Part shown: in pieces, positions 1 through 64,000 of the stretch
Position numbering within the stretch: position 1 is the first letter of the stretch
Layout of the letters: each line of letters opens with the position of its first letter
Assembly (NCBI GenBank): GCA_943356495.1
Contig: CALRFF010000001.1
Location: 92,864 to 156,863, forward strand
DNA: 64,000 bases
Direction: 5' to 3'
From: Candidatus Nomurabacteria bacterium
Lineage (GTDB): Bacteria; Patescibacteriota; Minisyncoccia; Phycocordibacterales; SBAW01
The notes under the pieces: generated by a model
The model's input: only the letters and a program-made list of their open reading frames with translations
What the model was told of the DNA's origin: nothing
Databases searched by the model: none
Made by a program: the position numbers and the translations under genes

Positions 1-146
1 ACCATCTCCGACATACCGGCGCCCTCCAAACCTTCTATTTCTGCAACGCCGTCGCCCACACGCAATACCACACCGGTGTTTTTAGGGCGTGCCGAAGGTT
101 TAAAGCCTTCTATCTCTTTTTTAAATTGTTCGATGAAGTTAGACAT
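1..146 (-). CDS. atpA: F0F1 ATP synthase subunit alpha, N-terminal about 48 codons (partial; continues beyond window start)
   Basis: Minus-strand translation from the ATG ending at 146 reads MSNFIEQFKKEIEGFKPSARPKNTGVVLRVGDGVAEIEGLEGAGMSEM, the conserved AtpA N-terminus. The ATG overlaps the atpH stop (ATGTCTAA). Not in the ORF track because it is under 60 aa in the window. Confidence 0.6.
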   Translation of the reverse strand, partial: MSNFIEQFKKEIEGFKPSARPKNTGVVLRVGDGVAEIEGLEGAGMSEM

Positions 147-378
147 GGGTCAGTGTGTTATACAGTTCGAGCAACATCCGCGTGCGTTCCCGTTCGGGGG
201 TTATCTTTTTATGTTCTGCCAACCGCTCCGCCCCCAATACCAGTTTTTTATACTCGGCGTAAATCTGCGGGAGCAGTGTTTCGTGTCCGCGGCGTTTCAG
301 TACCTCGCGCAAACCGGTAAGGTGTTTGGCGTCGCCGCCCAGTTGATATAACGCTTTGGCATAGTCGGTAGCGATCAT
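139..378 (-). CDS. atpH: ATP synthase delta (OSCP)-like subunit, unusually short (79 aa)
   Basis: Sits between atpF and atpA in canonical operon order. The N-terminus (DYAKALYQLGG) resembles delta N-termini. A TAA stop is followed immediately by the atpA start, so it is not truncated by the window. Confidence 0.55.
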   Translation of the reverse strand: MIATDYAKALYQLGGDAKHLTGLREVLKRRGHETLLPQIYAEYKKLVLGAERLAEHKKITPERERTRMLLELYNTLTHV

Positions 379-382
379 ATAG

Positions 383-823
383 TTATTTGCTCATCGCCTT
401 TTCCATACCAAGGACGATAAGTTTGGCGACCTCTTGCTTGCTTTCTTCTATCGCGCGGGTTTTAAGCTCGCTCGCCTGCGCCTCGGCGTCTTTAATCATG
501 GTGTTTGCGGCACTCTCGCCGTGCGCAAGAATTTGGCGCTCTTTTTCAAGCGCGGCAGCACGGGCCTCGGCCACGATGCCGTCGGCTTCCTTGCCTGCAA
601 CACTCAAGATTTCTTGGCGGGAGCCCTCTATCTCAGAGAGTTTTAGCTCGGCGGCCTGCGCTGCGGCAACGCCCTGTGCAACTTTTTGTCGGCGCTCTTC
701 GAGCACTCGCGTCACCGGCCCGTACAGGAAGTACCACAGCGCCAGCATAAGCGCGCCGAAGTTGACGGCGTTAATGATGAGGAGCCGCCAGTCTACGCCG
801 AATGTCGAGAGGACCGATTCCAT
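383..823 (-). CDS. atpF: ATP synthase F0 subunit b
   Basis: N-terminal TM helix followed by a long charged/Ala-rich coiled coil. Position between c and delta. Confidence 0.8.
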   Translation of the reverse strand: MESVLSTFGVDWRLLIINAVNFGALMLALWYFLYGPVTRVLEERRQKVAQGVAAAQAAELKLSEIEGSRQEILSVAGKEADGIVAEARAAALEKERQILAHGESAANTMIKDAEAQASELKTRAIEESKQEVAKLIVLGMEKAMSK

Positions 824-831
824 GGAACGTG

Positions 832-1086
<255 letters not shown>

Positions 1087-1875
1087 CTAATGTGCAGAGC
1101 CCATCACGCCGTGATCCTCGATAGCGAGCTTAATGAACGCCATGGTAAGGATCGCGAAGATACCCGCCTGCAGAATCCCGATAAAGGCCTCAAAGGCCAT
1201 AAGCGGCACCGGCAGGAAGTACGGCACGAAGGTCCCAATAACCATCAGCAGCACCTCTCCCGCAAAAATGGCCCCGAAGAGCCTGAAGGAAAACGAGATA
1301 AGGCGCGCCAAGTTCCCGATAAGCTCGAGAAGCCCGACGATAAACCCCATCGCGCCTCCTGTAAAGTTAACAAATTTAGAGCCGTACTTCAATACGCCGA
1401 GCGTAAAGATGCCGGAGAGCTCGATAACTACAAACGCGATAATCGCGAGCGCGAGCGTTACGTTTAGGTCGGCGTTGACGCCGCGAAAGAGCGGTATAAA
1501 CTCCTCGCCGTGATGGATACCGAACGTGCCGAAGATAGGCAGGAAGTTAAGCATGTTTGCGGCGAGGATAAAAAGGAATATCGTCGCGATAAACGGAAAG
1601 TACCGCAACGCCAGCGCACGAGTGCCCAACGTCTGCTCCATAATGCCCAGCACGTACTCGATAAGCATTTCAAACGCGTTTTGGAGCTTACCGGGGACTA
1701 GCGACAGCCTGCGGCGTACCAAAAAACCAAGCAATATAAGGATACTCATGACCACCCAGGCGGTTATGAGCGCATTGTTTATGGGCAGACCAAACAGGGT
1801 ACCTACCCGCTCGGCCGCGAGCGATATATGCAGCTCTTTCTCCATTGATAGAGCCATTTTAACACAGCTGTACAA
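1087..1875 (-). CDS. atpB: ATP synthase F0 subunit a
   Basis: Polytopic membrane protein with conserved C-terminal region (LAISFSFRLFGAIFAGEVLL) including the essential Arg. Operon context. Confidence 0.85.
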   Translation of the reverse strand: MYSCVKMALSMEKELHISLAAERVGTLFGLPINNALITAWVVMSILILLGFLVRRRLSLVPGKLQNAFEMLIEYVLGIMEQTLGTRALALRYFPFIATIFLFILAANMLNFLPIFGTFGIHHGEEFIPLFRGVNADLNVTLALAIIAFVVIELSGIFTLGVLKYGSKFVNFTGGAMGFIVGLLELIGNLARLISFSFRLFGAIFAGEVLLMVIGTFVPYFLPVPLMAFEAFIGILQAGIFAILTMAFIKLAIEDHGVMGSAH

Positions 1876-1986
1876 AAAATTCCCCCTTCATGCTTTTTAC
1901 AGATATACTAAGGTATCTGTGTAATACGGCTGAGATGGAGCCGTCATAACGGTTGTGCGGATTATTCGCTATATAAAAAATAACGT

Positions 1987-2526
1987 ATGCCTTTTATCGC
2001 AATAGCACTTATGGTCGCGGCTGCGCTCGGCGGCGGCGTTTCCGTAGCAGCCAATAACTCGCTCCCGGGCGACGCGTTGTGGGGTTTTAAAACCTCAGTT
2101 AACGAAAGTATCCGGGGGGCCTTTACTGCCGGCGACGAAGCAAAGGCTAACTGGGACATCGCTGTAGTGTCGGCGCGCCTCGACGAGGCACAAAAACTTG
2201 CCGTAGAAGGCAAGCTCGATGCTGATGTGCAGGCCAAGATTATGGCAAACTTTGACGCCCATGCGCAAGATATTGCCGAGCGTATAAGCAAGCTCCAAGT
2301 ATCAGGCAAAGCTGATGTTGCGGCCGATGTTGCGGCGCGCTTCCAGGCGCAGCTTGCACAGCACGCTTCTGCTATAACCGAGGCTTCGACCGCGCAAGAG
2401 GCGCACGTACAGGCGACTATGGTCCCCTTCCTTGCCTCGGTACGCGGCACGCTTGATGCGGCAGCCAATCTTTCGGCCAGCGCATCAAACCACACCAGCG
2501 CTACTGGCACGATCAACGTACTCTAA
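1987..2526 (+). CDS. secreted/membrane-anchored hypothetical protein, DUF5667-like helical repeats
   Basis: N-terminal hydrophobic segment, then Ala/Lys/Asp-rich helical repeats (DEAQKLAVEGKLDADVQAKIMANFDAHAQD). Confidence 0.45.
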   Translation: MPFIAIALMVAAALGGGVSVAANNSLPGDALWGFKTSVNESIRGAFTAGDEAKANWDIAVVSARLDEAQKLAVEGKLDADVQAKIMANFDAHAQDIAERISKLQVSGKADVAADVAARFQAQLAQHASAITEASTAQEAHVQATMVPFLASVRGTLDAAANLSASASNHTSATGTINVL

Positions 2527-2878
2527 AAAAGGCCGCGTACAACATCCACGCGACAAACGCGCCAATGCTGTCGTTACCAAGATCCATAACCGAGTCGGCA
2601 AATCCGCCACTTAACCCTTCTATACTTTCCCAAGCTTCCCATGCGCCGCCTACCGCAAGGGTCAGGCCGACCATGTACAGTAGGGTCCGTATCGGCGGCA
2701 GCTGTGCGCGCGAGGCAACAGCCCCCACCCACAGTCCGATAGTAAGCCCGCCGAGCATATGCGTCGGCACGTCCCACCAATCATAGGTCCAGTACAACGA
2801 GTCGATAATCCCAAACCAATGCATCGCGCCGGTCGCGCATACCGCCGCAAGCGCTAAGGCATTAAAAAGAAGCGGCAT
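2513..2878 (-). CDS. hypothetical integral membrane protein
   Basis: 121-aa ORF with 3-4 hydrophobic helices rich in W/G. No recognisable motif. Confidence 0.4.
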   Translation of the reverse strand: MPLLFNALALAAVCATGAMHWFGIIDSLYWTYDWWDVPTHMLGGLTIGLWVGAVASRAQLPPIRTLLYMVGLTLAVGGAWEAWESIEGLSGGFADSVMDLGNDSIGAFVAWMLYAAFFRVR

Positions 2879-2907
2879 GTGCCCTCATGATATCATTTGT
2901 CTAACGC

Positions 2908-4272
2908 ATGGACGTCCTTACTTTTTCGCGCCTGCAGTTTGGCGACACCGCGGCATTTCATATCCTCTGGCCGATTATGTCTATCGGGCTTTCGCTGTAC
3001 ATGCTGGTTATGGAAGTGGCGTGGTTATACACCGGCAACGAGTCGTACTACCGACAACTACGCTTCTGGACCAAAATTTTTATACTTACCTTTGCTATGG
3101 GCACCGCGAGCGGCATACCGCTCCAGTTTGAATTCGGCACCAACTGGGCCGCCTTTAGCGCGGCCACCGGCGACTTCTTCGGCAACATACTGGGCTTCGA
3201 GTCTACGGTTGCGTTTGCCCTCGAGGCCGCGTTTTTGGGTATTTTTGTCTTCGGGTGGAACAAGGTGGGCCGCGGCGCGCACTTGTTTGCCAACGCGATG
3301 ATATTTGTCGGCGCAACGCTGTCGGCGTTTTGGATTATGGCCGCCAACTCGTGGATGCAGATACCCGTCGGGGTCGTGGTCGAAGGGAGCAAGCTTATCG
3401 TCTCCGACTATATGGCGGCGATATTTAACCCCGGCACCATAGTGTCCTTTTTGCACATGTGGGTCGCGTGCATTGAAAGTACGCTGTTTATGATGACCGG
3501 CATTTGCGCGATGGTGCTATTGTTCGGCACCCGCGACACCGCGCAACGGGAGTTTTTTCTTACTGCGTTTAAATACTGCGTCGCACTGGCGATTATTATC
3601 GTGCCGATACAGCTCGGCATCGGCCACGTAAGCGGCGAAACGGTGGCCAAGTACCAACCCGCAAAACTTGCCGCCACCGAGTTGCACTGGGACACCAACG
3701 CGCCGGGCACCGGCGCGGCGCTTAACTTGTTTGCATGGCCGGCCGCAGAGGGCGGCCGCAACTCCTTTGCGCTTGCCATACCGGGCGGACTTTCGTTTAT
3801 CACCACCGTACCGCAAGACGGCGTGGTACGCGGGCTCAATAGCTTCCCCGCCGCCGACCGCCCCACCACACTCGAAGCGACTATCGTGTTTTACTCTTTC
3901 CGGTTAATGGTCGGTATCGGGGTCGTGCTGTTGCTGCTCATGTTTGCAGGCGCATGGTACTGGGGCAAGGGGCGCTTAACGCTTGCCAAAATAGACAAAC
4001 ACAGAGTCTTTTGGTGGTTGTGGGTGCTGGCCTTGCCGCTTGGGTTTATCGCAACCGAAGCCGGCTGGATGGTGCGCGAAATAGGACGCCAACCATGGGT
4101 GGTATACAACCTTATGCGCACCAGCGAAGGGCTTTCAAGCAACCTCAACGTGGTTACCGTTGCCGCTACCACTATCATCTTTACACTGCTGTACCTCATA
4201 TTCGGCGCGCTGTTTATCTACTTTACGTACCGGATTGTTAAAAAAGGCCCCGACCTGACAACCCCCGTATGA
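2908..4272 (+). CDS. cydA: cytochrome bd ubiquinol oxidase subunit I
   Basis: Strong CydA-like N-terminus (FGDTAAFHILWPIMSIGLSLYM...GIPLQFEFGTNW). Length 454 aa. Confidence 0.9.
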   Translation: MDVLTFSRLQFGDTAAFHILWPIMSIGLSLYMLVMEVAWLYTGNESYYRQLRFWTKIFILTFAMGTASGIPLQFEFGTNWAAFSAATGDFFGNILGFESTVAFALEAAFLGIFVFGWNKVGRGAHLFANAMIFVGATLSAFWIMAANSWMQIPVGVVVEGSKLIVSDYMAAIFNPGTIVSFLHMWVACIESTLFMMTGICAMVLLFGTRDTAQREFFLTAFKYCVALAIIIVPIQLGIGHVSGETVAKYQPAKLAATELHWDTNAPGTGAALNLFAWPAAEGGRNSFALAIPGGLSFITTVPQDGVVRGLNSFPAADRPTTLEATIVFYSFRLMVGIGVVLLLLMFAGAWYWGKGRLTLAKIDKHRVFWWLWVLALPLGFIATEAGWMVREIGRQPWVVYNLMRTSEGLSSNLNVVTVAATTIIFTLLYLIFGALFIYFTYRIVKKGPDLTTPV

Positions 4273-5273
4273 TAGACCTCCCTACCATTTGGTTCGGTAT
4301 TTTGTGTCTGCAGATAGCCCTGTATATTTTGCTCGACGGCGCCGACTTGGGGCTGGGGCTCTTGTCGCTCCTGCCTAAAAAAGAGTCGGAGGAGTCTCTC
4401 ATGATGCAGACCGTCGGACCCATTTGGGACGCCAATGAAACATGGTTGGTTATCGCCGCCGGTACGCTGTTCGGCGCTTTCCCTTTGGCGTACTCGATTA
4501 TCCTCAACGCGCTCTACATACCGGTCATGCTTTTATTGTTTGGACTTATTTTGCGCGCCGCCTCCTTCGAATTTCACACACTGGCGCACAATAAAAAAAT
4601 ATGGAGTCTGATGTTTGGTGTCGGGAGCCTTATGGCAATTGTAGGGCAAGGCACCGCGCTCGGCGGACTCTTAGGCGGTATTACGATAGTAGACGGGCAA
4701 TTTGCGGGCGGCGCATTCGACTGGGTTACGCCGCTTACCTTATTTATTACGGTGGGCGTGGCGTTTAGCTACGCGGTAGTGGGCTATGCCTACTTGATAA
4801 AAAAGACCTCGCACGAAATGGCCGGTAATAGCTTTGCACATGTACTGGTGGCCGCGGGAGTTACCTTTGTCGCATTTTTAACCGCCACACTCATGCTCCC
4901 GCAAATGCAGTATGTATTCCTCTCGCGTTGGTCGACAGCGCCGGCAAACTACTTGCTGTTTGCTATTGCAGGCGCTATCGGGCTGGTATCACTGTTGCTG
5001 TGTTACGACTTGTTGCGCAAACGGCATCGCGAACACTTGCACACGCTGTGCATGATTATTTTTGTGCTTGCGATGGCCGGCATGTTGGTGGGCGTCTACC
5101 CGTACCTGATACCGCCGATGCTCACGATACAAGCCGCCGCCGCGTCGGAAAAAACACTGCAGTTTATGCTGTACGGCATTGCGCCCTTATTGCCTATTGT
5201 GCTGGCGTATAACTTTTATCTCTACCGCGTATTCCGCCGGCACATGGGCCCTAGCGAGCGCGAAGGATACTAA
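4269..5273 (+). CDS. cydB: cytochrome bd ubiquinol oxidase subunit II
   Basis: Overlaps the cydA stop (ATGA). CydB-like N-terminus (WFGILCLQIALYILLDGADLGLG) and polytopic. Confidence 0.9.
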   Translation: MIDLPTIWFGILCLQIALYILLDGADLGLGLLSLLPKKESEESLMMQTVGPIWDANETWLVIAAGTLFGAFPLAYSIILNALYIPVMLLLFGLILRAASFEFHTLAHNKKIWSLMFGVGSLMAIVGQGTALGGLLGGITIVDGQFAGGAFDWVTPLTLFITVGVAFSYAVVGYAYLIKKTSHEMAGNSFAHVLVAAGVTFVAFLTATLMLPQMQYVFLSRWSTAPANYLLFAIAGAIGLVSLLLCYDLLRKRHREHLHTLCMIIFVLAMAGMLVGVYPYLIPPMLTIQAAAASEKTLQFMLYGIAPLLPIVLAYNFYLYRVFRRHMGPSEREGY

Positions 5274-5277
5274 CAAG

Positions 5278-5348
5278 TGGACCTGGCGAGAATCGAACTC
5301 GCGCCTCTGCAATGCGAATGCAGCGTTTTACCACTTAACTACAGGCCC
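5278..5348 (-). tRNA. tRNA-Ala (anticodon CGC), atypical acceptor stem
   Basis: Cloverleaf with T-loop TTCGATT. Anticodon loop TTCGCAT gives CGC. G3.U70 is present, but position 1/72 is a G/A mismatch. No encoded CCA. Confidence 0.5.
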
Positions 5349-5379
5349 TGTTTCGCCTAAGCATAAGCAAAGACGAAGT

Positions 5380-5453
5380 TGGTCGGGATGCAGAGAATCG
5401 AACTCTGGTTTCACGCACCCGAAGCGTGCATAATACCACTATACGACATCCCG
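5380..5453 (-). tRNA. tRNA-Pro (anticodon CGG)
   Basis: Acceptor CGGGATG/CATCCCG, anticodon loop TTCGGGT, T-arm CAGAG-TTCGATT-CTCTG, encoded CCA. Confidence 0.8.
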
Positions 5454-5493
5454 ATTGACGAACGCACTAAAATATATCAGCAAAAAGCTTTTT

Positions 5494-5568
5494 GTGCACC
5501 TTGAGAGGCTCGAACTCCCGACCTCGCCAGTGTGAGTGGCGCGCTCTAACCAACTGAGCTAAAGGTGC
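5494..5568 (-). tRNA. tRNA-Val (anticodon CAC)
   Basis: GCACCTT/AAGGTGC acceptor, D-loop AGCTCAGTTGGTTAGAGC, anticodon loop CTCACAC. Confidence 0.8.
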
Positions 5569-5572
5569 TTTG

Positions 5573-5645
5573 TGGACCCAACCGGGATCGAACCGGTCAC
5601 CTCCTCATTGCAAATGAGGCGCTCTACCAAATGAGCTATGGGCCC
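5573..5645 (-). tRNA. tRNA-Ala (anticodon TGC)
   Basis: GGGCCCA/TGGGTCC acceptor with G3.U70. Anticodon loop TTTGCAA. T-arm ACCGG-TTCGATC-CCGGT. Confidence 0.85.
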
Positions 5646-5687
5646 AAGCGAGGTACAAAAACTAAACGCTACCAGCACAGAATACGA

Positions 5688-6023
5688 TTATTTTGTGATT
5701 TCGTCTATCTTGGCGGCAACAATGAAGTCGTTTATCGAAAGTCCGCCTATGGCATGGGTAGTAAGCTCCACACCCATGTTGCCGTAGCCCACGGTCATGT
5801 CGGGGTGGTGTTGCTCCTCCTCGGCAATGGCGCCGACCTTGTTGGCAAACGCGAGCGCTTGCTTAAAGTCTTTAAAGGTAAAGGTACGCGCCAGCATACG
5901 ATGCTGGTCTATCAGCATCCACTCTTCGCTCAACTCTTTCATTAGTTCCTCTGTTTGATCGGGATTAAGCGGGTCTACTCCACCCTCGCACGGGACGCAT
6001 TTTTTATCTTTGAGTTTAGCCAT
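5688..6023 (-). CDS. 4a-hydroxytetrahydrobiopterin (pterin-4a-carbinolamine) dehydratase
   Basis: 111 aa with the PCD signature (AIAEEEQHHPDMTVGYGNMGVELTTH). Confidence 0.75.
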   Translation of the reverse strand: MAKLKDKKCVPCEGGVDPLNPDQTEELMKELSEEWMLIDQHRMLARTFTFKDFKQALAFANKVGAIAEEEQHHPDMTVGYGNMGVELTTHAIGGLSINDFIVAAKIDEITK

Positions 6024-6981
6024 GGCGTCGGGCCAACGTTATCACATGGTCAAGAAAATGCGAGAGGCTCGAACCGCCAGCTGCAAGCGCTTTGGGCAAG
6101 AGCGACTCTGAAGTTAAGCCAGGGAGTGTATTAACCTCTAAAAAGTAGATCCCACGCGGACTCACAATAAAGTCCGAACGCGAGTAATGTGCGAGGCCAA
6201 GCCCTTCGTGTACCGCGCGAGCGGCATTGGCAAGCAACTGCTTTTCTTGGTCGGTAAAGTGCCCCGGCACGCGTTCCAAGGTGTGTCCGCTGTATTTGGC
6301 ATCGTAGTCGAAAAAACTCGAGGTGGGCGGCGGCACGATTTCTACCGGCATCAGCGCATAGGTGCGCTCACCTCTAAAATCGTCGAGTACGCCCACGGTC
6401 GCCTCGCGGCCTTTTATAAACTCTTCCACAAGCACCTTAGGCGACACGGCAAACGCGCGCTCAAGCGCCCACTCTAAGCCGTGGAAATTGTGCGCAACCG
6501 ATGTACCCACCGAGGAGCCTCCGGTAACCGGTTTAACGATAGCGGGGTGCGGAAAGGTGCGAAAGAGTTCGTGCGCCAACTCTGTGACACTGCGGCCGCT
6601 TTCCACCACTCTGCCGTGGGCGATTTTTATACCAAGCGGCACCACCGCCTCGCGTGTACGATGTTTGTTAAAGGCAAGGCCGGAGGAGTGCGTACCCGAG
6701 CCGGTGTACGGCACGGCCAACGAATCGAGTAGGCGCTGCACCGTGCCGTCCTCACCGTACTCGCCGTGCATAGCATTAAAGGCCACATCTACCCCGCGCA
6801 ACGCACGCTCGGGGTGCATAGCAACGCCGTGCAGGTGCCACTCGCCGTCGCGCGAGATAAATATATCGCGCGGCTCATATTTTTCCTTATCCAAGTGCTG
6901 CAAAACGCTCGCGCCTGTTTTAAGCGAGACTTCGTACTCATTGCTGGGGCCTCCACGCAATACCCCGACCACAGTTCTCAT
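6016..6981 (-). CDS. ddl: D-alanine--D-alanine ligase
   Basis: ATP-grasp enzyme. N-terminus VGVLRGGPSNEYEVSLKTG and C-terminal EVNTLPGLT motifs typical of Ddl. Confidence 0.9.
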   Translation of the reverse strand: MRTVVGVLRGGPSNEYEVSLKTGASVLQHLDKEKYEPRDIFISRDGEWHLHGVAMHPERALRGVDVAFNAMHGEYGEDGTVQRLLDSLAVPYTGSGTHSSGLAFNKHRTREAVVPLGIKIAHGRVVESGRSVTELAHELFRTFPHPAIVKPVTGGSSVGTSVAHNFHGLEWALERAFAVSPKVLVEEFIKGREATVGVLDDFRGERTYALMPVEIVPPPTSSFFDYDAKYSGHTLERVPGHFTDQEKQLLANAARAVHEGLGLAHYSRSDFIVSPRGIYFLEVNTLPGLTSESLLPKALAAGGSSLSHFLDHVITLARRHG

Positions 6982-6985
6982 GACA

Positions 6986-8221
6986 CTAGTATAAACCCAT
7001 TTCCTTACGACTACGTTTCCGATGAAAACCTATAGCAAAGCGGTGGGCCTCGGCGTTGGCAAGGAGTATGTCGCGCTCGCGACCGGCGACATGCTCGCGG
7101 CTTCCCCGTATTTCGCGCGGCCGATGCTTTTCGTCTTTAACCACGCCGACTACCGGTATCTGTATACCCAAAGAAGCCAGGAGTTTTTCCGCGGCGCTTA
7201 TTTGCGCAGTAGAGCCGTCCACGGCAATAAGTTTCGGCAACGGCCACTCATCATGTCCAAGGCGGCGGCTGAGTATCTCGCGCAACGCGCCGGTATCGTC
7301 TCCTCCTTTGGCCGTGCGGATAGTAAACTTCCGGTACTCGTTTTTATTCGCGACGCCGTCCTCTACTACCGTCATGACGCCCACTGTTGATGTACCGCCC
7401 AAGTGCGCTACATCGTATGCCTCAATACGCATACTGCGCCCCGCCGCACCATACGCACGATACTCGTCTTTTATAAGCGAAATGTCTTGTATGTGGGTAA
7501 GCGCAAACAGCTGCCCGCGCAAGCGTTTTGCATCTTCAAACTGTTCGGCTTTTGCGGCGGCTTTCATCTCGCGCCCGAGCGTTTGTAGCAACTCTTTTTT
7601 CTTTCCCTGGAATAACAGCACAATGTGCCGCACGATGCGGCGATACTCGGCTTGTGTAATCTCGCCCGAGCATACGCCCGGACACAAACCCAGCTGCGCG
7701 TTAAAACAGCGCTTGCCCGAGTTAGGTACACATTTGTCGCGGTAAGGGAAAATTTTGCGGATAAGTTTCATGGCGGCTTGCAACTGCAGTCCGTGGGGGA
7801 ACGGGCCAAACGTGTACCCGCGCGTTTTTGCAGGAAACTCCTGTTCTATATTTTTGCCGCGCACCACCAACACCCGCGGGTAGTCCTCGCGAGTTACCAC
7901 AACATAATTCCAACTCTTATCGTCCTTTAAGTCGGTGTTTGCTTTAGGTTTGTGCGTTTTAACAAGGCTCGCCTCTAAAATCAGCGCCTCAAGCACCGAG
8001 TCGGTTTGCCGCCACTCCAGCGTAACCGCGTCGGCAACCATCTTTACGATAAGCGGCGACCGCACCACATTAAGATCTTTAGCAAAGTAACTGCGTGTCC
8101 GGTCGCGCAAGCTGGTGGCTTTGCCTATATAGAGCACTTTTTTGTTTTTACCCAAAAAGAAGTACACCCCCGGTCCGTCGGGGATCTTAGCTATTCTTTT
8201 TTTAAACTGCTCGAGCGTCAT
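6986..8221 (-). CDS. uvrC: excinuclease ABC subunit C, compact form (GIY-YIG + UVR + endonuclease domains; no C-terminal HhH)
   Basis: GIY-YIG N-terminus (GVYFFLGKNKKVLYIGKATSLRDR), Cys cluster CPGVCSGE, UVR helix, C-terminal UvrC endonuclease domain. 411 aa. Confidence 0.85.
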   Translation of the reverse strand: MTLEQFKKRIAKIPDGPGVYFFLGKNKKVLYIGKATSLRDRTRSYFAKDLNVVRSPLIVKMVADAVTLEWRQTDSVLEALILEASLVKTHKPKANTDLKDDKSWNYVVVTREDYPRVLVVRGKNIEQEFPAKTRGYTFGPFPHGLQLQAAMKLIRKIFPYRDKCVPNSGKRCFNAQLGLCPGVCSGEITQAEYRRIVRHIVLLFQGKKKELLQTLGREMKAAAKAEQFEDAKRLRGQLFALTHIQDISLIKDEYRAYGAAGRSMRIEAYDVAHLGGTSTVGVMTVVEDGVANKNEYRKFTIRTAKGGDDTGALREILSRRLGHDEWPLPKLIAVDGSTAQISAAEKLLASLGIQIPVVGVVKDEKHRPREIRGSREHVAGRERDILLANAEAHRFAIGFHRKRSRKEMGLY

Positions 8222-10788
8222 AGTACCCGCTTTAAGTACTTGCCGGTGTGAGACTGTTTGTTGTTGGCTATCTCCTCCGGTGTGCCTTTGGCTACAAGAT
8301 TGCCGCCACCTACCCCGCCCTCGGGGCCAAAGTCGAGTACATAGTCGGCCGACTTAATAACATCCATATTGTGTTCAATGAGCACTACGCTATTACCGGC
8401 GACCACCAGCCGGTTAAGTATGTCGATCAGTTTGCGCACGTCTTCGTAGTGCAGACCCACGGTCGGCTCGTCGAGCAGATAAATTGTCTTTTGCAGATGC
8501 GGGCGGTACAGCTCGCTGCTAATTTTGACGCGCTGTGCCTCCCCGCCGGAAAGCGTGGTCGCGCTCTGGCCAAGCTCAAGATAGCCCAAGCCTACTTCCT
8601 CTAACGTCTTAAGCCGGTCATAAATGGCGGGTATGTCGTTAAAGAATTGTATCGCCTCCTCGACCGTCATTTTGAGCACATCGTAAATACTCTTTTTTTT
8701 ATATTTAACTTCCAGTGTCTCCTTCATAAAACGCTTGCCGTTACAGACATCGCAGGTAACGTACACGGTGGGCAAAAAATGCATTTCGACCGCTATCATG
8801 CCGTTGCCTTCGCACACCTCGCAGCGGCCGCCGCCGCGCTCTTGCTTAACGTTAAAGGAAAAGCGATTGGCCTTCCAGCCACGGGCACGGGCCTCGCCCG
8901 TCGTGGCAAATAGGTCACGGATAAAGGTAAAGGCCCCTGTGTAGGTTGCGGGGTTAGAGCGCGGCGTGCGGCCGATGGGGCTTTGGTCAATAAGTATCGC
9001 GCGGCTGACATGCTCGGTGCCGGTAACACTCGATGCGTTGTGTGTTTTATTGCTGCGGTACTCCTTATCAAAGCGGGCGCGCAAGTTTTCGTACAAAATT
9101 TCGTACAAAAAAGTCGACTTGCCCGAGCCGGACACGCCGGTAATAGCCACCATCCGCCCAAGTGGCAGGTCGACGGTTAGGTTTTTTATATTAAAGGCTT
9201 TGCCGCCTTTTATTTTTATAGCGCCCTTGTCCTTCTCTCGGCGAGTCTCCGGCACCTCGATAGCCTTTTCGCCGCGCAAGTAGCTGAGTGTCACCGAGCC
9301 GCTCTCGTTCTTTTTGGCGGTTAGGAGCTTCTCCAGCCAACCTTCGGCCACGATATGGCCGCCGTGTACGCCCGCACCCGGCCCGATGTCCACCAGGTAG
9401 TCGCCCGCATAAATGGTGTCTTCATCGTGCTCGACGACAATAATAGTGTTGCCCAAGTCGCGCAGGTTGAGCAGGGTTTTTATCAGGCGCTCGTTGTCCC
9501 GCTGATGCAGGCCGATGGTCGGCTCATCAAGCACATACAGCGCACCCACCAAGCCGGAGCCGAGTTGCGAGGCCAAACGGATACGCTGCGCCTCGCCGCC
9601 GCTAAGCGTATTGGCGCGCCGGTCGAGCGTAAGGTAGTCGAGCCCTACATCGAGCATAAACTTTAGTCGTGCTGAAATTTCTTTAATTACCGTCTTTGAG
9701 ATTTCTTGGTCCTTCTTGCTCAACTCAAGCTTGCTAAAGAAAGTGTACGCGTCTTGTATCGACTGCGTCGTAATATCAACAATATTTACTTTATCGCCTA
9801 AAAATACGTTAAGCGCCTCCGGGCGCAGGCGCTTACCCTCGCAGACCGGGCACGGCTCGTCGGACCAAAAATGCTTGGTGCCAAGGCCGTTGCAGGCCGG
9901 ACAGGCGCCGTACGGCGAGTTAAAGGAAAAAAGGCGCGGCTCTACCTCGGGGAAGGAAAATCCGTCGTACGCGCACATAAACTTGCTCGAGATAATCCGC
10001 TCAGCACCCGCCTCTTCTATTTTTACCAGCCCGTCGGCCTCGCCCAGCGCGCGCTCTACCGCCTCGCTCAAACGCTCAAGCGCCGGCTTTTTATCCCTCT
10101 GAAATTCAGATATTAAAATCTCATCCACCAGGGCATCGATGTCATGCTTTTTGTGGCGGCTCAACTCTACCCGGTCGCGCAGACTTACCAACTTGCCGTC
10201 GACTTTTGCTTTTTCGAACCCCTTACCTAAAAGGTCGTAGAGCAGCTGGTAGTACTCGCCCTTGCGGCCGACCACGACCGGCGCATAAATACGCACTACA
10301 TCATCACTGATATCAACACCCATTACTTTTTTAGTTTTCTTGGGCACGTGGCTACTGACCGTCTCGACCACGCTTTGGATAATCTCTTCGTTGCTGTGCT
10401 TTTTTATCTCCCGCCCGCAGACCAAGCAGTGCGGCTTGCCCACGCGCGCATAGAGTATGCGCAGGTAATCGTAAATCTCGGTAATCGTCGCTACTGTTGA
10501 GCGCGGGTTGTTGCTGCGCGACTTTTGATCGATAGATATGGCGGGCGAAAGGCCCGTAATCTCCTCGACATCGGGCTTTTGCATCTGCCGTAAAAATTGG
10601 CGCGCATAGGCCGAAAGCGATTCTATGTAGCGGCGCTGGCCTTCGGCAAAAATAGTATCAAACGCCAAAGACGACTTGCCGCTGCCGGAAAGTCCTGTAA
10701 AAACGACCATTTTATTGCGCGGTATCTTAAGGTCGATGTTCTTAAGATTGTGCGTTTTTGCCCCTTTGATGTGTATAAAGTCTTCCAT
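8218..10788 (-). CDS. uvrA: excinuclease ABC subunit A
   Basis: Two ABC ATPase modules ([23 protein letters not shown] ... [15 protein letters not shown]) with zinc-finger Cys pairs. 856 aa. Confidence 0.95.
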
Positions 10789-10852
10789 ATATACGGCAAT
10801 TGCCCCGCGGATACTCCGAGGGGGTAGTGAAAGACACTATATCATGAGGATC

Positions 10853-10880
10853 AAGAAAAAGCCCCGAATTGCTCCGGGGC
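10853..10880 (-). terminator. rho-independent terminator (GC hairpin + U-run) downstream of the small ORF, upstream of uvrA
   Basis: GCCCCGAATTGCTCCGGGGC hairpin followed on the minus strand by TTTTTC. Confidence 0.5.
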
Positions 10881-10887
10881 TTTCGTC

Positions 10888-11037
10888 TTAGTCGTCGCCG
10901 GGTTTTGGGTCCCGCCGTTGCCGTTGCTGGAGTTGCTCGCCCTGCGCCTGTTGCGGCTGCTGTTGTCGAAACAACTCTTGGTTGCGCCTTTGCTGCTCCT
11001 GTTTTCGCAGCTCTGCGGCGTCGCCTTTCTCCGCCAT
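10888..11037 (-). CDS. small Gln/Arg-rich hypothetical protein (49 aa)
   Basis: [49 protein letters not shown]. Perfect SD AGGGAGG 5 nt upstream of the ATG. Terminator directly downstream. Not in the ORF track (under 60 aa). Confidence 0.35.
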
Positions 11038-11092
11038 GACAACCTCCCTAGTGCTGCCTCACGCACGCAATACTACTCCTGTAATCGTACTC

Positions 11093-13144
11093 CTATTTTT
11101 TAGTGCGCTTTGCAGTTGTCCCCTGTCCGCTAAGGGCGTACATTTCGTCGCGGATAAGGGCGGCACCCTCGAAGTCGAGATTTTTAACGGCCTCGGCCAT
11201 TTCTTTGCGCTTTGCAGTAATAAACTTTTTCGGATTCTTTTTATACAACTCTTTATCTATTTCGAGCATCGAGACAACCGCCTTGCTGTGCTCGCTGCGC
11301 AACTCCTGCGTAATATCTTTAATTGCCTTTTTAATACTCGTCGGGGTAATACCGTGCTTGGTGTTATAAGCGGTTTGTATAGTACGGCGGCGGTTGGTCT
11401 CGCTTACTGCTTTTTTGAGCGAGTCGGTTTCGTGGTCGGCGTACAAAATAACGCGGCCGCCCACGTTGCGCGCCGCACGACCGATGGTTTGTATCAAGCT
11501 GGTCTCCGAGCGCAAAAAGCCTTCTTTGTCGGCGTCGAGTATCGCCACCAGCTCCACCTCCGGCAGGTCCAAACCTTCGCGCAGTAGGTTAACGCCCACC
11601 AACACATCGTAGGTGCCTTTACGTAAGTCGGTCAGCGTTTCGATACGCTCAAGTGTTTCCACATCGCTGTGCAGGTAGGCTGCTTTTATCTTGCGCTCTT
11701 TTAAATACTCACTCAAATCTTCGGCCATCTTTTTAGTAAGAGTGGTAACCATCACCCGCATGCCTTTTTTGATTACCTTTTCCGCCTCCTCCAAAAAGTC
11801 CTGCACCTGACTTTTCTGGAAGGCTAAACCTTCCAGTTTATTACCGGTTACAGGGCGGACAATAATTTCGGGGTCGATAAGGCCGGTCGGGCGGATAATC
11901 TGCTCTACCACATTGTTGCCGCTGTGCTCTTTTTCGTAGGCACCCGGTGTCGCCGACGTATAGATAACCTGCCCCACACGCTCTTCAAACTCATCGAACT
12001 TCAGCGGGCGGTTGTCGACCGCGGAGGGCAGGCGGAATCCGTACTCGACCAAGTTGTCTTTACGCGAACGGTCGCCGGCGTACATGCCGCCTATCTGCGG
12101 CACGGTTACATGCGACTCGTCGATGACGGTTAAAAAGTCCGCCTTGCCGTCTTTGGTGTGCGGAAAGTAATCGAGCAAGCTGTACGGCGGCTCTCCGGGC
12201 TTGCGGCCGTCAAAGTGGCGGGAATAGTTTTCTATCCCGTTGCAGTAGCCCATCTCGCGGATAAGCGCGAGGTCGTGGTTGGTGCGACGTTTAATGCGCT
12301 CGGCCTCGAGCAACTTGCCCGCGCGTTCAAACTTTGCCAACTGCTCTTTAAGCTCAAACCGGATATCTTCAATCGCACGGGCGCGCTCATGCTCGGGCGT
12401 AACGTAGTGTTTTGCAGGGAAAAGAAATATCGAGTCCGGCGCCTCCTTCTCCTGCCGGGTAATAGCGTCGATAACCCGAACTTTATGAATAGTCTCGCCC
12501 TCAAAGTCGACACGGTAGAGCACGCGCTCGCTGGTCGGCATTACTTCAACACTGTTGCCGACGGCGCGGAATGCCCCCGGCGTTAGGTCGGCGGTGGTGC
12601 GCTCAAAGTACACGCCTATAAGTTCGCGGATTAATTCCGCGCGATTCTTTTTTACCCCTTTTTTTAACTCCAAGTGCATCTTGCGGTACTCGGTGGGGCT
12701 ACCTAAACCGTAAATGCAGGACACCGAAGCAACCACAATGACGTCGCTGCGGGTAAGCAGTGCTTGAGTGCTGGCATGGCGGAGGCGCTCTATTTCTTCG
12801 TTAATCTGCGCCTCTTTCTCTATATACGTGTCGGAGTGTGAGATGTAGGCCTCCGGCTGATAGTAGTCGTAATAAGAGACAAAGTAGTGCACCGCCGCGT
12901 CGGGAAAGAACTCACGGTACTCCTGCGCGAGCTGGGCCGCCAAGGTTTTGTTGTGCGCAATGACTAGTGTGGGTTTTTGGACCGCGGCGATAACATTAGC
13001 CGCGGTAAAAGTCTTGCCCGAGCCGGTAACGCCCAAGAGCGTCTGGTGCCGCTCCCCGCGCGTGAGCCCCGCCACCAACGCCTCGATAGCCTTGGGCTGG
13101 TCGCCGGCCGGTATGTGCGTCGATTTAAGTACGAACTTTTGCAT
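11093..13144 (-). CDS. uvrB: excinuclease ABC subunit B
   Basis: Helicase motifs (GVTGSGKTFT), beta-hairpin region, C-terminal UVR domain. 683 aa. Ends with TAG. Confidence 0.95.
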   Translation of the reverse strand: MQKFVLKSTHIPAGDQPKAIEALVAGLTRGERHQTLLGVTGSGKTFTAANVIAAVQKPTLVIAHNKTLAAQLAQEYREFFPDAAVHYFVSYYDYYQPEAYISHSDTYIEKEAQINEEIERLRHASTQALLTRSDVIVVASVSCIYGLGSPTEYRKMHLELKKGVKKNRAELIRELIGVYFERTTADLTPGAFRAVGNSVEVMPTSERVLYRVDFEGETIHKVRVIDAITRQEKEAPDSIFLFPAKHYVTPEHERARAIEDIRFELKEQLAKFERAGKLLEAERIKRRTNHDLALIREMGYCNGIENYSRHFDGRKPGEPPYSLLDYFPHTKDGKADFLTVIDESHVTVPQIGGMYAGDRSRKDNLVEYGFRLPSAVDNRPLKFDEFEERVGQVIYTSATPGAYEKEHSGNNVVEQIIRPTGLIDPEIIVRPVTGNKLEGLAFQKSQVQDFLEEAEKVIKKGMRVMVTTLTKKMAEDLSEYLKERKIKAAYLHSDVETLERIETLTDLRKGTYDVLVGVNLLREGLDLPEVELVAILDADKEGFLRSETSLIQTIGRAARNVGGRVILYADHETDSLKKAVSETNRRRTIQTAYNTKHGITPTSIKKAIKDITQELRSEHSKAVVSMLEIDKELYKKNPKKFITAKRKEMAEAVKNLDFEGAALIRDEMYALSGQGTTAKRTKK

Positions 13145-14348
13145 AGGAACTTAAAAATGTATCACGGAATGCATGAAAGTTCCCGTCTAGTATCGACTGG
13201 CGGATTTTGGCAACAAGGTTGGTAAGGAAAAAAATATTGTGCATGCTCGCCAAGATAGGCCCGAGCATTTCGTGCGTACGGAAGAGATGGTGTATATAGG
13301 CGCGCGTATGCTCGGTACATACCGGACACGTACAGCCATCGTCGAGCGGCCCCCAGTCCTCTTTATACTCGGCGTTTGGTATCTGAATCTTGCCTTGTTT
13401 TGTGTAGATACCGCCCGTGCGCCCGTTGCGGGTCGGGAGCACGCAGTCAAAGGTGTCTATCCCCGCCTCCACCCCGATAAACATATCCTCGGGCTCGCCG
13501 ATACCCAGCAAATGCCGAGGCTTTTCTTTGGGCAGCTCGCGGTTGACCTTGTCTAAAATCCCCAAGATGTCGTGCTTGCTAAACGAGCCGCCGATGCCGT
13601 AGCCGTCAAAGTCCATCGCGGCCAGCTCTTTGGCGCTTTGTATGCGCAAGTGCGCGTAACGTCCGCCCTGCACAATGCCGTAAATACCCTGTTTGGCATT
13701 AGCGCTCAGATTTTGCCGGTGCGCCTTAAGGCTGCGGTCAGCCCACCGATGTGTCCGATCAGAAGCCTCTTTTTGATACGCCTCGTCGGCGGCCGGCGAA
13801 GTGCACTCGTCAAAGGCAAAAATAATGTCAGCACCGAGCTTGTGCTGTATCTCAATAGAACGCTCGGGCGTAAAGCGGTGGAGCGAACCGTCTACATGGC
13901 TGGTAAACGACACACCCTCTTCGTCGATGATCGCCAGTTTGCCGTGGCTGGTAGCCAGCTCCTCATCAAACACGGCCATGCCCGCCTCGGGCGCCGCGGC
14001 CTCGGGTAAAAACTTAGAAAGTTTTTTGCCGTACCCTTCGCCGAGCGAAAATACTTGGAACCCGCCCGAGTCGGTCATCGTAGGGCCGTCAAAACCCATA
14101 AACTTTCCCACCCCGCCTGCTTTTTCTATCAATCCTTCCCCCGGGGAGAGGTACAAGTGATAGGTGTTGGCAATAAGCGTTTGCACACCAAGCGCTTTAA
14201 ACTCGCTGGCCTTAATGCCTTTAATGTCGGCTTTGGTACCCACCGCCACAAACGCGGGGGTTTGTATATCGCCGTGCGGCGTACGCAAAATGCCGGCCCG
14301 CGCCAAACCGGGACCCTCTTTTATAATGTCTAACGACACCGGGCGCAT
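13125..14348 (-). CDS. tgt: queuine tRNA-ribosyltransferase (tRNA-guanine transglycosylase)
   Basis: TGT motifs (FMGFDGPTMTDSGGFQVFSL) and zinc site CxCxxC...H (GCTCPVCTEHTRAYIHH). Confidence 0.9.
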   Translation of the reverse strand: MRPVSLDIIKEGPGLARAGILRTPHGDIQTPAFVAVGTKADIKGIKASEFKALGVQTLIANTYHLYLSPGEGLIEKAGGVGKFMGFDGPTMTDSGGFQVFSLGEGYGKKLSKFLPEAAAPEAGMAVFDEELATSHGKLAIIDEEGVSFTSHVDGSLHRFTPERSIEIQHKLGADIIFAFDECTSPAADEAYQKEASDRTHRWADRSLKAHRQNLSANAKQGIYGIVQGGRYAHLRIQSAKELAAMDFDGYGIGGSFSKHDILGILDKVNRELPKEKPRHLLGIGEPEDMFIGVEAGIDTFDCVLPTRNGRTGGIYTKQGKIQIPNAEYKEDWGPLDDGCTCPVCTEHTRAYIHHLFRTHEMLGPILASMHNIFFLTNLVAKIRQSILDGNFHAFRDTFLSSYAKVRT

Positions 14349-14365
14349 AAAGAGTAACTATACAA

Positions 14366-14399
14366 AGAAAAAAGCCCCGCACCAATTTGGTGCGGGGCC
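14366..14399 (-). terminator. rho-independent terminator after the 129-aa gene
   Basis: GCCCCGCACCAATTTGGTGCGGGGC hairpin followed on the minus strand by TTTTTTCTTT. Confidence 0.6.
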
Positions 14400-14421
14400 G
14401 TACGGGCATGACGAGCCGAGT

Positions 14422-14811
14422 TCAGGCCTTCTTCGCCAACTCGCCGAAGCGGTAGGCCGCGGTGTGTCCGTCCATCGCGACGGAGTGCGTGTGGCAGTAG
14501 CACACGGCTTCGTGGATGGCGTCCGGGTCGGTGCCGAGGACGTTCATGACGCCGCCGACGGTCCCGTCGGTCGTGGCGCCCAGCGAGCCCAGATGCTGTT
14601 CGACGGCGCCGAGAACGGTGCCGGCGGTGGGGAGCGCGCGCAGCGCATCTTCGGTCATATGTTCGGTCTCGATCAGGAGGTCAAAGCGTTCGTTAGCGCG
14701 CTGCTTGAACATGTCCGCGACGCTCTGGAGGAGCTCCTTCCGCGTCATCGGCACATCACGCCGAGCCTGTCCCGCTTGCACGAGTGGGCCCAAGTCTTTG
14801 TGCTTCGTCAT
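14422..14811 (-). CDS. hypothetical protein (129 aa), high-GC
   Basis: SD AAGGA 8 nt upstream and a clean terminator downstream. C-terminal CYCHTHS motif. No family recognised. Confidence 0.5.
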   Translation of the reverse strand: MTKHKDLGPLVQAGQARRDVPMTRKELLQSVADMFKQRANERFDLLIETEHMTEDALRALPTAGTVLGAVEQHLGSLGATTDGTVGGVMNVLGTDPDAIHEAVCYCHTHSVAMDGHTAAYRFGELAKKA

Positions 14812-14866
14812 GGCAAGGTCCTTTCCGGTTGAAGGTGCCCCAATGGCCGTCCTTCAGTTGCACCAT

Positions 14867-14897
14867 AGCAAAACCCCGTTGAGTTTTCAACGGGGTT
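14867..14897 (-). terminator. rho-independent terminator after the FKBP gene
   Basis: AACCCCGTTGAGTTTTCAACGGGGTT hairpin followed on the minus strand by TTTTGCT. Confidence 0.5.
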
Positions 14898-14914
14898 ATA
14901 AGATAGCGTGCGGG

Positions 14915-15415
14915 TTAGTTTGCTGCCGGCGTAACAGACAAGAGTTCGACCTCAAACAGGAGCGCCGAGTTCGGTGGGATAGGACCGACCGCTTGCGAGC
15001 CGTATGCCATTTCCGGCGGGATAAGCAGCGAGCGCTTGCCGCCGACCTTCATACCGTTTAGGCCCAAGTCCCAACCCGAGATCACTTCCCCCACCCCGAG
15101 GGTAAAAGTAAAGGGTGCGCGGCCTATCGAAGTATCAAACACCGTACCGTTGGTGAGCTTGCCCGTGTAATTGACGCTAACCGTGTCGCCGGCTTTTGCT
15201 GCGGCGCCCGTGCCCAATACTTGGTCGGTTACCACCAACCCCGTTGTCGCGCCCGCGTTATCTTGCGGCATAGATGATGAAGATGAAAAAAGATTACCTC
15301 CTATAAAAAAACTCACAACCACCAGCGACACCACTACGGCGATGCCTGTTTGTATTTGTTGCTTAGACATACGAAATATACTACCACACCTAGCGCTCGG
15401 TACTGGTAGCGGCAA
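14915..15415 (-). CDS. FKBP-type peptidyl-prolyl cis-trans isomerase, membrane-anchored
   Basis: C-terminal FKBP domain (GDTVSVNYTGKLTNGTVFDTS...GWDLGLNGMKVGGKRSLLIPPEMAYG). The true start may be the internal MSKQQIQ near 15370. Confidence 0.8.
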   Translation of the reverse strand: MPLPVPSARCGSIFRMSKQQIQTGIAVVVSLVVVSFFIGGNLFSSSSSMPQDNAGATTGLVVTDQVLGTGAAAKAGDTVSVNYTGKLTNGTVFDTSIGRAPFTFTLGVGEVISGWDLGLNGMKVGGKRSLLIPPEMAYGSQAVGPIPPNSALLFEVELLSVTPAAN

Positions 15416-16304
15416 GGGTAAGCACCACCTCTGGCCCGCCGCTTAAACCGACTCCCGCCGCTTGGTTGCCCGAGATAGAAAGCAGGGAGCCGTTAAACAC
15501 TATAAAGAAGGCCGCAATACCCGCCACCACCGCCCCGGGCAGAATAATATGCATCCCCTGTACTTGTATATGGAAGAAAAATGCCAGTGCGATAAGCACC
15601 ACCAAGAGCGAGGCAATGCCACCAAAGATCCAGGCACTGGTAGCACGCGGGTCGCTTACAAGCTTAGGCAGTTGCCGCACAAACGCATTAAATGTATTGG
15701 ACGGGGCGGCACTTACCTCGGCACCCAGCACGCGACCCATCGGCGCACCGAAGTACTGCACTACATAGGTGGCGTGTGCGCCTTTGTACATACCCTCCGC
15801 CAATCCTATGCCTATTTCGCGATAGGCGGGTTTAACAATGTTGGCGCGATGCGTAGGTGAGGCCATCCACGCAGTAACCACATCTTTAGAATCGATAAAT
15901 CGCACGGCTAAATTCTCCCCTGCATATTTATAGTCATAGCCGGCCGCGGAGATAAAGTCCCACGGTTGTGTGCCGTCGGGAGACACGTGGGCAAAATACC
16001 CTTTGGCCGCCATATCATCGGCTTTAGCTTGCGCGGCGAGGTCAAGCAACGGATTATCTGCGAGTAGGCCGAGGCTTTGATTGCTCCGCTCTGTGTTGGT
16101 AAGCGCCACCAACTCACCCGCTATCACGCTTGCTAAAAAGGAGCCCCCCGACTGGCGCGCCACCAAACTGGCAACCAAAAATCCTTCGGTCGCCAGCACC
16201 AGCGCCAAAAAAAAGACCATCCATCCGCGGCGCAGCAAATGGGGGCGGTAGGCGTTGGTATGATGCGGCACGATATGATTTAAAAAGCGTCGCCACAAAG
16301 ACAT
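15390..16304 (-). CDS. CAP (SCP/PR1-like) domain membrane protein
   Basis: Central CAP-like segment (YFAHVSPDGTQPW...ENLAVRF...TAWMASPTHRANI) flanked by TM helices. Confidence 0.55.
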   Translation of the reverse strand: MSLWRRFLNHIVPHHTNAYRPHLLRRGWMVFFLALVLATEGFLVASLVARQSGGSFLASVIAGELVALTNTERSNQSLGLLADNPLLDLAAQAKADDMAAKGYFAHVSPDGTQPWDFISAAGYDYKYAGENLAVRFIDSKDVVTAWMASPTHRANIVKPAYREIGIGLAEGMYKGAHATYVVQYFGAPMGRVLGAEVSAAPSNTFNAFVRQLPKLVSDPRATSAWIFGGIASLLVVLIALAFFFHIQVQGMHIILPGAVVAGIAAFFIVFNGSLLSISGNQAAGVGLSGGPEVVLTLAATSTER

Positions 16305-16320
16305 GCTAAAATTTTAGCAT

Positions 16321-17097
16321 ATGAAACGCGGTGTCTTGGTGGCGCTTTTACTTATGCCGTCGGTTGCCTTTGGCGCCGGTTTTGCCAAACAATCGCTTTT
16401 TTTGTCGCGTCAATCGGTCACCGAGGGCGAGACGGTGCAGCTGCATGCGGTGCTTGCCAACGAAGCGGCGGCGGCATTTACCGGCCAAATACTCTTTAAC
16501 GACAGCGGTACAAAAATAGGCGCGGTACCCGTAACCCTTGCGTCCGGAGAAGGTACCGTGGTGTCGGTGTCCTGGAAACCGCTTGCGGGGTCGCACCCTA
16601 TAACCGCCGAACTTACAGACTCGGGCGGCGCAGTGGTGGAAACATTAAAGGAAACGTTTACCATCGCCGCAAAACCAAAACCGGTAAGTAGCGGCGGGTC
16701 CGGCGCGGCGGTTATCGGGTCCTCTCAGGGTATCCAAAGCGGCATCGGCAACGTATCGCCCGAAGTTGCCGGCGTTATGGCGCCGGTCTTTACGTTGGTA
16801 GACGGCGCACGCAGTAGCATTGCCGATGTGCTCGACGCGCAACTCACCGGCACTAAAGCCGCTATCGGCCCTTCGGCCGGCAACCCGGGACAGGTCCTTT
16901 CCGCCGAAGCTACAAAAAACGCCGCAAGCAACCCTATGGGCGCATTGTGGTTTATCCTGCAGACGCTCTACTTTTATCTACTGACTATCCTGCGGTTTAT
17001 TGTGGGTTCGGCGGGGGTCTTTTACCCGCTTGTGGCTGTCGCCTTTTTGTACTTTTTGTGGAGGATGTTCCGTCGGTTTAGACGCCCGAGCTACTAG
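16321..17097 (+). CDS. hypothetical secreted protein with C-terminal membrane anchor
   Basis: Signal peptide MKRGVLVALLLMPSVAFGAG, beta-rich Ig-like middle, C-terminal hydrophobic helix. Confidence 0.5.
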   Translation: MKRGVLVALLLMPSVAFGAGFAKQSLFLSRQSVTEGETVQLHAVLANEAAAAFTGQILFNDSGTKIGAVPVTLASGEGTVVSVSWKPLAGSHPITAELTDSGGAVVETLKETFTIAAKPKPVSSGGSGAAVIGSSQGIQSGIGNVSPEVAGVMAPVFTLVDGARSSIADVLDAQLTGTKAAIGPSAGNPGQVLSAEATKNAASNPMGALWFILQTLYFYLLTILRFIVGSAGVFYPLVAVAFLYFLWRMFRRFRRPSY

Positions 17098-17506
17098 TGG
17101 TACGCCAGTGCCATATCCCAACAACAAAGGCGAGTACGGTAACGAGCGCCGATATCAAACAATACTGGCAAAATGCTCCTATTTGTATCGCCTGCACATA
17201 GCCGATAGCGTGTACTGAATACAAAAAACCTATACCGGTATATACAAGCGCGCCTATCCGCAGACCTTTTGACTCCGGGTCAATGCTCAGCAGTATTGCT
17301 AGGCACAAAAGATATACGTAATACACAAGCCCGATGTACGAGAGCGGTACGCCGAAGAATTTGGAGTACACACTGGTAAGCACCGTCTCGCACCCGCCGA
17401 TAGCGCACGTGGGTATCAGGTTCAGATACTGAAAGTACGAAAGGTACAGTGTGTCGCCCAGCCCGACCATCGCAAGCGCCAACAGCCAATAGGGAGTAAG
17501 TTTCAT
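17078..17506 (-). CDS. vitamin K epoxide reductase (VKOR) family protein
   Basis: Four TM helices with a CxxC pair (CAIGGC) in a loop and CQYC in the last helix. Confidence 0.65.
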   Translation of the reverse strand: MKLTPYWLLALAMVGLGDTLYLSYFQYLNLIPTCAIGGCETVLTSVYSKFFGVPLSYIGLVYYVYLLCLAILLSIDPESKGLRIGALVYTGIGFLYSVHAIGYVQAIQIGAFCQYCLISALVTVLAFVVGIWHWRTTSSSGV

Positions 17507-17511
17507 ACTGG

Positions 17512-18090
17512 TTAGTAGGTAAACTGTACGGAGGAAAGTACGGTGTCAAAGTCTTTACGCACTTGATCTTCCGGCGTTAGCCAGCCGCCCTCAAACAGAA
17601 ATATCTTGCCTTTGTAGGCAACCGCGACCGCATTGGTTTCGTATAGCCCCGAGTAACGGTACGCCAAAGCCGGCTGCCCGCCCACCGTAGTGCTACCCAA
17701 CCCGCCGTCCTGCAACGCCAACTTCCAGTTAGAGCGCGCGTCGCCGGTTACCCACGCGTCGAGCGACAGGCCTTCGGTATTTACAAACACGCTCATGCTT
17801 ATAGCGGGCGGCCCTTCCCCGCCCGTGGGCGGCACATAGTCTTTAGGCACGAGCGTCAGCACGTCCCACGAACGCTCGGCATTGCCCTCGATGCGCGAAG
17901 ACAGCCGGTATGTCGGCGGATACGTAAAGGAGACCCCGTCTTCGGATGAGTACTCCGACATCAGGGGTGTCTGCACACCGCCGGTGCCGTCGAGTTTGCT
18001 TACCAAGTAGCGCGAGGTAAGAAACGCCGAGCCAAAAGCGACGATAATAACAACCAGTACTACCAGCAATAGTTTACCCATATTCTGCAT
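17512..18090 (-). CDS. hypothetical membrane-anchored protein
   Basis: N-terminal TM helix (LLLVVLVVIIVAFGSAFL) then a soluble domain. No motif recognised. Confidence 0.45.
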   Translation of the reverse strand: MQNMGKLLLVVLVVIIVAFGSAFLTSRYLVSKLDGTGGVQTPLMSEYSSEDGVSFTYPPTYRLSSRIEGNAERSWDVLTLVPKDYVPPTGGEGPPAISMSVFVNTEGLSLDAWVTGDARSNWKLALQDGGLGSTTVGGQPALAYRYSGLYETNAVAVAYKGKIFLFEGGWLTPEDQVRKDFDTVLSSVQFTY

Positions 18091-18091
18091 A

Positions 18092-18487
18092 CTACTCTTT
18101 TATATCACGCCTCTGCTCGCGGTGCCTTACTGTGTGCTCATCCATGCCAAACAGGTGGGCAACCTCGTGCCAAATGGTTTCGCGGATTACTCTGCGGATA
18201 TCCATGCCGTCCTCAACGGCGGCAGCCTCTATGGGACGCTGGTACAGCGTAATAGTGTCGGGCATTGTGGTACCCATACCGTACAGGTCGCCGCGCATCG
18301 GGTACGGTATACCTTGGTATAACCCTAGCAAAGTCTCCCCCTCCTGCAACCCTTCGGCCGCACGCACCTCGGCCGACGGTTCGTCCTCTACCAAAAACGC
18401 CACGTTTTTAATATGCGGGCGGAACTTTTCGGGGATAGCGTTGGGAAACTCTTCCTCCAGCAATTGTTCAAATTCCTCCCGGATCAT
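18092..18487 (-). CDS. zinc metallopeptidase-like protein (HExxH)
   Basis: 131 aa with HEVAH motif (TIWHEVAHLFGMDE). Confidence 0.55.
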   Translation of the reverse strand: MIREEFEQLLEEEFPNAIPEKFRPHIKNVAFLVEDEPSAEVRAAEGLQEGETLLGLYQGIPYPMRGDLYGMGTTMPDTITLYQRPIEAAAVEDGMDIRRVIRETIWHEVAHLFGMDEHTVRHREQRRDIKE

Positions 18488-19011
18488 TTTAGTAGACGCT
18501 TAAACTTAAGCTGCACTTTCTCTACCTTGGGGGCGATGACGAGTTGGCAGTAGCCCGCGTCTTTATGGGCCTCATAATATTTTTTGTGATAGTCCTCAGC
18601 CGGATAATACGCGCCCAAAGGCTCTACGGTAGTAACAATACGTTTAACACTCGCCGACTTGTTTAACACATCTATATAGTGCTGGGCCTTTTGCCGCTGG
18701 CGCTCGGTAGTGTAAAAAATGGCCGAACGGTATTGGGTGCCGATGTCGTTACCCTGCCCGTTTACTTGGGTCGAATCGTGCGCGGTAAAAAAGACGTGGA
18801 GCAACTCCTCAAACGCAATCTCATCAAGATCAAAAACAATTTTTGCCACCTCTACATGGCCGGTATCGCCGCGACTCACTTGCTCGTAGGTCGGGTTGGC
18901 ACTCTTACCCCCCGTATATCCGGGCTCTACCGATTTAACACCCTTAAGCATGGCAAAAACAGCCTCGGTGCACCAAAAACATCCCCCGCCGAAGACGATT
19001 GTCTCTTGCAT
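18484..19011 (-). CDS. msrA: peptide-methionine (S)-S-oxide reductase
   Basis: Active-site GCFWC at the N-terminus (VFGGGCFWCTEAVF). Confidence 0.9.
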   Translation of the reverse strand: MQETIVFGGGCFWCTEAVFAMLKGVKSVEPGYTGGKSANPTYEQVSRGDTGHVEVAKIVFDLDEIAFEELLHVFFTAHDSTQVNGQGNDIGTQYRSAIFYTTERQRQKAQHYIDVLNKSASVKRIVTTVEPLGAYYPAEDYHKKYYEAHKDAGYCQLVIAPKVEKVQLKFKRLLK

Positions 19012-19015
19012 AGGG

Positions 19016-20689
19016 CTATCTTACAGGCAAGTCGAGTTTAGCAATAGCGTCGGCGAAGGTGAGGCCGACTTTTTTGCCGGGGTTAAATATGTTGTGCGGA
19101 TCGAAGATTTTCTTAACCTCTATAAACAGCGCCAGCATCTCGGGGCCGAACATCTTTCCTACATACGGGGTACGGATAAGGCCGTCGTTATGCTCGCCGG
19201 AAATAGAGCCGCGATACTCCACCACTAAGTCGTACACTTTGTGCGACAGCTCGTCTATAACGCGCACGGTATCGGCGCGGGTCGGGTCAACCAGCGGAAT
19301 GATATGGAAGTTGCCGTCCCCCACATGGCCCGCCACCGTATACACCAAATCGTATGTTGAAAGGATTTTTTCGAGCTTGGGCAAAAACTCGGGTAAGGTT
19401 GCGGGCGGCACCACGAAGTCGTCGATAAACGGCGCGGTGCGTTTGCCCCGTATTTTTTTCCACAGCAGGTTAAAGCTTTCGCGCCGCACAGCCCAGTACT
19501 TGCGCGCTGCGGCCTCGTTTTTTGCAACGCGTACTTTTTCGTGTGTCTGATTGTTCCGCACTTCGGCCGCAAGGGCTTCGGCCTTCTGCAGCGCTTCTGC
19601 CTGCGTGTCGGCCCTAAACTCTACTATCAGGACTAATTTCGGTATGCCGCCGGTCAGTGCCATCCACAGCTCGGGCAAAAACGACAACCCCAAGCTAAAC
19701 ATCCCCGCCTTCATTTGCGTCGCCAGCTCGGGCAAGTACTTCATCGCGATACTAAACGTATGGTCGTCGTACGACTCGAAGCTGTCGGGCTGGTACTTAA
19801 GCACTTCCGGCACCAACACGCCAAGTTGTGAAAGATTTTTTACAAAAATAACCGTCATGGCGGCAAACGGCTTAGGATGCACCAGTTTATATTTTATTTT
19901 GGTAATAATCCCGAGCGTGCCCTGCGCCCCGACCATTAGCCGCGCAAGATTAAGGTTGCGTACACCGTCGCCGATGTCCCACAGCGCGTAGCCGGAGGAA
20001 TTTTTTTCCACATACGGCTTATTTTTTTCTATCACTGCGGCGTGCACGGGCGTCGCTACCAGCGCGCTTACGCGCCGGTACAGGTCGCCTTCGTAACCAG
20101 CTTCGGCAAGTTTTGCCGTAAGCGCGTCGCCGAACAGGTTTTTAAACGTATGCGGCTTGCCGTCGGCAAGCACTACTTCCATTTCTTCCGCGTAGCGCGC
20201 GGTCTTGCCGTACTGTAAGTTTTTTTCGCCGCCGGAGTTGTTGGCCGCCATCCCGCCCACGGTGTTTAGCTCGCGGCTGGCGGTGTAGCTCGGCAGCTCT
20301 AAGTCTTTCTTTTTTGTCTCTTTGTCAAAATCCCTAAAATACATCCCCGGTTCAACCATTGCGTAGTCTTCCCCCAACTCGAGCAGCTTATTAAGGTGCG
20401 CCGTAGTATCCAGAATAATCGAGTCGTTAAGCGGCCCGCCGGACATGTCGGTGCCCGCCGCCCGCGCGGTTATCGAGAGGCTAGACTTGGGCGTCTCTTT
20501 GGCTTTAGCGACATAGGCCACTGCGGCGCAGACGTCGGCCACATCGAGCGGTCGCACCACTACTTGCGGCAGCACCCTAAACAGGCTGGCATCACGAGAA
20601 TTCTTTTCTAACGTTGCGGGGGTGTCATCAACTTCTCCACGCACCACAGCCCGCAGATCCTCCGACAAAGACATGCGGTAATTGTACAA
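19016..20689 (-). CDS. FAD-linked oxidase (GlcD/D-lactate dehydrogenase family)
   Basis: FAD-binding PCMH domain motifs (GAGTDMSGG ... VGAQGTLGIITKIKYKL), 557 aa. Confidence 0.8.
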   Translation of the reverse strand: MYNYRMSLSEDLRAVVRGEVDDTPATLEKNSRDASLFRVLPQVVVRPLDVADVCAAVAYVAKAKETPKSSLSITARAAGTDMSGGPLNDSIILDTTAHLNKLLELGEDYAMVEPGMYFRDFDKETKKKDLELPSYTASRELNTVGGMAANNSGGEKNLQYGKTARYAEEMEVVLADGKPHTFKNLFGDALTAKLAEAGYEGDLYRRVSALVATPVHAAVIEKNKPYVEKNSSGYALWDIGDGVRNLNLARLMVGAQGTLGIITKIKYKLVHPKPFAAMTVIFVKNLSQLGVLVPEVLKYQPDSFESYDDHTFSIAMKYLPELATQMKAGMFSLGLSFLPELWMALTGGIPKLVLIVEFRADTQAEALQKAEALAAEVRNNQTHEKVRVAKNEAAARKYWAVRRESFNLLWKKIRGKRTAPFIDDFVVPPATLPEFLPKLEKILSTYDLVYTVAGHVGDGNFHIIPLVDPTRADTVRVIDELSHKVYDLVVEYRGSISGEHNDGLIRTPYVGKMFGPEMLALFIEVKKIFDPHNIFNPGKKVGLTFADAIAKLDLPVR

Positions 20690-20712
20690 CTAAAAGCACG
20701 CGCCGTTGCCGT

Positions 20713-20865
20713 TTATCCTATCGGGTTTTCTCCGCGGATAAGCCGCACCAAGACCATAATAATCGCCACCACTAAAAGAAGGTGTATGAACCCGTTAATA
20801 GTCGCGCCGGTGACAAGCCCGAGGAGCCACAAAATAACAAGTACGGCTGCAATAGTTACTAACAT
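20713..20865 (-). CDS. Lmo0937-family small membrane protein (50 aa)
   Basis: MLVTIAAVLVILWLLGLVTGATINGFIHLLLVVAIIMVLVRLIRGENPIG. Two-helix peptide matching the lmo0937 small-protein family pattern. Not in the ORF track. Confidence 0.55.
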   Translation of the reverse strand: MLVTIAAVLVILWLLGLVTGATINGFIHLLLVVAIIMVLVRLIRGENPIG

Positions 20866-20950
20866 ATAAGTGTAAAAGCTACGTATAACTGTTAAGCACT
20901 CATTGTCGCCTTTTACTGCTGAGGTTTATATGAAGTAGCTCTGCACAGTT

Positions 20951-20992
20951 AAAAACGGCAACGGCCCCAGCTACCTGGGGCCGTTTTTTATT
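20951..20992. terminator. bidirectional rho-independent terminator
   Basis: AAAAACGGCAAC-GGCCCCAGCTACCTGGGGCC-GTTTTTTATT. The hairpin is flanked by A-run and T-run. Confidence 0.55.
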
Positions 20993-21012
20993 GCCGGCTG
21001 AGTATCAGCTTT

Positions 21013-22080
21013 CTAGAATTTACCGATTGAGTCGGCGTCTTTTTCTTTTTGTTTTTTCTCTTTTTCGGCCTTCTCATCCATGACCTTCGTATCCGCGTCT
21101 TTTTGCTCCTGCCCGTTGTGCTTCTTGTCGTCGTTGTATTCCATATATATCTTTAAGATAGTGATAGGGATAATGCTCGACCATAGCAAAGCGTAGCAGA
21201 GCTCGTATGAACCCAAGCTGAAGCGTACGTATCTAGGGGTTATAGGTAGTAGAGAGCGAGTTAGACGGCACATTGCCGTGCTCGGCCGAGCTATGCACCA
21301 TATCGGCGGGGATGATAAGAGTCACTGCCCCGGGCGCTACCGGCGTAACGGTAAAAGAGTAGTTTCTCCCGTCCATCGGCGCGATGGTCTGCACATTGGA
21401 AATAATGGCATTAGTAACGGACACATCCCCGCTGGAAAAGTCATCCACCGCGACCGTACTGTTAAGCGTTACGGTAAACGCGCCACTGACCGAGGTCGGC
21501 AACGGATCGGGCGCGAGCGCTAAGTGAGGCTGGAGCGAATCGTACTCTACGCTATGTTGGGCCGCGGTATTGCCCGCGCCGTCAATGTCATGCACTTCGT
21601 TTGCATCTATGCTGACCGTTACCACATCATTGTCGGTGGGTGTTACAAAAAAACTGTACACCGACTCACTAACCGCAAACAAGCCGCTGATAAACCCGCG
21701 CACCACCGACAAACTCGATTGGGTAAAGTCGATAACGCTGCGCGAAAAGGTAATAGTAAACGGTATAGGCGACTGAGCGGTCGGGCTCGAGGCGCTTGAA
21801 GTAAGCGTCGCTACAACGGTCGAGTGTATAAACGGCAAGAAAGAAAATCCGTCGAACGCAAACCCGCCCCCGCCCGGCGGGGCCGGACTTTCCAGCTCGG
21901 TGGTTACTTTGTACTCTTTGCCGTCGCTCCAATACTGGTACGACTAGGTGGGCGAAGAGTTGCAGTCCTGCGCGGGGTCGCGCGGCATTGTTTCGGTAAA
22001 GCGCGAGGCCCAGTTAAAGTCGGTACCGTCGGGTATCCAGTTTGCTCCGGTGTTTCCGCAGTCGCTCACCCAGTCGGTCG
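21013..22080 (-). pseudogene. degraded Ig-like (Big) domain surface protein gene: two in-frame TAG stops plus a frameshift
   Basis: ORF 21233..21838 encodes Ig-like beta-rich sequence. Protein-like sequence continues upstream in the same frame through TAGs at about 21945 and about 22082 (PTDWVSDCGNTGANW...SSPT*SYQYWSDGKEYKVTTELESPAPPGGGG). It continues downstream in a shifted frame (21013..21273, KE-rich tail). There is no signal peptide or SD at the annotated Met. Confidence 0.4.
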
Positions 22081-22806
22081 CTATGGGGTAGTAGCCTTAA
22101 GCGCCCCTTGGTGGTGGCTGCTCCACGCAAACAAAGCCGCCGCGGCGGCGGCGGCCACATTAAGCGACTCGGCGCGCGGGTGCATAGGCACCGCAAGCGA
22201 GGTGTCTACCAGCGGCCGCACTGCTGCAGGAAGCCCTGCCCCTTCATTGCCCAAGACAAAAACCGTGGGTGTAGGAAATGTCTCCCCCGCAAGCGCGGTA
22301 GAGGCGCCCTGTTCGAGCGCCGCGACAGTAAAGCCACGTTTGCGCAAATCGCTGAGCGTCTGTTGATAACCGCCGATCATAACGAGCGGGACCCGAAACG
22401 CCATACCGGCCGAAACTTTTAACACGGTGTCGCTGATAGGCGCCTGCCCAACCTCGGGCATCAACACACCGGCCGCGCCAAAGGCCGCCGCCGAGCGGAT
22501 AATCGTGCCCACATTGTGCGGATCTTCAATACCGGCAAGCAGCACGAGCAATGTATCGGGCGTAACCGCAAGCGAACTTACAAAGTCTTCGTAGTTGCGC
22601 ACCAACTTATGCAGCGATATCTGCGCCAAGGGGTTACCCCGCTCGTCGGTAAACACCTTAAGCACCGCCTGCGGTGCGTACTGCTGGGCCTGCGTTACGG
22701 CATGCTTGCCGTGTGCATATGTCTTCGTGCGCTTCATGAGGCCACTATAGCCCCCTTTACGCGGAAAAGAAAATGCCGCCCCTTGCGGAGCGGCATGTTC
22801 TTGCAA
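22081..22806 (-). CDS. TrmH/SpoU-family RNA 2'-O-methyltransferase
   Basis: SPOUT motifs (LAGIEDPHNVGTIIRSAAAFG ... VFVLGNEGAGL ... ESLNVAAAAA). Confidence 0.8.
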   Translation of the reverse strand: MQEHAAPQGAAFSFPRKGGYSGLMKRTKTYAHGKHAVTQAQQYAPQAVLKVFTDERGNPLAQISLHKLVRNYEDFVSSLAVTPDTLLVLLAGIEDPHNVGTIIRSAAAFGAAGVLMPEVGQAPISDTVLKVSAGMAFRVPLVMIGGYQQTLSDLRKRGFTVAALEQGASTALAGETFPTPTVFVLGNEGAGLPAAVRPLVDTSLAVPMHPRAESLNVAAAAAAALFAWSSHHQGALKATTP

Positions 22807-22817
22807 CGGAGCGACGC

Positions 22818-23015
22818 TTACGCGCGGCTAACGTTGACGGCGCTGAGCCCCTTCGGGCCTTCCTGAACTTCAAACGAGACGGTCTCGCCTTGTTTAAGCT
22901 CATCGAAAGTAACGCCATTGAGATCCTTTGAATGGAAGAAAAGGTCCTTCGCCTCGCCTTCGCGAGAGATGAAACCGAATCCGCGATCCGTCAGGGTCTT
23001 GATGGTACCTGTCAT
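22818..23015 (-). CDS. cspA: cold-shock protein (CspA family)
   Basis: 65 aa with RNP1/RNP2 (GTIKTLTDRGFGFI ... FFHSKDL). Confidence 0.9.
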   Translation of the reverse strand: MTGTIKTLTDRGFGFISREGEAKDLFFHSKDLNGVTFDELKQGETVSFEVQEGPKGLSAVNVSRA

Positions 23016-23083
23016 ATCTTTGATTGTTGTTTTTTGCTTTGGAGAAATCCGACCCGCTTTCTTTAGTCTCTTAAGACTCCCCT

Positions 23084-23112
23084 ATTATAGCACCTAAGCC
23101 CCGCGCTGTCCA
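23084..23112 (-). promoter_or_regulatory. sigma70-type promoter with extended -10 (TGGACA-N17-TGcTATAAT) and about 70-nt 5'UTR for cspA
   Basis: Minus strand reads TGGACAGCGCGGGGCTTAGGTGCTATAATAGG. A long 5' leader is typical of csp mRNAs. Confidence 0.5.
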
Positions 23113-24366
23113 CTACTGCCCTGTTTTACGTTGCCCTGCAACGGTTCCTGCCACATACCCGCTCGACCAGCACAACTGGAGCGAGTAACCGCCCGAGGGG
23201 CGTGATATATGCAACAAATCGCCGGTTATAAACAAATTATCTATCTTTTTTGAGCACATAGTTTTAAGGTCCATCTCGGTTAACAGCACGCCGCCGTCCG
23301 CTACGACCGCGCGGTCAAAACCCATCAACCCTTCAATGGTCAGCGGCAAGTGTTTGAGCGTACGCGCAAGTACTTTGCGCTCCTCGCGCGAGACCGAGTG
23401 TACTTTTTTATTTGCCGTCTCCACAGGTATCAGCAGCGACACACCACGGCTTGCGCCCTCAGGTACCAGCAGACGCAAGACATTTTTGAGCGTCTTATTT
23501 TTGTTGGCGTCAAAGACACTGAGTATCTGTTTTTCGAGCGCACCTTGGTCGAGCTTGGGGTACAGATCTACAGCGGCTGTTACTACACCACTATGCAGCA
23601 AGTCGGCCACTGCACCTGCACTATTTAGCACTGTGGGGCCCGAGATACCAAAATGGGTACACAAAATTTTTCCCTCTTTAGAAAACGCCTTCTTGCCATT
23701 GCTATAAAACGTCAACCGCACATTGGGGAGCGTAATACCTTTAAGTGTCTTTACCCACGGCTCGCTTACGCGCAGCGGTACAATGGTCGGGGTCGGTGGC
23801 ACTATGCTATGCCCAAGCGCCTTAAGCCACACAAAGCCATCGCCGGTCGAGCCTGTTTCTGGGTGAGAGACGCCACCGGTTGCGAGTATAAAATTTTTTG
23901 CAGTATACGTGTGCGTGCCGCACTCGACCCCCTCGATACAACCCCCTTGTGCAACAATACGTGTAACCGCCGCACCGGTTTTTATAGTAACGCCGCCTTT
24001 TTGCGCATAGGCGCGCAGCGTATCTACCACGGTTGCCGCGCGCATGGTGTTGGGGAAGGTGCGTTTGTTAGCCTCGACCACCAAGGGCAGGCCGCGGGAC
24101 TCAAAAAAACTAAACGTGTCCTCTACCCCAAACTGGGCAAACAACGAATACAAAAACGGCTCGGCCTTGCCGTAGGCTTTAAGCAGCAACCGCTCGTCTT
24201 TTTCGGCATTAGTAATATTGCAACGCCCGCCGCCCGAGATAGCAAGCTTGGCTCCTACTTTTTTATTTTTCTCCAACACCAGCACACGCGCGCCGAGCTC
24301 GGCCGCGCGACCGGCCGCTATAAGCCCTGCCGCGCCGCCTCCGATGACGATAACGTCGTAGGTCAT
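23113..24366 (-). CDS. HI0933/BaiN-family FAD-dependent flavoprotein
   Basis: Dinucleotide-binding VIVIGGGAAGLIAAGRAAELG and the family signature ISGGGRCNITN. Confidence 0.8.
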   Translation of the reverse strand: MTYDVIVIGGGAAGLIAAGRAAELGARVLVLEKNKKVGAKLAISGGGRCNITNAEKDERLLLKAYGKAEPFLYSLFAQFGVEDTFSFFESRGLPLVVEANKRTFPNTMRAATVVDTLRAYAQKGGVTIKTGAAVTRIVAQGGCIEGVECGTHTYTAKNFILATGGVSHPETGSTGDGFVWLKALGHSIVPPTPTIVPLRVSEPWVKTLKGITLPNVRLTFYSNGKKAFSKEGKILCTHFGISGPTVLNSAGAVADLLHSGVVTAAVDLYPKLDQGALEKQILSVFDANKNKTLKNVLRLLVPEGASRGVSLLIPVETANKKVHSVSREERKVLARTLKHLPLTIEGLMGFDRAVVADGGVLLTEMDLKTMCSKKIDNLFITGDLLHISRPSGGYSLQLCWSSGYVAGTVAGQRKTGQ

Positions 24367-24368
24367 AG

Positions 24369-25826
24369 TTACTTTCCCAAATCGAGCACTTCGTCGATGC
24401 GGATTTTTTCTACAAAGTCGGGCACGTGCGAGACCAGTATCATCGGCCCTTCAAAGTTGCTTAACGCCTCGGCAATAACCGGCAAGTGGCGAAAGTTAAT
24501 ATGGTTCGTCGGTTCGTCGAGTATCAGGAGCCCCGGTTTAAGTAGCACCAAACGGGCAAAGGCTACCAAGCCTTTTTGGCCTTCGGAAAGCGTCCCGATT
24601 TTAGAATGGAAGATTTCCCCACTCAGTAAAAATCCTGACGCGACTTTGCGGACATCCTCCTCTATCGGGCGGTACACCACCGCCGCAAGTTCTTGGTACA
24701 CCGTCTTATTAAAGTCGAGGTTTGAGAAGTCCTGCCGATAGTAGCCGATGCGAACGCCGTCGCTGAGAGTGGCGCCTTTGGCCGTGCCCTCGGCAAGCGA
24801 TTGCAGGAGCGTTGTCTTGCCGATGCCGTTGGGGCCCGCAAGAAGCAGGTGGTCGCCTTTGCGCAGGGACACCTTTACTTTGCGCTGCACGGCCTTATGC
24901 TTTTGTACCACCGCAAGCGACGTGATATTTAAAATTTCCCCCACCAAGCCGTCTTGGAATGGGATACGGAATGAACGTATCGCTTTGTCCTCTTTGCGGA
25001 CGTCTACCTTTTCTTCCTCAAGTTCGGCGGCCTTTTCGCGCATGCGCTTGGCAACCATGCGCATTTGGCCGCCCTTGTTGGCAAAAAAGTTCGCCTTGTC
25101 TTTGTTTTCCTGTATCTCTTTGGCAAGCAGGGCATTTTTGCGGTTTTCCTTTTCTATACGGGCGGAAATTTCCGCCACTACGTCAAAGTAGTTGCCCACA
25201 TACTGCTCGACCTTATGCGTATGTACATCAAGGTACAAGACGCCCTGCGTAAACGCATTTAAAAACTCGGCGTCGTGGGAAATGACGATAAGCGTCTTTT
25301 TGTACTCGACCAAAAACTTGGTTAGATGCGCAATACCCTCTTTGTCGAGGTTGTTGGTCGGCTCGTCGAGTAACAGAAGATCCGGGTCTTGTATAAGCGC
25401 CTGCGCCAAAAGCAGCCGCGCCTGCTGCCCGCCGGAAAAAGTCCCTATAGTACGGTCATGCGGCGCCGCCAAGTTAACCACCTCGAGTACTGCATCTATC
25501 TTGGGGTCGATATTGTATACCTTTTTGGTAAACGCTTTTTCAAAAAACTCACGCACCGTAAGCGTCATATCCTCGCGCGGTATAACCTGTCGCGCGGTCG
25601 CTACACTAAGGCCATGCGCCATAATTATTTTGCCGTCCTCGGGGTGGTAGGTACCGGTCATGAGACCAAAAATAGTGCTCTTCCCCGCGCCATTTTGGCC
25701 CATAAAGGTTATCTTGGTGCCGCGGCGCACCGAAAAATCCACCTCATGGAGGATCGGTTTTTTGACTCCGAAGTCAAAAGAGACACGTTCAAAACGCACT
25801 ATTACTTCGCCTCGCTGCATCAACAC
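24369..25826 (-). CDS. ABC-F family ATPase (tandem ABC domains, no TMD)
   Basis: Two Walker A/signature sets (GQNGAGKSTIFG ... LSGGQQARLLLAQAL ... GPNGIGKTTLL ... LSEGQKGLVAFARL). 485 aa, soluble. Confidence 0.85.
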   Translation of the reverse strand: MLMQRGEVIVRFERVSFDFGVKKPILHEVDFSVRRGTKITFMGQNGAGKSTIFGLMTGTYHPEDGKIIMAHGLSVATARQVIPREDMTLTVREFFEKAFTKKVYNIDPKIDAVLEVVNLAAPHDRTIGTFSGGQQARLLLAQALIQDPDLLLLDEPTNNLDKEGIAHLTKFLVEYKKTLIVISHDAEFLNAFTQGVLYLDVHTHKVEQYVGNYFDVVAEISARIEKENRKNALLAKEIQENKDKANFFANKGGQMRMVAKRMREKAAELEEEKVDVRKEDKAIRSFRIPFQDGLVGEILNITSLAVVQKHKAVQRKVKVSLRKGDHLLLAGPNGIGKTTLLQSLAEGTAKGATLSDGVRIGYYRQDFSNLDFNKTVYQELAAVVYRPIEEDVRKVASGFLLSGEIFHSKIGTLSEGQKGLVAFARLVLLKPGLLILDEPTNHINFRHLPVIAEALSNFEGPMILVSHVPDFVEKIRIDEVLDLGK

Positions 25827-25872
25827 ACCTTAGCACGCTCTTTACATTGTTGCGAATTTGTTTCTTTGCCGT

Positions 25873-26316
25873 TTACGCGTGATGGTACTTACCCCCGTCG
25901 ATAATAGTACCCGCGCGATACAACTGCTCGATAAGTAACAAGCGCGCCAGCATATGCGGAAATACTAAAGAAGAAAGTTTGAGCGTCGCGTTGGCGCGCG
26001 CCGCCACGTGTTTGCTTACGCCAAACGCGCCGCCTATAACAAATACCAGCCGCTTAGTAGCCGCCTGTAGTTGCTTGTCGAGCAATGCGGCAACACCGGG
26101 TGTGTCTATGTCTTTGCCGCGTTCGTCGAGCAAAACGACAAAATCACTCTCTTTTATTTGTTTTAGAACCGCCGCGCCCTCCGCCTCTTTGTCCGCCGCA
26201 GACGGAAACACCCATGCAAGCGAAAACTTTTTGCTCAGGCGCTTTTGATACTCGGCAACGCCCTCCGCTACAGTAGCGTCGTGCGCCTTGCCCGGCGAGA
26301 TGATTAAAATTTTCAT
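25873..26316 (-). CDS. rlmH: 23S rRNA (pseudouridine1915-N3)-methyltransferase
   Basis: 147-aa SPOUT protein with the RlmH pattern (VVLLDERGKDIDTPGVAALL ... LVFVIGGAFGVS ... LKLSSLVFPHMLAR). Confidence 0.85.
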   Translation of the reverse strand: MKILIISPGKAHDATVAEGVAEYQKRLSKKFSLAWVFPSAADKEAEGAAVLKQIKESDFVVLLDERGKDIDTPGVAALLDKQLQAATKRLVFVIGGAFGVSKHVAARANATLKLSSLVFPHMLARLLLIEQLYRAGTIIDGGKYHHA

Positions 26317-26552
26317 CTGCTTATTAAACTAAGTTTTTGCCTCCGCGACAAACGTTTGATAGCCGCCTCCCGCTTTGACGCAGAGGAACGGTCGGGGTGC
26401 TTTTCGGTGTACCTAATGTTCCTTGCACCACGGGCGCGGGTATAGTGGCCACCCGCACCCGCTTTATGCTCGGCAAGCCGGCGGCGAATGTCGGTAGTAA
26501 TCCCTGTGTACAACGACTTGTCGCCGCACTCTAATACGTACACAAAATACAT
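26313..26552 (-). CDS. GIY-YIG nuclease superfamily protein (YhbQ-like)
   Basis: MYFVYVLECGDKSLYTGITTDIRRRLAEHK. ORF-track start trimmed to this Met. Confidence 0.7.
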   Translation of the reverse strand: MYFVYVLECGDKSLYTGITTDIRRRLAEHKAGAGGHYTRARGARNIRYTEKHPDRSSASKREAAIKRLSRRQKLSLISR

Positions 26553-26553
26553 T

Positions 26554-26967
26554 CTAGACGTAGATATAGAAAAGTATCGGCAATACCCAAAAAGACCAAT
26601 CGATAACACCCTTTTTAAGGTGCTGGCCGTATCGCTTGGGGTGCAAGTAAAACTCTTGGAAGGTTAGTGCCACAATAGCGGTGTAGAGTAAAAAGTACAG
26701 CGCGACTTCACTCCCGAAAAAGTTTTTTGCCAAAAAGGTTGCAAGCACAATAAAGATAATTGACCCCGCAAAGTGGAAGGTCTGCCGGTACAAGGTAAGC
26801 TTGTATCCCATCCGCCCGGCACCGTTCTTTTTTAAGGCACGCGCAACGGCCTTTTGGTACGAACGCATGCCCCTAATGCGTCGGCCGTTAATTTCGTTGG
26901 CAAACGGATAAAAATGGTCGGGCAAGGTTACAAACAGCCAATATATGTTGCCTATCAAATGGCTCAT
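26554..26967 (-). CDS. hypothetical integral membrane protein (start uncertain)
   Basis: Four hydrophobic helices. The long ORF 26554..27141 overlaps the upstream gene and its terminator, so an internal start (MSHLIGNIYW) was chosen. Confidence 0.35.
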   Translation of the reverse strand: MSHLIGNIYWLFVTLPDHFYPFANEINGRRIRGMRSYQKAVARALKKNGAGRMGYKLTLYRQTFHFAGSIIFIVLATFLAKNFFGSEVALYFLLYTAIVALTFQEFYLHPKRYGQHLKKGVIDWSFWVLPILFYIYV

Positions 26968-27052
26968 CTCTATAAGTATAGCTTGGTAAAATATCCCCTT
27001 ATTGGCTGTTTGGCACGAAGTTGGAACCATTACAGCAAAAGAAAAAGGCCGC

Positions 27053-27412
27053 CTAACTGGCGGCCTCAACCCAACGCGGTTGGATAGTGGTCCTACCGAC
27101 CATCTTTTCCATTTGCTTGTATCCTTCGCGGGAGAACGCATTGATACGCCGGCCTTTAAGGAGTACCTCCGCCGTCAGCTGGCCGCGCGCCTCGTGCTCC
27201 ATCATGTCGTGCAAGCTCAAGTGATGCACGTCCATAGGCTCACCCACCGGCTCTCCTTCATCTTTCACCATACGGAAAGGCATGGGCTCGTTTTTCCATC
27301 GGCGACGGCGGTATTCGACCCAAAGCACAAAGCGCATAAGACGACTCTTTTTGTACCCTTGTGCAAAGGTATCAATTTCCTCGGACAGTTGTTCAAAGTA
27401 GCCCATTGCCAC
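27053..27412 (-). CDS. hypothetical protein (119 aa)
   Basis: Strong SD GGGGAGG 5 nt upstream. Terminator hairpin GGCCGCCAGTTAGGCGGCC + U-run at its 3' end. No family recognised. Confidence 0.5.
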   Translation of the reverse strand: MAMGYFEQLSEEIDTFAQGYKKSRLMRFVLWVEYRRRRWKNEPMPFRMVKDEGEPVGEPMDVHHLSLHDMMEHEARGQLTAEVLLKGRRINAFSREGYKQMEKMVGRTTIQPRWVEAAS

Positions 27413-27469
27413 CTCCCCTTAGTCAATTACAACTAAGACGAGACTACAGTAAAGTAACCAAAAAGTCAC

Positions 27470-27543
27470 TGGCTGGGGGACTAGGAATCGAACCTAGATT
27501 CACGGCTTCAAAGGCCGCTGTCCTACCGTTAGACGATCCCCCA
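27470..27543 (-). tRNA. tRNA-Gln (anticodon TTG)
   Basis: U1-A72 acceptor TGGGGGA/TCCCCCA, anticodon loop CTTTGAA, T-arm CTAGG-TTCGATT-CCTAG, encoded CCA. Confidence 0.85.
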
Positions 27544-27611
27544 ATGTATCTACAATACCGCTTGATAGTAGCGCAATTTGTTGCATAAAAAAAGCGCTCC
27601 CGGAGGAGCGC

Positions 27612-28148
27612 TTAGACGAAGTGGCAGACCGGAGAGTTGGTGTCCGCAAGCAGGTCGTTGTTCTGGAAGAGGAACAACCGCACCCCTTTTGCCCTGCCTG
27701 TTGCCATACAAAGCTCATACAACTCCTCGCCCTGCACCTTGCGGTAGGAGTAGTCTGGGCATTCGACCGCAATAGTGCCGCCGGTGTTGATGACTTTGTC
27801 GACACGCTCGGCTGCAATGGCAAGTGCCTCCGTCCTCAGCTCGTCCATCTCGACAGCAAGCTTTTTGCTTTTTCTGTCGAGGAACCACCGGCGGATGGGG
27901 CCGACGACAGCATACGCCTCCCGCACCTCCTCGTGCTCCCGCCACAGGGCGGCGGCGCGCAACATAAAGTCGGTGACAAACCCGTGTTCGTCATAAAATC
28001 TGACGCAGGTTTTGATAGGCAAGCCGTCAGCCCGCTGCTCGTGGCACTCGACCAGCATGGTGTTAAGCAACCCGCTCATCGACACACGAAAGAACTCTGC
28101 CTGCACCACGTTGGGCCCACGCAGGGTAACTCGCGGTATGTGTAGCAT
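27612..28148 (-). CDS. hypothetical protein (178 aa), high-GC
   Basis: ORF only. No motif recognised. GC visibly higher than the neighbours. Confidence 0.35.
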   Translation of the reverse strand: MLHIPRVTLRGPNVVQAEFFRVSMSGLLNTMLVECHEQRADGLPIKTCVRFYDEHGFVTDFMLRAAALWREHEEVREAYAVVGPIRRWFLDRKSKKLAVEMDELRTEALAIAAERVDKVINTGGTIAVECPDYSYRKVQGEELYELCMATGRAKGVRLFLFQNNDLLADTNSPVCHFV

Positions 28149-28183
28149 TTTTGCCTCCCCTTATTGCTGCGTCTAGCAAAAAC

Positions 28184-29236
28184 TTATCCCAACACGCGGT
28201 ACAGCGCAAGCTCCAGCGGCAGTTGCGGTAAGGGCGCCCGAGGAGTTTCGATGAGTGCGGTTATAAGTTCAGCCAAGAGCGCGGCGTTTATATGCACGCC
28301 GTCTTTACCGGAAAGCTCTTTTAGTACCGCCAAGTCGTCCGGGCTAAACTGCTCCGACAACTCTTTTTCCATCTTGGGGGCAAAGCGTAGCAGCAACACT
28401 CCGCGTATTTTGGTAACGGCAAGCAACACAAACACCCGCGGGTCGGCACCGCCCGCCAACGCTTTGTGGAACTGCTCTAACCCCGCCGCAATATCTTTGC
28501 GGGCAAGCCCGCGCAAAAACTCGTTGACCGTACCCGCTGCGGGGGCGCCGACCACCTTGGCCACCTCCTCCTCGGTAAGTTTACCGTCGCTCGACACCGT
28601 AAGCACTTTTTGCAAAATCCCAAGCGTATCACGAAACGAGCCGTCCCCCATCAGCGCAATAAGCTCCGCGCCTGCGGGCGCCAAACTGGCACCCTCTTTT
28701 TTAGCCAAATCGAGCACGTGTTTTTTTAATATCTCGTGCGACGGCTTTTTAAAACTAAATACCTGACAGCGCGAGATAATAGTTTCGGGCACGCGGTCCA
28801 GCTCGGTCGTGGCCAAGACAAATATAGCGTGCGAGGGCGGCTCTTCAAGTGTTTTTAAAAACGCGCCCCATGCATCTTTAGTAAGCGCGTGCGCTTCGTC
28901 GATGATGTAAAACTTGTACTGCGAGCTAAACGGCAGTGTACTTACTCCGTCGCGCAAAGCGCGGATTTCCTCGATGCCGCGGTTGCTGGCGGCGTCCATC
29001 TCGTAGATGTCCTCCTCGGCCGTGCCGAGCGCGCGGGCCAAAATACGGGCCATCGAGGTCTTGCCCGTGCCGCGCGAGCCGGCAAACAAGTAGGCGTGGC
29101 TGATTTTATTTTGTTTGACCGCCGCCTCAAGCACCGAGACTATCATCTCTTGCCCCCGCACATCGGCAAAGGTCTTGGGCCGGTAGGTGCGGTACAGCGC
29201 CATCGACGTCCGCTCCTCTGTGCCCTTCTTAGCCAT
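28184..29236 (-). CDS. dnaX: DNA polymerase III subunit gamma/tau, short form
   Basis: AAA+ clamp-loader motifs (ISHAYLFAGSRGTGKTSMARILARAL ... IIDEAHALT ... SRCQVF). Start set at MAKKG with SD GAGGG. Confidence 0.85.
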   Translation of the reverse strand: MAKKGTEERTSMALYRTYRPKTFADVRGQEMIVSVLEAAVKQNKISHAYLFAGSRGTGKTSMARILARALGTAEEDIYEMDAASNRGIEEIRALRDGVSTLPFSSQYKFYIIDEAHALTKDAWGAFLKTLEEPPSHAIFVLATTELDRVPETIISRCQVFSFKKPSHEILKKHVLDLAKKEGASLAPAGAELIALMGDGSFRDTLGILQKVLTVSSDGKLTEEEVAKVVGAPAAGTVNEFLRGLARKDIAAGLEQFHKALAGGADPRVFVLLAVTKIRGVLLLRFAPKMEKELSEQFSPDDLAVLKELSGKDGVHINAALLAELITALIETPRAPLPQLPLELALYRVLG

Positions 29237-29251
29237 GCCCTCAGTATACCT

Positions 29252-29284
29252 AAAAAGAAAAAAGCCGGCGGGTAACCGCCGGCT
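29252..29284 (-). terminator. rho-independent terminator after the 349-aa gene
   Basis: GCCGGCGGGTAACCGCCGGC hairpin followed on the minus strand by TTTTTTCTTTTT. Confidence 0.55.
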
Positions 29285-30332
29285 ATCTAAGATTTCGAAC
29301 AAGAGCGAGGATAGAGTCCCGAATACCCTTGGTCTGTCTGCGAAAGTGCTGCAACAGCTCTTCTTCCTCCGCAGGCAACGGCGCTTCTGCTGGAACCGGC
29401 TCCGGCTCTTCAAAAGCCCCTTCCGCCTTCAACTCGATGTACCGCTGCATAATACTGCGGAGCGCGCCAAGACGGTCGAACGGCTGTAGTGGTTTGTCTT
29501 TGGGGAGTCCCCACCACCGGCAGGCCATGTTCATATAGTTAACGACCCCTTGCAGTCTCATGGTGAGGTCATCTGCCGCCGTCTCGATACTTTTAGTTAC
29601 GAGACAAAGGCAGACCTCGAGCTCGCGTGGAGAAAAGTCCGGCACCATCCGAGCCATTTCGTCGATCTGCTCGGCAGTGAGCGTGGCCGGGACATAGGGC
29701 GGCTTTTCAGGCAGCACAGCAGCCGCAGGTTCTGCCGGCTCCTCGGGTCTGTCGACCAGTTGAGCCAACGCCGAGTCCGGAGGTACTGATATTATCGTCA
29801 CAGGATCTTCGACCACCGGAGCAGGCGGCTCCAGCGGCTTTGGCTTGGGCGGCGGCTCGAACGGTTTGTTCGGACGCAGGATAACCGGAGGCGATGCTTT
29901 AGCGATCTCCGGTTCAAGTGTCCGTGCAAACACCGGTCGTGCCTTGGCAACAAGAAGATCGGACTCAACAGTAACCCGACCGACCGGCGGCCGCTGAAAC
30001 GACGGCCTGCTAGACGGAGGGACGTACTTCTTGGCCGGTGCGCGAGCTTCTAAATGCTCTTTGCAACGGTGCATGAGCACGTCTTCCGGCGCCACTGTCG
30101 AGGCGTTGACACCTCGCCCATCTTCCAGACATGCGATACATCTGCGGTGCATCGAGTTGCACGGGAGGATATTACGTCCGTCCTTGGTGCCGCAACAGTT
30201 GCGCAAGTTCTGCTGGTAGTTGGTGGTAATCTGCTTGCACTCCTCCGGCGAGGCGCCCTTGAGCCTGACGGGGCAAAAGTGCGGAAACATGGTCGGGGTT
30301 TTACCCCCCTTCCATACGAACTCTACCGTCAT
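29283..30332 (-). CDS. hypothetical protein with N-terminal Cys-rich (zinc-ribbon-like) region, Pro-rich linker and C-terminal helical domain
   Basis: FPHFCPVRLKG...CKQ...NCCGTKDGRNILPCNSMHRRCIACLEDG. Then KPFEPPPKPKPLEPPAPVVEDP linker. High-GC. Start may be the internal MFPHF (SD AAGGGGG). Confidence 0.45.
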   Translation of the reverse strand: MTVEFVWKGGKTPTMFPHFCPVRLKGASPEECKQITTNYQQNLRNCCGTKDGRNILPCNSMHRRCIACLEDGRGVNASTVAPEDVLMHRCKEHLEARAPAKKYVPPSSRPSFQRPPVGRVTVESDLLVAKARPVFARTLEPEIAKASPPVILRPNKPFEPPPKPKPLEPPAPVVEDPVTIISVPPDSALAQLVDRPEEPAEPAAAVLPEKPPYVPATLTAEQIDEMARMVPDFSPRELEVCLCLVTKSIETAADDLTMRLQGVVNYMNMACRWWGLPKDKPLQPFDRLGALRSIMQRYIELKAEGAFEEPEPVPAEAPLPAEEEELLQHFRRQTKGIRDSILALVRNLR

Positions 30333-30407
30333 GCAAAGGAGTGTCTTCAGTCGTTGTCGACTCGACTCTCTTGTCCATGAGGATACTCCTCCCTGTTAAA
30401 CGTCCTT

Positions 30408-31382
30408 CTATTGGGGACTATAACTTTTTTCTATAATATCTGCCACCTCGGCGGCGTCCTTGGCCTCCATCAGCTGCATACGCAGCTCTTTGGCGCCGTC
30501 AAAGCCTTCGACATACGCTTTAAAATGCTTTTTCATAATCGCAAAGCTTTTTATATCCCCGAGCAGCTCCTCAAAAAGTTTTGTGTGCTCAACTGCTATC
30601 TGCAGTTTTTCTTGTACACTTGGGTTTTTGCTTGTATCAAACAACCACGGCCGGCCAAAGATGGCGCGCCCGAGCATCACGCCGTCGGCGCCGGTCTCCT
30701 CTACTTTCTTTTTAGCATCCTCCAGGTCCAATACGTCGCCGTTGCCGAGTATCAACGTATCGCTCTTAAGTTCATTGCGTATCTCGACCGCACGCTTAAC
30801 CCTGTCCCAATGTGCCGCCACCTTAGACATTTCTTTGCGCGTGCGGGCATGCACGGTTACCGCCGCCGGTTTGGCCGCAAGGAGCATCGGCAGCCACTCC
30901 TCCAAAATATCTTTGTTGTATCCAAGCCGCGTCTTAACCGACACCGGCAAGTCGGGCGCGCCTCGCTTGGCGGCCGCCACCAACTCTTGGGCAAGCTTGG
31001 GCGTCATAATCAGTTTGGCGCCCGCACCTTGTTTTTCTATCGACTTATCCGGGCAGCCCATGTTGATGTCGACGCCGTCAAAGCCGAGCTCTTGGGCAAG
31101 TGCAGCGACCTGCTCCATATGTGCCGGCGTTGAGGTAAAAAACTGCGCCACAATAGGCCGCTCGGTCTCGCTGTATAAAAGATCGCGCATAAGTTTCTGC
31201 TTCCCTTCCTCATTCGCCAGACACAAGCCGTCGGCCGATACAAACTCGGTCCAAAACACCGCCGGACCGGCGGGCTTGCTGTACTTGGCTATAACGCGCC
31301 TAAAGGCTGCGTCGGTAACGTTGGCAAGCGGCGCCAATACAAATAGAGGCTTTGGTAGATCGGCCCAAAAATTCTTCATCAC
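30408..31382 (-). CDS. dus: tRNA-dihydrouridine synthase
   Basis: TIM-barrel Dus motifs (LAPLANVTDAAFRR ... GVDINMGCPDKS ... VSVKTRLGYN). Confidence 0.85.
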   Translation of the reverse strand: MMKNFWADLPKPLFVLAPLANVTDAAFRRVIAKYSKPAGPAVFWTEFVSADGLCLANEEGKQKLMRDLLYSETERPIVAQFFTSTPAHMEQVAALAQELGFDGVDINMGCPDKSIEKQGAGAKLIMTPKLAQELVAAAKRGAPDLPVSVKTRLGYNKDILEEWLPMLLAAKPAAVTVHARTRKEMSKVAAHWDRVKRAVEIRNELKSDTLILGNGDVLDLEDAKKKVEETGADGVMLGRAIFGRPWLFDTSKNPSVQEKLQIAVEHTKLFEELLGDIKSFAIMKKHFKAYVEGFDGAKELRMQLMEAKDAAEVADIIEKSYSPQ

Positions 31383-32194
31383 CGTTGTTTGTAATACAGT
31401 TTGTCCCCAAAGCGCAAATCCAAATACTCAAAGTCGGTAAGTGCTTTGCCGGCAAACGGCGCGGCCGTAAGCGCCAAACTAAAACGCTCAAACACGTCGC
31501 CCCCGTTGTCGGTTATAGGAAACAGGAGCGTAAACCCGCTTCCGAAACGCACCCGCACGTCGTCGTGCTCGTCTACCGCAACACTTACCACCGTGTCGGT
31601 ACTCTTTTTTTGCAGCAGGGTCACTACCAGCGCCGCAAGCGACTGAAACTGCGCGGTCTGTAAATAGACGGGCGGCGTCGAGCTGGAGAGTGCGCCGTAG
31701 TAGGAGGTATATACTCCGCTGCTAAACGTCGGCGCCGGCGCATAGGCATAACTTTCTTCGTCCAAGAACAGGCACGACCCGGCAGTTTGCGGTGCGTTGC
31801 CGCACCATAGCGCCACCGGCTTGCGCTCGGCAACTTTGACGGTAATGGTATGAAAATCCTTGGCGCGCACCTCTACCGCGCGAAAGGCCGGATAGCGCTG
31901 CAGCAACCCTTGCGCAATACCCTGCCGCGGATACAAAAAGATATTACTCCGCGCAAAAGCAAATAAGTAGGCGCCGCTTATTTCCTGCTCGACATACGAC
32001 GCAATAGTACTTGTTGCTACAGAGCTTGCGTCCAGCACCTCTACCGCAGTAATGCGTAAAAATGGCGCGTGCGAAAGCCATACTACCCCGCCGATGCCAA
32101 CTAGGCACAGAAGCAGTGCCGCAATAACCAAAAGCCAGCGACGCTTGCGGCGGCGGCGGCGCAACCCTCCCTGCGGCAAGTCAACGCGTGCCAT
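31379..32194 (-). CDS. cell division protein FtsQ-like (POTRA domain)
   Basis: Arg-rich N-terminus, single TM, then a POTRA-like region (LRITAVEVLDASSVATSTIASYVEQE). Confidence 0.6.
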   Translation of the reverse strand: MARVDLPQGGLRRRRRKRRWLLVIAALLLCLVGIGGVVWLSHAPFLRITAVEVLDASSVATSTIASYVEQEISGAYLFAFARSNIFLYPRQGIAQGLLQRYPAFRAVEVRAKDFHTITVKVAERKPVALWCGNAPQTAGSCLFLDEESYAYAPAPTFSSGVYTSYYGALSSSTPPVYLQTAQFQSLAALVVTLLQKKSTDTVVSVAVDEHDDVRVRFGSGFTLLFPITDNGGDVFERFSLALTAAPFAGKALTDFEYLDLRFGDKLYYKQR

Positions 32195-32196
32195 GG

Positions 32197-33480
32197 CTAA
32201 GCTTTAGTTATCGCCACTTTACCGCCCATGAAAGGCCGCAGCGCCTCCGGTATCGTTACCGAGCCGTCTTCGTTCTGATAGTTTTCCAATATAGCAATGA
32301 GCGGCCGCTGCGACATCATGGTAGCGTCGTTCATGTGCACCGGTTCGGTGCTACTGTCTGCGCGCTTAAGTTTGGTGTTAAGCCGTCGCGCTTGAAATCC
32401 GCCTATATAGTCCGAGGTATGCGTTTCGCGATACGTGTTTTGGCCCGCCATCCATGTTTCGATATCGAGTTGCCGCTGGTCGGGAAAGCCCATGTCTCCG
32501 GTACAAATAGCCATTACTTGATACGGCAGCTTAAGCTGCTGCATTAAGTACTCTTGTATAGCCACCATCAGGTCCTGCTCGGCCAAACCGTCTTCGGGTT
32601 TGGTAAACGACTCCGCCTCGAGCTTATTAAACTGATGCAACCGCAAAATGCCGCGCGTGTCTTTGCCCGCCGCGCCCGCCTCGCGTCTAAACGCGGGGGT
32701 AAGCGCCGCGTAGCGTAGCGGCAGCGCGCTTTCTGCAAGTGTTTCGTCCATATGCAACGGCCCCAGCGTATGTTCGGCCGAGCCTATAAACACCAAGTCA
32801 TCTTTTTCAAAATAGTAGCGTTCGTCGAGCGGGTCGAGCCGCGCCATGCGGTTCATTACCTGCGAGCGCATCATAATAGGCGGGATAACCGGCACAAACG
32901 GTTTGTCGCTGACTGTAAGCCCCGCGGCAGCAATAATTTTGCCCAATGTTTCGCGCGATGTAATAACGCTAAAGACAAACTGCATCAGCGCCATCTCGAG
33001 CTGTGCGAGGTCTCCTTTTATATACGTAAAGCGCGGGCCCGATACCTCAGAGGCTTTTTCATTATCAATAACGCCCAAGTCTTTACCCAAGTCCCAATGT
33101 GCTTTAGGGGTAAACGAAAATACCGGTTTGTCGCCCCACTGGCGCACCACTTTGTTGCCCGACTCGTCGGGGCCTACGGGTGTGTCGGCCGAGGGAATGT
33201 TGGGGATCTTTACCAACAGGGCTACCAGCTCTTTTTCTATCGCGGCATACTTGTCTTCGGCCGCCTTTACTTCGTCTTTAAGACGCTTACCCGCATCGGC
33301 ATCGCGCGCCTCGGCGGCAGCTTTGCGTTGGCGGTTAAGTTCTGACACGGCGCCCGCGGCAGCCTTGCGCTCGTCGGCCAACGTAAGGACGCGGTCAAGG
33401 TCAACACCCTCGCGTTTTTTGTTCTTAAGCGTTTGGCGGACAATGTCGGTATTGTCGCGGATAAACTGCAAATCGAGCAT
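32197..33480 (-). CDS. serS: serine--tRNA ligase
   Basis: N-terminal coiled-coil arm (MLDLQFIRDNTDIVRQTLKNK) and class II motifs. Start trimmed from the ORF-track start to MLDLQF. Confidence 0.9.
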   Translation of the reverse strand: MLDLQFIRDNTDIVRQTLKNKKREGVDLDRVLTLADERKAAAGAVSELNRQRKAAAEARDADAGKRLKDEVKAAEDKYAAIEKELVALLVKIPNIPSADTPVGPDESGNKVVRQWGDKPVFSFTPKAHWDLGKDLGVIDNEKASEVSGPRFTYIKGDLAQLEMALMQFVFSVITSRETLGKIIAAAGLTVSDKPFVPVIPPIMMRSQVMNRMARLDPLDERYYFEKDDLVFIGSAEHTLGPLHMDETLAESALPLRYAALTPAFRREAGAAGKDTRGILRLHQFNKLEAESFTKPEDGLAEQDLMVAIQEYLMQQLKLPYQVMAICTGDMGFPDQRQLDIETWMAGQNTYRETHTSDYIGGFQARRLNTKLKRADSSTEPVHMNDATMMSQRPLIAILENYQNEDGSVTIPEALRPFMGGKVAITKA

Positions 33481-33499
33481 ATATACTGTATAGACTACA

Positions 33500-34363
33500 A
33501 TGGCTTTTCCTATCCGCCAACTAAACTCAAGGGACTTCCCGCCGCTATTAAAGGAGATACCGGACAAACCCCACAGCCTGTTTATCCGCGGCGACATGCC
33601 GTCGAAAGATTGTACGTTTTTATGCGTGGTGGGCTCGCGGGCGACCTCACCCTACGGCCGCCGCGTCTGCCAACAGCTTATTGCCGGTCTTGCGCAATAT
33701 AAGGTAGCAATTGTCTCCGGTATGGCACTGGGTATAGACAGCGAAGCGCACAAAACCGCGCTCGACGTGGGCCTGCCGACCATAGCCGTGCTCCCCTCCT
33801 CGTGCGATGACTCTTCTATATACCCTTCTACCAATAAACCGCTGGCCGAGCGGATACTCGTACGCGGCGGCGCGCTCATAAGCGAGGAAAAAGGGCCGCA
33901 TAAAGCTATGATCCACGACTTTCCTAAGCGCAACCGCATTAGCGCCGGCATGTGCCAAGCCGCGCTTATTATCGAGGCCGGAGAAAAATCGGGCACGCTT
34001 ATTACCGCGCGGCTGGCGCTCGACTATAACCGCGAGGTGCTGGCGATACCCCACGAGCTGGGGCGCGAAACGGGCGCCGGGGTTAACCGGCTTATCCGCG
34101 AGGGCGCAACCTTAGTACGTACTGCCGACGATATACTACAGGCGCTCGGTATTAAACCCTTGGACAATCCCCGACAAGCGGCATTACCCACCGACCTGAC
34201 AGAAGTTGAGGCGCGCGTGCTCCACGCACTTACCGAAGCACTGGTGCGTGACGAGTTGATAGAGCGCGCTGAGCTTTCTGCACAAGAAGCAAACGTCGCG
34301 CTATCGTCGTTGTTAATCCGCGGGTTGCTTACCGAGCGGCTAGGAAAAATAGAACGTGTATAG
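33500..34363 (+). CDS. dprA: DNA-processing protein DprA (Smf)
   Basis: Rossmann-like DprA core (VVGSRATSPYGRRV ... IVSGMALGIDSEAHKTAL ... AALIIEAGEKSGTLITAR). Confidence 0.85.
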   Translation: MAFPIRQLNSRDFPPLLKEIPDKPHSLFIRGDMPSKDCTFLCVVGSRATSPYGRRVCQQLIAGLAQYKVAIVSGMALGIDSEAHKTALDVGLPTIAVLPSSCDDSSIYPSTNKPLAERILVRGGALISEEKGPHKAMIHDFPKRNRISAGMCQAALIIEAGEKSGTLITARLALDYNREVLAIPHELGRETGAGVNRLIREGATLVRTADDILQALGIKPLDNPRQAALPTDLTEVEARVLHALTEALVRDELIERAELSAQEANVALSSLLIRGLLTERLGKIERV

Positions 34364-34383
34364 TATGGTGTGACACTATCGGT

Positions 34384-36612
34384 ATGAAGTTAGTTATTGT
34401 TGAGTCGCCCGCGAAGGCGAAGACTATAGAGAAGTATCTTGGCGACATAGATGCCAAGGGCGACTTTGTGGTGCGCGCATCGGTGGGCCATGTACGCGAC
34501 CTGCCCAAGAGCAACAAAAAAGCGATAGACATCGAAGCCGGCTTTGTTCCCCACTACGAGGTGGTGGCCGGCAAGCAAAAAATAATAGACGAGCTTACCG
34601 AGCTTGCGGACAAAGCAAAAGAGGTCCTGCTTGCCACCGACCCCGACCGCGAAGGCGAGGCTATCGCGTGGCATTTGGCGGAAGAACTTGGGTTAAAGAA
34701 GCCGGAGCGTATCGTATTTCATGAAATTACTAAGGAGGCTATTGCCGAGGCGCTACAGCATCCCCGCAAAATCGACCAGCATTTGCGCTACGCGCAGGAA
34801 GCCCGCCGTGTACTTGACCGCTTAGTGGGTTACGACTTGTCGGGTCTTATTTGGAAAAAGGTGCGCTACGGGCTAAGCGCGGGCCGCGTACAGTCGCCCG
34901 CACTACGTATTATTATGGAGCGCGAGCGCGAGATACGCGCCTTCGTGCCGGAAACCTTTTACGTTATTACCGCGCAAACGACGACGCCTAAAAAGGACAC
35001 ACTCGTCGTCACTTGCTCAGAAGAGCCGCGTGATAAAAAAGTTGCCGAGCATATACTTGCCGCGGTCAAACAAGACGGCCTTACGGTAAGCGATGTCGGC
35101 GAGACCGAGGCCAAGCGCGCGGCGCGTCCGCCGTTTACCACCTCGACCCTGCAGCAAACGGCAAGCTCCCGCCTTGGTCTTTCGCCGAGCAATACCATGC
35201 GCATTGCGCAAAAACTGTACGAAGCAGGACATATTACCTACATGCGCACCGATTCAGTTAACCTCGGTGTCCCTGCCCGTGCGGCCATCGGCGTACAAAT
35301 AGAGAAGCAGTTCGGCAAGGAGTACGCCGAGTCGCGCGCATTTGCTACCAAAAGCAAAAACGCGCAAGAAGCGCACGAGGCAATACGCCCCTCGCATATA
35401 GAAAAGGTGTCGGCCGGCACCACGCCGGAGCAAAAAAAATTGTACGAGCTTATCCGCGCCCGCACGCTTGCGAGCCAGATGACCGACGCGCGTATTATGC
35501 GCGCAAAAATCGAGGCCACCACCAAGGACAAAACCGTACCGACATTTGCCGCCACCGGCTCGCGCGTTATCTTTGACGGCTGGCTAAAGGCCGACCCCGA
35601 TGCGCGCGGCGAGGATGTAGAGCTGCCCAAAGTTGCCGCAGGCGACGCGCTTACGGTCAACACTGTTGATGCAGAGGAAAAGCAAACGACTCCTCCCCCG
35701 CGCTACACCGAAGCCGGCCTTATTAAAGAGCTGGAGAAGCGTGGTATCGGCCGTCCTTCAACGTACGCGAGCATTATGAAGACGCTCGAGGCCCGCGGCT
35801 ATGTAGAAAAAGAGGGTCGGAGTCTTAAACCCACCGACACCGGCGACGTAGTGTCGAGCTTTCTTGAGGCCAACTTCCCCACCTATATCTCCGACACCTT
35901 TACCGCCGAAATGGAGGACGAACTCGACCAGATAGCCGACGGCACCCGTGAGTACGAAAAAACGCTCAAAGACTTTTACGGGCCGTTCCTTAAAGAAGTA
36001 AAAAAGAAGGACAAAGAGGCCGGCAGGATTACCGACTTGGGGCCGACACCTGCGGAGTTTCTGTGCCCCGAGTGCGGCAAACATATGGTCTTTAAGCTTT
36101 CGCGCCAGGGCAAGTTTATGTCGTGCGCCAACTTCCCCGACTGCATCGGCGCGCGCACCGAGGCAGGAGAAGTAATTTCCAACGAGCCTGCAAAGCCTAT
36201 AGGTACGCACCCCGACTCGGGCGAAAATATTTATGTACTCGACGGGCGCTTCGGCCCGTATGTCCAGCAAGGCGAAATGCCGGAGGGCAAGGGCAAGTCT
36301 AAAAAGCCAAAACCTCGCCGTTCGAGCGTGCCGAAAGAGAAGAATCCGCTCGAGGTGACACTCGAAGACGCCCTTATATACCTCTCGTTGCCCCGCACGC
36401 TCGGGAAACATCCTGAAACAGGCGAAGATATCGTCGCCAACGTGGGGCGCTTTGGCCCATACATTGCGCACAACACCAAACCCAAGGCCGACTTCCGCTC
36501 GCTTAAAAAAGATGATGTGTACGATATCGAGCTTGAGCGCGCGCTCGAAATATTGAAAGAAGAAAAAAAGCGCCGCGGGTTTGCGCGCAAAACAAAAACC
36601 ACCGACAAGTAG
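34384..36612 (+). CDS. topA: DNA topoisomerase I
   Basis: TOPRIM N-terminus (LVIVESPAKAKTIEKYLG), active-site Tyr region, C-terminal zinc ribbons (CPECGKHMVFK). Confidence 0.95.
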   Translation: MKLVIVESPAKAKTIEKYLGDIDAKGDFVVRASVGHVRDLPKSNKKAIDIEAGFVPHYEVVAGKQKIIDELTELADKAKEVLLATDPDREGEAIAWHLAEELGLKKPERIVFHEITKEAIAEALQHPRKIDQHLRYAQEARRVLDRLVGYDLSGLIWKKVRYGLSAGRVQSPALRIIMEREREIRAFVPETFYVITAQTTTPKKDTLVVTCSEEPRDKKVAEHILAAVKQDGLTVSDVGETEAKRAARPPFTTSTLQQTASSRLGLSPSNTMRIAQKLYEAGHITYMRTDSVNLGVPARAAIGVQIEKQFGKEYAESRAFATKSKNAQEAHEAIRPSHIEKVSAGTTPEQKKLYELIRARTLASQMTDARIMRAKIEATTKDKTVPTFAATGSRVIFDGWLKADPDARGEDVELPKVAAGDALTVNTVDAEEKQTTPPPRYTEAGLIKELEKRGIGRPSTYASIMKTLEARGYVEKEGRSLKPTDTGDVVSSFLEANFPTYISDTFTAEMEDELDQIADGTREYEKTLKDFYGPFLKEVKKKDKEAGRITDLGPTPAEFLCPECGKHMVFKLSRQGKFMSCANFPDCIGARTEAGEVISNEPAKPIGTHPDSGENIYVLDGRFGPYVQQGEMPEGKGKSKKPKPRRSSVPKEKNPLEVTLEDALIYLSLPRTLGKHPETGEDIVANVGRFGPYIAHNTKPKADFRSLKKDDVYDIELERALEILKEEKKRRGFARKTKTTDK

Positions 36613-36640
36613 TGGCTTTTGCCCTCTCCTTGTTCGGTGG

Positions 36641-36967
36641 TTACTTTTTCTTCATCGATTCCCGCGCGGCATGGAGCTGCTCGGGGTAATGACGCTTGAA
36701 ACGCTGGAGTGCTCCTTTGGAGCGCCTCCAGTCCATCGGATATGCCTTTGGAGCAACGTCGGGTACGAAAACCCCATCCGTCCGCTCAAGGCATTCTGTC
36801 CGATCGTTGCCGCGAAGCTTTTTGCACTCCGCCTCGATGGCAAAACCGAACCTGTTCCGCTGGTCTTCCTTCGGCCCCGCGTGAGCCGAAGTCACAACGC
36901 CAACGACAAACCCGACGATAACGAAAATTGCTTTCACGTTGCCCTCCTCAGGCGGTTGAATGTACAA
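36641..36967 (-). CDS. small secreted hypothetical protein, high-GC
   Basis: Signal peptide (KAIFVIVGFVVGVVTSAHA) then a charged Cys-containing domain. Start codon uncertain. Confidence 0.4.
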   Translation of the reverse strand: MYIQPPEEGNVKAIFVIVGFVVGVVTSAHAGPKEDQRNRFGFAIEAECKKLRGNDRTECLERTDGVFVPDVAPKAYPMDWRRSKGALQRFKRHYPEQLHAARESMKKK

Positions 36968-37003
36968 GCGAACTTAACGTACACTATACACCCAAACAAC
37001 ATA

Positions 37004-37033
37004 TTTGTCAAGGTGTCAAATAATGGCTATACT
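37004..37033 (+). promoter_or_regulatory. candidate sigma70 promoter for rel (TTGTCA-N17-TATACT)
   Basis: Seen directly. The -10 ends about 7 nt before the annotated GTG start, implying either a leaderless transcript or a downstream ATG start (MSSPTKADLAF at about 37070). Confidence 0.35.
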
Positions 37034-37039
37034 TAAAGG

Positions 37040-38584
37040 GTGAATGAGCTTAAAGACATTCTCCAAAAAATGAGCTCCCCTACCAAGGCCGACTTGGCTT
37101 TTGTGGAGAAGGCCTACCACTTTGCCGAAGAGGCGCACAAAAACCACAAACGTTTTTCGGGCGAGCCGTACTTTAACCACCTCAAAGCAACCGCAGTCGA
37201 GCTGGCCAAGCTCGGCATGAGCTCCAAAACAGTTGCGGCCGGTTTGCTGCACGACTCGATAGAGGACGTTGCCGTCTTGCCCGAGACATTGGAAAAAGAG
37301 TTTGGCAAAGAAGTGCGGTTTTTGGTAGAAGGTGTGACCAAGTTGGGCCGGCTAAAGTACCGCGGCGCCGAGCGCCATCGCGAAAGCTTGCGCAAGCTGC
37401 TGGTGGCAACCGGCAAAGACGCGCGAGTGCTCATAATCAAACTGATGGACCGCCTGCACAACATGCGGACGCTCAGCCACGTGCCCGAAGAAAAGCGGCG
37501 TCGCATCGCGCTCGAGACACTCGAGATTTATGCCGCCATAGCCCACCGCTTGGGTATCGGCTTGGTGCGCAAAGAGCTCGAGGACTTGGCGTTTGAGTAC
37601 GCCTATCCCGAGGAGTTTGCACAGGCCAAAGCATTGTTGAGCGAACGAAGCAAAGAGACGCAGGAGCGGCTTAACAAAATGTCGCGCACGCTGCGCCGCG
37701 AGCTGGCCAAAAACGGGATGACCAAGCTCCACACAGACTTTCGGGTTAAAGGCCTCTACAGCTTGTGGCAAAAACTTAAGCGAAAAGAAGGCGACATTTC
37801 TAGAGTCTACGACATCGCCGCGTTGCGCGTGGTGGTGCCCACGGTCGAGGACTGTTACAAAGTGCTCGGGCTGGTGCACAACTTGTGGCAACCTCTGCCT
37901 AATAAAATAAAAGACTACATCGCCTTCCCCAAGCCCAACGGCTACAAGAGTATCCATACCACGGTCTTTACCGGCGACGGTGGCATTGTAGAAGTGCAGA
38001 TACGCACACCGGAAATGCATACCGAGGCGCAATACGGCATTGCCAGCCACGTGGCCTATAAAGAAACGCCGAATAAAAAAGGCGAGCTGCCGGGGGGTAG
38101 TTTTGACTGGATTAAAAGTTTGATACCGGGGTTTACGCGCGCGCAACGCAGCGGCGGCTCCGCCGAGAACGGCAAGAACAGCCGTTACGGCGCACCCGAG
38201 GCGCCCGAGTGGCTAAGCGAGCTTGAGGACGAAATGAACGACCCCGACATCGAGACAACACTCCGCACCGATATTTTTACCCATCGCGTATTTGTCTTTA
38301 CGCCGACCGGCGACGTGGTGGACCTCCCCGCCCGCTGCAGCCCTATAGACTTTGCCTATGCCATACACTCCGATATCGGCGACCATGTCTTTGCCAGCAA
38401 AGTAAACGGTAAGATGGTGCCGCTCGACACCGTGCTGCACAACGGCGACATTGTGGAAATTGTTACTAAAAAGTCGGCTACCCCAAAACAAAAGTGGCTC
38501 GACTTTGCCAAGACAACCTTGGCGCGGCGCCATATCCGCCTTGCGATGGAAAAAGAGGCCACTCTTAAAGCGAGAAAGAGTTAG
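37040..38584 (+). CDS. rel: bifunctional (p)ppGpp synthetase/hydrolase, RelA/SpoT family (HD + synthetase + TGS; no ACT)
   Basis: HD motif (AAGLLHDSIEDV), synthetase motifs (DIAALRVVV ... YKSIHTTV), TGS (VFVFTPTGDVVDLPARCSPIDFAY). 514 aa. Confidence 0.9.
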   Translation: MNELKDILQKMSSPTKADLAFVEKAYHFAEEAHKNHKRFSGEPYFNHLKATAVELAKLGMSSKTVAAGLLHDSIEDVAVLPETLEKEFGKEVRFLVEGVTKLGRLKYRGAERHRESLRKLLVATGKDARVLIIKLMDRLHNMRTLSHVPEEKRRRIALETLEIYAAIAHRLGIGLVRKELEDLAFEYAYPEEFAQAKALLSERSKETQERLNKMSRTLRRELAKNGMTKLHTDFRVKGLYSLWQKLKRKEGDISRVYDIAALRVVVPTVEDCYKVLGLVHNLWQPLPNKIKDYIAFPKPNGYKSIHTTVFTGDGGIVEVQIRTPEMHTEAQYGIASHVAYKETPNKKGELPGGSFDWIKSLIPGFTRAQRSGGSAENGKNSRYGAPEAPEWLSELEDEMNDPDIETTLRTDIFTHRVFVFTPTGDVVDLPARCSPIDFAYAIHSDIGDHVFASKVNGKMVPLDTVLHNGDIVEIVTKKSATPKQKWLDFAKTTLARRHIRLAMEKEATLKARKS

Positions 38585-39575
38585 GGTCGAAGGTATTTTC
38601 GTCTTTTGTTATTTCTTCTTTACTGCGGTCATCCAGAGCGGAGGCGGAATCATCCTGAGCAAAAGTCTGGCCTGCCGAGCTCTTTGGGTCTGGCTCGGAC
38701 AGGAGACCCGAGGACTTTTGATCGGGTGATTCTGCTGTAGCCTTTATCCGCGCTGCCAAGTGACTAAAGATAACGCGCAAATCATCTTCGTTAACAAAGT
38801 CGATAGCCAGCTTGCCGCCGTTTTCTTTAGTTTCGATAGCCACACGCGTACCGAGCGCCTCGGTAAGCTCTTTCTCCATGCTTAAAATTTCTGGTGAGTA
38901 CAAGTATTCCTTTTTGCGAACGCGGTCGGTGGCAATACGGCGTGCAATAGCTTCGGTGTCGCGCACCGTTAGGCGCTTAAGCAACACCTCTCTAAACAAA
39001 GTCTCCTGTTCCTGCGGCCGGTCGGCGAGCATAAGGAGCGGGCGGGTGTGGCCCTCGGCAATTTTGCCGTCCGAAAGCGCTTGCTGCATAGTTTCGGGCA
39101 AGGCAAGCAGGCGCAGGGTGTTGCTCACATACTCACGGCTCTTGCCCACCTTTTGAGCGACTTCGATATGCTTAAAACCAAATTGTTTGCAGAGTTGGTC
39201 AAAGGCTTTGGCGCGATCTATGGGGTTAAGGTCCTCGCGCTGCAGGTTTTCTATAATCGCGAGCTCAAGTTTGGTTTTGTCGTCGTCTTGCCCCGCGCGG
39301 ATAAGCACCGGCACTTCGCGCAGGCCCGCAAGCTTCGAGGCGCGCAGACGCCTCTCCCCTGCAATAAGCTCGTACTCAGTGGCTATGCCGCCGTCTTGGC
39401 GCTGTACCTCGACACGCGACACAGTAAGCGGCTGTATAACGCCGTACTGACGGATAGAGCGGCTAAGGTCGTCAAGCTTGGCTTGGTCAAACTCTTTGCG
39501 GGGCTGGAACGGGTTGGGGCGGATCTTGTCGACCTCGACCCAAAAAATGGCGTTGTTATAAAACTGCGGAGGCAT
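38565..39575 (-). CDS. parB: chromosome partitioning protein ParB/Spo0J
   Basis: ParB box (GERRLRASKLAG) and HTH. C-terminal low-complexity tail. Overlaps the convergent rel by 20 nt. Confidence 0.9.
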   Translation of the reverse strand: MPPQFYNNAIFWVEVDKIRPNPFQPRKEFDQAKLDDLSRSIRQYGVIQPLTVSRVEVQRQDGGIATEYELIAGERRLRASKLAGLREVPVLIRAGQDDDKTKLELAIIENLQREDLNPIDRAKAFDQLCKQFGFKHIEVAQKVGKSREYVSNTLRLLALPETMQQALSDGKIAEGHTRPLLMLADRPQEQETLFREVLLKRLTVRDTEAIARRIATDRVRKKEYLYSPEILSMEKELTEALGTRVAIETKENGGKLAIDFVNEDDLRVIFSHLAARIKATAESPDQKSSGLLSEPDPKSSAGQTFAQDDSASALDDRSKEEITKDENTFDPNSFSL

Positions 39576-39603
39576 GCGAGTATTCTACCAGATTTTTACT
39601 TTG

Positions 39604-39687
39604 TGCCGGGAGAGAGAATCGAACTCTCATGATGTTGCCATCGCGGGATTTTGAGTCCCGTGCGTCTACCAATTCCGCCATCCCGGC
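39604..39687 (-). tRNA. tRNA-Leu (anticodon CAA)
   Basis: Long variable arm. Acceptor GCCGGGA/TCCCGGC. Anticodon loop CTCAAAA. T-arm GAGAG-TTCGATT-CTCTC. Confidence 0.85.
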
Positions 39688-39786
39688 CTGTCTGCCGACA
39701 GGCAGGCCTCGCCTCAAAATACCATTCTTGCCGCCTTTTCTCCAGCGTGGTAGCATCGTGGGCAGAGACAAACATTCGGAGGAAGC

Positions 39787-40461
39787 ATGGGTGGCATCAT
39801 TCTTGACATCGACAAGGCAGACCTCAGTCTTCGCAGACAACTGGTTCGGTACGGACCGATGCAAGGATTTTGGGGCGTAAAGCTTGGTGACGAAATCATC
39901 GACTGCGGCCTCACGACTGCAACCAGTCCGTTCGTCAACCGGCACCACGTCTTTGTCGACCTCAAGCACTACGACGTGCGCGACCGGCTCGCGCGCATAG
40001 TCAGAAAGTATGCGCGAGGTGCCGAATATGCACCAAAGTTCCTGACCATATCAGGGGCGCGACCAGTCGAGGCCATTGCGGCTGCGGTCGCTGAGCGGGG
40101 CCCGATCGACATCATCGTCACCGGTCCGCTCTCTGATGACCACCTAGCGGACGAGGAAGATGTTGCCGAGACTCTCGATAAAGTTTACGAATCGGGGGCG
40201 CAGGGCATTACCTGCCCTGCATGGCTACTACCCGAAAGTCCGTTAAAGACATACGACGGCCATGTCGTCACCACGGGGGTGGTGAGTAAAGGGGTCGCTC
40301 GACGGCACCACTTCAACCCGCGACCGCTGGAGTTTGCCCTAGACTATGGGGCGACACACGTCGTGGTCGGCACCGAAGTGACCGAAAGCGACGACCCCTT
40401 CAAGACACTGCTCGGGCTCGTCGCCCGCTGGCACAAACACAACCTGACGCCCGCACACTAG
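39787..40461 (+). CDS. putative orotidine 5'-phosphate decarboxylase-like protein, high-GC
   Basis: IILDID N-terminal Asp and a DxKxxD-like motif (VFVDLKHYDV) reminiscent of PyrF. Immediately followed by an OPRTase-like gene. SD GGAGGA. Confidence 0.4.
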   Translation: MGGIILDIDKADLSLRRQLVRYGPMQGFWGVKLGDEIIDCGLTTATSPFVNRHHVFVDLKHYDVRDRLARIVRKYARGAEYAPKFLTISGARPVEAIAAAVAERGPIDIIVTGPLSDDHLADEEDVAETLDKVYESGAQGITCPAWLLPESPLKTYDGHVVTTGVVSKGVARRHHFNPRPLEFALDYGATHVVVGTEVTESDDPFKTLLGLVARWHKHNLTPAH

Positions 40462-40528
40462 CGGGCGCTTTTTCTTTTTATGCCGCTGTGGTACGGTCGG
40501 TGCAGATGGATAACCGGGAGAGAGTCTC

Positions 40529-41170
40529 ATGGATGAGCGCCGCGTTAAAGAACTGCTGACCCGCGCCGGAGCGTTCGGGAACGGACACTTTGTCTTCACC
40601 ACTGGCGTGCATAGCGCGACGTACATCAACAAGGACGCCGTGTTTACCCGCACGCGCATTACCGACGAGCTGTGCAAGATGTTTGCCTTGGCCTTCGACA
40701 AAGACAATGTCGAGGTTGTGGCCGCTCCCGAAAAGGGTGCCATCGTGCTCGGACAAGGTGTGGCACGCTGGCTTGAGCACTGGCGCACACTCAGTTCGCG
40801 GCCGGAGGTGCTGTCGGTCTATGCCGACAAACTCGAGGGCGGCGGATTTATCTTCAAGCGGGGCTACGCGCAACATATTCCCAACAAGCGCGTGCTCGTG
40901 ATCGAAGACCAGCTCACCAGCGGCGGCTCGGCCAAACGCACGGTCGAGGCGGTCAAGACCTTGGGCGGCATCGTGGTGGGTGTCGGCGCGCTCAATAACG
41001 GCGGCGTAACCGCCGAGGATCTGGGGGTCACGAAGCTCGTTACCCTACTGAGTATCCGACAGCAGACCTTTGCTCCACACGAGTGCCCCTTGTGCCGCGA
41101 CGGTGTGCTTATCAACACCGACATGGGCCACGGCAAGGAGTTTCTCGCACGGCAACGAGCCCCGGCATAG
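40529..41170 (+). CDS. orotate phosphoribosyltransferase-like type I PRTase, high-GC
   Basis: GHFVFTTGVHSATYINKDAVF and PRPP-binding motif VLVIEDQLTSGGS. Unusual C-terminal CPLC. Confidence 0.6.
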   Translation: MDERRVKELLTRAGAFGNGHFVFTTGVHSATYINKDAVFTRTRITDELCKMFALAFDKDNVEVVAAPEKGAIVLGQGVARWLEHWRTLSSRPEVLSVYADKLEGGGFIFKRGYAQHIPNKRVLVIEDQLTSGGSAKRTVEAVKTLGGIVVGVGALNNGGVTAEDLGVTKLVTLLSIRQQTFAPHECPLCRDGVLINTDMGHGKEFLARQRAPA

Positions 41171-41190
41171 CGCCGGGGTTTTTTATTTTG
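41158..41190 (+). terminator. rho-independent terminator after the PRTase gene
   Basis: CCCCGGCATAGCGCCGGGG hairpin followed by TTTTTTATTTT. Confidence 0.6.
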
Positions 41191-41202
41191 TAGAGTGGCG
41201 GT

Positions 41203-42042
41203 ATGAAGCCTAAAGTCATTGCCATAGTAGGGCCGACCGCCTCGGGCAAGTCTGCTCTGGGTAATTTTCTTGCTACTAAACTTAGCGGCGAGGTTATCGC
41301 CGCCGACTCGCGGCAAGTGTACAAAGGCATGCGGGTTATCTCGCGCGCCGAGCGCGGGCACATGGTCGGTGTTGCCGACCCGCGCAAACAATACAGCGCC
41401 GGTGCCTACCAAAAAGCCGCAGAACGAATACTACGATATATCGTAGTATTCAAGAAAAAGGTGCCGATTGTTGTGGGCGGAACAGGGTTTTATGCCGATG
41501 CTTTACTGCGCGTTCCCCTGCCGCAAGTAGCGCCCAACGCTACACTGCGCACAACGCTCGCTAAAAAGACTCCGATGCAGCTGCTCGCAATGCTCAAAAA
41601 GCTGGACCCAAAGAGTGCCGCGCGCGTCGACCCAAAAAACATCGTGCGTCTGGTGCGCGCTATCGAGATAGTTAAAGCGTTGGGCAAAATACCCGCCCCT
41701 ATATACTCTTCCCCATATACCACGTTGTGGCTGGGGCTCCCAAACTCTAAAAATCTTACAGCCGGTGTCGAGGCACGACTCAAGGCCGGTATGGTAGCCG
41801 AGGCAAAAAAACTGCGCCGCACACTAAGCAAAAAACGCTACAAGGAGCTGGGGTTCGAGTTTGACCTGCTAGCCGACTATATAGACAAAAAAATTACCAA
41901 GCAGCAGTTAGTCGAGCGCATCGCCAACAGCGAACGAAAGTATGCCAAGCGCCAAAGCAAATGGTTTAAACGTTACAAAGATATACACTGGGTCAAAAAC
42001 AAAACAGAGGCGTTAAAACTTTCTAAAACCTTTTTACAGTAG
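41203..42042 (+). CDS. miaA: tRNA dimethylallyltransferase
   Basis: P-loop IAIVGPTASGKSAL and DSRQVYKGM motif. 279 aa. Confidence 0.9.
   Translation: MKPKVIAIVGPTASGKSALGNFLATKLSGEVIAADSRQVYKGMRVISRAERGHMVGVADPRKQYSAGAYQKAAERILRYIVVFKKKVPIVVGGTGFYADALLRVPLPQVAPNATLRTTLAKKTPMQLLAMLKKLDPKSAARVDPKNIVRLVRAIEIVKALGKIPAPIYSSPYTTLWLGLPNSKNLTAGVEARLKAGMVAEAKKLRRTLSKKRYKELGFEFDLLADYIDKKITKQQLVERIANSERKYAKRQSKWFKRYKDIHWVKNKTEALKLSKTFLQ
41426..41451. repeat. 26-bp perfect palindrome GAATACTACGATATATCGTAGTATTC inside the miaA coding sequence (member of a 3-copy family)
   Basis: Seen directly. Shares the 18-bp core ACTACGATATATCGTAGT with 60937..60964 and 61502..61529. Confidence 0.8.
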
Positions 42043-42113
42043 CGGGCCCACGAGGAATCGAACCTCGACTAACGGTTTTGGAGACCGTTGTTCTACCGTT
42101 AAACTATAGGCCC
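42043..42113 (-). tRNA. tRNA-Trp (anticodon CCA)
   Basis: Acceptor GGGCCTA/TGGGCCC, anticodon loop CTCCAAA, T-arm CGAGG-TTCGATT-CCTCG. Confidence 0.85.
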
Positions 42114-42137
42114 AACGGGCCAATAATAGCAAAAAAT

Positions 42138-42296
42138 CTACTTTTTGGCCTCTTTGTGAGGGGTGGAGACGCGGCACCAATTGCAAAACTTTTTAAGCTC
42201 GATTTTGCGGGTGACGAGCTTTTTGTTTTTGGAGCTCCAATAGTTAATGCGCTTGCATTTCTGACACTGGAGTTTTATAAGGCGGTCTTGTGACAT
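42138..42296 (-). CDS. rpmG: 50S ribosomal protein L33
   Basis: 52 aa MSQDRLIKLQCQKCKRINYWSSKNKKLVTRKIELKKFCNWCRVSTPHKEAKK with the two CxxC zinc-ribbon pairs. Not in the ORF track (under 60 aa). Confidence 0.8.
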   Translation of the reverse strand: MSQDRLIKLQCQKCKRINYWSSKNKKLVTRKIELKKFCNWCRVSTPHKEAKK

Positions 42297-42335
42297 GACC
42301 AAACGACTATACCGTATATGGCTTTGTTAGGCAAA

Positions 42336-42896
42336 CTAGAGCTTGGTCGCCCCCGGACAGAAGGAGAAGCCCAGGTTCTTGCCCGAGTAGATGCTGTTAA
42401 CCTGGCTCGGTATGCTTACCCAATAGCGCAAATTGCACGCCTGAAGCCCCGATAGGCCCAGCTTCGCAACCAATACCTGTTCTGCATGCTTGCGCGTGTC
42501 GGCAACCGGCTCTTTTAAAAGAGAAACGATAAAGCTCTGATCCACAGAGGTATATACGATGCTGAACTCCGGAAAGCTGTCGGTAGCGGTGGTTTGCCCT
42601 GCAAGATAGTAGTGTCCGGCATTGTTCGGGTCAGGAATCGTAGCGGCATCTTTAAGAAAATCCTTTACCGTGATGGTGCCGCCGAGCTCGGAGGCTACCT
42701 CAAACATGCCAGGCTCCTGTGCTCCAGTTCCTGGTGTTACCGAAACGCTCCCTCCGCTAGGAATATACGAGGTGCCATCGGCATTGTATGCAGGGGTAGG
42801 AGTCGGTGCCGAGGATGACCACAAAAAAAAGGCTGCGGCCAAACATACCCCTGCCGCCACCACAACCCCTATCGCGATTATCAGAGCTCGTTGCAT
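42336..42896 (-). CDS. hypothetical membrane-anchored secreted protein
   Basis: N-terminal TM/signal (ALIIAIGVVVAAGVCLAAAFFLW) then a Thr/Ser/Gly-rich soluble region. Confidence 0.5.
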   Translation of the reverse strand: MQRALIIAIGVVVAAGVCLAAAFFLWSSSAPTPTPAYNADGTSYIPSGGSVSVTPGTGAQEPGMFEVASELGGTITVKDFLKDAATIPDPNNAGHYYLAGQTTATDSFPEFSIVYTSVDQSFIVSLLKEPVADTRKHAEQVLVAKLGLSGLQACNLRYWVSIPSQVNSIYSGKNLGFSFCPGATKL

Positions 42897-42911
42897 AAGA
42901 GTTTAAGTATA

Positions 42912-43988
42912 TCAATATCCGCACGCTCCCGCAGTGCTCCAATTGCGGATGCCGTTCGGGGTGTTATTAAGCAGCTGCTGCGCCGTATACGTATTGCACT
43001 CGATATTTTGCGCCGCGCTCACACACTGCGCATACAATTCCTGGTCCGCCACGGTCGCCTTGTAGTTCTTACCGTTAAAGGCCTGCGGGCAATTGAGCTT
43101 TTGCCCGTTCGGGCACGAAACCGGGTTCACCGAAATGTTTATTTGATACATGCCCCACGAAAAAGATCTGTTATCGGCCGTAACGTCCGACTGGCTTGCC
43201 CGGCCGGGGTCGCAACTACTTTCTCTCTGGGCGATACAGGACATGGCCGCTGCATTGTTTCCCCATGCATTAGAGAGAGCTCCCGGCGAACAGTCACCTT
43301 TACCAGTTTGGCTGGGGGCGGAGAGTACCGCGTCGCTGACTACGTTGTCATTTTCATCAAGGCATTTCCCGCTGACAACCCGCAGATCTGAACCCGCATT
43401 ATCAGGGCATACCAAGCTGTTACTGGACGATTGCTGAAGCGTGGGCGCGCCTGTTAATTGTCCTTGCGCGTTGTAGCAGTAGCCGTCTGTCCCCGCCGTA
43501 CCACTTTGGCATCCGTAGGAAGCGCTATTGGTGGCCGGAGTAATTGTCGACTTTTGCACACCCGATTGCTGAAACAGCTGCCCTATGTTTTTGTCCATCG
43601 GCCGCACCAAGCCGATGCAGCTAAATGTGGTCCAGCTTTGATACCCCGGAGCAAGTGTTTTTAGCACCGTCTGGACAATAAGCCAGCCGGCGATTGCGAT
43701 ACAAAACCCGATAAGCACCGAAGTAAATATTTTATGCGCTTTTTCTATCTGGCTCGTATTTTCGCGATTGCTAAAGTACAGCCACCCCGCGTAAGAAAAC
43801 ATAATAGCCGCGAGCGGGATGGAAAGCCCGATAGCAAAGTTGATGATGTTTTGTATCAACTGGTCGAAGGTGCACAAGTTGCAGTCGACGGCACCTTGGC
43901 ACGGCACTAGCTCTGCGGCTAGAGCAACCATCGGGACCCCTACCCATACAACACCGGCTGCCGCATACAAAAAAGCACGGAGCTTCAT
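42912..43988 (-). CDS. T4SS-pilin-like (VirB2/TrbC-like) N-terminal domain fused to a C-terminal lytic transglycosylase (SLT/lysozyme-like) domain
   Basis: Signal peptide, CxxxxCxxC then two TM helices (IINFAIGLSIPLAAIMFSYAGWLYF ... VLIGFCIAIAGWLIVQTVL). C-terminal Cys-rich domain with AQRESSCDP and SFSWGMYQINI (ES...GLMQ-like LT motifs). Confidence 0.55.
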   Translation of the reverse strand: MKLRAFLYAAAGVVWVGVPMVALAAELVPCQGAVDCNLCTFDQLIQNIINFAIGLSIPLAAIMFSYAGWLYFSNRENTSQIEKAHKIFTSVLIGFCIAIAGWLIVQTVLKTLAPGYQSWTTFSCIGLVRPMDKNIGQLFQQSGVQKSTITPATNSASYGCQSGTAGTDGYCYNAQGQLTGAPTLQQSSSNSLVCPDNAGSDLRVVSGKCLDENDNVVSDAVLSAPSQTGKGDCSPGALSNAWGNNAAAMSCIAQRESSCDPGRASQSDVTADNRSFSWGMYQINISVNPVSCPNGQKLNCPQAFNGKNYKATVADQELYAQCVSAAQNIECNTYTAQQLLNNTPNGIRNWSTAGACGY

Positions 43989-44013
43989 GCCTTAATCATA
44001 CCGTAGAATTTTA

Positions 44014-44045
44014 GACCAACCTCTAGTGCGCCGGGGAGGAATTTC
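44014..44045 (-). repeat. partial duplicate of the tRNA-Tyr 3' end (about 17 nt; tRNA fragment/att-like direct repeat)
   Basis: GTGCGCCGGGGAGGAAT at about 44024-44040 repeats GTGCGCCGGGGAGGATT at 44212-44228. No complete cloverleaf can be drawn here. Confidence 0.5.
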
Positions 44046-44174
44046 TCCCTCGACTAAACCTTTGCCGTCGCAAACTTTTGTCTGGGCACCGCCTCGCTCC
44101 CAAGCGTGCTCGCTTGGGTTCCGCTCCGGCGTTCGAATCCTCCCCGCAAGATATCCCATATCTTGCTCCGCGCC

Positions 44175-44212
44175 ACAAAAGAAAAAACCCGCCAAAGCGG
44201 GTCTTTTCTTTT
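44175..44212. terminator. bidirectional rho-independent terminator immediately 3' of tRNA-Tyr
   Basis: ACCCGCCAAAGCGGGT hairpin flanked by AAAAAA and TCTTTTCTTTTG. Confidence 0.6.
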
Positions 44213-44213
44213 G

Positions 44214-44296
44214 TGCGCCGGGGAGGATTCGAACCTCCGTAGCCCGAAGGCGACAGGTTTACAGCCTGTTGTAATTGACCACTCTACCACCGACGC
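44214..44296 (-). tRNA. tRNA-Tyr (anticodon GTA), long variable arm
   Basis: Acceptor GCGTCGG/CCGGCGC, anticodon loop CTGTAAA, variable arm CGCCTTCGGGCTACG, T-arm GGAGG-TTCGAAT-CCTCC. Confidence 0.85.
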
Positions 44297-44322
44297 AATT
44301 GCACCAAGTGTGCAATCGTATA

Positions 44323-47016
44323 TTACGCTCCAACCTTCTCTTCTGCAACGACAGATTTTGCCACGCGGGTGCGTGCGGACTTTTTAACGTCAAAGGTAAA
44401 CTCCCCGTTTTTAACCCCTACCTCTACCGAGCCGCCGGAGAGTATCCCGCGGGACACCATCAGAGACGCGATTTTTGTAAGGATTTTGTCCTGTATCAGG
44501 CGGCGCAACGGGCGGGCGCCGTAGTGCGGATTGTAGCCTTCTTTAGACAAGTACTCATAGACCGAGGGTGCGATAGTTAGCGTAATATCCTTTTGCACAA
44601 GGCGCTTAACCACCTCGGTAACCTGTATACCGACAATTTCTTTTACTGCGTCGGGGGAAAGGATATTGAAGATAATTATCTCGTCAATGCGGTTAAGGAA
44701 CTCGGGACGGAAGAAGTCTTTAAGGCTCTGCTCCACCTTTTCTTTAGCCAGCACGTAGTTGCGTTGGTCGCTCGCTCCCCCGGCTTGGAAGCCGATTTGC
44801 TCCATCTTGTCGATATACTGCGCGCCGATGTTGCTGGTCATGATAATGATCGTGTTGCGGAAGTTGACCTTGCGCCCTTTGGCGTCGGTAAGCGTGCCGG
44901 CGTCCAATACTTGGAGCAAAATGTTAAACACCTCGGGGTGCGCTTTTTCTATCTCGTCAAACAGCAACACCGCGTACGGCCGGTGGCGCACCAACTCGGT
45001 CAATGCTCCGCCCTCTTCGTGCCCCACATAGCCCGGCGGCGCGCCTATAATTTTAGAAACACTGTGCTTCTCCATGTACTCGGACATGTCGACGCGGATA
45101 AGCGCGCGCTCGTCGTCAAACATAAACTCCGCGAGCGCTTTGGTAAGCTCGGTCTTGCCGACACCGGTCGGCCCCAAAAACATAAACGACGCGATGGGGC
45201 GGTTGGGGTCGGCAATGCCCGCGCGGCTGCGTTTAACCGCGTCGGCGACTTTTTGCACGGCCTCGCTCTGCCCGACCACGCGGCCTTGGAGTACCGCCTC
45301 GATACGGGACAATTTTTCCGCCTCCTCTTCGAGCATGCGCGAGACAGGCACGCCGGTCCACTTGGACACAATGCTTGCGATGTCGGGCTCGGTAATCTCT
45401 TCTTTAAGAATGCGGCGCGTGCTCTGCAGTTTTTTGAGTTTCTTTTGCTTTTGCTCCAGCTCGCGCTCAAGGCTGGGTATCTCGCCGTAGCGGATCTCTG
45501 CGGCGCGCGACAGGTCTACCGCCGCCTCGGCCGAGTCGGCCTCAATGCGCAGGCTCTCGAGCTCTTTTTTGATTGACTTGATATCCTGCAAGACCTGCTT
45601 TTCGTTCTTCCAGCGCTGCTCAAGCTCGTGAGTTTGTTCTTTAAGATCGGCGATATCTTTTTCTATCACCTTTACGCGCGCCTTGGCGGTGCGGTTGCCG
45701 TCCTCGCCCTCGGCCTCTTTGCGCAGAGCCTCTTTTTCTACCTCTAGCCGCATAATCCGGCGGTGGGCGTCCTCGAGCACGGGAGGTTTGTTTTCAAGCG
45801 AGATACGCAACGAAGAGGCCGCCTCGTCGATAAGATCAATCGCCTTGTCGGGCAAAAAACGGTCGGGTATGTAACGGGCGCTCAGCTGTACCGCCGCCAC
45901 CAGCGAGTCATCGGTAATATGCACGCCGTGAAATAGTTCGTACTTTTCTTTAAGGCCACGGAGTATCGCTACCGCATCGTCGGTACTGGGCTCCATTACG
46001 TATACCGGCTGGAAGCGCCGCTGAAACGCCGGGTCGCGCTCAATATGTTTTTGGTACTCGCGCAACGTGGTAGCGCCTATGACGTGCAGGTCGCCGCGCG
46101 CGAGTGCGGGCTTAAGCATGTTGCTCGCGTCCATAGCGCCCTCGGCCGCACCGGCGCCTATCATGGTATGTATCTCGTCGATAAACAAAATTATTTTGCC
46201 CTCAGAGCGCTCTATCTCCTTCATAATCGCTTTCAGGCGCTCCTCAAACTCGCCACGGTACTTGGTACCGGCAATAAGCGAGCCCAAGTCAAGCGACACC
46301 AGCTCTTTGTCGCGCAAACTTTCGGGGCAGTCGCCGGTTGCGATGCGCGAGGCAAGGCCTTCGGCAATCGCGGTCTTACCTACGCCGGCCTCGCCGATAA
46401 GTATCGGGTTGTTTTTGGTGCGGCGGGACAAAATTTGGATAACGCGTTTAATCTCCTCGTCGCGGCCGATAACCGGGTCGAGTTTGTTTTCCGCGGCCAT
46501 TTTGGTAAGCGAACGGGTGTACTTGTGGAGCGCGCGGTACTTGCCCTTTTCTTGCGCGGGTGCCTGCTTTTGGGTGCGTAGGTCGGTAAGCGCGCGCATC
46601 ACCGCCTCGCGGGAAATGCGGAACCGGCTAAGCATGTCGCGCGCCGCGCCCGGCACGTCGATAATCGCTATAAAAAGATGTTCGGTCGACACAAACTCGT
46701 CGTGGAGCTCGGTCGCGATTTTTGCCGAGCGCTCAAGCGCCTGCACCAGCTCGGGGGTCAGGTACAACTGATAGCTCGGGGACAGTACGGAGCCCGCACC
46801 CGGCGCCTCCAGCGCTTCGAGCACGGTGTCGGTTAACAGGGCCACATCAACCTCCATCTTTTCGAGCACGGAGGTAACCGGCGACTCTTCTTGCAGGAGC
46901 AGGGCCGCGAGCAGGTGCGCGGGGCTTACCTGATTTTGGCCGCGTTCGACCGCGAGCTCATGCGCGCGGCGTACCGCCTCTTTTGCTTTTGTAGTGAAGT
47001 GGTTGAATGGTGGCAT
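44323..47016 (-). CDS. clpB: ATP-dependent chaperone ClpB
   Basis: Clp N-domain, two AAA+ modules ([15 protein letters not shown] ... [15 protein letters not shown]) and middle coiled-coil. 897 aa. Confidence 0.95.
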
Positions 47017-47031
47017 AGAGTGTGTTGCGGG

Positions 47032-47817
47032 TTATTGCATCAGCGTGTAGAAGTCGCTTCCTATACTAAGAGAGTCGGTGGTGACAATGCCTATCGCTTC
47101 GCCAAAGACCGTAAGCAGGAGGGACCCTGGAGTGCTTGAGACTACGCTGGCCTCGATTAAATCGCGATGGGCCTCGGGGAGTTTTGCTATAACACCGGTA
47201 CCCACTGTGTCTTGTCCTACCCCGCCGATACGTATGACGGACTGACCCAAGTGTAATTTCAGCGGGTCTGCCAGCGCTACAGCGGTAATAACCGACTTGC
47301 TCGAGCTGGCGAGCTTAAGGTCGAGTATCGCAAGCGAGGTGGTGCCTACCGGTATACGCATAACGGCGGGGACCCGCGAGCCGTCGGGCAAGATAGCCTC
47401 GAAGTTTACGGTACCCATGGGCTCGAGACTCCCGCGGTCGGAGTACACGACGCCCTTAGCGTCTATAACAACGCCGCGGGCTACCAAGGTGTCCGGCTGG
47501 TTAAGACCGACCAAGCGCACAATGCTGCTTTGCGCTTTGGCGATAGACTGGGCGGCGAGGTCGTCGTCTTTTACGATAACGGTGGTCTCTTTGGTGACCA
47601 CTGCCGCACCCTGATTTTTAACGGTTGATACTATCGGAGCGGCCGGAACTACCTTTTCGATCGTGCGTTCGACTATTTGGTTGATAGTGCGGCTGATTTC
47701 CGGCGGGGCCTGATTCATCAGGGACACCGTGACAATGCCGGTAGCGATGGACGTCATAAAGCTCACAAGAAGCGTGAGAAGCACTATCTGATGTTTAGTG
47801 AGCTTCTCTATATCCAT
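47032..47817 (-). CDS. membrane-anchored trypsin-like (S1) serine peptidase-domain protein
   Basis: N-terminal TM (IVLLTLLVSFMTSIATGIVTV) then a chymotrypsin-fold-like domain. Start trimmed to MDIEKL to avoid overlap with the upstream gene. Confidence 0.5.
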   Translation of the reverse strand: MDIEKLTKHQIVLLTLLVSFMTSIATGIVTVSLMNQAPPEISRTINQIVERTIEKVVPAAPIVSTVKNQGAAVVTKETTVIVKDDDLAAQSIAKAQSSIVRLVGLNQPDTLVARGVVIDAKGVVYSDRGSLEPMGTVNFEAILPDGSRVPAVMRIPVGTTSLAILDLKLASSSKSVITAVALADPLKLHLGQSVIRIGGVGQDTVGTGVIAKLPEAHRDLIEASVVSSTPGSLLLTVFGEAIGIVTTDSLSIGSDFYTLMQ

Positions 47818-47857
47818 ACGTACCGTAAGTATAGGATATTTGTAGGAAAAAACAAAC

Positions 47858-49021
47858 TCAACTTTTGCGGTAACGGCCCGCGGTTTCAAACAGGGCTTGG
47901 GCTATGCGCCGCGCGTCGCTTTTTGCCGCATCGGGCAAAAGGGTGATGCGGATAGCGGTGCCCGCGAGTTCTTTCGGTACGCCGAGTGCTTGGATAACAT
48001 GAGACGGTTCTTCGCTGCCGATGTTGCAGGCGCTGCGCGTCGAGACAGCGACGCCAAGCGCGTCCATCGACACCACCGCCATCTGCGCCTCGAGCCCCGG
48101 CACCGATACGTTTAGATTGTTGGCCGCGCGATGCTCCCCCATGGCACCGTTGCAAAGCGCGTCGGGGATAAGCCGTGTAATCTCACTCCACAAATAGTCG
48201 CGCACTGCCGACATTTTTTTAATTCTTTTTTCTACACCCTTTTGTGCGTCAGCAAGCGCCACGGCAAACGCGCCCGCTTGGGGAACATTTTCGGTGCCGC
48301 CGCGCAAACCTTGTTCTTGGCGCCCGCCCCATAAAATACTTTCTATCGGCGTGCCGCGGCGCACATACAATGCGCCGATGCCTTTGGGCCCGAGCACTTT
48401 TTGCCCGTCGAGCGTCATCAGGTCAACACCAAGCTTGTCGACGCTAATATCCATCCATAGCGGGGCCTGCGATGCATCGGTGTGTAAAAAAATCTTTCTG
48501 CCGCCACGACGCAGAGTTTTGGCAATATCACGCACCGGTTCTATCGTGCCTACCTCACTGTTAACCAGCTGTACCGATACCAACGCGGTGTCCGCGCGCA
48601 CGGCGTCGGCGATGGCGTTGGGGAACACCAGGCCGTCGCTGTCCACGCCGACTTCGGTTAACTCCAGCCCTTCGCGGCGCAAAGCGCGCAACGGCTCGAG
48701 CACCGACTGATGTTCCACGGCAATAGTTATCGCGTGCACTTTACCGCCTGCAAGGAGCATGGGCCGCAGTACCCCATGGAGCGCAAGGTTGTTACCCTCG
48801 GTCCCCGAGGCGGTAAAAATGATCTCATCCGCGTGCGCGCCGATGCTTTCGGCAATGCTTTTGCGCGCATTTTCTAACTCACGCTTGGCGTTAATCGCCT
48901 CTTGATGTAGGGCGCCGGCGTTGCCGTAATTGGCGAGCAAACGCACCAGCTCGCGCCGCGAGCGTGCAGAAAGCGGCGTTGCGGCCGCCGCATCGGCATA
49001 TACGCGCTTTTTAAACCACAT
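47858..49021 (-). CDS. cysteine desulfurase (NifS/IscS family, class V aminotransferase)
   Basis: PLP fold motifs (IIFTASGTEGNNLALHGV ... DASQAPLWMDISV ... SACNIGSEEPSHVIQALG). Confidence 0.9.
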   Translation of the reverse strand: MWFKKRVYADAAAATPLSARSRRELVRLLANYGNAGALHQEAINAKRELENARKSIAESIGAHADEIIFTASGTEGNNLALHGVLRPMLLAGGKVHAITIAVEHQSVLEPLRALRREGLELTEVGVDSDGLVFPNAIADAVRADTALVSVQLVNSEVGTIEPVRDIAKTLRRGGRKIFLHTDASQAPLWMDISVDKLGVDLMTLDGQKVLGPKGIGALYVRRGTPIESILWGGRQEQGLRGGTENVPQAGAFAVALADAQKGVEKRIKKMSAVRDYLWSEITRLIPDALCNGAMGEHRAANNLNVSVPGLEAQMAVVSMDALGVAVSTRSACNIGSEEPSHVIQALGVPKELAGTAIRITLLPDAAKSDARRIAQALFETAGRYRKS

Positions 49022-49044
49022 CTGCTTACTATATACTGTTCTGT

Positions 49045-49542
49045 ATGCCGCTCGCTACCTACTATCTTCAGGTTGCATCCCCGTACCTTAGCGCCGGCGC
49101 GCTGCTGCTGGCGCTTATCGCTATCGGGTACGCCATTGCTCTTAAAATCCGATTCAAACGTCTTGCAATGGGCCGCAACGGCTCGATGGAAGAGACGTTG
49201 GGTATACTCTCGCGCGATACCAAAGAGCTGCAGGCATTCCGCACTGAGCTCGAAAAATACTTAAAGCTTTCTGAAACGCGCCTGCGCGGCTCGGTGCAGG
49301 GGTTGGGCGTCGTGCGGTTTAATCCTTTTTCCGGCGACGGCTCCGGCGGCAACCAAAGCTTTGCGGCGGCGTTTCTCGACGAGGGAGGCCGCGGCATGGT
49401 ACTCTCTAGCCTCTACGCGCGCGACCGGGTGGGCATATACGCCAAACCGGTTGAGGCTTGGGTCTCGACGTTTGAGCTCTCGGCGGAAGAAAAAGAGGCA
49501 ATTGCTAAAGCCAAAGAGCAGGTCGCCGCGCGCAAGAAATAG
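49045..49542 (+). CDS. DUF4446-family protein
   Basis: N-terminal TM then the VRFNPFSGDGSGGNQSFAAAFLDEGGRGMVLSSLYARD pattern. Confidence 0.55.
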   Translation: MPLATYYLQVASPYLSAGALLLALIAIGYAIALKIRFKRLAMGRNGSMEETLGILSRDTKELQAFRTELEKYLKLSETRLRGSVQGLGVVRFNPFSGDGSGGNQSFAAAFLDEGGRGMVLSSLYARDRVGIYAKPVEAWVSTFELSAEEKEAIAKAKEQVAARKK

Positions 49543-49546
49543 CTAT

Positions 49547-51070
49547 ATGGATAAAGAAACGCTCATAGGGGGCCGGCCCCCCATCGTTACCGTGGTGGGA
49601 CATATTGACCACGGCAAATCGACCCTGCTCGACTATATACGCAAGAGCAATGTCGTCGAAAATGAGGCGGGTGGGATTACCCAGCATCTTTCGGCGTATC
49701 AAGCGTCGCACCGCAACGCGATCGGCGAACACCTTATTACCTTCCTCGACACACCGGGCCACGAGGCGTTTGCCGCCATGCGCTCGCGCGGGTTGCGCGT
49801 GGCCGATGTCGCCATACTAATAGTATCGAGCGAAGAGGGCGCCAAGCCGCAGACACTCGAAGCATTGAAGCTTATTCAGGAAGCAAAAATACCCTTTGTT
49901 GTTGCGTTTACCAAAATAGACAAGCCCGCAAGCAATCTTGAGCGCGCTAAAATGTCGATGCTCGAGCATCAGATTTTTCTTGAGGGGATGGGTGGCGACG
50001 TGCCGTGGGTCGCAGTCTCCGGTAAAACAGGAGAGGGTATCCCCGAGTTGCTCGACCTGATACTCCTTGCCGCCGAGCTCGAGGGCATTTCGGCCGACCC
50101 AAGCGCCCCCGGCCGCGGGCTGGTTATCGAAGCACATGTCGACCCAAAACGCGGGAGCACGGCAACGCTTATGGTGCAAGACGGCACGCTTTTAAGCGGC
50201 GAGTTTGTCGTGGCGGGCAGCGCCTTTGCGCCGGTGCGTATTATGGAAAACTTTTTAGGCAAACCTATAAAGTCCGCCGCCCCCGGCACGCCGGTGCGTA
50301 TTGTCGGCTTTTCTGCGCTGCCGCAGGTGGGCGAGCAGTGGCACGCGGTAGAAACTAAAAAAGAAGCCGAGGCCGAGATTGCCGCGAGCCGCATGCCCCG
50401 TGCCGCCGGCGCAAAAACCGAAGAGGTTGAAGGTGTGGTGGTGTTGCCGCTGGTAATTAAAAGCGACATGTCGGGTGTGGGCGACGCCATTTTGCACGAG
50501 CTCGACAAACTCCAACAAAAAATTGACCAAACCCTGCCTACCGGCAGGCAGGTTGAGGTGCGGGTCGTTAGCCGCGGCGTGGGCGCGATTACCGAAGGCG
50601 ACGTTAAAGTAGCGGGTGCCGGCAAAACGCCCGGCATTATCATCGGCTTTAACGTTAAGGTAGAGTCCCCCGCCCGCGAGTTGGCCGAGCGTATGGGTGT
50701 CGTGGTAGAAACGTTTGATGTTATTTATAAACTCGCCGAGTGGTTGGGCGCCGAGGCTGAAAAGCGCCGCCCGCGCGCGCAGGTAGACGAGCTTATCGGC
50801 GCTGCAAAAATACTTAAATTCTTTAGCGCGTCTAAAGGGCGCGTGGTTATCGGCGGACGCGTGGAAGAGGGTTTTATCACCGAGAACGCCGAGGTAAAAA
50901 TAATGCGCCGCGACCTCGAGCTTGGCCGCGGCAAAATAACCTCGCTTCAAACGCAAAAGGCCCAGACAAAAAAAGTCGAGCAGGGGCAGGAGTTCGGCGC
51001 GCAACTAAAGCTCGACATCGAGCCCGCCCCCGGCGACCGGTTGGAAGCGTTTGAAGTACAGTTTAAATAA
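49547..51070 (+). CDS. infB: translation initiation factor IF-2, short form (508 aa)
   Basis: G-domain ([23 protein letters not shown] ... [15 protein letters not shown] ... TKIDK) and C-terminal beta-barrels. Start set at MDKETL rather than the overlapping long ORF-track start. Confidence 0.9.
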
Positions 51071-51076
51071 ATACGT

Positions 51077-51394
51077 ATGTCCTTGCGCCACGAAAAAATG
51101 GAGTCCGCATTGCGCGAGGTAGCGGCGGAGTTTATGGCGCGCGAGGCGGGGCCGCAGTCGCTTATTACGGTAACCGGCGTGCGTATGGCCGAGGACGGCA
51201 ATTCCGCCACGATACTTATTACGGTATTACCGGAGTCGCAGGAGGAAACGGCGGTCAAGTTTGCCAACCGCAACCGCGGCGAGCTCGGGGTATTCTTAAC
51301 CAAGCGGGTCCGCGGGATGCGCGCCCCGCACTTGGAGTTTATGATCGACCGCGGCGAGAAAAACCGCCAGCGGCTCGACGAGCTGACGAAGTAA
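51077..51394 (+). CDS. rbfA: ribosome-binding factor A
   Basis: 105-aa KH-like RbfA pattern (ITVTGVRMAEDGNSATILITVL). Confidence 0.8.
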   Translation: MSLRHEKMESALREVAAEFMAREAGPQSLITVTGVRMAEDGNSATILITVLPESQEETAVKFANRNRGELGVFLTKRVRGMRAPHLEFMIDRGEKNRQRLDELTK

Positions 51395-51429
51395 CGGTAC
51401 AGTAATTAGCGTCTGCAAACCGCAGCCAC

Positions 51430-51504
51430 GGCCACGTGGCGAAGAAGCAACGCGTCGGTCTGCAAAACCGATATGCGAGGGTGCGAATCCCTCCGTGGCC
51501 TCCA
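51430..51504 (+). tRNA. tRNA-Cys (anticodon GCA), non-canonical T-loop
   Basis: Acceptor GGCCACG/CGTGGCC, anticodon loop CTGCAAA, encoded CCA. T-loop TGCGAAT has G at position 55. D-stem is only 3 bp. Confidence 0.6.
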
Positions 51505-51594
51505 GCCGGGGTGATGGAATTGGTAGACATACGGGACTTAAAATCCCGAGAGGTCCTGAAAACCCTCATGAGAGTTCGAGTCTCTCCTCCGGCA
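51505..51594 (+). tRNA. tRNA-Leu (anticodon TAA), long variable arm
   Basis: Begins immediately after the Cys CCA. Acceptor GCCGGGG/CTCCGGC, anticodon loop CTTAAAA, T-arm GAGAG-TTCGAGT-CTCTC. Confidence 0.8.
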
Positions 51595-51600
51595 CATAGT

Positions 51601-52476
51601 ATGGATTTTTTATACGGCCAGATTACTGACAACCCGCCGCCGCTCGTGGTGGCGCCGGAAAGTTGGCCCGAGTACGGACGATTGGCCGACCCGCTCGGTT
51701 TTTGTGCGCGCGAGGAGGTAGGCACGCACCCGCGCGGCGTGCGCTGGAGCTTTTGGCCGCTTGCGTTCGAGGAGTATGTAAGCGACACGGAACCGAACCT
51801 TGCCGACTCCGCGCAGGGCGAGCTCGCCCGCAACCGCGTGTTTATTTGGAAGCGTATTACCCGCGCCGCTATACCAGAAGGTTGGCGCGAAGTTTCAAAA
51901 AAACCGTGGCGCATCGACGGCTATCACGACCTTGGTACCGGCGGCGACTACACTGCAGCGTGGCACAAAAACGCGCGGCGCGAAGCGCGCTTGTGGCGCG
52001 AGGAGCACGCCGCGCGGTACGACATCGTTGAAATTTCTCTCGAGGAGTTTATCGGCGCGTACCGCAAAAGCATGACGGTTAAAAAAGCCGGCGCAGACTT
52101 GCTGTCGGTGCTCGTACGCATGCACGCGCTCCCCGCCCAAAAGCACATTGCGTTGTGGGGTGTGCGCAACAAGCAGACGGGCAGGATTATCGCGGGTACC
52201 GCTACGATTACCTCGCCCACGCATAAAAGCTCGGTGCGCTATTGTCCGTTTATGCTCCCCGAGGCGCGGCACTGCTACGCATCGATAGGGCTCGTTGACC
52301 ATTGGTTTGCGCATGCGCAAAAAAACGGCACACAGTATTTGCTGTTTACTTGTTTTTGGCAGCCGGGCGACCCCAAGGGGTGGCAGGGCCCCGCGGAGTT
52401 TAAGTCGCACTTCGGGTTGCAGTATGTCGCCTACCCGCCGGAGCTTACGCGGTTTGTAAGAGGAAAAATCTTTTAG
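51601..52476 (+). CDS. hypothetical protein, possible FemAB-family (aminoacyl-tRNA-dependent aminoacyltransferase)/GNAT-fold protein, high-GC
   Basis: 291 aa. C-terminus GWQGPAEFKSHFGLQYVAYPPE loosely resembles the FemAB C-terminal FKKGFGG...Y motif. Start trimmed to MDFLYG (the ORF-track 5' extension covers the two tRNAs). Confidence 0.35.
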   Translation: MDFLYGQITDNPPPLVVAPESWPEYGRLADPLGFCAREEVGTHPRGVRWSFWPLAFEEYVSDTEPNLADSAQGELARNRVFIWKRITRAAIPEGWREVSKKPWRIDGYHDLGTGGDYTAAWHKNARREARLWREEHAARYDIVEISLEEFIGAYRKSMTVKKAGADLLSVLVRMHALPAQKHIALWGVRNKQTGRIIAGTATITSPTHKSSVRYCPFMLPEARHCYASIGLVDHWFAHAQKNGTQYLLFTCFWQPGDPKGWQGPAEFKSHFGLQYVAYPPELTRFVRGKIF

Positions 52477-52549
52477 TGCGCCCGCCTGGATTCGAACCAG
52501 GGACCATCTCCTTAAGAGGGAGTTGCTCTACCAACTGAGCTACGGGCGC
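52477..52549 (-). tRNA. tRNA-Lys (anticodon CTT)
   Basis: Acceptor GCGCCCG/CGGGCGC, D-loop AGCTCAGTTGGTAGAGC, anticodon loop CTCTTAA, T-arm CCTGG-TTCGAAT-CCAGG. Abuts the stop of the preceding gene. Confidence 0.8.
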
Positions 52550-52604
52550 AAATTACAAAAGGATAATAGCATTAATTATTGTTTCATCATAGAATTTTGA
52601 TATC

Positions 52605-52688
52605 GCTGGGGTGGCGGAATTGGTATACGCATCAGCCTTAGGAGCTGACGGGAGCAATCCCTTGGAGGTTCGAGTCCTCTCCCCAGCA
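52605..52688 (+). tRNA. tRNA-Leu (anticodon TAG), long variable arm
   Basis: Acceptor GCTGGGG/CCCCAGC, anticodon loop CTTAGGA, T-arm GAGG-TTCGAGT-CCTC. Confidence 0.85.
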
Positions 52689-52720
52689 CAAAAAACCTTT
52701 ATATTGCAAGGTATTTTACC

Positions 52721-52750
52721 TTGACTTTTAGCTCAAATATGATATAATAG
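52721..52750 (+). promoter_or_regulatory. near-consensus sigma70 promoter with extended -10 (TTGACT-N16-TGaTATAAT) driving the high-GC island
   Basis: CCTTGACTTTTAGCTCAAATATGATATAATAGACGG, followed about 60 nt later by SD GGAGGG and the 52817 ORF. Confidence 0.6.
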
Positions 52751-52816
52751 ACGGCAGAGCGACTTACTGTCGTACCCGCTCTTCTACACACTGCACATCC
52801 ACCTCGCCCAACACCC

Positions 52817-53017
52817 ATGGAGGGAACAATGGCGAAAAGTTCGAAGAAGGCCGGCAACTCGTTGTACGCTCGCTGCATGAAGGCGCTCGCGGGTCTTACG
52901 ACCCAAGTACGCCAACTGCGTAAGGAGAAATCCGAGCGCGACATGCTCGACGCACAGCTCGAAGCCGAACTCATCCCCATCGTCGAGGACGCCGAAAAGG
53001 CCCTCGCAGGAAACTAA
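52817..53017 (+). CDS. small coiled-coil hypothetical protein (66 aa)
   Basis: SD GGAGGG. Lys-rich N-terminus then an amphipathic helix (LTTQVRQLRKEKSERDMLDAQLEAELIPIVEDAEKALAG). Confidence 0.5.
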   Translation: MEGTMAKSSKKAGNSLYARCMKALAGLTTQVRQLRKEKSERDMLDAQLEAELIPIVEDAEKALAGN

Positions 53018-53030
53018 GAAAGGAACTGCA

Positions 53031-54380
53031 ATGCATCCTCTGGTACGGCGCCTTATGGCGCAAGTGGTGGAGCTCACTCGGTATCGCCGAGCGAATCCAC
53101 CTCCTCCCCCGCCCCCACCCGGGGCGGGCGGAGCAGCCACGATACCGCCGTCACCTGTGCCGCGCGGTCGCACCACTGTCTTTGCTATCGTGGTTGCCTT
53201 GTTTGTCGCCGGCGCCATCTTGCTGATGGTGCCGTTGGCTATCGTAATGAACTTGCTCGCGATCATAGCGGCAGCCCTCGTTGCGATCTATCTTGTCTTC
53301 TACGGTCTGGCGCTCAACCAGATCCTCTTCACCACGATGAGGGAAGGTACGGGCCGCTTCGTAATGGACGGCGGACCGGACGGAGCGTTCAACCATTTGC
53401 TCTGGGCCTGGAAAGGTCACTACAGCAACGACCCGCGGATGCCGTGGTTTGACCCGCATGCACCCGCGTGGGAGATCCTCGATCTGAAGCTGACCACCAA
53501 CCTCTGGCTGCATCAACATCCGAAGGTAATGCCCTCGAACTATCCGCCCGGTTCTGTCTGGCGGCTGTTCGAGAAAGTCGGCCTGTACTGGTTTGGATTT
53601 CCCCCGCGGGCAATCCACCGCTACATGTTCGAGTGGACCGAGGAGAAAATCGACGCCGAGGGCAAGCACATGCCGTGGCACCGCAAGGAGCCGACGGACT
53701 TCATCTTCCTGATGGACAACGTCTATTGGATGAAGCTTGAAGGCGCCGAGACAAACGGCAACATCCCGCTCGACGTCGACTACCTGCTTACGGTGGGCGT
53801 CAACAACCCCATCAAGGCGCGTTTCGGCCAGACCAACTGGCTCACGAGCCTTGGCGCGGACTCCAACAACGCCGCAAAGCGTTGGATAGGTGACAACACC
53901 TTTCAGGCAATCGCCAAAGAGCAAGGCACTACCGGCACGACCAGTGGTTTTGTCGTAGAAATCGCCGAGCTCAATGACAACCTGCCGACCCACCACGCCA
54001 CTATCGGCGCGACGGAACTTATCGGCGCGACGGTAAAAGGTGCTTCGCTCCAGAAGATCGACCCGGCAGACTCTGCAAACCGGGAAGAGATTCTGAAGGC
54101 GACCACCGCTCCGGTGATTGCGGAGCTGAACGCGCAGGCGACACGAACTACCGCCGACGCAGAAGCCTACCGCATCAGAACTGTCTATGGCGAATCGGAA
54201 GGCAACACCGACCGTATGCGCCAAAAGCAATGGGAGGCCATGCGCGACGCAAAAGGCACGGTCTTCTGGATTCCGGAAGTCATTGCCAACTTTGCGCAGC
54301 GCTTTGGCGCACCTCAACCGCAGGGGCCTCAACAGCCTCCGCAAAATCCTCAACCGGGGGCGCCGCCAGCGGGCCCCTAA
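53031..54380 (+). CDS. membrane protein with polyproline N-terminus, two TM helices and a divergent SPFH/band-7-like domain with a Trp-rich insertion; Gln/Pro-rich C-terminal tail
   Basis: PPPPPPPP run. TM helices (VFAIVVALFVAGAILLMVPLAIV...LLAIIAAALVAIYLVFYGL). REGTGRFVM resembles the SPFH start motif. C-terminal region ATRTTADAEAYRIRTVYGESEGN...KGTVFWIP resembles the SPFH C-terminal helix/tail. 449 aa. Confidence 0.45.
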   Translation: MHPLVRRLMAQVVELTRYRRANPPPPPPPPGAGGAATIPPSPVPRGRTTVFAIVVALFVAGAILLMVPLAIVMNLLAIIAAALVAIYLVFYGLALNQILFTTMREGTGRFVMDGGPDGAFNHLLWAWKGHYSNDPRMPWFDPHAPAWEILDLKLTTNLWLHQHPKVMPSNYPPGSVWRLFEKVGLYWFGFPPRAIHRYMFEWTEEKIDAEGKHMPWHRKEPTDFIFLMDNVYWMKLEGAETNGNIPLDVDYLLTVGVNNPIKARFGQTNWLTSLGADSNNAAKRWIGDNTFQAIAKEQGTTGTTSGFVVEIAELNDNLPTHHATIGATELIGATVKGASLQKIDPADSANREEILKATTAPVIAELNAQATRTTADAEAYRIRTVYGESEGNTDRMRQKQWEAMRDAKGTVFWIPEVIANFAQRFGAPQPQGPQQPPQNPQPGAPPAGP

Positions 54381-54390
54381 GGAGTAAGCC

Positions 54391-55173
54391 ATGACTTCTA
54401 CGGTGTTACTGGTCCTACTGCTCGTTATTGCGGTAGGCGGCCTCAGTGTTCAGTGGTACTTCGCGCGAGCGGGTGCCACACGCACGAGGCCGCTCGGCGG
54501 ATTTCTTACCGTCGAGCAAATCAAAGGGATTGCCATCAGCGGCGTCGTCACGGTCGTCGTGCTGCTGATGTTTAACGCCTTCCTGCCAAACGTCTCCGAC
54601 GCTTACGCGGCGCGCGGCGGGCCGCAGTTCCTGCTCATCGTCGGTGTGGTGTTTATCTGTCTGGCTTACTTTCTTGCGCCCAACCCGGGCATGCGAAAGT
54701 GGCTGGTCAGAAGCCTCGCCGTCCTGATGGGAATCGTGGTCCTTTCCTCGCTCGTGCCGGCCGTCTTTGTCGGGAAGCCCCTGACCGAGGCGGAAGTCCG
54801 GCTCGAGCAGGAAAAGAAGGCGCTCGACGCAAAGTACAAGCTCGCGTCGAGTGCCGCGACTCTCTCGCTTGCCGATGCGCAAGACTGCACCGGCAGGGCC
54901 AGCCCCACGATTACGGTCGGCACAGAGCCGCTCGAGGTAAACAAGGGCGGCCAGTGCAGGGTGGTGCTGCAGTATCCGGACGACGTCGTCGCCTGCTATC
55001 TCGTTAAGAGCGAGGGCGACACGGAGTGGCAGGGCCCTGTCGGGGCCACCTGTCCGGACCGGAAAAATATTACTCCGGTCGACGTCGAGTACATCAAGGC
55101 GGTAACGCCCTTCAAGGCGCGGGTGGTGCTTTACCCGCGCGCACCGACCCAGTGGGTCCGGTGGAAGAGCTAA
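54391..55173 (+). CDS. 4-TM membrane protein with C-terminal Cys-containing soluble domain (possible NfeD-like partner of the SPFH-like protein)
   Basis: Strong SD AAGGAG. Four hydrophobic helices. C-terminal beta-rich region with 4 Cys (QDCTGRASP...GGQCRVVLQYPDDVVACYLV...GATCPDRK). Confidence 0.5.
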   Translation: MTSTVLLVLLLVIAVGGLSVQWYFARAGATRTRPLGGFLTVEQIKGIAISGVVTVVVLLMFNAFLPNVSDAYAARGGPQFLLIVGVVFICLAYFLAPNPGMRKWLVRSLAVLMGIVVLSSLVPAVFVGKPLTEAEVRLEQEKKALDAKYKLASSAATLSLADAQDCTGRASPTITVGTEPLEVNKGGQCRVVLQYPDDVVACYLVKSEGDTEWQGPVGATCPDRKNITPVDVEYIKAVTPFKARVVLYPRAPTQWVRWKS

Positions 55174-55192
55174 GTACCGGCCAAACAACAAC

Positions 55193-55287
55193 GCGGCTCC
55201 CTACCAAGGGAGCCGCTTTTCTTTTTACATATAAAATTTAGAGACAAAAAAAACCGCCACCCTTTTGGGGTTGGCGGGGTTTTTTAG
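55193..55287. terminator. two tandem hairpin terminators between convergent genes, the second bidirectional
   Basis: GCGGCTCCCTACCAAGGGAGCCGC + TTTTCTTTTT, then AAAAAAAACCGCCACCCTTTTGGGGTTGGCGGGGTTTTTT. Confidence 0.6.
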
Positions 55288-55300
55288 TCGCTCGGGCTTG

Positions 55301-55585
55301 TCAGTACGCCGGCTGGTACGCAACTGCCGGTTGATACGCGACTGCCGGTTGGTAGGCGACCGCGGGTTGATAACCGCGCGGCGGTGTCACCGAACCGAGA
55401 CTGCTCGACATGGGCGTCGACATATGCCCCGAGCCCAAGTTGCTCGAGACCGCTCCGGGGCCGCCCACAACACCGAGATTGCTCGAGACATAGCCGGGGT
55501 GCGGCACCGAGCCGATCTCTTCGGCAGACAGCAGCGTCGTACCGGCGAAACCGAGCAGAACTGTAGCGATTGCAAGGTACTTCAT
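55301..55585 (-). CDS. small secreted low-complexity peptide with C-terminal (YQPAVA)4 tandem repeats
   Basis: Signal peptide MKYLAIATVLLGFAGTTLLSA. SSNLG repeats. C-terminus YQPAVAYQPAVAYQPAVAYQPAY encoded by 18-nt tandem DNA repeats (about 55305-55375). SD AAGGGAGGA. Strong promoter upstream. Confidence 0.6.
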   Translation of the reverse strand: MKYLAIATVLLGFAGTTLLSAEEIGSVPHPGYVSSNLGVVGGPGAVSSNLGSGHMSTPMSSSLGSVTPPRGYQPAVAYQPAVAYQPAVAYQPAY

Positions 55586-55617
55586 CGAAGTCCTCCCTTA
55601 GGTTGATCGATACCTCT

Positions 55618-55647
55618 ATTATAGCACAAGAGATGTAGTTTTGTCAA
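55618..55647 (-). promoter_or_regulatory. consensus sigma70 promoter with extended -10 (TTGACA-N18-TGcTATAAT) for the repeat-peptide gene
   Basis: Minus strand reads GTAGTTGACAAAACTACATCTCTTGTGCTATAATAGAGG. Confidence 0.6.
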
Positions 55648-55671
55648 CTACCTCTCTGTGACCTAAAAAAC

Positions 55672-55944
55672 TTAAAAACCGTAGGTCGAAACCGGCGTAC
55701 CCACCATAGTGCCTATCAGTTTAACAATCGCCCAAGAAGACGCCATGATAAACATACCCACCAAGCCGTAAAGCATGTGGCGCTTGCCGTCCTCTTTTTT
55801 GCCCGAGCCTTCGTTGGACAAGCCAAACATAAACTCGACTATGCCAAAGACAAACATAAGCGTGCCTACGGCAAACAATAGTCCAAGTATGGGGTTAAGG
55901 ATGTACTGCACCATCCTCCCCGCAAGCGCAGTAAGCTCCTGCAT
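55672..55944 (-). CDS. T4SS-pilin-like (VirB2/TrbC-like) small membrane protein
   Basis: 90 aa, two TM helices separated by a charged loop (FGLSNEGSGKKEDGKRHMLYGLVGMFIMA). Confidence 0.55.
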   Translation of the reverse strand: MQELTALAGRMVQYILNPILGLLFAVGTLMFVFGIVEFMFGLSNEGSGKKEDGKRHMLYGLVGMFIMASSWAIVKLIGTMVGTPVSTYGF

Positions 55945-55953
55945 AGGCGCTTA

Positions 55954-56298
55954 TCAGCGCGGCACCGGTACGCCCGGGCTTTGTACCGGAGCGTTTGCAG
56001 GCACTCCAAGCGCGCTTTGCGCCAAGGAGATAATGCCCCAGACAGACACCATAACAAACAGCGAGACGAGGCCCGCTATCATGATGTTCTTGCCTTCAGC
56101 GTGACCTTTGCCCGAAGAGCGGATGTATTTGATAAGACCGAAAAAGAATACGATAAGCGCTACCGTAATAAGTATCGGGATAAGCATGGCCACCAAGCGG
56201 CCGATGGCGCCCATGAGCGTCATGAGCGGCTGGAGCGTTTGAGCCGAGGCTACAAGCGGGAGCGCGAACAGGGCGACGGTAAACGTGAGTTTTTTCAT
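55954..56298 (-). CDS. T4SS-pilin-like small protein with signal peptide (copy 1 of a tandem duplicate)
   Basis: MKKLTFTVALFALPLVASAQT signal peptide, then two-helix pilin-like core (GLIKYIRSSGKGHAEGKNIMIAGLVSLFVMVSVWGII). Confidence 0.6.
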   Translation of the reverse strand: MKKLTFTVALFALPLVASAQTLQPLMTLMGAIGRLVAMLIPILITVALIVFFFGLIKYIRSSGKGHAEGKNIMIAGLVSLFVMVSVWGIISLAQSALGVPANAPVQSPGVPVPR

Positions 56299-56318
56299 AT
56301 AAAATTAAATAATACTGA

Positions 56319-56720
56319 CTAATTAATACAACCCCTATGGCAACGGGCTACGTGCGGTGGGGATCGGATAGGCGCCACCGTAGTAGTTAGGTACGCCCGG
56401 GCTTTGTACCGGAGCGTTTGCAGGCACTCCAAGCGCGCTTTGCGCCAAGGAGATAATGCCCCACACCACACCATAACAAACAGCGAGACGAGGCCCGCTA
56501 TCATGATGTTTTTACCTTCGGCATGGCCCTTACCGGAAGAGCGGATGTATTTGATAAGACCGAAAAAGAATACGATAAGCGCTACCGTAATAAGTATCGG
56601 GATAAGCATCGCTACCAAACGACCAATGGCGTCCATAAGCGTCATGAGCGGTTGCAACGTCTGGGCCGAGGCGATAAGCGGGAGCGCGAACAGTGCGGCA
56701 GTAAACGTGAGTTTTTTCAT
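56319..56720 (-). pseudogene. tandem duplicate of the 55954..56298 pilin-like gene carrying a 1-nt deletion frameshift (or sequencing error)
   Basis: First about 84 codons are near-identical to copy 1. The DNA differs at about 56446-56455 (CACCACACC vs GACAGACACC), shifting the frame into an unrelated Arg/Cys-rich tail. Confidence 0.5.
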
Positions 56721-56803
56721 GAAGTTGATATAAAACGGGTGCGCCCTAACTATAGCAGAGAACTGGGGGTGTCAAAATAACCCTGTGGACAGGGCCGTGG
56801 TGT

Positions 56804-57046
56804 CTAATAGAGATTAAGCGCTTCGCGCATAGTGGCCAGTATCCCCCACACGGATACGAGGACAAACATCGCTACAAGGCCCCAGACAATGAGCTCCTTG
56901 CCCTCGGCATGGCCGTGGCTGTCGGAAGACTCGTAGATAAACCGCACCAACCCTATAAAAAAGAATACCAGTGCAATAGCCACCAGTAGCGGAATAATCG
57001 TGTTGATAAGGCCGATAAACTTGCCTACTAAGGCGGCGAAGCTCAT
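56804..57046 (-). CDS. T4SS-pilin-like small membrane protein
   Basis: 80 aa. Two helices with charged loop (ESSDSHGHAEGKELIVWGLVAMFVLVSVWGI). Confidence 0.55.
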   Translation of the reverse strand: MSFAALVGKFIGLINTIIPLLVAIALVFFFIGLVRFIYESSDSHGHAEGKELIVWGLVAMFVLVSVWGILATMREALNLY

Positions 57047-57047
57047 G

Positions 57048-57491
57048 CTAGCAGTTATTGAGCCCCGGCGTGTTTATGTTGAGATCTTTTATCGTGCTTG
57101 CTATCACCTGCCCCAACAGCCATGCGCCCAAAAATATGGCAATGCCCACAACCGTGTAAAAGAGATTGAGTTTTGCCTTTTCTAACGCGGCGGGGTTGCC
57201 GCGCGCCATCACCAAGCGAAAGCCCGCGTACATAACAAAAAACGTGGCTATCGGTATCCCGAAGAGTATAAGTACGTTAAGGATAGCTTTAATGAGCTGG
57301 CAAAAACTCCCTGTTTTGCCCAGTGGGTTTTGCAGGGCAAAAATAGAGTTGCCGAAGGAGTCTTGGCTTTTTTGGACACCGTAGGCGTCTCCGGAGTTCG
57401 GCCCAAAGACGTCGGTAGCGGCCTGTACCGCAAAGGGAGCCATGGTAAGTAACACCAGAGAAAGTGCGGCAAATAAGAAAATCTTTTTCAT
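57048..57491 (-). CDS. T4SS-pilin-like protein with signal peptide and N-terminal extension
   Basis: Signal peptide MKKIFLFAALSLVLLTMAPFAVQA. Cys, then two TM helices (ILFGIPIATFFVMYAGF ... VVGIAIFLGAWLLGQVI). Confidence 0.55.
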   Translation of the reverse strand: MKKIFLFAALSLVLLTMAPFAVQAATDVFGPNSGDAYGVQKSQDSFGNSIFALQNPLGKTGSFCQLIKAILNVLILFGIPIATFFVMYAGFRLVMARGNPAALEKAKLNLFYTVVGIAIFLGAWLLGQVIASTIKDLNINTPGLNNC

Positions 57492-57494
57492 ATA

Positions 57495-58796
57495 CTACTG
57501 AAAGAAAGCGGCAAACTCCTGCGAGGCATCGTTGACTGCTTGTGACGGGTCGGTCTTGCCGGTTGTTACTGATTCTATCATTGCCTTAAAGATAGTGTCG
57601 GTAGACTCGGTGTTAGGGTCAAACCACCCGCGGGAGATAAGCGCCGATTGCGAAAACACCTGCGCCGCGGCATTGGCCGATGTATCTACCGCTACATCGC
57701 GGCGCACTGCAGGCAGGCCCGTGGCGGCCACCACCTGTTGGACGCCCGCTTGGCTTACCAGTTTTTGGGCAACCACCAACGCCCCGCCGGGGTTAGCCGC
57801 CGTGCGCGACACCCCCAAACCGGTAATGCTGCCGTAGGTCAGCCGCGGTCCGTTGCCCTGCAGTTGCGGCAACAGCGCAACACTAAAGTGCAGGTTGGGG
57901 TTGCGCTTAGTCAGTACCGGCAGCTCGCTGGCAAAACCAAAGTACACGGCCAAATCGCCCGCCACAAACGCTTCGGTCGAGTTGTGCAGGGAGCGGTTCC
58001 AGGTGTAGGAGCTTTTAGAGGGGTTGGCAAACTCGGTATAAAAACGCAGTGCCGACTCGGCGGGGTTGGTGGCAACGCCCGGCGCCGCGGTGCCGAACAC
58101 GCTGGCAAGGTAGCCTTGCTCGTTGCGGCTTACTATCGGGTCCCCCGCCTGCATAAACAGCGCAGACAATATCGCCTTGGCATGCGACACGTTGCCCCAC
58201 GCGCCGAGCGCCACCGCGCTGCGGCGCACGTTCTGCGAAGTATCTATAGAGGTTATTTTTTGCGCCAAGGTTAAGAGCTCGTTCCAGTACACGGGTGCCT
58301 GCGCCACCCCTGCGCCCGCCAACAAATCGCGGTTCCAGTACATGACCAACGGGTCGATCATAAACGGCAACGCCCAGCTGCCTTGGCTGTTTAAAAAGAT
58401 GTTCGCCTCATCGACAAACGAGTTGGTAAAGGTCGACTGTGACACCGAACTGTAGGGTATATTGAGCACTTTGTCGGCAAACGCGCCTATCGACTCTTGG
58501 GTCAGCATAAACAGGTCGGGCCCGCGACCCGCGGCAATGGCATTGATAAGTATCTGCTGGTAGGTGGCCTTGTCGGCCTCAAGATACGTAACGTCCTGAA
58601 AACTCTTATCAGTGGCGCGCAAGTTTTGCAGTACCATGCTCATTTGCTGCTCGTCTGCGGTGCCCCAAATGGTCACCTGCCCGACCGACGTGCTGCCGGT
58701 TACGCCTCCAAAGGCCGCAAACACGCCCACGCCGATAATAGTAAAAACCACAAATGCGGTGGTAACTATTATTTGAAAGGTGCTTATCGACTTCAT
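57495..58796 (-). CDS. extracellular solute-binding protein (ABC transporter SBP, family 1-like)
   Basis: N-terminal TM/signal anchor then a periplasmic-binding-protein-like domain. 433 aa. Confidence 0.75.
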   Translation of the reverse strand: MKSISTFQIIVTTAFVVFTIIGVGVFAAFGGVTGSTSVGQVTIWGTADEQQMSMVLQNLRATDKSFQDVTYLEADKATYQQILINAIAAGRGPDLFMLTQESIGAFADKVLNIPYSSVSQSTFTNSFVDEANIFLNSQGSWALPFMIDPLVMYWNRDLLAGAGVAQAPVYWNELLTLAQKITSIDTSQNVRRSAVALGAWGNVSHAKAILSALFMQAGDPIVSRNEQGYLASVFGTAAPGVATNPAESALRFYTEFANPSKSSYTWNRSLHNSTEAFVAGDLAVYFGFASELPVLTKRNPNLHFSVALLPQLQGNGPRLTYGSITGLGVSRTAANPGGALVVAQKLVSQAGVQQVVAATGLPAVRRDVAVDTSANAAAQVFSQSALISRGWFDPNTESTDTIFKAMIESVTTGKTDPSQAVNDASQEFAAFFQ

Positions 58797-58814
58797 ACCG
58801 GTATTGTCCCGCGG

Positions 58815-59351
58815 TTATGCGAATTTACGAAACAGTAATCCCCAATGGTAGGCGCCTGCGGGTGCAGAGCCCTCGGCGGTAAAACCGGCTTGCTCAAACA
58901 AACTGCTTGCCTGCGCGGCGGTGACTACGTGGTCGGGATGCGGACCCATGCCGCCAAAGGAGTCTTGCCAGTCGATAACCAACACCTGACCGCGGGGCTT
59001 AAGCAAACGCAGGGCCTCGGCGGCAACCGCCGCTTTGTCGTCGGCTGCAAAAAGGCTGTTGGCTATAACTACCACATCAAAGCTCTTGTCGGGCAAGTGC
59101 GTACCACCCACCTTTTCGATATTGCCGGCTACTACCTCGACATTGGTCAAACCCTCGCCAGTGGCAAGATTTTTAAGCCGCGGGAGTAAGTCGCGGTTGG
59201 CGTCTACTGCCCACACAATGCCGGGGGCGCACAACCTTGCCGCAGCGCGGGTAAAAAATCCCGAGCCTGCGTCAAAGTCGGCGACCGTCTGCCCTGGCGT
59301 CAGATGCAACGCCGAAAGGGCCGCCGAAGGGATAAGGAACGAACTTTCCAC
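58815..59351 (-). CDS. class I SAM-dependent methyltransferase
   Basis: SAM motif I VADFDAGSGFF, motif II, post-II region. 178 aa. Confidence 0.75.
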   Translation of the reverse strand: MESSFLIPSAALSALHLTPGQTVADFDAGSGFFTRAAARLCAPGIVWAVDANRDLLPRLKNLATGEGLTNVEVVAGNIEKVGGTHLPDKSFDVVVIANSLFAADDKAAVAAEALRLLKPRGQVLVIDWQDSFGGMGPHPDHVVTAAQASSLFEQAGFTAEGSAPAGAYHWGLLFRKFA

Positions 59352-59550
59352 CCCTTAATTATACATGACGCAAAATGTAGGCTCCCCACACCGAGTACGC
59401 CACGACCGCAAGCAGGGCCAAAGACACTACCCCTAGAGCGTCTTTTTGTTTGCCGGCGTGTTTGCGAATCGTCTCCATACCTCTTATTACGCACGAGTGG
59501 CATGTTTCTTACATGAAAATGCCCCGCACGTAGTGGTGCGGGGCGGCCGG

Positions 59551-59721
59551 TCAGGCTCGGACAGTGTCGCCGTTCGGCAGCGTCGGCAAAATTTCGCCCG
59601 GCTCGACTTTGTCGAGCGGGTGGGGCTGTTCGGCGCCGGGGCCCTTCTTGGCCTCGGTGCTGAGTATCATTTCCTTGATCGCCTCCGGTTCGTTGCGGCC
59701 AAAACCAAACATATTCCGGCT
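59551..59721 (-). CDS. small hypothetical protein (56 aa), high-GC
   Basis: MSRNMFGFGRNEPEAIKEMILSTEAKKGPGAEQ... Strong SD GAGGGAGG 6 nt upstream. Start trimmed from the ORF-track start. Confidence 0.4.
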   Translation of the reverse strand, partial: SRNMFGFGRNEPEAIKEMILSTEAKKGPGAEQPHPLDKVEPGEILPTLPNGDTVRA

Positions 59722-59774
59722 CATTGCTTCCTCCCTCGTCAAAACCGTCTGCCACTAAGATACCACGGTTTTTA

Positions 59775-59809
59775 CAAAAGAAAACCGCCCGCACTTTCGT
59801 GCGGGCGGT
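59775..59809 (-). terminator. rho-independent terminator, copy 1 of a duplicated 33-nt module
   Basis: AAAGAAAACCGCCCGCACTTTCGTGCGGGCGG. On the minus strand the hairpin is followed by TTTTCTTTT. Identical copy at 60293..60328. Confidence 0.6.
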
Positions 59810-59812
59810 CAA

Positions 59813-60256
59813 TCAGGCAATCAGACCTTGACGGTTAAACCAGCGCAGGATCTCCTGCCCCATAGGCGTGGTGCGGTGCATGTCGGCGGTGGTAAACCAT
59901 GCCAGCTCCTCGACCTCGTTGCGCGGGGTAAGCATGCCGATGTAGTCGGCGTCGTAGCAGTACATCTTAAGCACCGTGCCCTCGACATAGCCGTGGCACG
60001 GACCCTCAAACGTGTGGAGATGCTCGATAGTGTTGAAGAGGAGCTGGATGTCGCCCTCTTCGTCCGACTCGCGCATCAGCGCCTCGGCCTGCGTTTCACC
60101 CTCGTCGATCTTGCCGCCGAGAGTGTAGAAAAGGGTCTGGCCTTTCGACCGGGCAAACAGCAACGCTTGGTCACGGACCAGCGTTAAAGCAACCTTTTCA
60201 ATAATCCCACTGGGTGCCGTCTTGAGCGCCTTGGGTGCTGCGGAGGTGTCGCTCAT
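59813..60256 (-). CDS. NUDIX hydrolase
   Basis: Nudix box GGKIDEGETQAEALMRESDEEGDI. Start set at MSDTS with SD GAGGAG. The longer ORF-track start would run through the upstream terminator. Confidence 0.75.
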   Translation of the reverse strand: MSDTSAAPKALKTAPSGIIEKVALTLVRDQALLFARSKGQTLFYTLGGKIDEGETQAEALMRESDEEGDIQLLFNTIEHLHTFEGPCHGYVEGTVLKMYCYDADYIGMLTPRNEVEELAWFTTADMHRTTPMGQEILRWFNRQGLIA

Positions 60257-60292
60257 GTTGTGCTCCTCGTTGTTCATCTGCGCCCACCCTAC

Positions 60293-60328
60293 CACAAAGA
60301 AAAACCGCCCGCACTTTCGTGCGGGCGG
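60293..60328 (-). terminator. rho-independent terminator, copy 2 of the duplicated module
   Basis: Same sequence as 59775..59809. Confidence 0.6.
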
Positions 60329-60341
60329 CAACTCTCGAGGC

Positions 60342-60446
60342 CTACGCAGGCCAAATAGGCAAAAACGGCGCGAGATAAATCATCACGCCGGCGGCGATAC
60401 CAACCAGCTGCATGACAAGCTCCAGCCCAGCACCCGCACACATCAT
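60342..60446 (-). CDS. very small hydrophobic peptide (33-34 aa), candidate only
   Basis: MMCAGAGLELVMQLVGIAAGVMIYLAPFLPIWPA. GGGAG just upstream. Followed by a terminator. Not in the ORF track. Confidence 0.25.
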   Translation of the reverse strand: MMCAGAGLELVMQLVGIAAGVMIYLAPFLPIWPA

Positions 60447-60473
60447 ACTCCCGTGCGGCGTGGGCAAAGCGAG

Positions 60474-60626
60474 TTATCCACTTCGCAGGGCGTCTTCGAT
60501 CTCTTGGGCGGCCTCTGTGGTGCGCTGAGTTGAGCGCGTCGCCTGCCTGCGGATCTTCTCCGCCTGCTCGATGAGCCCTTGGTTCTGCACCGCGTTAAGC
60601 GGCGTAGCGCTTTCGGTATCAATCAT
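60474..60626 (-). CDS. small hydrophilic protein (50 aa), candidate only
   Basis: MIDTESATPLNAVQNQGLIEQAEKIRRQATRSTQRTTEAAQEIEDALRSG. SD GGAGAAGG upstream. Not in the ORF track. Confidence 0.3.
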   Translation of the reverse strand: MIDTESATPLNAVQNQGLIEQAEKIRRQATRSTQRTTEAAQEIEDALRSG

Positions 60627-60661
60627 GACCTTCTCCCATCTCTTCTGCCGCTACCTTAGCA

Positions 60662-60900
60662 TAAAAAAATCCGCTCGGTGAAGCGGGAGTACGGTCGCAA
60701 GACCTAGTAATCCTGACCGGCCGACGGAGGCCAAATCACGCGACACCGAGCGGGGCGGCCCTTGAGGAATTTCGTAGAGGGCCAACGTGGACCGTTATAG
60801 TTACGGTCTGCGTCAAGCGGCGACATACCTTTGATGCTTGCACACCTCCGGCATCCGACCCGCTTGCGGCAATGTCTAAGCGAGGCAGCACCCTCACCTT
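60662..60900 (-). ncRNA. candidate novel structured ncRNA (about 240 nt), unclassified
   Basis: ORF-free, about 60% GC interval bounded by an upstream palindromic terminator (60937..60964), a promoter-like element with extended -10 (minus strand TTTCAT-N16-TGcTACAGT at about 60905-60935) and a downstream terminator (CCGCT-TCACCG-AGCGG + ATTTTTTT at 60661..60689). Several internal 6-bp hairpins. No match to tmRNA, RNase P, SRP or 6S motifs that I can recognise. Confidence 0.3.
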
Positions 60901-60936
60901 CGACCGAGCTACTGTAGCACGCCCAAACCGTTATGA

Positions 60937-60964
60937 AAAAGACTACGATATATCGTAGTCTTTT
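60937..60964. repeat. 28-bp perfect palindrome AAAAGACTACGATATATCGTAGTCTTTT (bidirectional terminator-like) overlapping the DUF1653 stop codon
   Basis: Seen directly. Confidence 0.8.
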
Positions 60965-61235
60965 ATGCCTTGGTAAACCGCTCTACCTTTTGGCTCTGGC
61001 CACCCTGCCTGCCGGCAGGCAGGTCCACCACCTCGCGCCACTCGCGCAAGGGCCTCGTAAAATACGGCGCATCGGGTTGCTCGTACATCGGCTCGTACAC
61101 TACCATCCATTCATCGTCGTTGGAGTGGAGCGCGATTAAAACAACTTTGTAGCTGTCTCCTTTGTAGTGTTTATAAACCTCCCCCGCCTTAGGAGCGTCT
61201 GCGGGCACTGGCGGTATTGGGTCACCTTTGCTCAT
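60963..61235 (-). CDS. DUF1653-family protein
   Basis: MSKGDPIPPVPADAPKAGEVYKHYKGDSYKVVLIALHSNDDEWMVVYEPMY. The YKHYKG...Y...V pattern is typical of DUF1653. Start trimmed to MSKGD. Confidence 0.65.
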   Translation of the reverse strand: MSKGDPIPPVPADAPKAGEVYKHYKGDSYKVVLIALHSNDDEWMVVYEPMYEQPDAPYFTRPLREWREVVDLPAGRQGGQSQKVERFTKA

Positions 61236-61334
61236 AGCGTAAGTATAAACCGTGTTATAGTAATAAGGCGACGGAGGGGCTTCTCTCAGTTCGCGACGAA
61301 CCTTGGTTCCGAAGTGCGTCACGGAGGAACAACA

Positions 61335-61421
61335 ATGAAGATGGTGAAAAGTCTTCTCGAGGGTGCCGGACTCGGCATCGTCAAAGAGACCGGCGGTCTC
61401 GAAGGCTCCGGCCTGATCTAA
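61335..61421 (+). CDS. small Gly-rich peptide (28 aa), candidate
   Basis: MKMVKSLLEGAGLGIVKETGGLEGSGLI. SD GGAGGA 7 nt upstream. Strong terminator CCCCTCGCCTAGCGCGAGGGG + TTTTTTT downstream. Promoter-like TGtTATAGT at about 61253. Confidence 0.35.
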   Translation: MKMVKSLLEGAGLGIVKETGGLEGSGLI

Positions 61422-61458
61422 CCACCGACATCTGCCTGAAGGTCTCCTCAACAAATAC

Positions 61459-61492
61459 CCCTCGCCTAGCGCGAGGGGCTCGTTTTTTTAAA
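61459..61492 (+). terminator. rho-independent terminator after the small peptide gene
   Basis: CCCCTCGCCTAGCGCGAGGGGCTCGTTTTTTT. Confidence 0.6.
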
Positions 61493-61501
61493 GAATAAAC
61501 C

Positions 61502-61529
61502 AAAACACTACGATATATCGTAGTGTTTT
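61502..61529. repeat. 28-bp perfect palindrome AAAACACTACGATATATCGTAGTGTTTT between the small peptide gene and the gyrA 3' end
   Basis: Seen directly. Confidence 0.8.
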
Positions 61530-61545
61530 TAATTTCTGTTCTAGT

Positions 61546-64000
61546 CTATAAACAAACGAAGCTGGCGATTGCGTCGCCGTCGCGGAGTTTCATTATGCGC
61601 ACGCCTTGAGTACTGCGTGATTGAGTTTTGATCTCATCGAGGCCGGTGCGGATTACCTGCCCTTTTTTGGAGATAACCACCACCTCCTCTTCGCCACCCT
61701 CGCCGCGGGTAATAATGCGCGAGGTGATTAGCGGGCCGGTCTTGGCGGTTGCTTGCATGGTCTTAATGCCAGAGCCGCCGCGACCCTGCACTTTGTACTC
61801 CTCTATCTTGGTTGCTTTGCCATAGCCGTTGCGCGAGACCACCAACACCTCAAGGCCTTTCGCGCCTTTCTGCACCACGTCGGCGCCCACTATTGTGTCG
61901 CCGCTACCAAGGCGCATGCCGCGCACGCCGCCGGCGGCGCGGCCCATGGCGCGGACATCGGCCTCTTTAAAGCGAATACTCTGCCCCTTTGCCGTGCTCA
62001 AAAAGATTTCATCGCCCTTCTCTACAAATAATGCGGCAATAAGCTCATCGCCCTTCTGCAATTTTTGCGCGATAAGCCCCGAGCGGCGCACATCGTGGAA
62101 GGCGGTGGCATCCACTTTTTTAACCGTGCCCTGCTTGGTTATCATGTACAGAAACTTCTCCCCCTCTTTTTGGTTTTTGCGCATCGGCAGGACGCTCGTC
62201 ACTTTTTCCGCGTCGGTAATAGAGAGGAAGTTAACTATCGGGCGGCCCTTGGTCGAGCGCTTACCCTCCGGTATCTCGTAGAACTTAAGCTGGTAGGCCT
62301 TGCCGAGGTTCGTAAAGAACAAAAGGTCACTGTGCGTCGAGGTGGTCATAAAGGTAGTAACAAAGTCCTCCTCTTTGGTGTCGAGGTCGATAACGCCCAC
62401 GCCACCGCGCTTTTGCCGGCGGAACTCCTCGGGGTTAGTGCGCTTAACGTAGCCGCCGGCGGTAAGCACCAGCACCTGCTCTTGGTCGGCGACCATGTCC
62501 TCCTCGGAAATTACCCCGGCCGCGCCCTTAACTACTTTTGTCGCGCGCGGGTTGCCGAACTTTTTAGCAATGTCCTCGATTTCTTGCTTAATAACGCCGA
62601 GCATTTTTTTGTCGGACTTAAGTAGCGCGACGCACTCCTCGATAAAAGCCTGCACCTCCTTAAGCTCGTCTTCTACCTTGCGGCGCTCGAGGTTGGCAAG
62701 ACGCGACAGGCGCATCTCCAAAATGGCCGATGCCTGCAGGTCGGAAAACTTGAACTTTTTTATAAGGTTGGCGTGCGCCTCCGGCACGTCTTTGCTGGCG
62801 CGGATGGTCTTGATAACCTCGTCGATATGGTCGAGCGCCTTAACAAGCCCGAGCAAAATATGCTCGCGCTCCTGCGCCTTTTTAAGATCAAACTCGGTGC
62901 GGCGCTTAACTATCTCGCGGCGGTGCTTGATAAACTCCTCCAAAATGCCTTTGAGCGAAATCGTTTGCGGCACGCCGTCGACCAGCACCACCATGTTGTA
63001 GTGGAAGGTGTCCTCGAGCGAGGTGTACTTGTACAAATAGTTGAGCACGCGCTGCGGCTGGGCGCCCTGCTTAAGCTCCACCACAATACGAATGTCTTTG
63101 GTCGACTCGTCGCGCAACCCGCGGATACCCTCGAGCTTTTTGTCGCGCACCAAGTCGGCGATGCGCACAATAAGGTCCGACTTGTTAACGCGGTACGGTA
63201 TCGACGTGATGATAATCTGGTAGTCACCTTTTTTGGTCTCGGTAATTTCGGCCACGCCGCGCACCACCACGCCGCCGCGACCGGTCGAAAACGCGTGGAG
63301 CATCGCTTTTTTATCGTAGGCTATCGCTCCCGTCGGGAAATCCGGCCCCGGCACAAACTCCATCAGCTCCTCGACCGTTGCCGCAGGATTTTCTATCAAA
63401 TGCGCGAGCGCGTTGCTTACCTCGCCTAAGTTGTGGGGCGGGATACTGGTTGCCATACCAACGGCGATGCCGAGCGTGCCGTTGAGCAAAATGTTGGGCA
63501 CGGCCGCGGGCAACACCTCGGGCTCTTTTTGCGTGCCGTCGTAGTTGGGGCGCCACGCGACTGTCTCTTTTTCCAAATCGCGTAGCAACTCGCCGGCAAC
63601 ACCCGACATTTTTGCCTCGGTGTAGCGCATTGCGGCGGCCGAGTCGCCATCGATAGAACCAAAGTTACCTTGGCCGATAACCAAGGGGTAGCGCATCGAA
63701 AACTCCTGTGCCATCTTAACCATCGCGTCGTACACAGACGCGTCGCCGTGCGGGTGATATTTACCCAACACCTCGCCGACTACCGTTGCCGACTTGCGGA
63801 ATCGCGCCGAGGGGGTAAGCCCCATGCGGTGCATCGCGTAAAGTATGCGGCGGTGCACGGGTTTAAGCCCGTCGCGCACGTCGGGTAAGGCGCGCGAGGT
63901 AATAACCGACATCGCGTAGTCGAGGTAGCTGTCACGCATCTCGGTCGAGATGTTGCGCAGGACTATGCCCGATACAGTATCGTCTTCCTCGCCTCCGTGT
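61546..64000 (-). CDS. gyrA: DNA gyrase subunit A (5' end beyond the window)
   Basis: [33 protein letters not shown] and the active-site region. The frame stays open upstream of the annotated Met to the window edge ([25 protein letters not shown]). Confidence 0.95.

Follow-up and report, generated by a model that had tools for sequence, protein, structure and literature searches.

Introduction

Arrays of VirB2-like genes have been published for Patescibacteria and are essential in Southlakia epibionticum (PMC10633639, PMC12857230), in which the T4SS locus comprises SEML1_0006-0019 (Wang et al. 2023, PMC10633639). Quinonero-Coronel et al. (2025) catalogued 441 such arrays and found them linked to virB4/T4SS genes in 1,135 of 1,948 assemblies, indicating that the linkage is not universal; the VirB4 proteins of CPR bacteria are related to the MPF-FATA branch of T4SSs (PMC12102498). 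A T4SS with its pilin array is essential in the sole genetically tractable CPR bacterium, and its role has been described as "completely unknown" (PMC11665869).

The array described here joins these known ones. Like them, it consists of tandem two-helix proteins (2-11 in the published arrays, which match PF18895/PF04956; five here, recognized by the same HMM) encoded on a CPR chromosome, and its members are sequence-divergent paralogues that share one structure and are not accompanied by a relaxase. It differs in its gene neighborhood, in the constancy of its gene order, and in a pair of nearly identical copies, which are the subject of this report.

Results and Discussion

Layout of the Array and Its Chromosomal Setting

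The window is the whole 64,000-nt stretch of DNA that was analysed, and all coordinates refer to it. Five consecutive small genes were confirmed on its minus strand, as listed in the initial annotation (147, 80, 133, 114, and 90 aa). The gene p147 (57048-57491) encodes a 147-aa protein in which a signal peptide and an additional segment of approximately 40 aa precede a two-helix hairpin, whereas p80 (56804-57046, 80 aa) and the final array gene, p90 (55672-55944, 90 aa), encode leaderless pilin-like paralogues. Between them lie two A-type genes: copy B (56319-56720), a "long form" that is read as a frameshifted 133-aa ORF, and copy A (55954-56298), a "short form" of 114 aa with the C-terminus ...PGVPVPR. 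In place of B, a public gene caller put an antisense 76-aa ORF.

Two larger genes on the same strand precede the array, a methyltransferase gene (MT, 58815-59351) and a solute-binding protein gene (SBP, 57495-58796), and the order along the coding strand is MT, SBP, p147, p80, B, A, p90. The array is thus located downstream of the SBP and MT genes and not upstream of them, as had been noted earlier. The intergenic gaps from SBP through p90 are 3, 1, 83, 20, and 9 nt; p147 starts 3 nt past the SBP stop codon, p80 starts 1 nt past that of p147, and p90 starts 9 nt past that of copy A.

The window as a whole is housekeeping chromosome, containing genes for UvrABC, TGT, TopA, RelA, ClpB, IF-2, GyrA, and SerRS and 12 tRNAs. 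Homologues were found in Adler-, Kaiser-, Zambryski-, Nomura-, Taylor-, and Lloydbacteria, and the source of these homologues placed the host, approximately, as a Patescibacteria/Paceibacteria-type genome, in keeping with the CPR-like host suggested at the outset. A mobile element (ICE or plasmid) carrying the array was considered and rejected, because relaxase, integrase, and T4SS genes were absent and synteny from gyrA to infB was kept across genera.

The Five Proteins Form One T4SS-Pilin-Like Family

PF18895 (T4SS_pilin) was the best Pfam match for all five proteins, with whole-protein HMM scores of 37.3 (p90), 26.6 (p80), 26.3 (p147), 21.0 (A), and 15.5 bits (B). Relative to the gathering score of 26.6 bits, p90 lies above, p80 is equal, p147 falls 0.3 bits short, and A and B also lie below. 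The position of A and B below this score is a point against a pilus model. The three sub-threshold proteins were counted in the family on the basis of their profile homology to p80 and p90 and of the PF18895 matches of their homologues; many homologues of copy A carry precomputed matches of this kind. The profiles of the four sub-families recognized one another with hhalign probabilities of 96-100% and also in hmmsearch cross-hits, the A-family HMM matched p80 at 1.6e-27, and a 53-nt stretch of p80 DNA was 72% identical to the A/B DNA.

The architecture proposed earlier (an optional signal peptide, two helices, and a charged loop) was borne out by hydropathy and by reading of the sequences. 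All five proteins, in the size range of approximately 80-150 aa, have a short Lys/Arg/Gly-rich loop between two hydrophobic helices; a Sec-type leader ending in AxA was read in p147, A, and B and is absent from p80 and p90. An AlphaFold2 model of copy A placed helices at residues 3-60 and 66-97 (mean pLDDT 79), and the invariant positions of the A-type family alignment are P41, F51, G54, L55, Y58, M73, G76, L80, F81, V84, S85, G88, and P108. These results show that the five genes are a real array of homologous two-helix T4SS-pilin-like (PF18895) paralogues.

The description of these proteins as VirB2/TrbC-like therefore held for PF18895 membership, whereas likeness to the classical VirB2/TrbC proteins was weak. 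The gathering score of PF04956 (TrbC/VirB2) is 27.9 bits, and p147 and B reached 17.5 and 14.4 bits, respectively. The p147 family aligned with the Agrobacterium VirB2 family at an hhalign probability of 48% (P 1.9e-4) over 62 columns that cover both helices; reversed controls gave less than 1%, and the other sub-families gave less than 4% against VirB2. Matches to NF045849 (Mbov_0395 pilin-like) scored 27.1 (p90, E 2.5e-6), 22.3 (p147, E 7.7e-5), and 21.6 bits (p80), and 16.2 bits for a 358-aa protein encoded elsewhere in the window, with E-values ranging from 2.5e-6 to 1.3e-4; as the cut-off is 40, these matches indicate resemblance and not membership. A Foldseek search of the copy A model against the PDB gave no match at E <= 0.001 and no solved VirB2/TraA/TrbC pilin, and returned generic helical hairpins only (chemoreceptors, pore-forming toxins, and ATP synthase subunit c). 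This result is uninformative because the query was a two-helix hairpin that still included the leader. A search of PDB sequences with an A-type alignment profile gave no significant hit and likewise no solved pilin of this kind, the best hits being chance matches to archaeal pilin-like hydrophobic segments.

A Conserved Cassette with a Methyltransferase and a Binding Protein

MT, the first gene of the cassette, encodes a class I SAM-dependent methyltransferase of 178 aa starting from GTG, and another gene caller placed the start at 59309. It matched the Pfam families Methyltransf_11/31/25 (E 1e-14), whereas NCBIfam UbiE/ArsM-like matches were sub-threshold only. Terminator-like hairpins are located upstream of it at 59783-59810 and 59521-59544. 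SBP encodes a membrane-anchored MalE-like (sugar-type) solute-binding protein of 433 aa, with an N-terminal TM helix at residues 4-34. Among PDB sequences it matched mannooligosaccharide, trehalose/maltose, and maltodextrin binding proteins (4r9f, E 5.9e-10; 1eu8; 1elj; 3quf). Its own Pfam match was a weak one to PF13343, its orthologues have PF13416/PF01547, and the NF007011 MalE alignment covered residues 20-427 at a score far under the cut-off. The homology spans the two-lobe fold of family 1 (MalE-like) binding proteins. No ABC permease gene was found in the operon or its flanks, either in the window or in its two closest relatives (L007 and L008), and apart from UvrA the window encodes a single further ABC ATPase, a soluble two-domain protein (24369-25826).

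Many genera share both the gene order and the linkage to SBP. Across Paceibacteria the cassette reads methyltransferase, MalE-like binding protein, p147, p80, A-type, p90; of the 69 informative loci, 66 have SBP immediately before the first pilin-like gene, and 53 have MT upstream of SBP. The single operon with both genes that had been proposed is real and deeply conserved. The order p147-p80-A-p90 was fixed and orthologous across 83 loci, with p90 in the last position in most of them, while the number of A-type copies varied from 1 to 3 or more. The commonest orders were p147-p80-A-p90 (22 loci), p147-p80-A-A-p90 (11 loci), and p147-p147-p80-A-A-p90 (7 loci). A fixed order of orthologous genes in 83 loci argues for non-redundant parts, and the earlier idea that the paralogues are alternative subunits fits it poorly.

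A Conserved Promoter Region of the A-Type Genes

A DnaA-box-like element, TGTCCACAG, is located on the minus strand at 56783-56791, 69 nt before the B start codon, and is a variant of the conserved cTATCCACA. Of the 83 related loci, 52 have the exact 7-mer ATCCACA at the equivalent place, in most cases 67-70 nt ahead of the A-type ATG, whereas outside the arrays it occurred at the chance rate only (0.06 per kb per strand). Promoter-like elements before B/A follow on the same strand at 56749-56775, namely TTGACA (56770-56775) and an extended -10 element, TGCTATAGT (56749-56757). In the loci of relatives, TTGnnn-N15-19-TAnnnT followed the conserved motif in 33 of 49 cases, usually 8 nt on and with a 16-nt spacer. 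A generic promoter scan of the window left the B/A promoter unreported because of its 15-nt spacer, so that conservation is what supports it. We conclude that the A-type genes have their own conserved promoter region with a DnaA-box-like motif.

Homogenization of the A-Type Pair

The duplication of approximately 330 bp reported for the A/B region was recovered by blastn and by a repeat search: A and B align over 332 nt at 91.6% identity with one gap. The repeat search resolved two blocks, 56046-56298 versus 56468-56720 (253 nt, 90%, spacing 422) and 55967-56043 versus 56390-56466 (77 nt, 99%, spacing 423). Tandem Repeats Finder left this 422-nt duplication unreported.

The pair had been described as a tandem duplicate, which would imply a recent event in this genome. 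In such a case A and B would be a recent duplication here, the pairs of the relatives would have arisen independently and recently as well, and there would be no old, converted pair. Two observations agree with this: the very high identity of the pair within each genome, and the varying number of A-type copies among loci. The long/short pair, however, is also present in L007 and L008 in identical order, that is, in three genomes that are approximately 30% apart in protein sequence. In all three, the long form with its Gly/Ser/Tyr/Asn-rich tail lies upstream and the short form ending in VPVPR lies downstream, and the identity breaks off sharply at one and the same codon (...PVP|G or R), with unalignable flanks. 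The members of the L007 and L008 pairs have differing signal peptides, whereas the signal peptides of the long forms are alike across genomes (a small sample). Independent recent duplications are therefore quite unlikely in our estimation.

The degree of identity pointed in the same direction. Within a genome, the cores of the pair were 98% (window), 97% (L007), and 100% (L008) identical, and the best match between genomes reached 68-72%. In L008 the two copies share an identical block of approximately 305 nt between flanks that cannot be aligned. The dS of the pair was 0.34 in the window, 0.53 in L007, and 0 in L008, compared with at least 1.1 (saturated) between the window and L007; codon comparisons of L008 with the other genomes contain a one-codon offset (an indel), and only the reading "saturated" was used from them. 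In the window, stretches of identity are interspersed with stretches of high synonymous divergence, and the clustering of the A/B differences gave P = 1.4e-4 for the two longest identical runs, which also argues against a recent duplication. Identity far higher within than between genomes, tracts with sharp edges, and an alternation of identical with diverged blocks are the marks of concerted evolution, and they show A and B to be a long/short pair of old origin with cores that gene conversion has repeatedly homogenized. The differences between A and B comprise 24 synonymous and 4 non-synonymous changes (dN/dS 0.046), which shows that the cores were under strong purifying selection.

A One-Base Deletion in Copy B

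Copy B of this assembly contains a one-base deletion in its second helix. The change of repeat spacing from 422 to 423 placed the single-base indel at 56467/56468, where B reads ATGGTGT-GGTGTGGGGC and A reads ATGGTGTCTGTCTGGGGC, so that TCG has become T-G outside any homopolymer run. The initial annotation was right that one base is missing, and its position (56446-56455) was off by approximately 15 nt. With the base restored, B extends over 56335-56720 and encodes 127 aa ending in ...SPGVPNYYGGAYPIPTARSPLP (tail NYYGGAYPIPTARSPLP), with the stop at 56335. This frame is open through a tail like that of long forms which, together with the dN/dS of 0.046, indicates that B was functional until recently.

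Mechanisms by which a frameshifted gene might remain in use were considered and rejected. Programmed frameshifting or transcriptional slippage was dismissed because neither a slippery heptamer nor a homopolymer is present in GUGUGGUGUGGGG at the deletion and because all homologous long forms are in frame, and phase variation because there is no repeat tract at the site.

The frameshift may also be non-biological, reflecting a minority allele or an error of assembly or consensus calling, and the cell would then have B as the intact 127-aa long form. The region is hard to assemble owing to blocks of 74-77 nt that are identical in A and B, and the 74 nt past the deletion are identical to A. The restored frame is open for 44 codons and reaches a typical long-form tail, intact long forms are present in five relatives (L007, L008, P0003, P0006, and P0013), and the low dN/dS indicates selection on B until recently. 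In another sample, contig coverage breaks off at 56536 and begins again at 56356, so that the deletion site falls in the gap. In contrast, a 260,812-bp contig matches the window with 100% identity, and the deletion, lying outside a homopolymer, is not at a typical site of sequencing error. Searches with A and with restored B found neither intact B nor the 133-aa ORF in a protein collection of approximately 15 billion sequences (5.8 billion clusters), although copy A lies on four large contigs. The deletion is known from a single assembly lineage; the contigs of other samples break off within B or in the spacer between B and A. On this evidence a non-biological frameshift or minority allele is a substantial possibility, though less likely than not. 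If the deletion is biological, B would be a very recent pseudogene in this strain, with A supplying the A-type subunit; the frameshifted B is relevant to this strain only.

Other Genes of the Window and the T4SS Machinery

A 358-aa protein encoded at 42912-43988 on the minus strand combines a signal peptide, a PF18895 hairpin (28.7 bits), and a Cys-rich lysozyme-like (VirB1-like) C-terminal domain, for which SLT_3 (PF18896) gave E 0.0037, below the cut-off; the p147-family HMM matched this protein at E 7.4e-15. A possibly associated unit lies downstream of the array on the minus strand (55193-55647). It comprises a sigma-70-like promoter (55618-55647, 12 of 12 consensus positions), the SD sequence AAGGGAGGA, a gene (55301-55585) for a 94-aa secreted protein with YQPAVA repeats (tandem, period 18, 3.6 copies), and a bidirectional terminator (55193-55216). 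Weak homologues are present at the equivalent position in L007 and L008.

The search for VirB4/VirB6/VirB11 homologues that had been recommended was run within the 64-kb window; among its scanned ORFs of approximately 200 aa or more, there was no VirB4, VirB6, VirB11, VirD4, VirB3, or VirB8. No T4SS machinery genes were present in the approximately 10-kb flanks of the array in L007 and L008. VirB4 is listed as present in five of six cassette-bearing relatives, the sixth being a draft genome listed without it (Table S1, PMC12102498).

A Proposed Role for the Cassette

We consider it fairly probable that the locus is a chromosomal copy of a class-wide Paceibacteria operon, in which a methyltransferase and a MalE-like binding protein accompany ordered VirB2-like pilins that make a pilus-like filament or conduit. 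Given the weak VirB2/TrbC similarity and the generic hairpins returned by Foldseek, pilus formation is what we infer for the array proteins, and the steps of the model rest on analogy with VirB2 and on published work in Saccharibacteria. To our knowledge, no pilus of PF18895-type proteins has been seen in any CPR bacterium. Sec would insert the array proteins so that their two ends face outward and the basic loop lies in the cytoplasm. A T4SS of VirB4 type, encoded elsewhere in the genome, may then extract them from the membrane and polymerize them, the product being a pilus-like filament or conduit for host-cell contact. The A-type protein, which is duplicated and separately promoted, is the likely major subunit and as such a target for proteomics or cryo-tomography; p147, p80, and p90 may be minor or initiating subunits.

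As far as we know, no characterized T4SS is strictly linked to a sugar-type binding protein, and the hairpin proteins could instead be small membrane partners of SBP, for example, a channel or receptor dock for host-sugar uptake that works without a T4SS. This would fit the position of SBP directly upstream in 66 of 69 loci with tight spacing and apparent translational coupling, the lack of ABC permease and T4SS genes nearby, the generic membrane hairpins found by the fold searches (including ATP synthase subunit c), and the one cassette-bearing draft genome listed without VirB4. Set against it are the T4SS pilin family signal (PF18895, NF045849, and weak PF04956), the fusion of a pilin-like hairpin with a lysozyme-like (VirB1-like) domain in the same window, VirB4 in five of six relatives, and homologous arrays inside the essential T4SS locus of S. 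epibionticum; moreover, no binding-protein-dependent importer with two-helix subunits is known. We therefore regard this as unlikely and favor the pilus-like filament or conduit.

A more specific form of the filament model, which we offer as a speculation with little expectation that it is right, is a distinct, class-wide Paceibacteria apparatus in which the VirB2-like filament and the surface-anchored SBP would be functionally coupled and capture or import host carbohydrate, the A-type pair would serve dosage, and DnaA would switch its expression via cTATCCACA. If so, the apparatus would be a pilus-plus-receptor device and not one for DNA or effector export, and DnaA switching would tie pilus production to the replication cycle.

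Paceibacteria are the largest CPR class, and their pilin-like genes occur as a fixed, ordered set with SBP and MT, away from virB4; this order and linkage provide concrete candidates for what the apparatus handles. Neither the homogenized long/short pair nor the DnaA-box-like promoter element appears in the available portions of the published surveys, and the two are testable features of evolution and regulation.

Comparison with Known Systems

Among the Patescibacteria arrays, the essential one of S. epibionticum lies inside a T4SS cluster, whereas the array described here is not beside virB4 and is linked to SBP and MT. The survey reported a maximum within-array identity of 54% (PMC12102498), compared with 97-98% for the A/B core. 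A fixed positional order with a conserved internal promoter is not described in the available portions of PMC10633639 and PMC12102498.

With the classical VirB2/TrbC/TraA pilins, the array proteins share small size, a Sec leader in some members, and a hairpin with a short basic loop, with the ends predicted outside and the loop inside (solved VirB2 structures: 8cue, 8exh, and 8fai). They differ in their marginal sequence similarity, which hhalign detected for p147 only (48%), and in giving no fold-search match. Classical VirB2 pili belong to diderm systems, whereas the organism described here is thought to be monoderm, and a VirB5-like tip gene was not recognized here. The Mycoplasma ICE family Mbov_0395/MMCAP2_0565 (NF045849) likewise consists of two-helix proteins of approximately 80 aa, from the monoderm MPF-FATA branch; here, however, the scores of 16-27 bits are below the cut-off of 40, and the genes form a core chromosomal operon and not part of an ICE.

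Families of VirB2 paralogues in Anaplasma and Bartonella are cited in PMC12102498. The A/B pair resembles systems under concerted evolution in that the paralogues of one genome are far closer to each other than to their orthologues and in the sharp edges of the converted tracts. Gene conversion between duplicated bacterial genes is known from tufA/tufB in enterobacteria, pilE/pilS in Neisseria, and the VirB2 paralogues of Anaplasma and Bartonella. As in the tuf genes, conversion in A/B homogenizes the core, in contrast to pilE/pilS, where it creates variation; only the leader and the C-terminal tail of the pair remain distinct.

Architecture and Family Membership of the Array

Five adjacent minus-strand ORFs were present at 55672-57491, as the initial annotation had described, encoding proteins of 147, 80, 133, 114, and 90 aa (p147, p80, B, A, and p90 in coding order). 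Hydropathy analysis revealed two long hydrophobic helices separated by a short Lys/Arg/Gly-rich loop in all five proteins, and the AlphaFold2 model of A (114 aa) was a helical hairpin (helices 3-60 and 66-97, mean pLDDT 79). N-terminal Sec-type leaders ending in AxA were detected in p147, A, and B, and the first residues of p80 and p90, which have no leader, aligned with the mature N-terminus of the other paralogues. The shared architecture claimed earlier (optional leader, two helices, charged loop) is confirmed.

PF18895 (T4SS_pilin) was the top Pfam match for each of the five proteins, in agreement with the family proposed from the first reading. Against a gathering score of 26.6 bits, p90 scored 37.3, p80 26.6, p147 26.3, A 21.0, and B 15.5 bits. 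Because sub-family profiles made from the orthologues at each array position matched each other strongly (hhalign probability 96-100%, plus HMM cross-hits), the five genes form one family, and the sub-threshold p147, A, and B are assigned to it by transitivity. Membership of the five proteins in PF18895 is thus established. Matches to better-known pilins were weak: p147 scored 17.5 bits against PF04956 (TrbC/VirB2), scores with NCBIfam NF045849 (Mycoplasma ICE pilin-like protein) were 16-27 bits, below its cut-off of 40, and the p147 profile matched an Agrobacterium-type VirB2 alignment over both helices with a probability of 48% (P 1.9e-4; reversed-sequence controls <1%). PDB profile and Foldseek searches returned generic hairpins only. 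Homology to classical VirB2 is plausible.

Conservation of the Cassette

We compared 83 loci, comprising the window, two close relatives (L007 and L008), and 80 species representatives. The A-type homologues came from Patescibacteria labelled Adler-, Kaiser-, Zambryski-, Nomura-, Taylor-, or Lloydbacteria or Paceibacterota. On the coding strand, genes for a class I methyltransferase and a membrane-anchored MalE-like solute-binding protein precede the array; the initial annotation was right that they adjoin it, but the array lies downstream of them, not upstream. Of the 69 loci with enough flank, 66 had the binding-protein gene as the immediate upstream neighbour of the first pilin-like gene, and 53 had the methyltransferase. 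Intergenic distances in the window were 3, 1, 83, 20, and 9 nt, and terminator-like hairpins were located at 59783-59810, upstream of the methyltransferase gene, and at 55193-55216, after the next gene downstream of the array.

Gene order was constant, p147-p80-A-p90 being the most frequent arrangement (22 loci), followed by p147-p80-A-A-p90 (11 loci) and p147-p147-p80-A-A-p90 (7 loci). Because of this constancy, the paralogues are positionally orthologous, ancient, and presumably non-redundant; they did not arise as alternatives through recent duplication, and describing them as alternative subunits is too simple.

Just past the array, a minus-strand gene at 55301-55647 encodes a secreted low-complexity protein of 94 aa in which YQPAVA is repeated (3.6 copies, 18-nt period); weak homologues are at the equivalent position in L007 and L008. 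The gene is served by a perfect TTGACA-N18-TATAAT promoter, and it also has a strong Shine-Dalgarno sequence, which the pilin-like genes lack. Two conserved plus-strand genes (53031-55173) face the array, just past a tRNA cluster (51430-52689), and are syntenic in L007, L008, L039, and L043. One product, of 449 aa, has a TM segment and an N-terminus of poly-proline, and its L008 orthologue weakly matches Band_7/SPFH; the other is a 260-aa membrane protein.

An Internal Promoter-Like Element

Between the p80-type and the first A-type gene, the spacer contained cTATCCACA as a conserved element. Of the 83 loci, 52 had the exact 7-mer ATCCACA in this spacer, mostly 67-70 nt ahead of the start codon of the A-type gene; outside the arrays of the compared loci it occurred at the chance rate (0.06 per kb per strand). 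Eight nucleotides past the element lay TTGnnn-N16-TAnnnT, frequently with a TG extended -10. The window carries, on the minus strand, the one-mismatch variant TGTCCACAG (56783-56791), TTGACA (56770-56775), and TGCTATAGT (56749-56757). The element agrees at 8 of 9 positions with TTATCCACA, the textbook DnaA-box consensus, and is in this respect DnaA-box-like. Having their own promoter and being duplicated suggests that A-type genes encode the abundant subunit.

The Long/Short Pair and the State of B

The tandem repeat of about 330 bp noted initially is real. Positions 56046-56298 and 56468-56720 (253 nt, 90% identity) were spaced by 422, and 55967-56043 and 56390-56466 (77 nt, 99% identity) by 423; blastn merged both segments (332 nt, 91.6%, one gap). 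The shift in spacing places a one-base deletion (TCG to T-G in the A/B alignment) at 56467/56468 in B, the upstream copy; the deletion had been recognized correctly but placed about 15 nt away, at 56446-56455.

The term duplicate is too simple, as the pair is old and gene-converted, with the same arrangement in two relatives. In both closest relatives, the first gene of the pair is a long form of 129-148 aa whose tail is rich in Gly, Ser, Tyr, and Asn, and the second is a short form of 115 aa that ends in VPVPR; these correspond to B (56319-56720, minus strand) and A (55954-56298, minus strand). Core identity within the pair was 98% in the window, 97% in L007, and 100% in L008, and the best core identity between the three genomes was 68-72%. 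In the L008 pair, a block of about 305 nt is identical and the sequence on either side of it cannot be aligned; the L007 and window pairs are mosaics of identical and diverged blocks. Similarity stops at one common codon in L007 and L008, the long form continuing with Gly and the short form with Arg-stop, and two codons earlier in the window. Synonymous divergence within the pairs was 0.34, 0.53, and 0 (window, L007, L008), and between the window and L007 it was at least 1.1 (saturated). The differences in the window pair were significantly clustered (P = 1.4e-4). The old pair is thus evolving in concert through recurrent gene conversion.

With the base put back, B encodes a 127-aa product that has the tail NYYGGAYPIPTARSPLP, its reading frame stopping at 56335. 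Restored B is separated from A by 24 synonymous and 4 non-synonymous changes (dN/dS 0.046), and no stop interrupts its frame before a typical long-form tail is reached; B therefore worked as a gene until very recently, or still does, the deletion then being an artefact. Contigs from other samples skip the deletion site, stopping at 56536 or 56580 and restarting at 56356, and neither the 133-aa ORF nor intact B was found in the protein collection searched. We consider B probably a real, recent pseudogene; an artefactual frameshift, with B intact in the cell, is appreciably less probable. Programmed frameshifting and phase variation are unlikely because the site is neither a homopolymer nor a slippery sequence and the relatives' homologues are in frame. 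In the public annotation of the source contig, B is uncalled and a 76-aa ORF antisense to it is given instead (56404-56780, plus strand; L001 9566-9796), an annotation artefact that stems from the frameshift.

Genomic Context

The window is ordinary chromosome (UvrA/B/C, TGT, TopA, RelA/SpoT, ClpB, IF-2, GyrA, SerRS, ParB, DnaX, and 12 tRNAs) and matches a segment of a 260,812-bp metagenomic contig at 100% identity. A respiratory chain is usually said to be missing from CPR genomes, which makes the oxygen-reducing oxidase here noteworthy: ATP synthase subunit a and both cytochrome bd oxidase subunits are encoded at 1087-1875 (minus strand) and 2908-5273 (plus strand). Predicted secreted or surface proteins with CAP (cysteine-rich secretory) and Ig-like Big_3_5 and Big_12 domains (15390-17097, 21233-21838) may be adhesins in an epibiotic lifestyle. 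At 51436-52476 (plus strand), the longest ORF (346 aa, no Pfam match) overlaps tRNA-Cys and tRNA-Leu (51430-51595), and the predictions of other gene callers are 291-302 aa long and lie on the opposite strand of the locus, so the true start or strand is not that of the longest ORF.

Between tRNA-Trp and tRNA-Tyr, a minus-strand gene (42912-43988) encodes a 358-aa secreted protein in which a PF18895 hairpin (28.7 bits) is joined to a Cys-rich C-terminal domain weakly matching lysozyme-like SLT_3 (motif ...ESS...SWGMYQIN). It appears to be a pilin/VirB1-like fusion with a predicted VirB1-like function. The next gene (42336-42896) encodes a 186-aa membrane-anchored protein weakly matching CBM_25.

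Proposed Function and Comparison with Known Arrays

Most likely, the hairpin proteins would insert into the membrane with their basic loop facing inward, after which a T4SS encoded elsewhere would build a pilus-like filament or conduit from them; the A-type protein would be the major subunit and the other paralogues minor ones. Beyond membrane insertion, these steps, including pilus formation, are what we infer. In the chief alternative on function, the hairpin proteins act with the binding protein, independently of any T4SS. Its support is the near-universal linkage to the binding-protein gene and the lack of nearby machinery genes: the window ORFs scanned contained no VirB4, VirB6, VirB11, or VirD4 domain, the first three being those whose homologues the initial annotation had proposed to look for elsewhere in the genome. 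The T4SS pilus is preferred because VirB2-like arrays are known from many Patescibacteria (PMC12102498 counts 441, each with 2-11 genes), a predicted pilin series within the T4SS locus is essential in Southlakia epibionticum (PMC10633639; PMC12857230), and VirB4 is listed for five of the six cassette-bearing relatives appearing in Table S1 of PMC12102498. In the literature, Paceibacteria virB4 is usually close to dnaA/dnaN.

The array therefore belongs to an already published kind. In the literature searched, we did not find the conserved binding-protein/methyltransferase linkage, the constant paralogue order, the gene-converted pair, or the DnaA-box-like element; these four additions are of moderate interest for CPR biology. 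The published survey gives 54% as the maximum identity within arrays (PMC12102498), whereas that of the A/B pair is far higher.

Follow-up and report, generated by a model that had tools for sequence, protein, structure and literature searches.

A probable conserved, structured small RNA of Patescibacteria that looks like a regulator masking ribosome-binding sites

The Rsa RNAs of Firmicutes carry conserved unpaired C-rich UCCC motifs that pair with Shine-Dalgarno (SD) sequences independently of Hfq, and those that target SD sequences combine a 5' hairpin, an unpaired C-rich motif and a 3' terminator (PMC2790875). The RNA described here, encoded in a 64,000-nucleotide stretch of DNA from an Adlerbacteria-like patescibacterium (the window, by which we mean the whole stretch that was analysed), has the same layout as this class (RsaE/RoxS, RsaA and others, and hairpins 7, 13 and 14 of RNAIII), with the segments UCACCUCC, CUCCCC and CCCGUC lying in predicted loops or junctions. 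It differs from the Rsa class in having neither sequence nor structural homology to it, with no Rfam match to RsaE, and in coming from another phylum; moreover, its main motif, UCACCUCC, reproduces more of the 16S rRNA tail than UCCC does, and the place of a simple terminator hairpin is taken by a stem that closes off a conserved three-way junction. Much of bacterial diversity belongs to the Patescibacteria (the Candidate Phyla Radiation), whose genomes are very small and in which few regulators are known. Literature searches on small RNAs of Patescibacteria/CPR returned nothing relevant and no description of regulatory RNAs there, and the view that this RNA family, which occurs in Adlerbacteria-like Patescibacteria, is previously undescribed is well supported by the sequence comparisons reported below.

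The proposed gene lies on the minus strand, and its extent and boundary elements are as follows.

60664..60905, minus strand: proposed small RNA of ~242 nt, with the promoter box and the terminator marking its limits; it contains no ORF of at least 60 aa and matches neither an Rfam family nor tmRNA
60911..60919, minus strand: extended -10-like promoter box TGCTACAGT, read from the sequence and recurring in homologues
60663..60669, minus strand: U7 run of the intrinsic terminator, from the terminator scan and the sequence; a U-rich run follows helix P1 in all seven family members
60937..60964, no strand assigned: boundary element outside the RNA, a perfect 28-nt palindrome AAAAGACTACGATATATCGTAGTCTTTT with an A-run and a T-run, read from the sequence; its twin copy was scored as terminator-like on both strands

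A preliminary description of this interval had proposed a candidate novel ncRNA free of ORFs and lying between two terminators. The proposal is supported by the conservation of the RNA as a block in seven contigs, by helices that covary, and by a covariance model (CM) of a single homologue that finds the window copy. Both boundary terminators are present where they had been placed, the left one as a stem with U7 and the right one as the palindrome, and 60662-60936 indeed contains no ORF of at least 60 aa on either strand, the longest being 53, 44 and 40 aa, all on the minus strand. The interval had also been called GC-rich, which it is not by comparison with its genome, with a GC fraction of 0.554 against 0.551 for the window (0.595 in the RNA body).

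Six other distinct homologues were found in related genomes and metagenomes (L001, L023, L089, L109, L119 and L191), and with the window copy the family consists of seven sequences only. L001/L094 and L023/L096 originate from Hainich groundwater wells (assemblies ERZ1292629 and ERZ1292632), whereas L089, L109, L119 and L191 derive from soil samples. The minus-strand extended -10-like element that had been noticed in the window recurs in them: a TAnAGT box, mostly with TGn, stands at a fixed distance upstream in 6/6 homologues, and its position is kept in 7/7 members when the window is included. Its versions are TGCTATAGT in L001 and L023, TGGTATAGT in L119, GGTACAGT in L109, GCATAGT in L191 and TAGAGT in L089. 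In the homologues, the box lies 4-8 nt ahead of a conserved 5' end, GCGGAGC, and transcription in the window would start at about 60905; a consensus promoter scan found no full -35/-10 promoter for the RNA at 60905..60664 (minus strand). The left boundary is a minus-strand intrinsic terminator, CCGCTTCACCGAGCGG followed by A and T7, whose stem the terminator scan places at 60686..60671 (the scan yields 13 terminator-like sites in 2.5 kb against 2.7 expected), and a terminator stem with a U-run is found in 7/7 family members. The folding energy of the interval is modestly unusual, with z = -2.8 on the minus strand and z = -3.0 on the plus strand, and the weight of the evidence for an RNA lies in conservation, not in single-sequence folding. 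On this evidence, a stand-alone ncRNA gene at 60905..60664 (minus strand), having both an extended -10 promoter and an intrinsic terminator to itself, is well supported, and it is very probably a real, separately transcribed gene for a structured small RNA of ~240 nt.

Neither known RNA families nor coding sequences account for the interval. An Rfam covariance scan had been suggested in the preliminary description, and when run it returned no match to a known family in the interval: Rfam 15 at gathering score found only 12 tRNAs in the whole window and nothing in the interval, a search at E <= 10 with permissive filters gave no match overlapping 60662-60936, and a search at E <= 5 gave no match on the RNA in L191, L109, L119 and L089. 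ARAGORN detected no tmRNA; the preliminary description had likewise been unable to match the interval to features of tmRNA, RNase P, SRP or 6S RNA. A conserved short ORF, which had been named as grounds for abandoning the ncRNA proposal, was not found: six-frame translation of the seven homologues revealed no conserved frame, all six being broken by stops and non-triplet indels, and Pfam returned nothing for the 53-aa and 44-aa ORFs of the interval. A family entry in RNA databases could end spurious ORF annotation of this intergenic region.

The homologues were retrieved by synteny and by pattern. The synteny retrieval, which covered 80 GyrA loci and then the loci of DUF1653 and HAD homologues, found the RNA in L001, L023 and L191 only; in most relatives examined it is not at the syntenic position, where other small genes stand. 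A metagenome pattern scan gave 39 matches, which resolved into 5 distinct real contigs, the remainder being chance matches in GC-rich coding DNA. Three of the seven sequences were retrieved with a pattern that fixes the P1 sequence, and the invariance of P1 is therefore partly a matter of ascertainment. The viral scan found the terminator 16-mer alone, without the rest of the RNA, and BLAST against phage and plasmid records gave no match. The model R1, built from L191 alone, matches the window at 60660-60818 (minus strand) with 39.9 bits and E ~1e-7 in 1.4 Mb, which places the window copy in the new family by means of a CM built without the window sequence, and it recovers 7/7 members at E <= 3e-8. 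A second CM, built from all seven sequences and run over 199 loci, added nothing to the family; the weak CM matches in L011 and L071 proved to be ordinary terminators, and the match in L002 is ambiguous.

Across the seven distinct contigs, the promoter box, body and terminator are kept as a block while the neighbouring genes change. The upstream gene encodes a DUF1653 protein in the window and L109, a HAD protein in L001 and L023, a NUDIX protein in L191, and in L089 a 71-aa ORF that itself comes after DUF1653; downstream stands a 50-aa ORF or a gene for a NUDIX, HIT, HTH or membrane protein, and a separate TATACT promoter for the downstream gene comes directly after the U-run in L023, L109 and L119. 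In two genomes with 94% identity between their GyrA proteins, the copies of the RNA share only 60% identity.

In the family model, which is well supported, the RNA consists of a predicted 5' hairpin, zero to two lineage-specific inserted hairpins, the hairpin H2 with its anti-SD-like loop, and a 3' three-way-junction domain. The elements of the window copy, from 5' to 3' along the RNA, are listed below.

60878..60900, minus strand: 5' hairpin A, AAGGUGAGG-GUGCUG-CCUCGCUU, from the MFE fold
60814..60866, minus strand: long inserted hairpin B, in the window copy only, from the MFE fold; not in the four compact homologues (153-166 nt)
60790..60808, minus strand: inserted hairpin C, GACCGUAACUAUAACGGUC, the first hairpin named in the preliminary description, from fold and sequence; not conserved in homologues
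60757..60783, minus strand: hairpin H2, GGCCCU-CUACGAAAUUCCUCA-AGGGCC, with compensatory changes in 5/7 stem pairs
60744..60753, minus strand: 5' strand of P1, CCGCUCGGUG, invariant in all seven members and pairing with 60680-60671 at a predicted probability of ~1
60719..60732, minus strand: hairpin P2, GGCC-UCCGUC-GGCC, with 4/6 pairs compensatory and 100% of cells paired; recovered by RNAalifold
60708..60715, minus strand: conserved junction motif CAGGAUUA, family consensus YCAGGAUYA, in all seven members
60694..60703, minus strand: mini-hairpin P3, GUC-UUGC-GAC, in 5/7 members; a deletion removes the loop in L023 and the 3' arm in L001
60684..60693, minus strand: J3/1, CGUACUCCCG, a second C-rich (UCCC) motif, kept as CGUACUCCCCG in the family
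60671..60680, minus strand: 3' strand of P1, CACCGAGCGG, adjoining the U-run, from the terminator scan, the alignment and predicted pairing

Both hairpins named in the preliminary description exist, at 60790-60808 and 60757-60783. Hairpin A likely corresponds, by a tentative homology, to H1, the 5' hairpin of the family with its GAUGCUGA-like loop; in the six homologues this hairpin reads GGAGC.../...GCUCC with differing inner pairs. The H2 loop has the family form (G)AyUCACCUC(C), and its motif UCACCUC(C) is found in 6/7 members, with UUCCUC in the window copy (60764-60772), where the degenerate loop AAAUUCCUC retains only CCUC of UCACCUC. The loop motif is predicted to be 0.74-0.97 unpaired in all seven members. 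The UCCC(C) motif of J3/1 is likewise present in 6/7, with CUCCCC predicted to be 0.18-0.74 unpaired, and J3/1 together with 60671-60686 can form a local hairpin of 6-7 bp, CCGCUU-CACC-GAGCGG, which is the one reported by the terminator scan.

The 3' three-way junction is formed by P1, P2a/P2 and P3 and is closed by the invariant helix P1 of 10-14 bp, which lies directly against the U-run and therefore doubles as the terminator stem. The extension of P1 covaries, with GUGAAG/CUUCAC in L023 and L089 and GUGCAG/CUGCAC in L191, and this A-U to C-G compensatory change, a single one, supports the long-range helix. We rejected base pairing between UUCACC in the H2 loop and GGUGAA in the 5' strand of P1, because L191 carries the A-U to C-G alteration in P1 while its loop is unaltered. 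The junction motif, which appears as CAGAUCA in L109 and CAGGACCA in L001, may pair with UGAUUU at 60733-60738 to give a tentative helix P2a of 6-7 bp, which is clean in L023 and L109 and has 83% of cells paired overall, with alternative registers. P3 has no covariation support because it shows almost no variation.

Folding of the interval and a comparison with relatives had also been suggested, and conserved structure was found across the seven homologues. In a hand alignment, 92.8% of cells are paired and 11/36 pairs show compensatory changes, a result reached by 0/500 shuffles, and sliding the partner by 1 nt lowers pairing to <=47%; the compensatory pairs number 5/7 in H2, 4/6 in P2 and 1/14 in P1, where 10 are invariant. 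An Infernal alignment gives 90.8% of cells paired and 21/39 pairs compensatory. Both alignments, by hand or by CM, are fitted to the structure and contain seven sequences only, and RNAalifold independently recovers H2, P1 and P2. The aligned sequences indicate that compensatory change has preserved H2, P1 and P2, with two helices covarying strongly. The RNA was assigned to the minus strand because of its G-U pairs, its U-run and the scores of 103.7 versus 22.3 bits between strands.

With this architecture, the RNA resembles regulators that mask ribosome-binding sites, and our best reading, to which we give a little less than an even chance, is that the family represents a stand-alone structured small RNA gene of ~240 nt acting in trans by occluding SD sites through its C-rich loops. 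Under this mechanism, which we infer, the RNA exposes three C/U-rich segments complementary to SD sequences (GGAGGUGA, GGGGAG): UCACCUCC in the anti-SD-like loop, CUCCCC in J3/1 and CCCGUC in the P2 loop. By pairing with ribosome-binding sites on target mRNAs, they would keep the 30S subunit from binding, with no need for Hfq, and protection of the RNA from nucleases would come from the 5' hairpin together with the terminator domain. An unpaired C-rich motif complementary to the SD, a feature of Rsa-type RNAs, is predicted here in UCACCUC, and the genes of the window use GGAGG-type ribosome-binding sites. The target search gave no convincing target: the count of complements of the window loop within the window is not above chance (reached by 5/100 shuffles), no such match lies ahead of a credible start codon in the window, and the loop-complement search in L023 found nothing above chance. 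Many genes of the clade also look leaderless, which would leave a smaller pool of SD targets and counts against SD masking. The elaborate, highly conserved three-way junction exceeds what a plain base-pairing small RNA needs, which hints at a protein or ligand partner.

One such partner would be a protein bound by a decoy, a possibility that we regard as unlikely. The universal 3' tail of 16S rRNA is UUGGAUCACCUCC, and Era recognises this tail. Compared with its anti-SD portion, GGAUCACCUCCUUA, the H2 loop and its flanks form the same string except for one inserted U (UUGGAUUCACCUCC in L023, GGAUUCACCUCCU in L191), and by copying the tail (GGAUCACCUCC) the RNA could use its three-way junction to titrate a tail-recognising protein such as Era, the 3'-end maturation nucleases or bS21/S1. 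The likeness to the tail runs beyond CCUCC, as UUGGAU-CACCUCC in L023 and GGAU-CACCUCCU in L191, and conservation is higher at the junction nucleotides YCAGGAUYA and CGUACUCCCC than in the stems. However, the extra nucleotide relative to the 16S tail is present in all family members, the motif sits in the hairpin loop of a small RNA and not at a free 3' end, and the window copy is degenerate. The same decoy idea could take the form of a sponge for a CsrA-like regulator through the GGA motifs (CAGGAU, CGGAUG), in the manner of CsrB/RsmY/RsmZ, small RNAs that likewise have a terminator and contain GGA motifs; the CAGGAU of the family resembles the CsrA SELEX core. High expression of csrA has been reported in ultra-small groundwater prokaryotes (PMC9938205). 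Against a sponge, the RNAs carry 2-5 GGA each, about what composition predicts, and GGA is not conserved in the H1 and H2 loops (it occurs in 3/7 H2 loops, and L109 has 2 GGA only, with CAGAUCA), while the conserved CAGGAU is predicted to be mostly paired (0.04-0.45 unpaired). In addition, tblastn over the small portions of the genomes that were covered found no match to CsrA, Hfq or ProQ. We therefore rejected the CsrA sponge, given the lack of GGA conservation and the absence of CsrA from the genome portions searched.

A ligand or protein could instead be sensed in cis, the RNA then being a leader or riboswitch-like attenuator in which the competition between P1 and the local hairpin CCCGCUU-CACC-GAGCGGG sets read-through into the downstream gene within a nucleotide-hydrolase gene cluster (HAD, NUDIX, HIT), which we consider quite unlikely. 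As in riboswitches built on a three-way junction (purine, TPP), P1 closes a conserved junction beside an intrinsic terminator and has one strand in common with an alternative pairing, the two mutually exclusive pairings using the same 3' strand, GAGCGGG; the junction is highly conserved, the downstream genes are all co-oriented, and the RNA always lies inside a HAD/NUDIX/DUF1653/HIT neighbourhood. Unlike in the purine and TPP riboswitches, both alternative pairings abut the U-run, so that no antiterminator state is evident and either helix should terminate transcription. Furthermore, P1 is predicted to form with a probability of ~1, the downstream gene is inconsistent, differing at nearly every locus and having its own promoter after the U-run in three, and no Rfam riboswitch model matches; these points count against an attenuator.

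It is highly improbable that the RNA is a strongly divergent housekeeping RNA (6S, SRP/4.5S, RNase P or tmRNA) missed by the Rfam models in this phylum. Its size in the range of 150-250 nt, strong promoter and terminator, and high structure content would fit, and patescibacterial RNAs are often atypical. Nevertheless, the permissive Rfam search of the interval, the searches of four homologues and ARAGORN were all negative; the 5' and 3' ends are unpaired, unlike those of 6S and 4.5S RNA; the sequence, as read, contains no GGAA/AGCA SRP motif, P4 motifs or tRNA-like end; and the RNA is missing from the syntenic site in most close relatives and diverges to 60% identity where GyrA remains 94% identical. 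Equally remote is the explanation that there is no RNA gene at all, only conserved intergenic DNA (an upstream terminator with a downstream promoter or operator) or a remnant of a mobile element, since, although the locus lies within a variable island and the terminator 16-mer is a plain terminator in many viral contigs, the compensatory changes include those in H2 and P2, internal helices that belong to no terminator or operator, the strand asymmetry is clear, a conserved -10 box stands upstream of the block, there is one copy per contig without terminal repeats, and the upstream gene in the window has its own terminator (60937-60964).

Returning to an RNA that masks ribosome-binding sites, the combination of an anti-SD-tail loop with a junction that doubles as a terminator stem leads to specific predictions open to in vitro tests for which the organisms need not be cultivated, and a conserved structured small RNA is a concrete handle on post-transcriptional control in Patescibacteria. 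A more far-reaching idea, which we hold to be very unlikely, is that the RNA mimics the 3' tail of 16S rRNA, presenting GGAU(U)CACCUCC on a stable scaffold as a decoy that would either compete globally with the 30S subunit for SD-led mRNAs, shifting translation to the many mRNAs without leaders in these reduced genomes, or titrate a tail-recognising factor (Era, a 3'-end processing enzyme). If true, this would be global translational control by rRNA-tail mimicry, a kind not described for bacteria.

The palindrome at the right boundary is a separate element. It was rejected as part of the RNA unit, as the other homologues lack it upstream of the RNA, and it is probably a bidirectional terminator of the DUF1653 gene, at whose stop codon it begins; only the right edge of the interval (60963-60965) touches this codon. 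The palindrome itself went unscored because the scan takes its A/T run into the stem, and a near-identical copy at 61502-61529, after gyrA, has a terminator-like score on both strands.

The ORF-free interval downstream of gyrA, where the minus strand is the transcribed strand, carries what sequence comparison identifies as a new family of stand-alone bacterial small RNA; to our knowledge, no small RNA has so far been characterised in Patescibacteria. Two of its features are unusual: the loop of its loop-motif hairpin (H2) appears to replicate the anti-Shine-Dalgarno tail of 16S rRNA, and a conserved three-way junction is enclosed by the terminator stem. The relevant features of the window are:

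61546-63939, minus: gyrA
60963-61241, minus: DUF1653 gene, next after gyrA
60662-60936, minus: ORF-free interval, between the DUF1653 gene and a 50-aa ORF
60919-60911, minus: extended -10-like box TGCTACAGT, start of the interval
60905-60664, minus: proposed sRNA, about 242 nt
60686-60663, minus: terminator hairpin CCGCUUCACCGAGCGG followed by A U7, reported by the terminator scan, end of the interval
60474-60626, minus: 50-aa ORF; strong RBS GGGAGAAGG; a box of its own, TGCTAAGGT, at 60661-60653
60342-60467, minus: 41-aa hydrophobic ORF, after the 50-aa ORF
59813-60331, minus: NUDIX gene
following the NUDIX gene, minus: methyltransferase, then solute-binding protein (SBP)

The minus-strand promoter-like box and the terminator noted in the preliminary description were both recovered, and the low coding capacity it reported was borne out, the longest ORFs inside 60662-60936 measuring 53, 44 and 40 aa; neither these three nor the 50-aa and 41-aa ORFs downstream have a Pfam match. 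The interval is not GC-rich as described there, with a GC fraction of 0.554 versus 0.551 for the genome (RNA body, 0.595), and its fold is only slightly more stable than those of shuffled sequences (z = -2.8, minus strand; z = -3.0, plus strand), so that the single sequence is suggestive but not convincing. The plus strand has a 28-aa ORF (MKMVKSLLEGAGLGIVKETGGLEGSGLI; 61335-61421) in the gap from gyrA to the DUF1653 gene, with a GGAGG RBS and a terminator of its own (61458-61478); it overlaps the stretch by which the mechanical DUF1653 ORF is extended at its N terminus.

Searching the whole 64 kb against Rfam 15 at gathering thresholds returned 12 tRNAs and nothing else, and permissive filters (E <= 10) gave no match inside the interval, in agreement with its proposed lack of a known family; ARAGORN found no tmRNA. 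Four homologous loci likewise gave no match to a known RNA family on the sRNA, and BLAST against annotated phage and plasmid records gave no match.

GyrA, which is 94-95% identical to that of two groundwater MAGs and 76-86% identical to that of many 'Adlerbacteria' / Paceibacterota MAGs, places the window organism among Adlerbacteria-like Patescibacteria. With the interval as nhmmer query, two homologues were found among 80 GyrA loci (L001, 9327-9491; L023, 13563-13683), a metagenome scan with both invariant strands of the long-range closing helix (P1) as pattern added L089, L109 and L119, and L191 was found on the contig of a HAD-hydrolase homologue. The 30-odd other pattern matches in the metagenomes were chance matches in GC-rich coding DNA. 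In total there are seven distinct sequences, three of them retrieved with P1 fixed in the pattern, with 60-81% identity across the alignable 3' part. Scanning 199 loci with a second covariance model (CM), derived from all seven, added no members. At most syntenic loci of relatives the sRNA is absent and other small genes occupy its place, and the window sRNA shares only 60% identity with the L001 copy (9262-9470) although their GyrA proteins are 94% identical; the sRNA is therefore patchily distributed within a variable island, bounded by the DUF1653/HAD/NUDIX genes on one side and the methyltransferase cluster on the other. With L089 (2851-3017) the window copy shares 78% identity, and this contrast suggests exchange or rapid turnover in the island, as well as two subtypes (apparently window, L089, L023, L109 and L191 versus L001 and L119).

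The sRNA behaves as an independent gene, as judged by its promoter box, U-run and changing neighbours. In every homologue a TAnAGT box (TGCTATAGT, TGGTATAGT, GGTACAGT, GCATAGT or TAGAGT) stands a few nucleotides ahead of GCGGAGC, the conserved 5' end, and the last helix leads into a U-rich run; no reading frame is conserved across the set. The flanking genes vary from locus to locus:

upstream: DUF1653 (window, L109); 71-aa ORF after DUF1653 (L089); HAD (L001, L023); NUDIX (L191)
downstream: 50-aa ORF (window, L001); NUDIX (L023); HIT-family protein (L109); HTH protein (L191); 83-aa membrane protein (L119)

The leader and start of the window 50-aa ORF are kept in L001 (9490-9525). The downstream gene is preceded by a TATACT box of its own in L023, L109 and L119, directly behind the U-run and 6-10 nt before the start codon. 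These genes (L023 13725-13750; L109 minus ~470-455; L119 minus ~1840-1820) lack a Shine-Dalgarno (SD) sequence, and this arrangement suggests that leaderless mRNAs are frequent in the clade.

Individual folds of all seven sequences share one architecture of 5' hairpin, inserts, H2 and 3' domain. The extreme 5' hairpin is GGAGC.../...GCUCC with varying inner pairs and a GAUGCUGA-like loop in six homologues, and AAGGUGAGG-GUGCUG-CCUCGCUU in the window; zero to two hairpins are inserted per sequence (two in the window, 60866-60814 and 60808-60790). The H2 loop has the consensus (G)AyUCACCUC(C). P1, the invariant helix CCCGCUCGGUG / CACCGAGCGGG, closes the 3' domain and ends at the U-run. It encloses the hairpin P2, the motif YCAGGAUYA, which can pair with UGAUUY upstream of P2 (helix P2a), a mini-hairpin GUC-UYGC-GAC (P3) and the junction CGUACUCCCC; the register of P2a and the helix P3 within this domain are tentative pairings. 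The P2 stem occurs as GGCC/GGCC, GCGUG/CACGC, GGUCC/GGACC, UGCCC/GGGCA and GGCCU/AGGCC.

In a hand alignment, with N as gap filler so that MAFFT preserved the hand-set columns, 92.8% of cells are paired and 11 of 36 pairs show compensatory changes (covarying pairs: H2 5/7, P2 4/6), values reached by none of 500 shuffles, and sliding the partners by one column left at most 47% paired; the alignments were fitted to the structure. Ten pairs of P1 are invariant, and its extension reads GUGAAG/CUUCAC in L023 and L089 versus GUGCAG/CUGCAC in L191, a compensatory A-U to C-G change that favours the long-range pairing rather than the local 6-7 bp hairpin picked by the terminator scan. RNAalifold recovered H2, P1 and P2, and the partition function gives P1 a probability of ~1 in all seven. 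A CM from L191 alone finds all seven (window, 39.9 bits, E ~1e-7). The two strands differ clearly in score (103.7 vs 22.3 bits). The Infernal alignment obtained from the L191 CM has 90.8% of cells paired and 21 of 39 pairs compensatory, a count inflated because the 5' hairpins of the window and L001 were aligned to non-homologous hairpins. Conserved structure is thus present in relatives (H2, P1 and P2 kept, with covariation and CM matches, n = 7), and the interval first described as a candidate novel ncRNA is confirmed as an observation, with conservation, covariation and the lack of an Rfam match supporting that reading.

At L002 14866-14951 (plus), a TATAGT box is followed by GCGGCAGGAUC... 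and by the terminator CCCGCUCCGCGC-GGCAAU-GCGCGGAGCGGG, in which the outer pairs of P1 recur. This further candidate may be a miniature relative, its membership being uncertain at a CM score of only 25 bits (E ~0.003). Dozens of IMG/VR viral contigs (L125-L190) carry the 16-mer CCGCTTCACCGAGCGG plus a T-run as a simple terminator-like hairpin, without the remainder of the sRNA.

Among unpaired elements the H2 loop is the most conserved (predicted 0.74-0.97 unpaired across the seven). The 3' tail of 16S rRNA is UUGGAUCACCUCCUUA; the loop with its flanks, UUGGAUUCACCUCC in L023 and GGAUUCACCUCCU in L191, equals this tail plus one extra U, and the window copy is degenerate (AAAUUCCUC). Two more segments are C-rich: CUCCCC, in the junction ahead of P1, with a UCCC(C) motif in 6/7 members, and CCCGUC, which four members carry in the P2 loop. 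The same layout of 5' hairpin, unpaired C-rich motifs and 3' terminator is seen in the Hfq-independent Rsa RNAs, RsaE and RNAIII, and their UCCC motifs pair with SD sequences and prevent initiation-complex formation (PMC2790875). Given this layout, the C-rich motifs and the GGAGG-type RBSs used by genes within the window, the most likely mechanism would be masking in trans, the C-rich motifs pairing with the SD sequences of target mRNAs; in the limited DNA searched, no targets stood above chance.

Given the conserved three-way junction and how far the likeness to the 16S tail extends, there is room for a decoy that mimics this tail to bind a protein. A CsrA-type sponge is unlikely, since the sRNAs contain few GGA motifs, which are not conserved, and the predicted state of CAGGAU is paired. 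In the limited DNA searched csrA was not found, although csrA is reported to be expressed in ultra-small groundwater prokaryotes (PMC9938205). A cis attenuator is disfavoured because both alternative pairings end at the U-run, leaving no antiterminator, and the downstream gene differs between loci. The model searches found nothing, and together with the architecture and patchy distribution this disfavours a divergent housekeeping RNA; covariation in internal helices together with the strand asymmetry disfavours a purely DNA-level explanation.

Two near-identical strong terminators GCCGCCCGCACGAAAGUGCGGGCGGUUUUU lie 520 nt apart (59783-59810 and 60304-60329, minus); the second is preceded by AUUUGGCCUGCGUAGGCC (60339-60356), which is similar to AUUUGGCCUCCGUCGGCC in the P2 region of the sRNA, and weak sub-threshold Rfam sRNA matches fall in this region (60298-60391, minus). 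A conserved leader TTCATGTAAGAAnCA...CRTGCGTAAT precedes a conserved ~39-aa membrane peptide (METIRKHAGKQKDALGVVSLALLAVVAYSVWGAYILRHV) at 59359-59520 (minus) and in L002 (~14960-15010), L120, L124, L193 and L199; many relatives carry it upstream of the methyltransferase/SBP/T4SS-pilin cluster.

The palindrome at 60937-60964 begins at the DUF1653 stop codon and has a twin after gyrA (61502-61529), the twin scoring as a terminator in either orientation; the palindrome at 60937-60964 is therefore most simply read as the terminator of the upstream gene. Its 16-18 nt core (A)CTACGATATATCGTAG(T) has three copies in the window (41431-41446, 60943-60958 and 61508-61523) versus 0.07 expected. Two copies, directly after stop codons and flanked by A and T runs, for that reason look like bidirectional terminators; one lies within a coding region reading ..ILRYIVVF... 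The palindrome may serve as a terminator module, as a site bound by a protein or as a DNA signal of the uptake type, and related copies occur in L193 (~3790-3815) and L002 (13321-13340).
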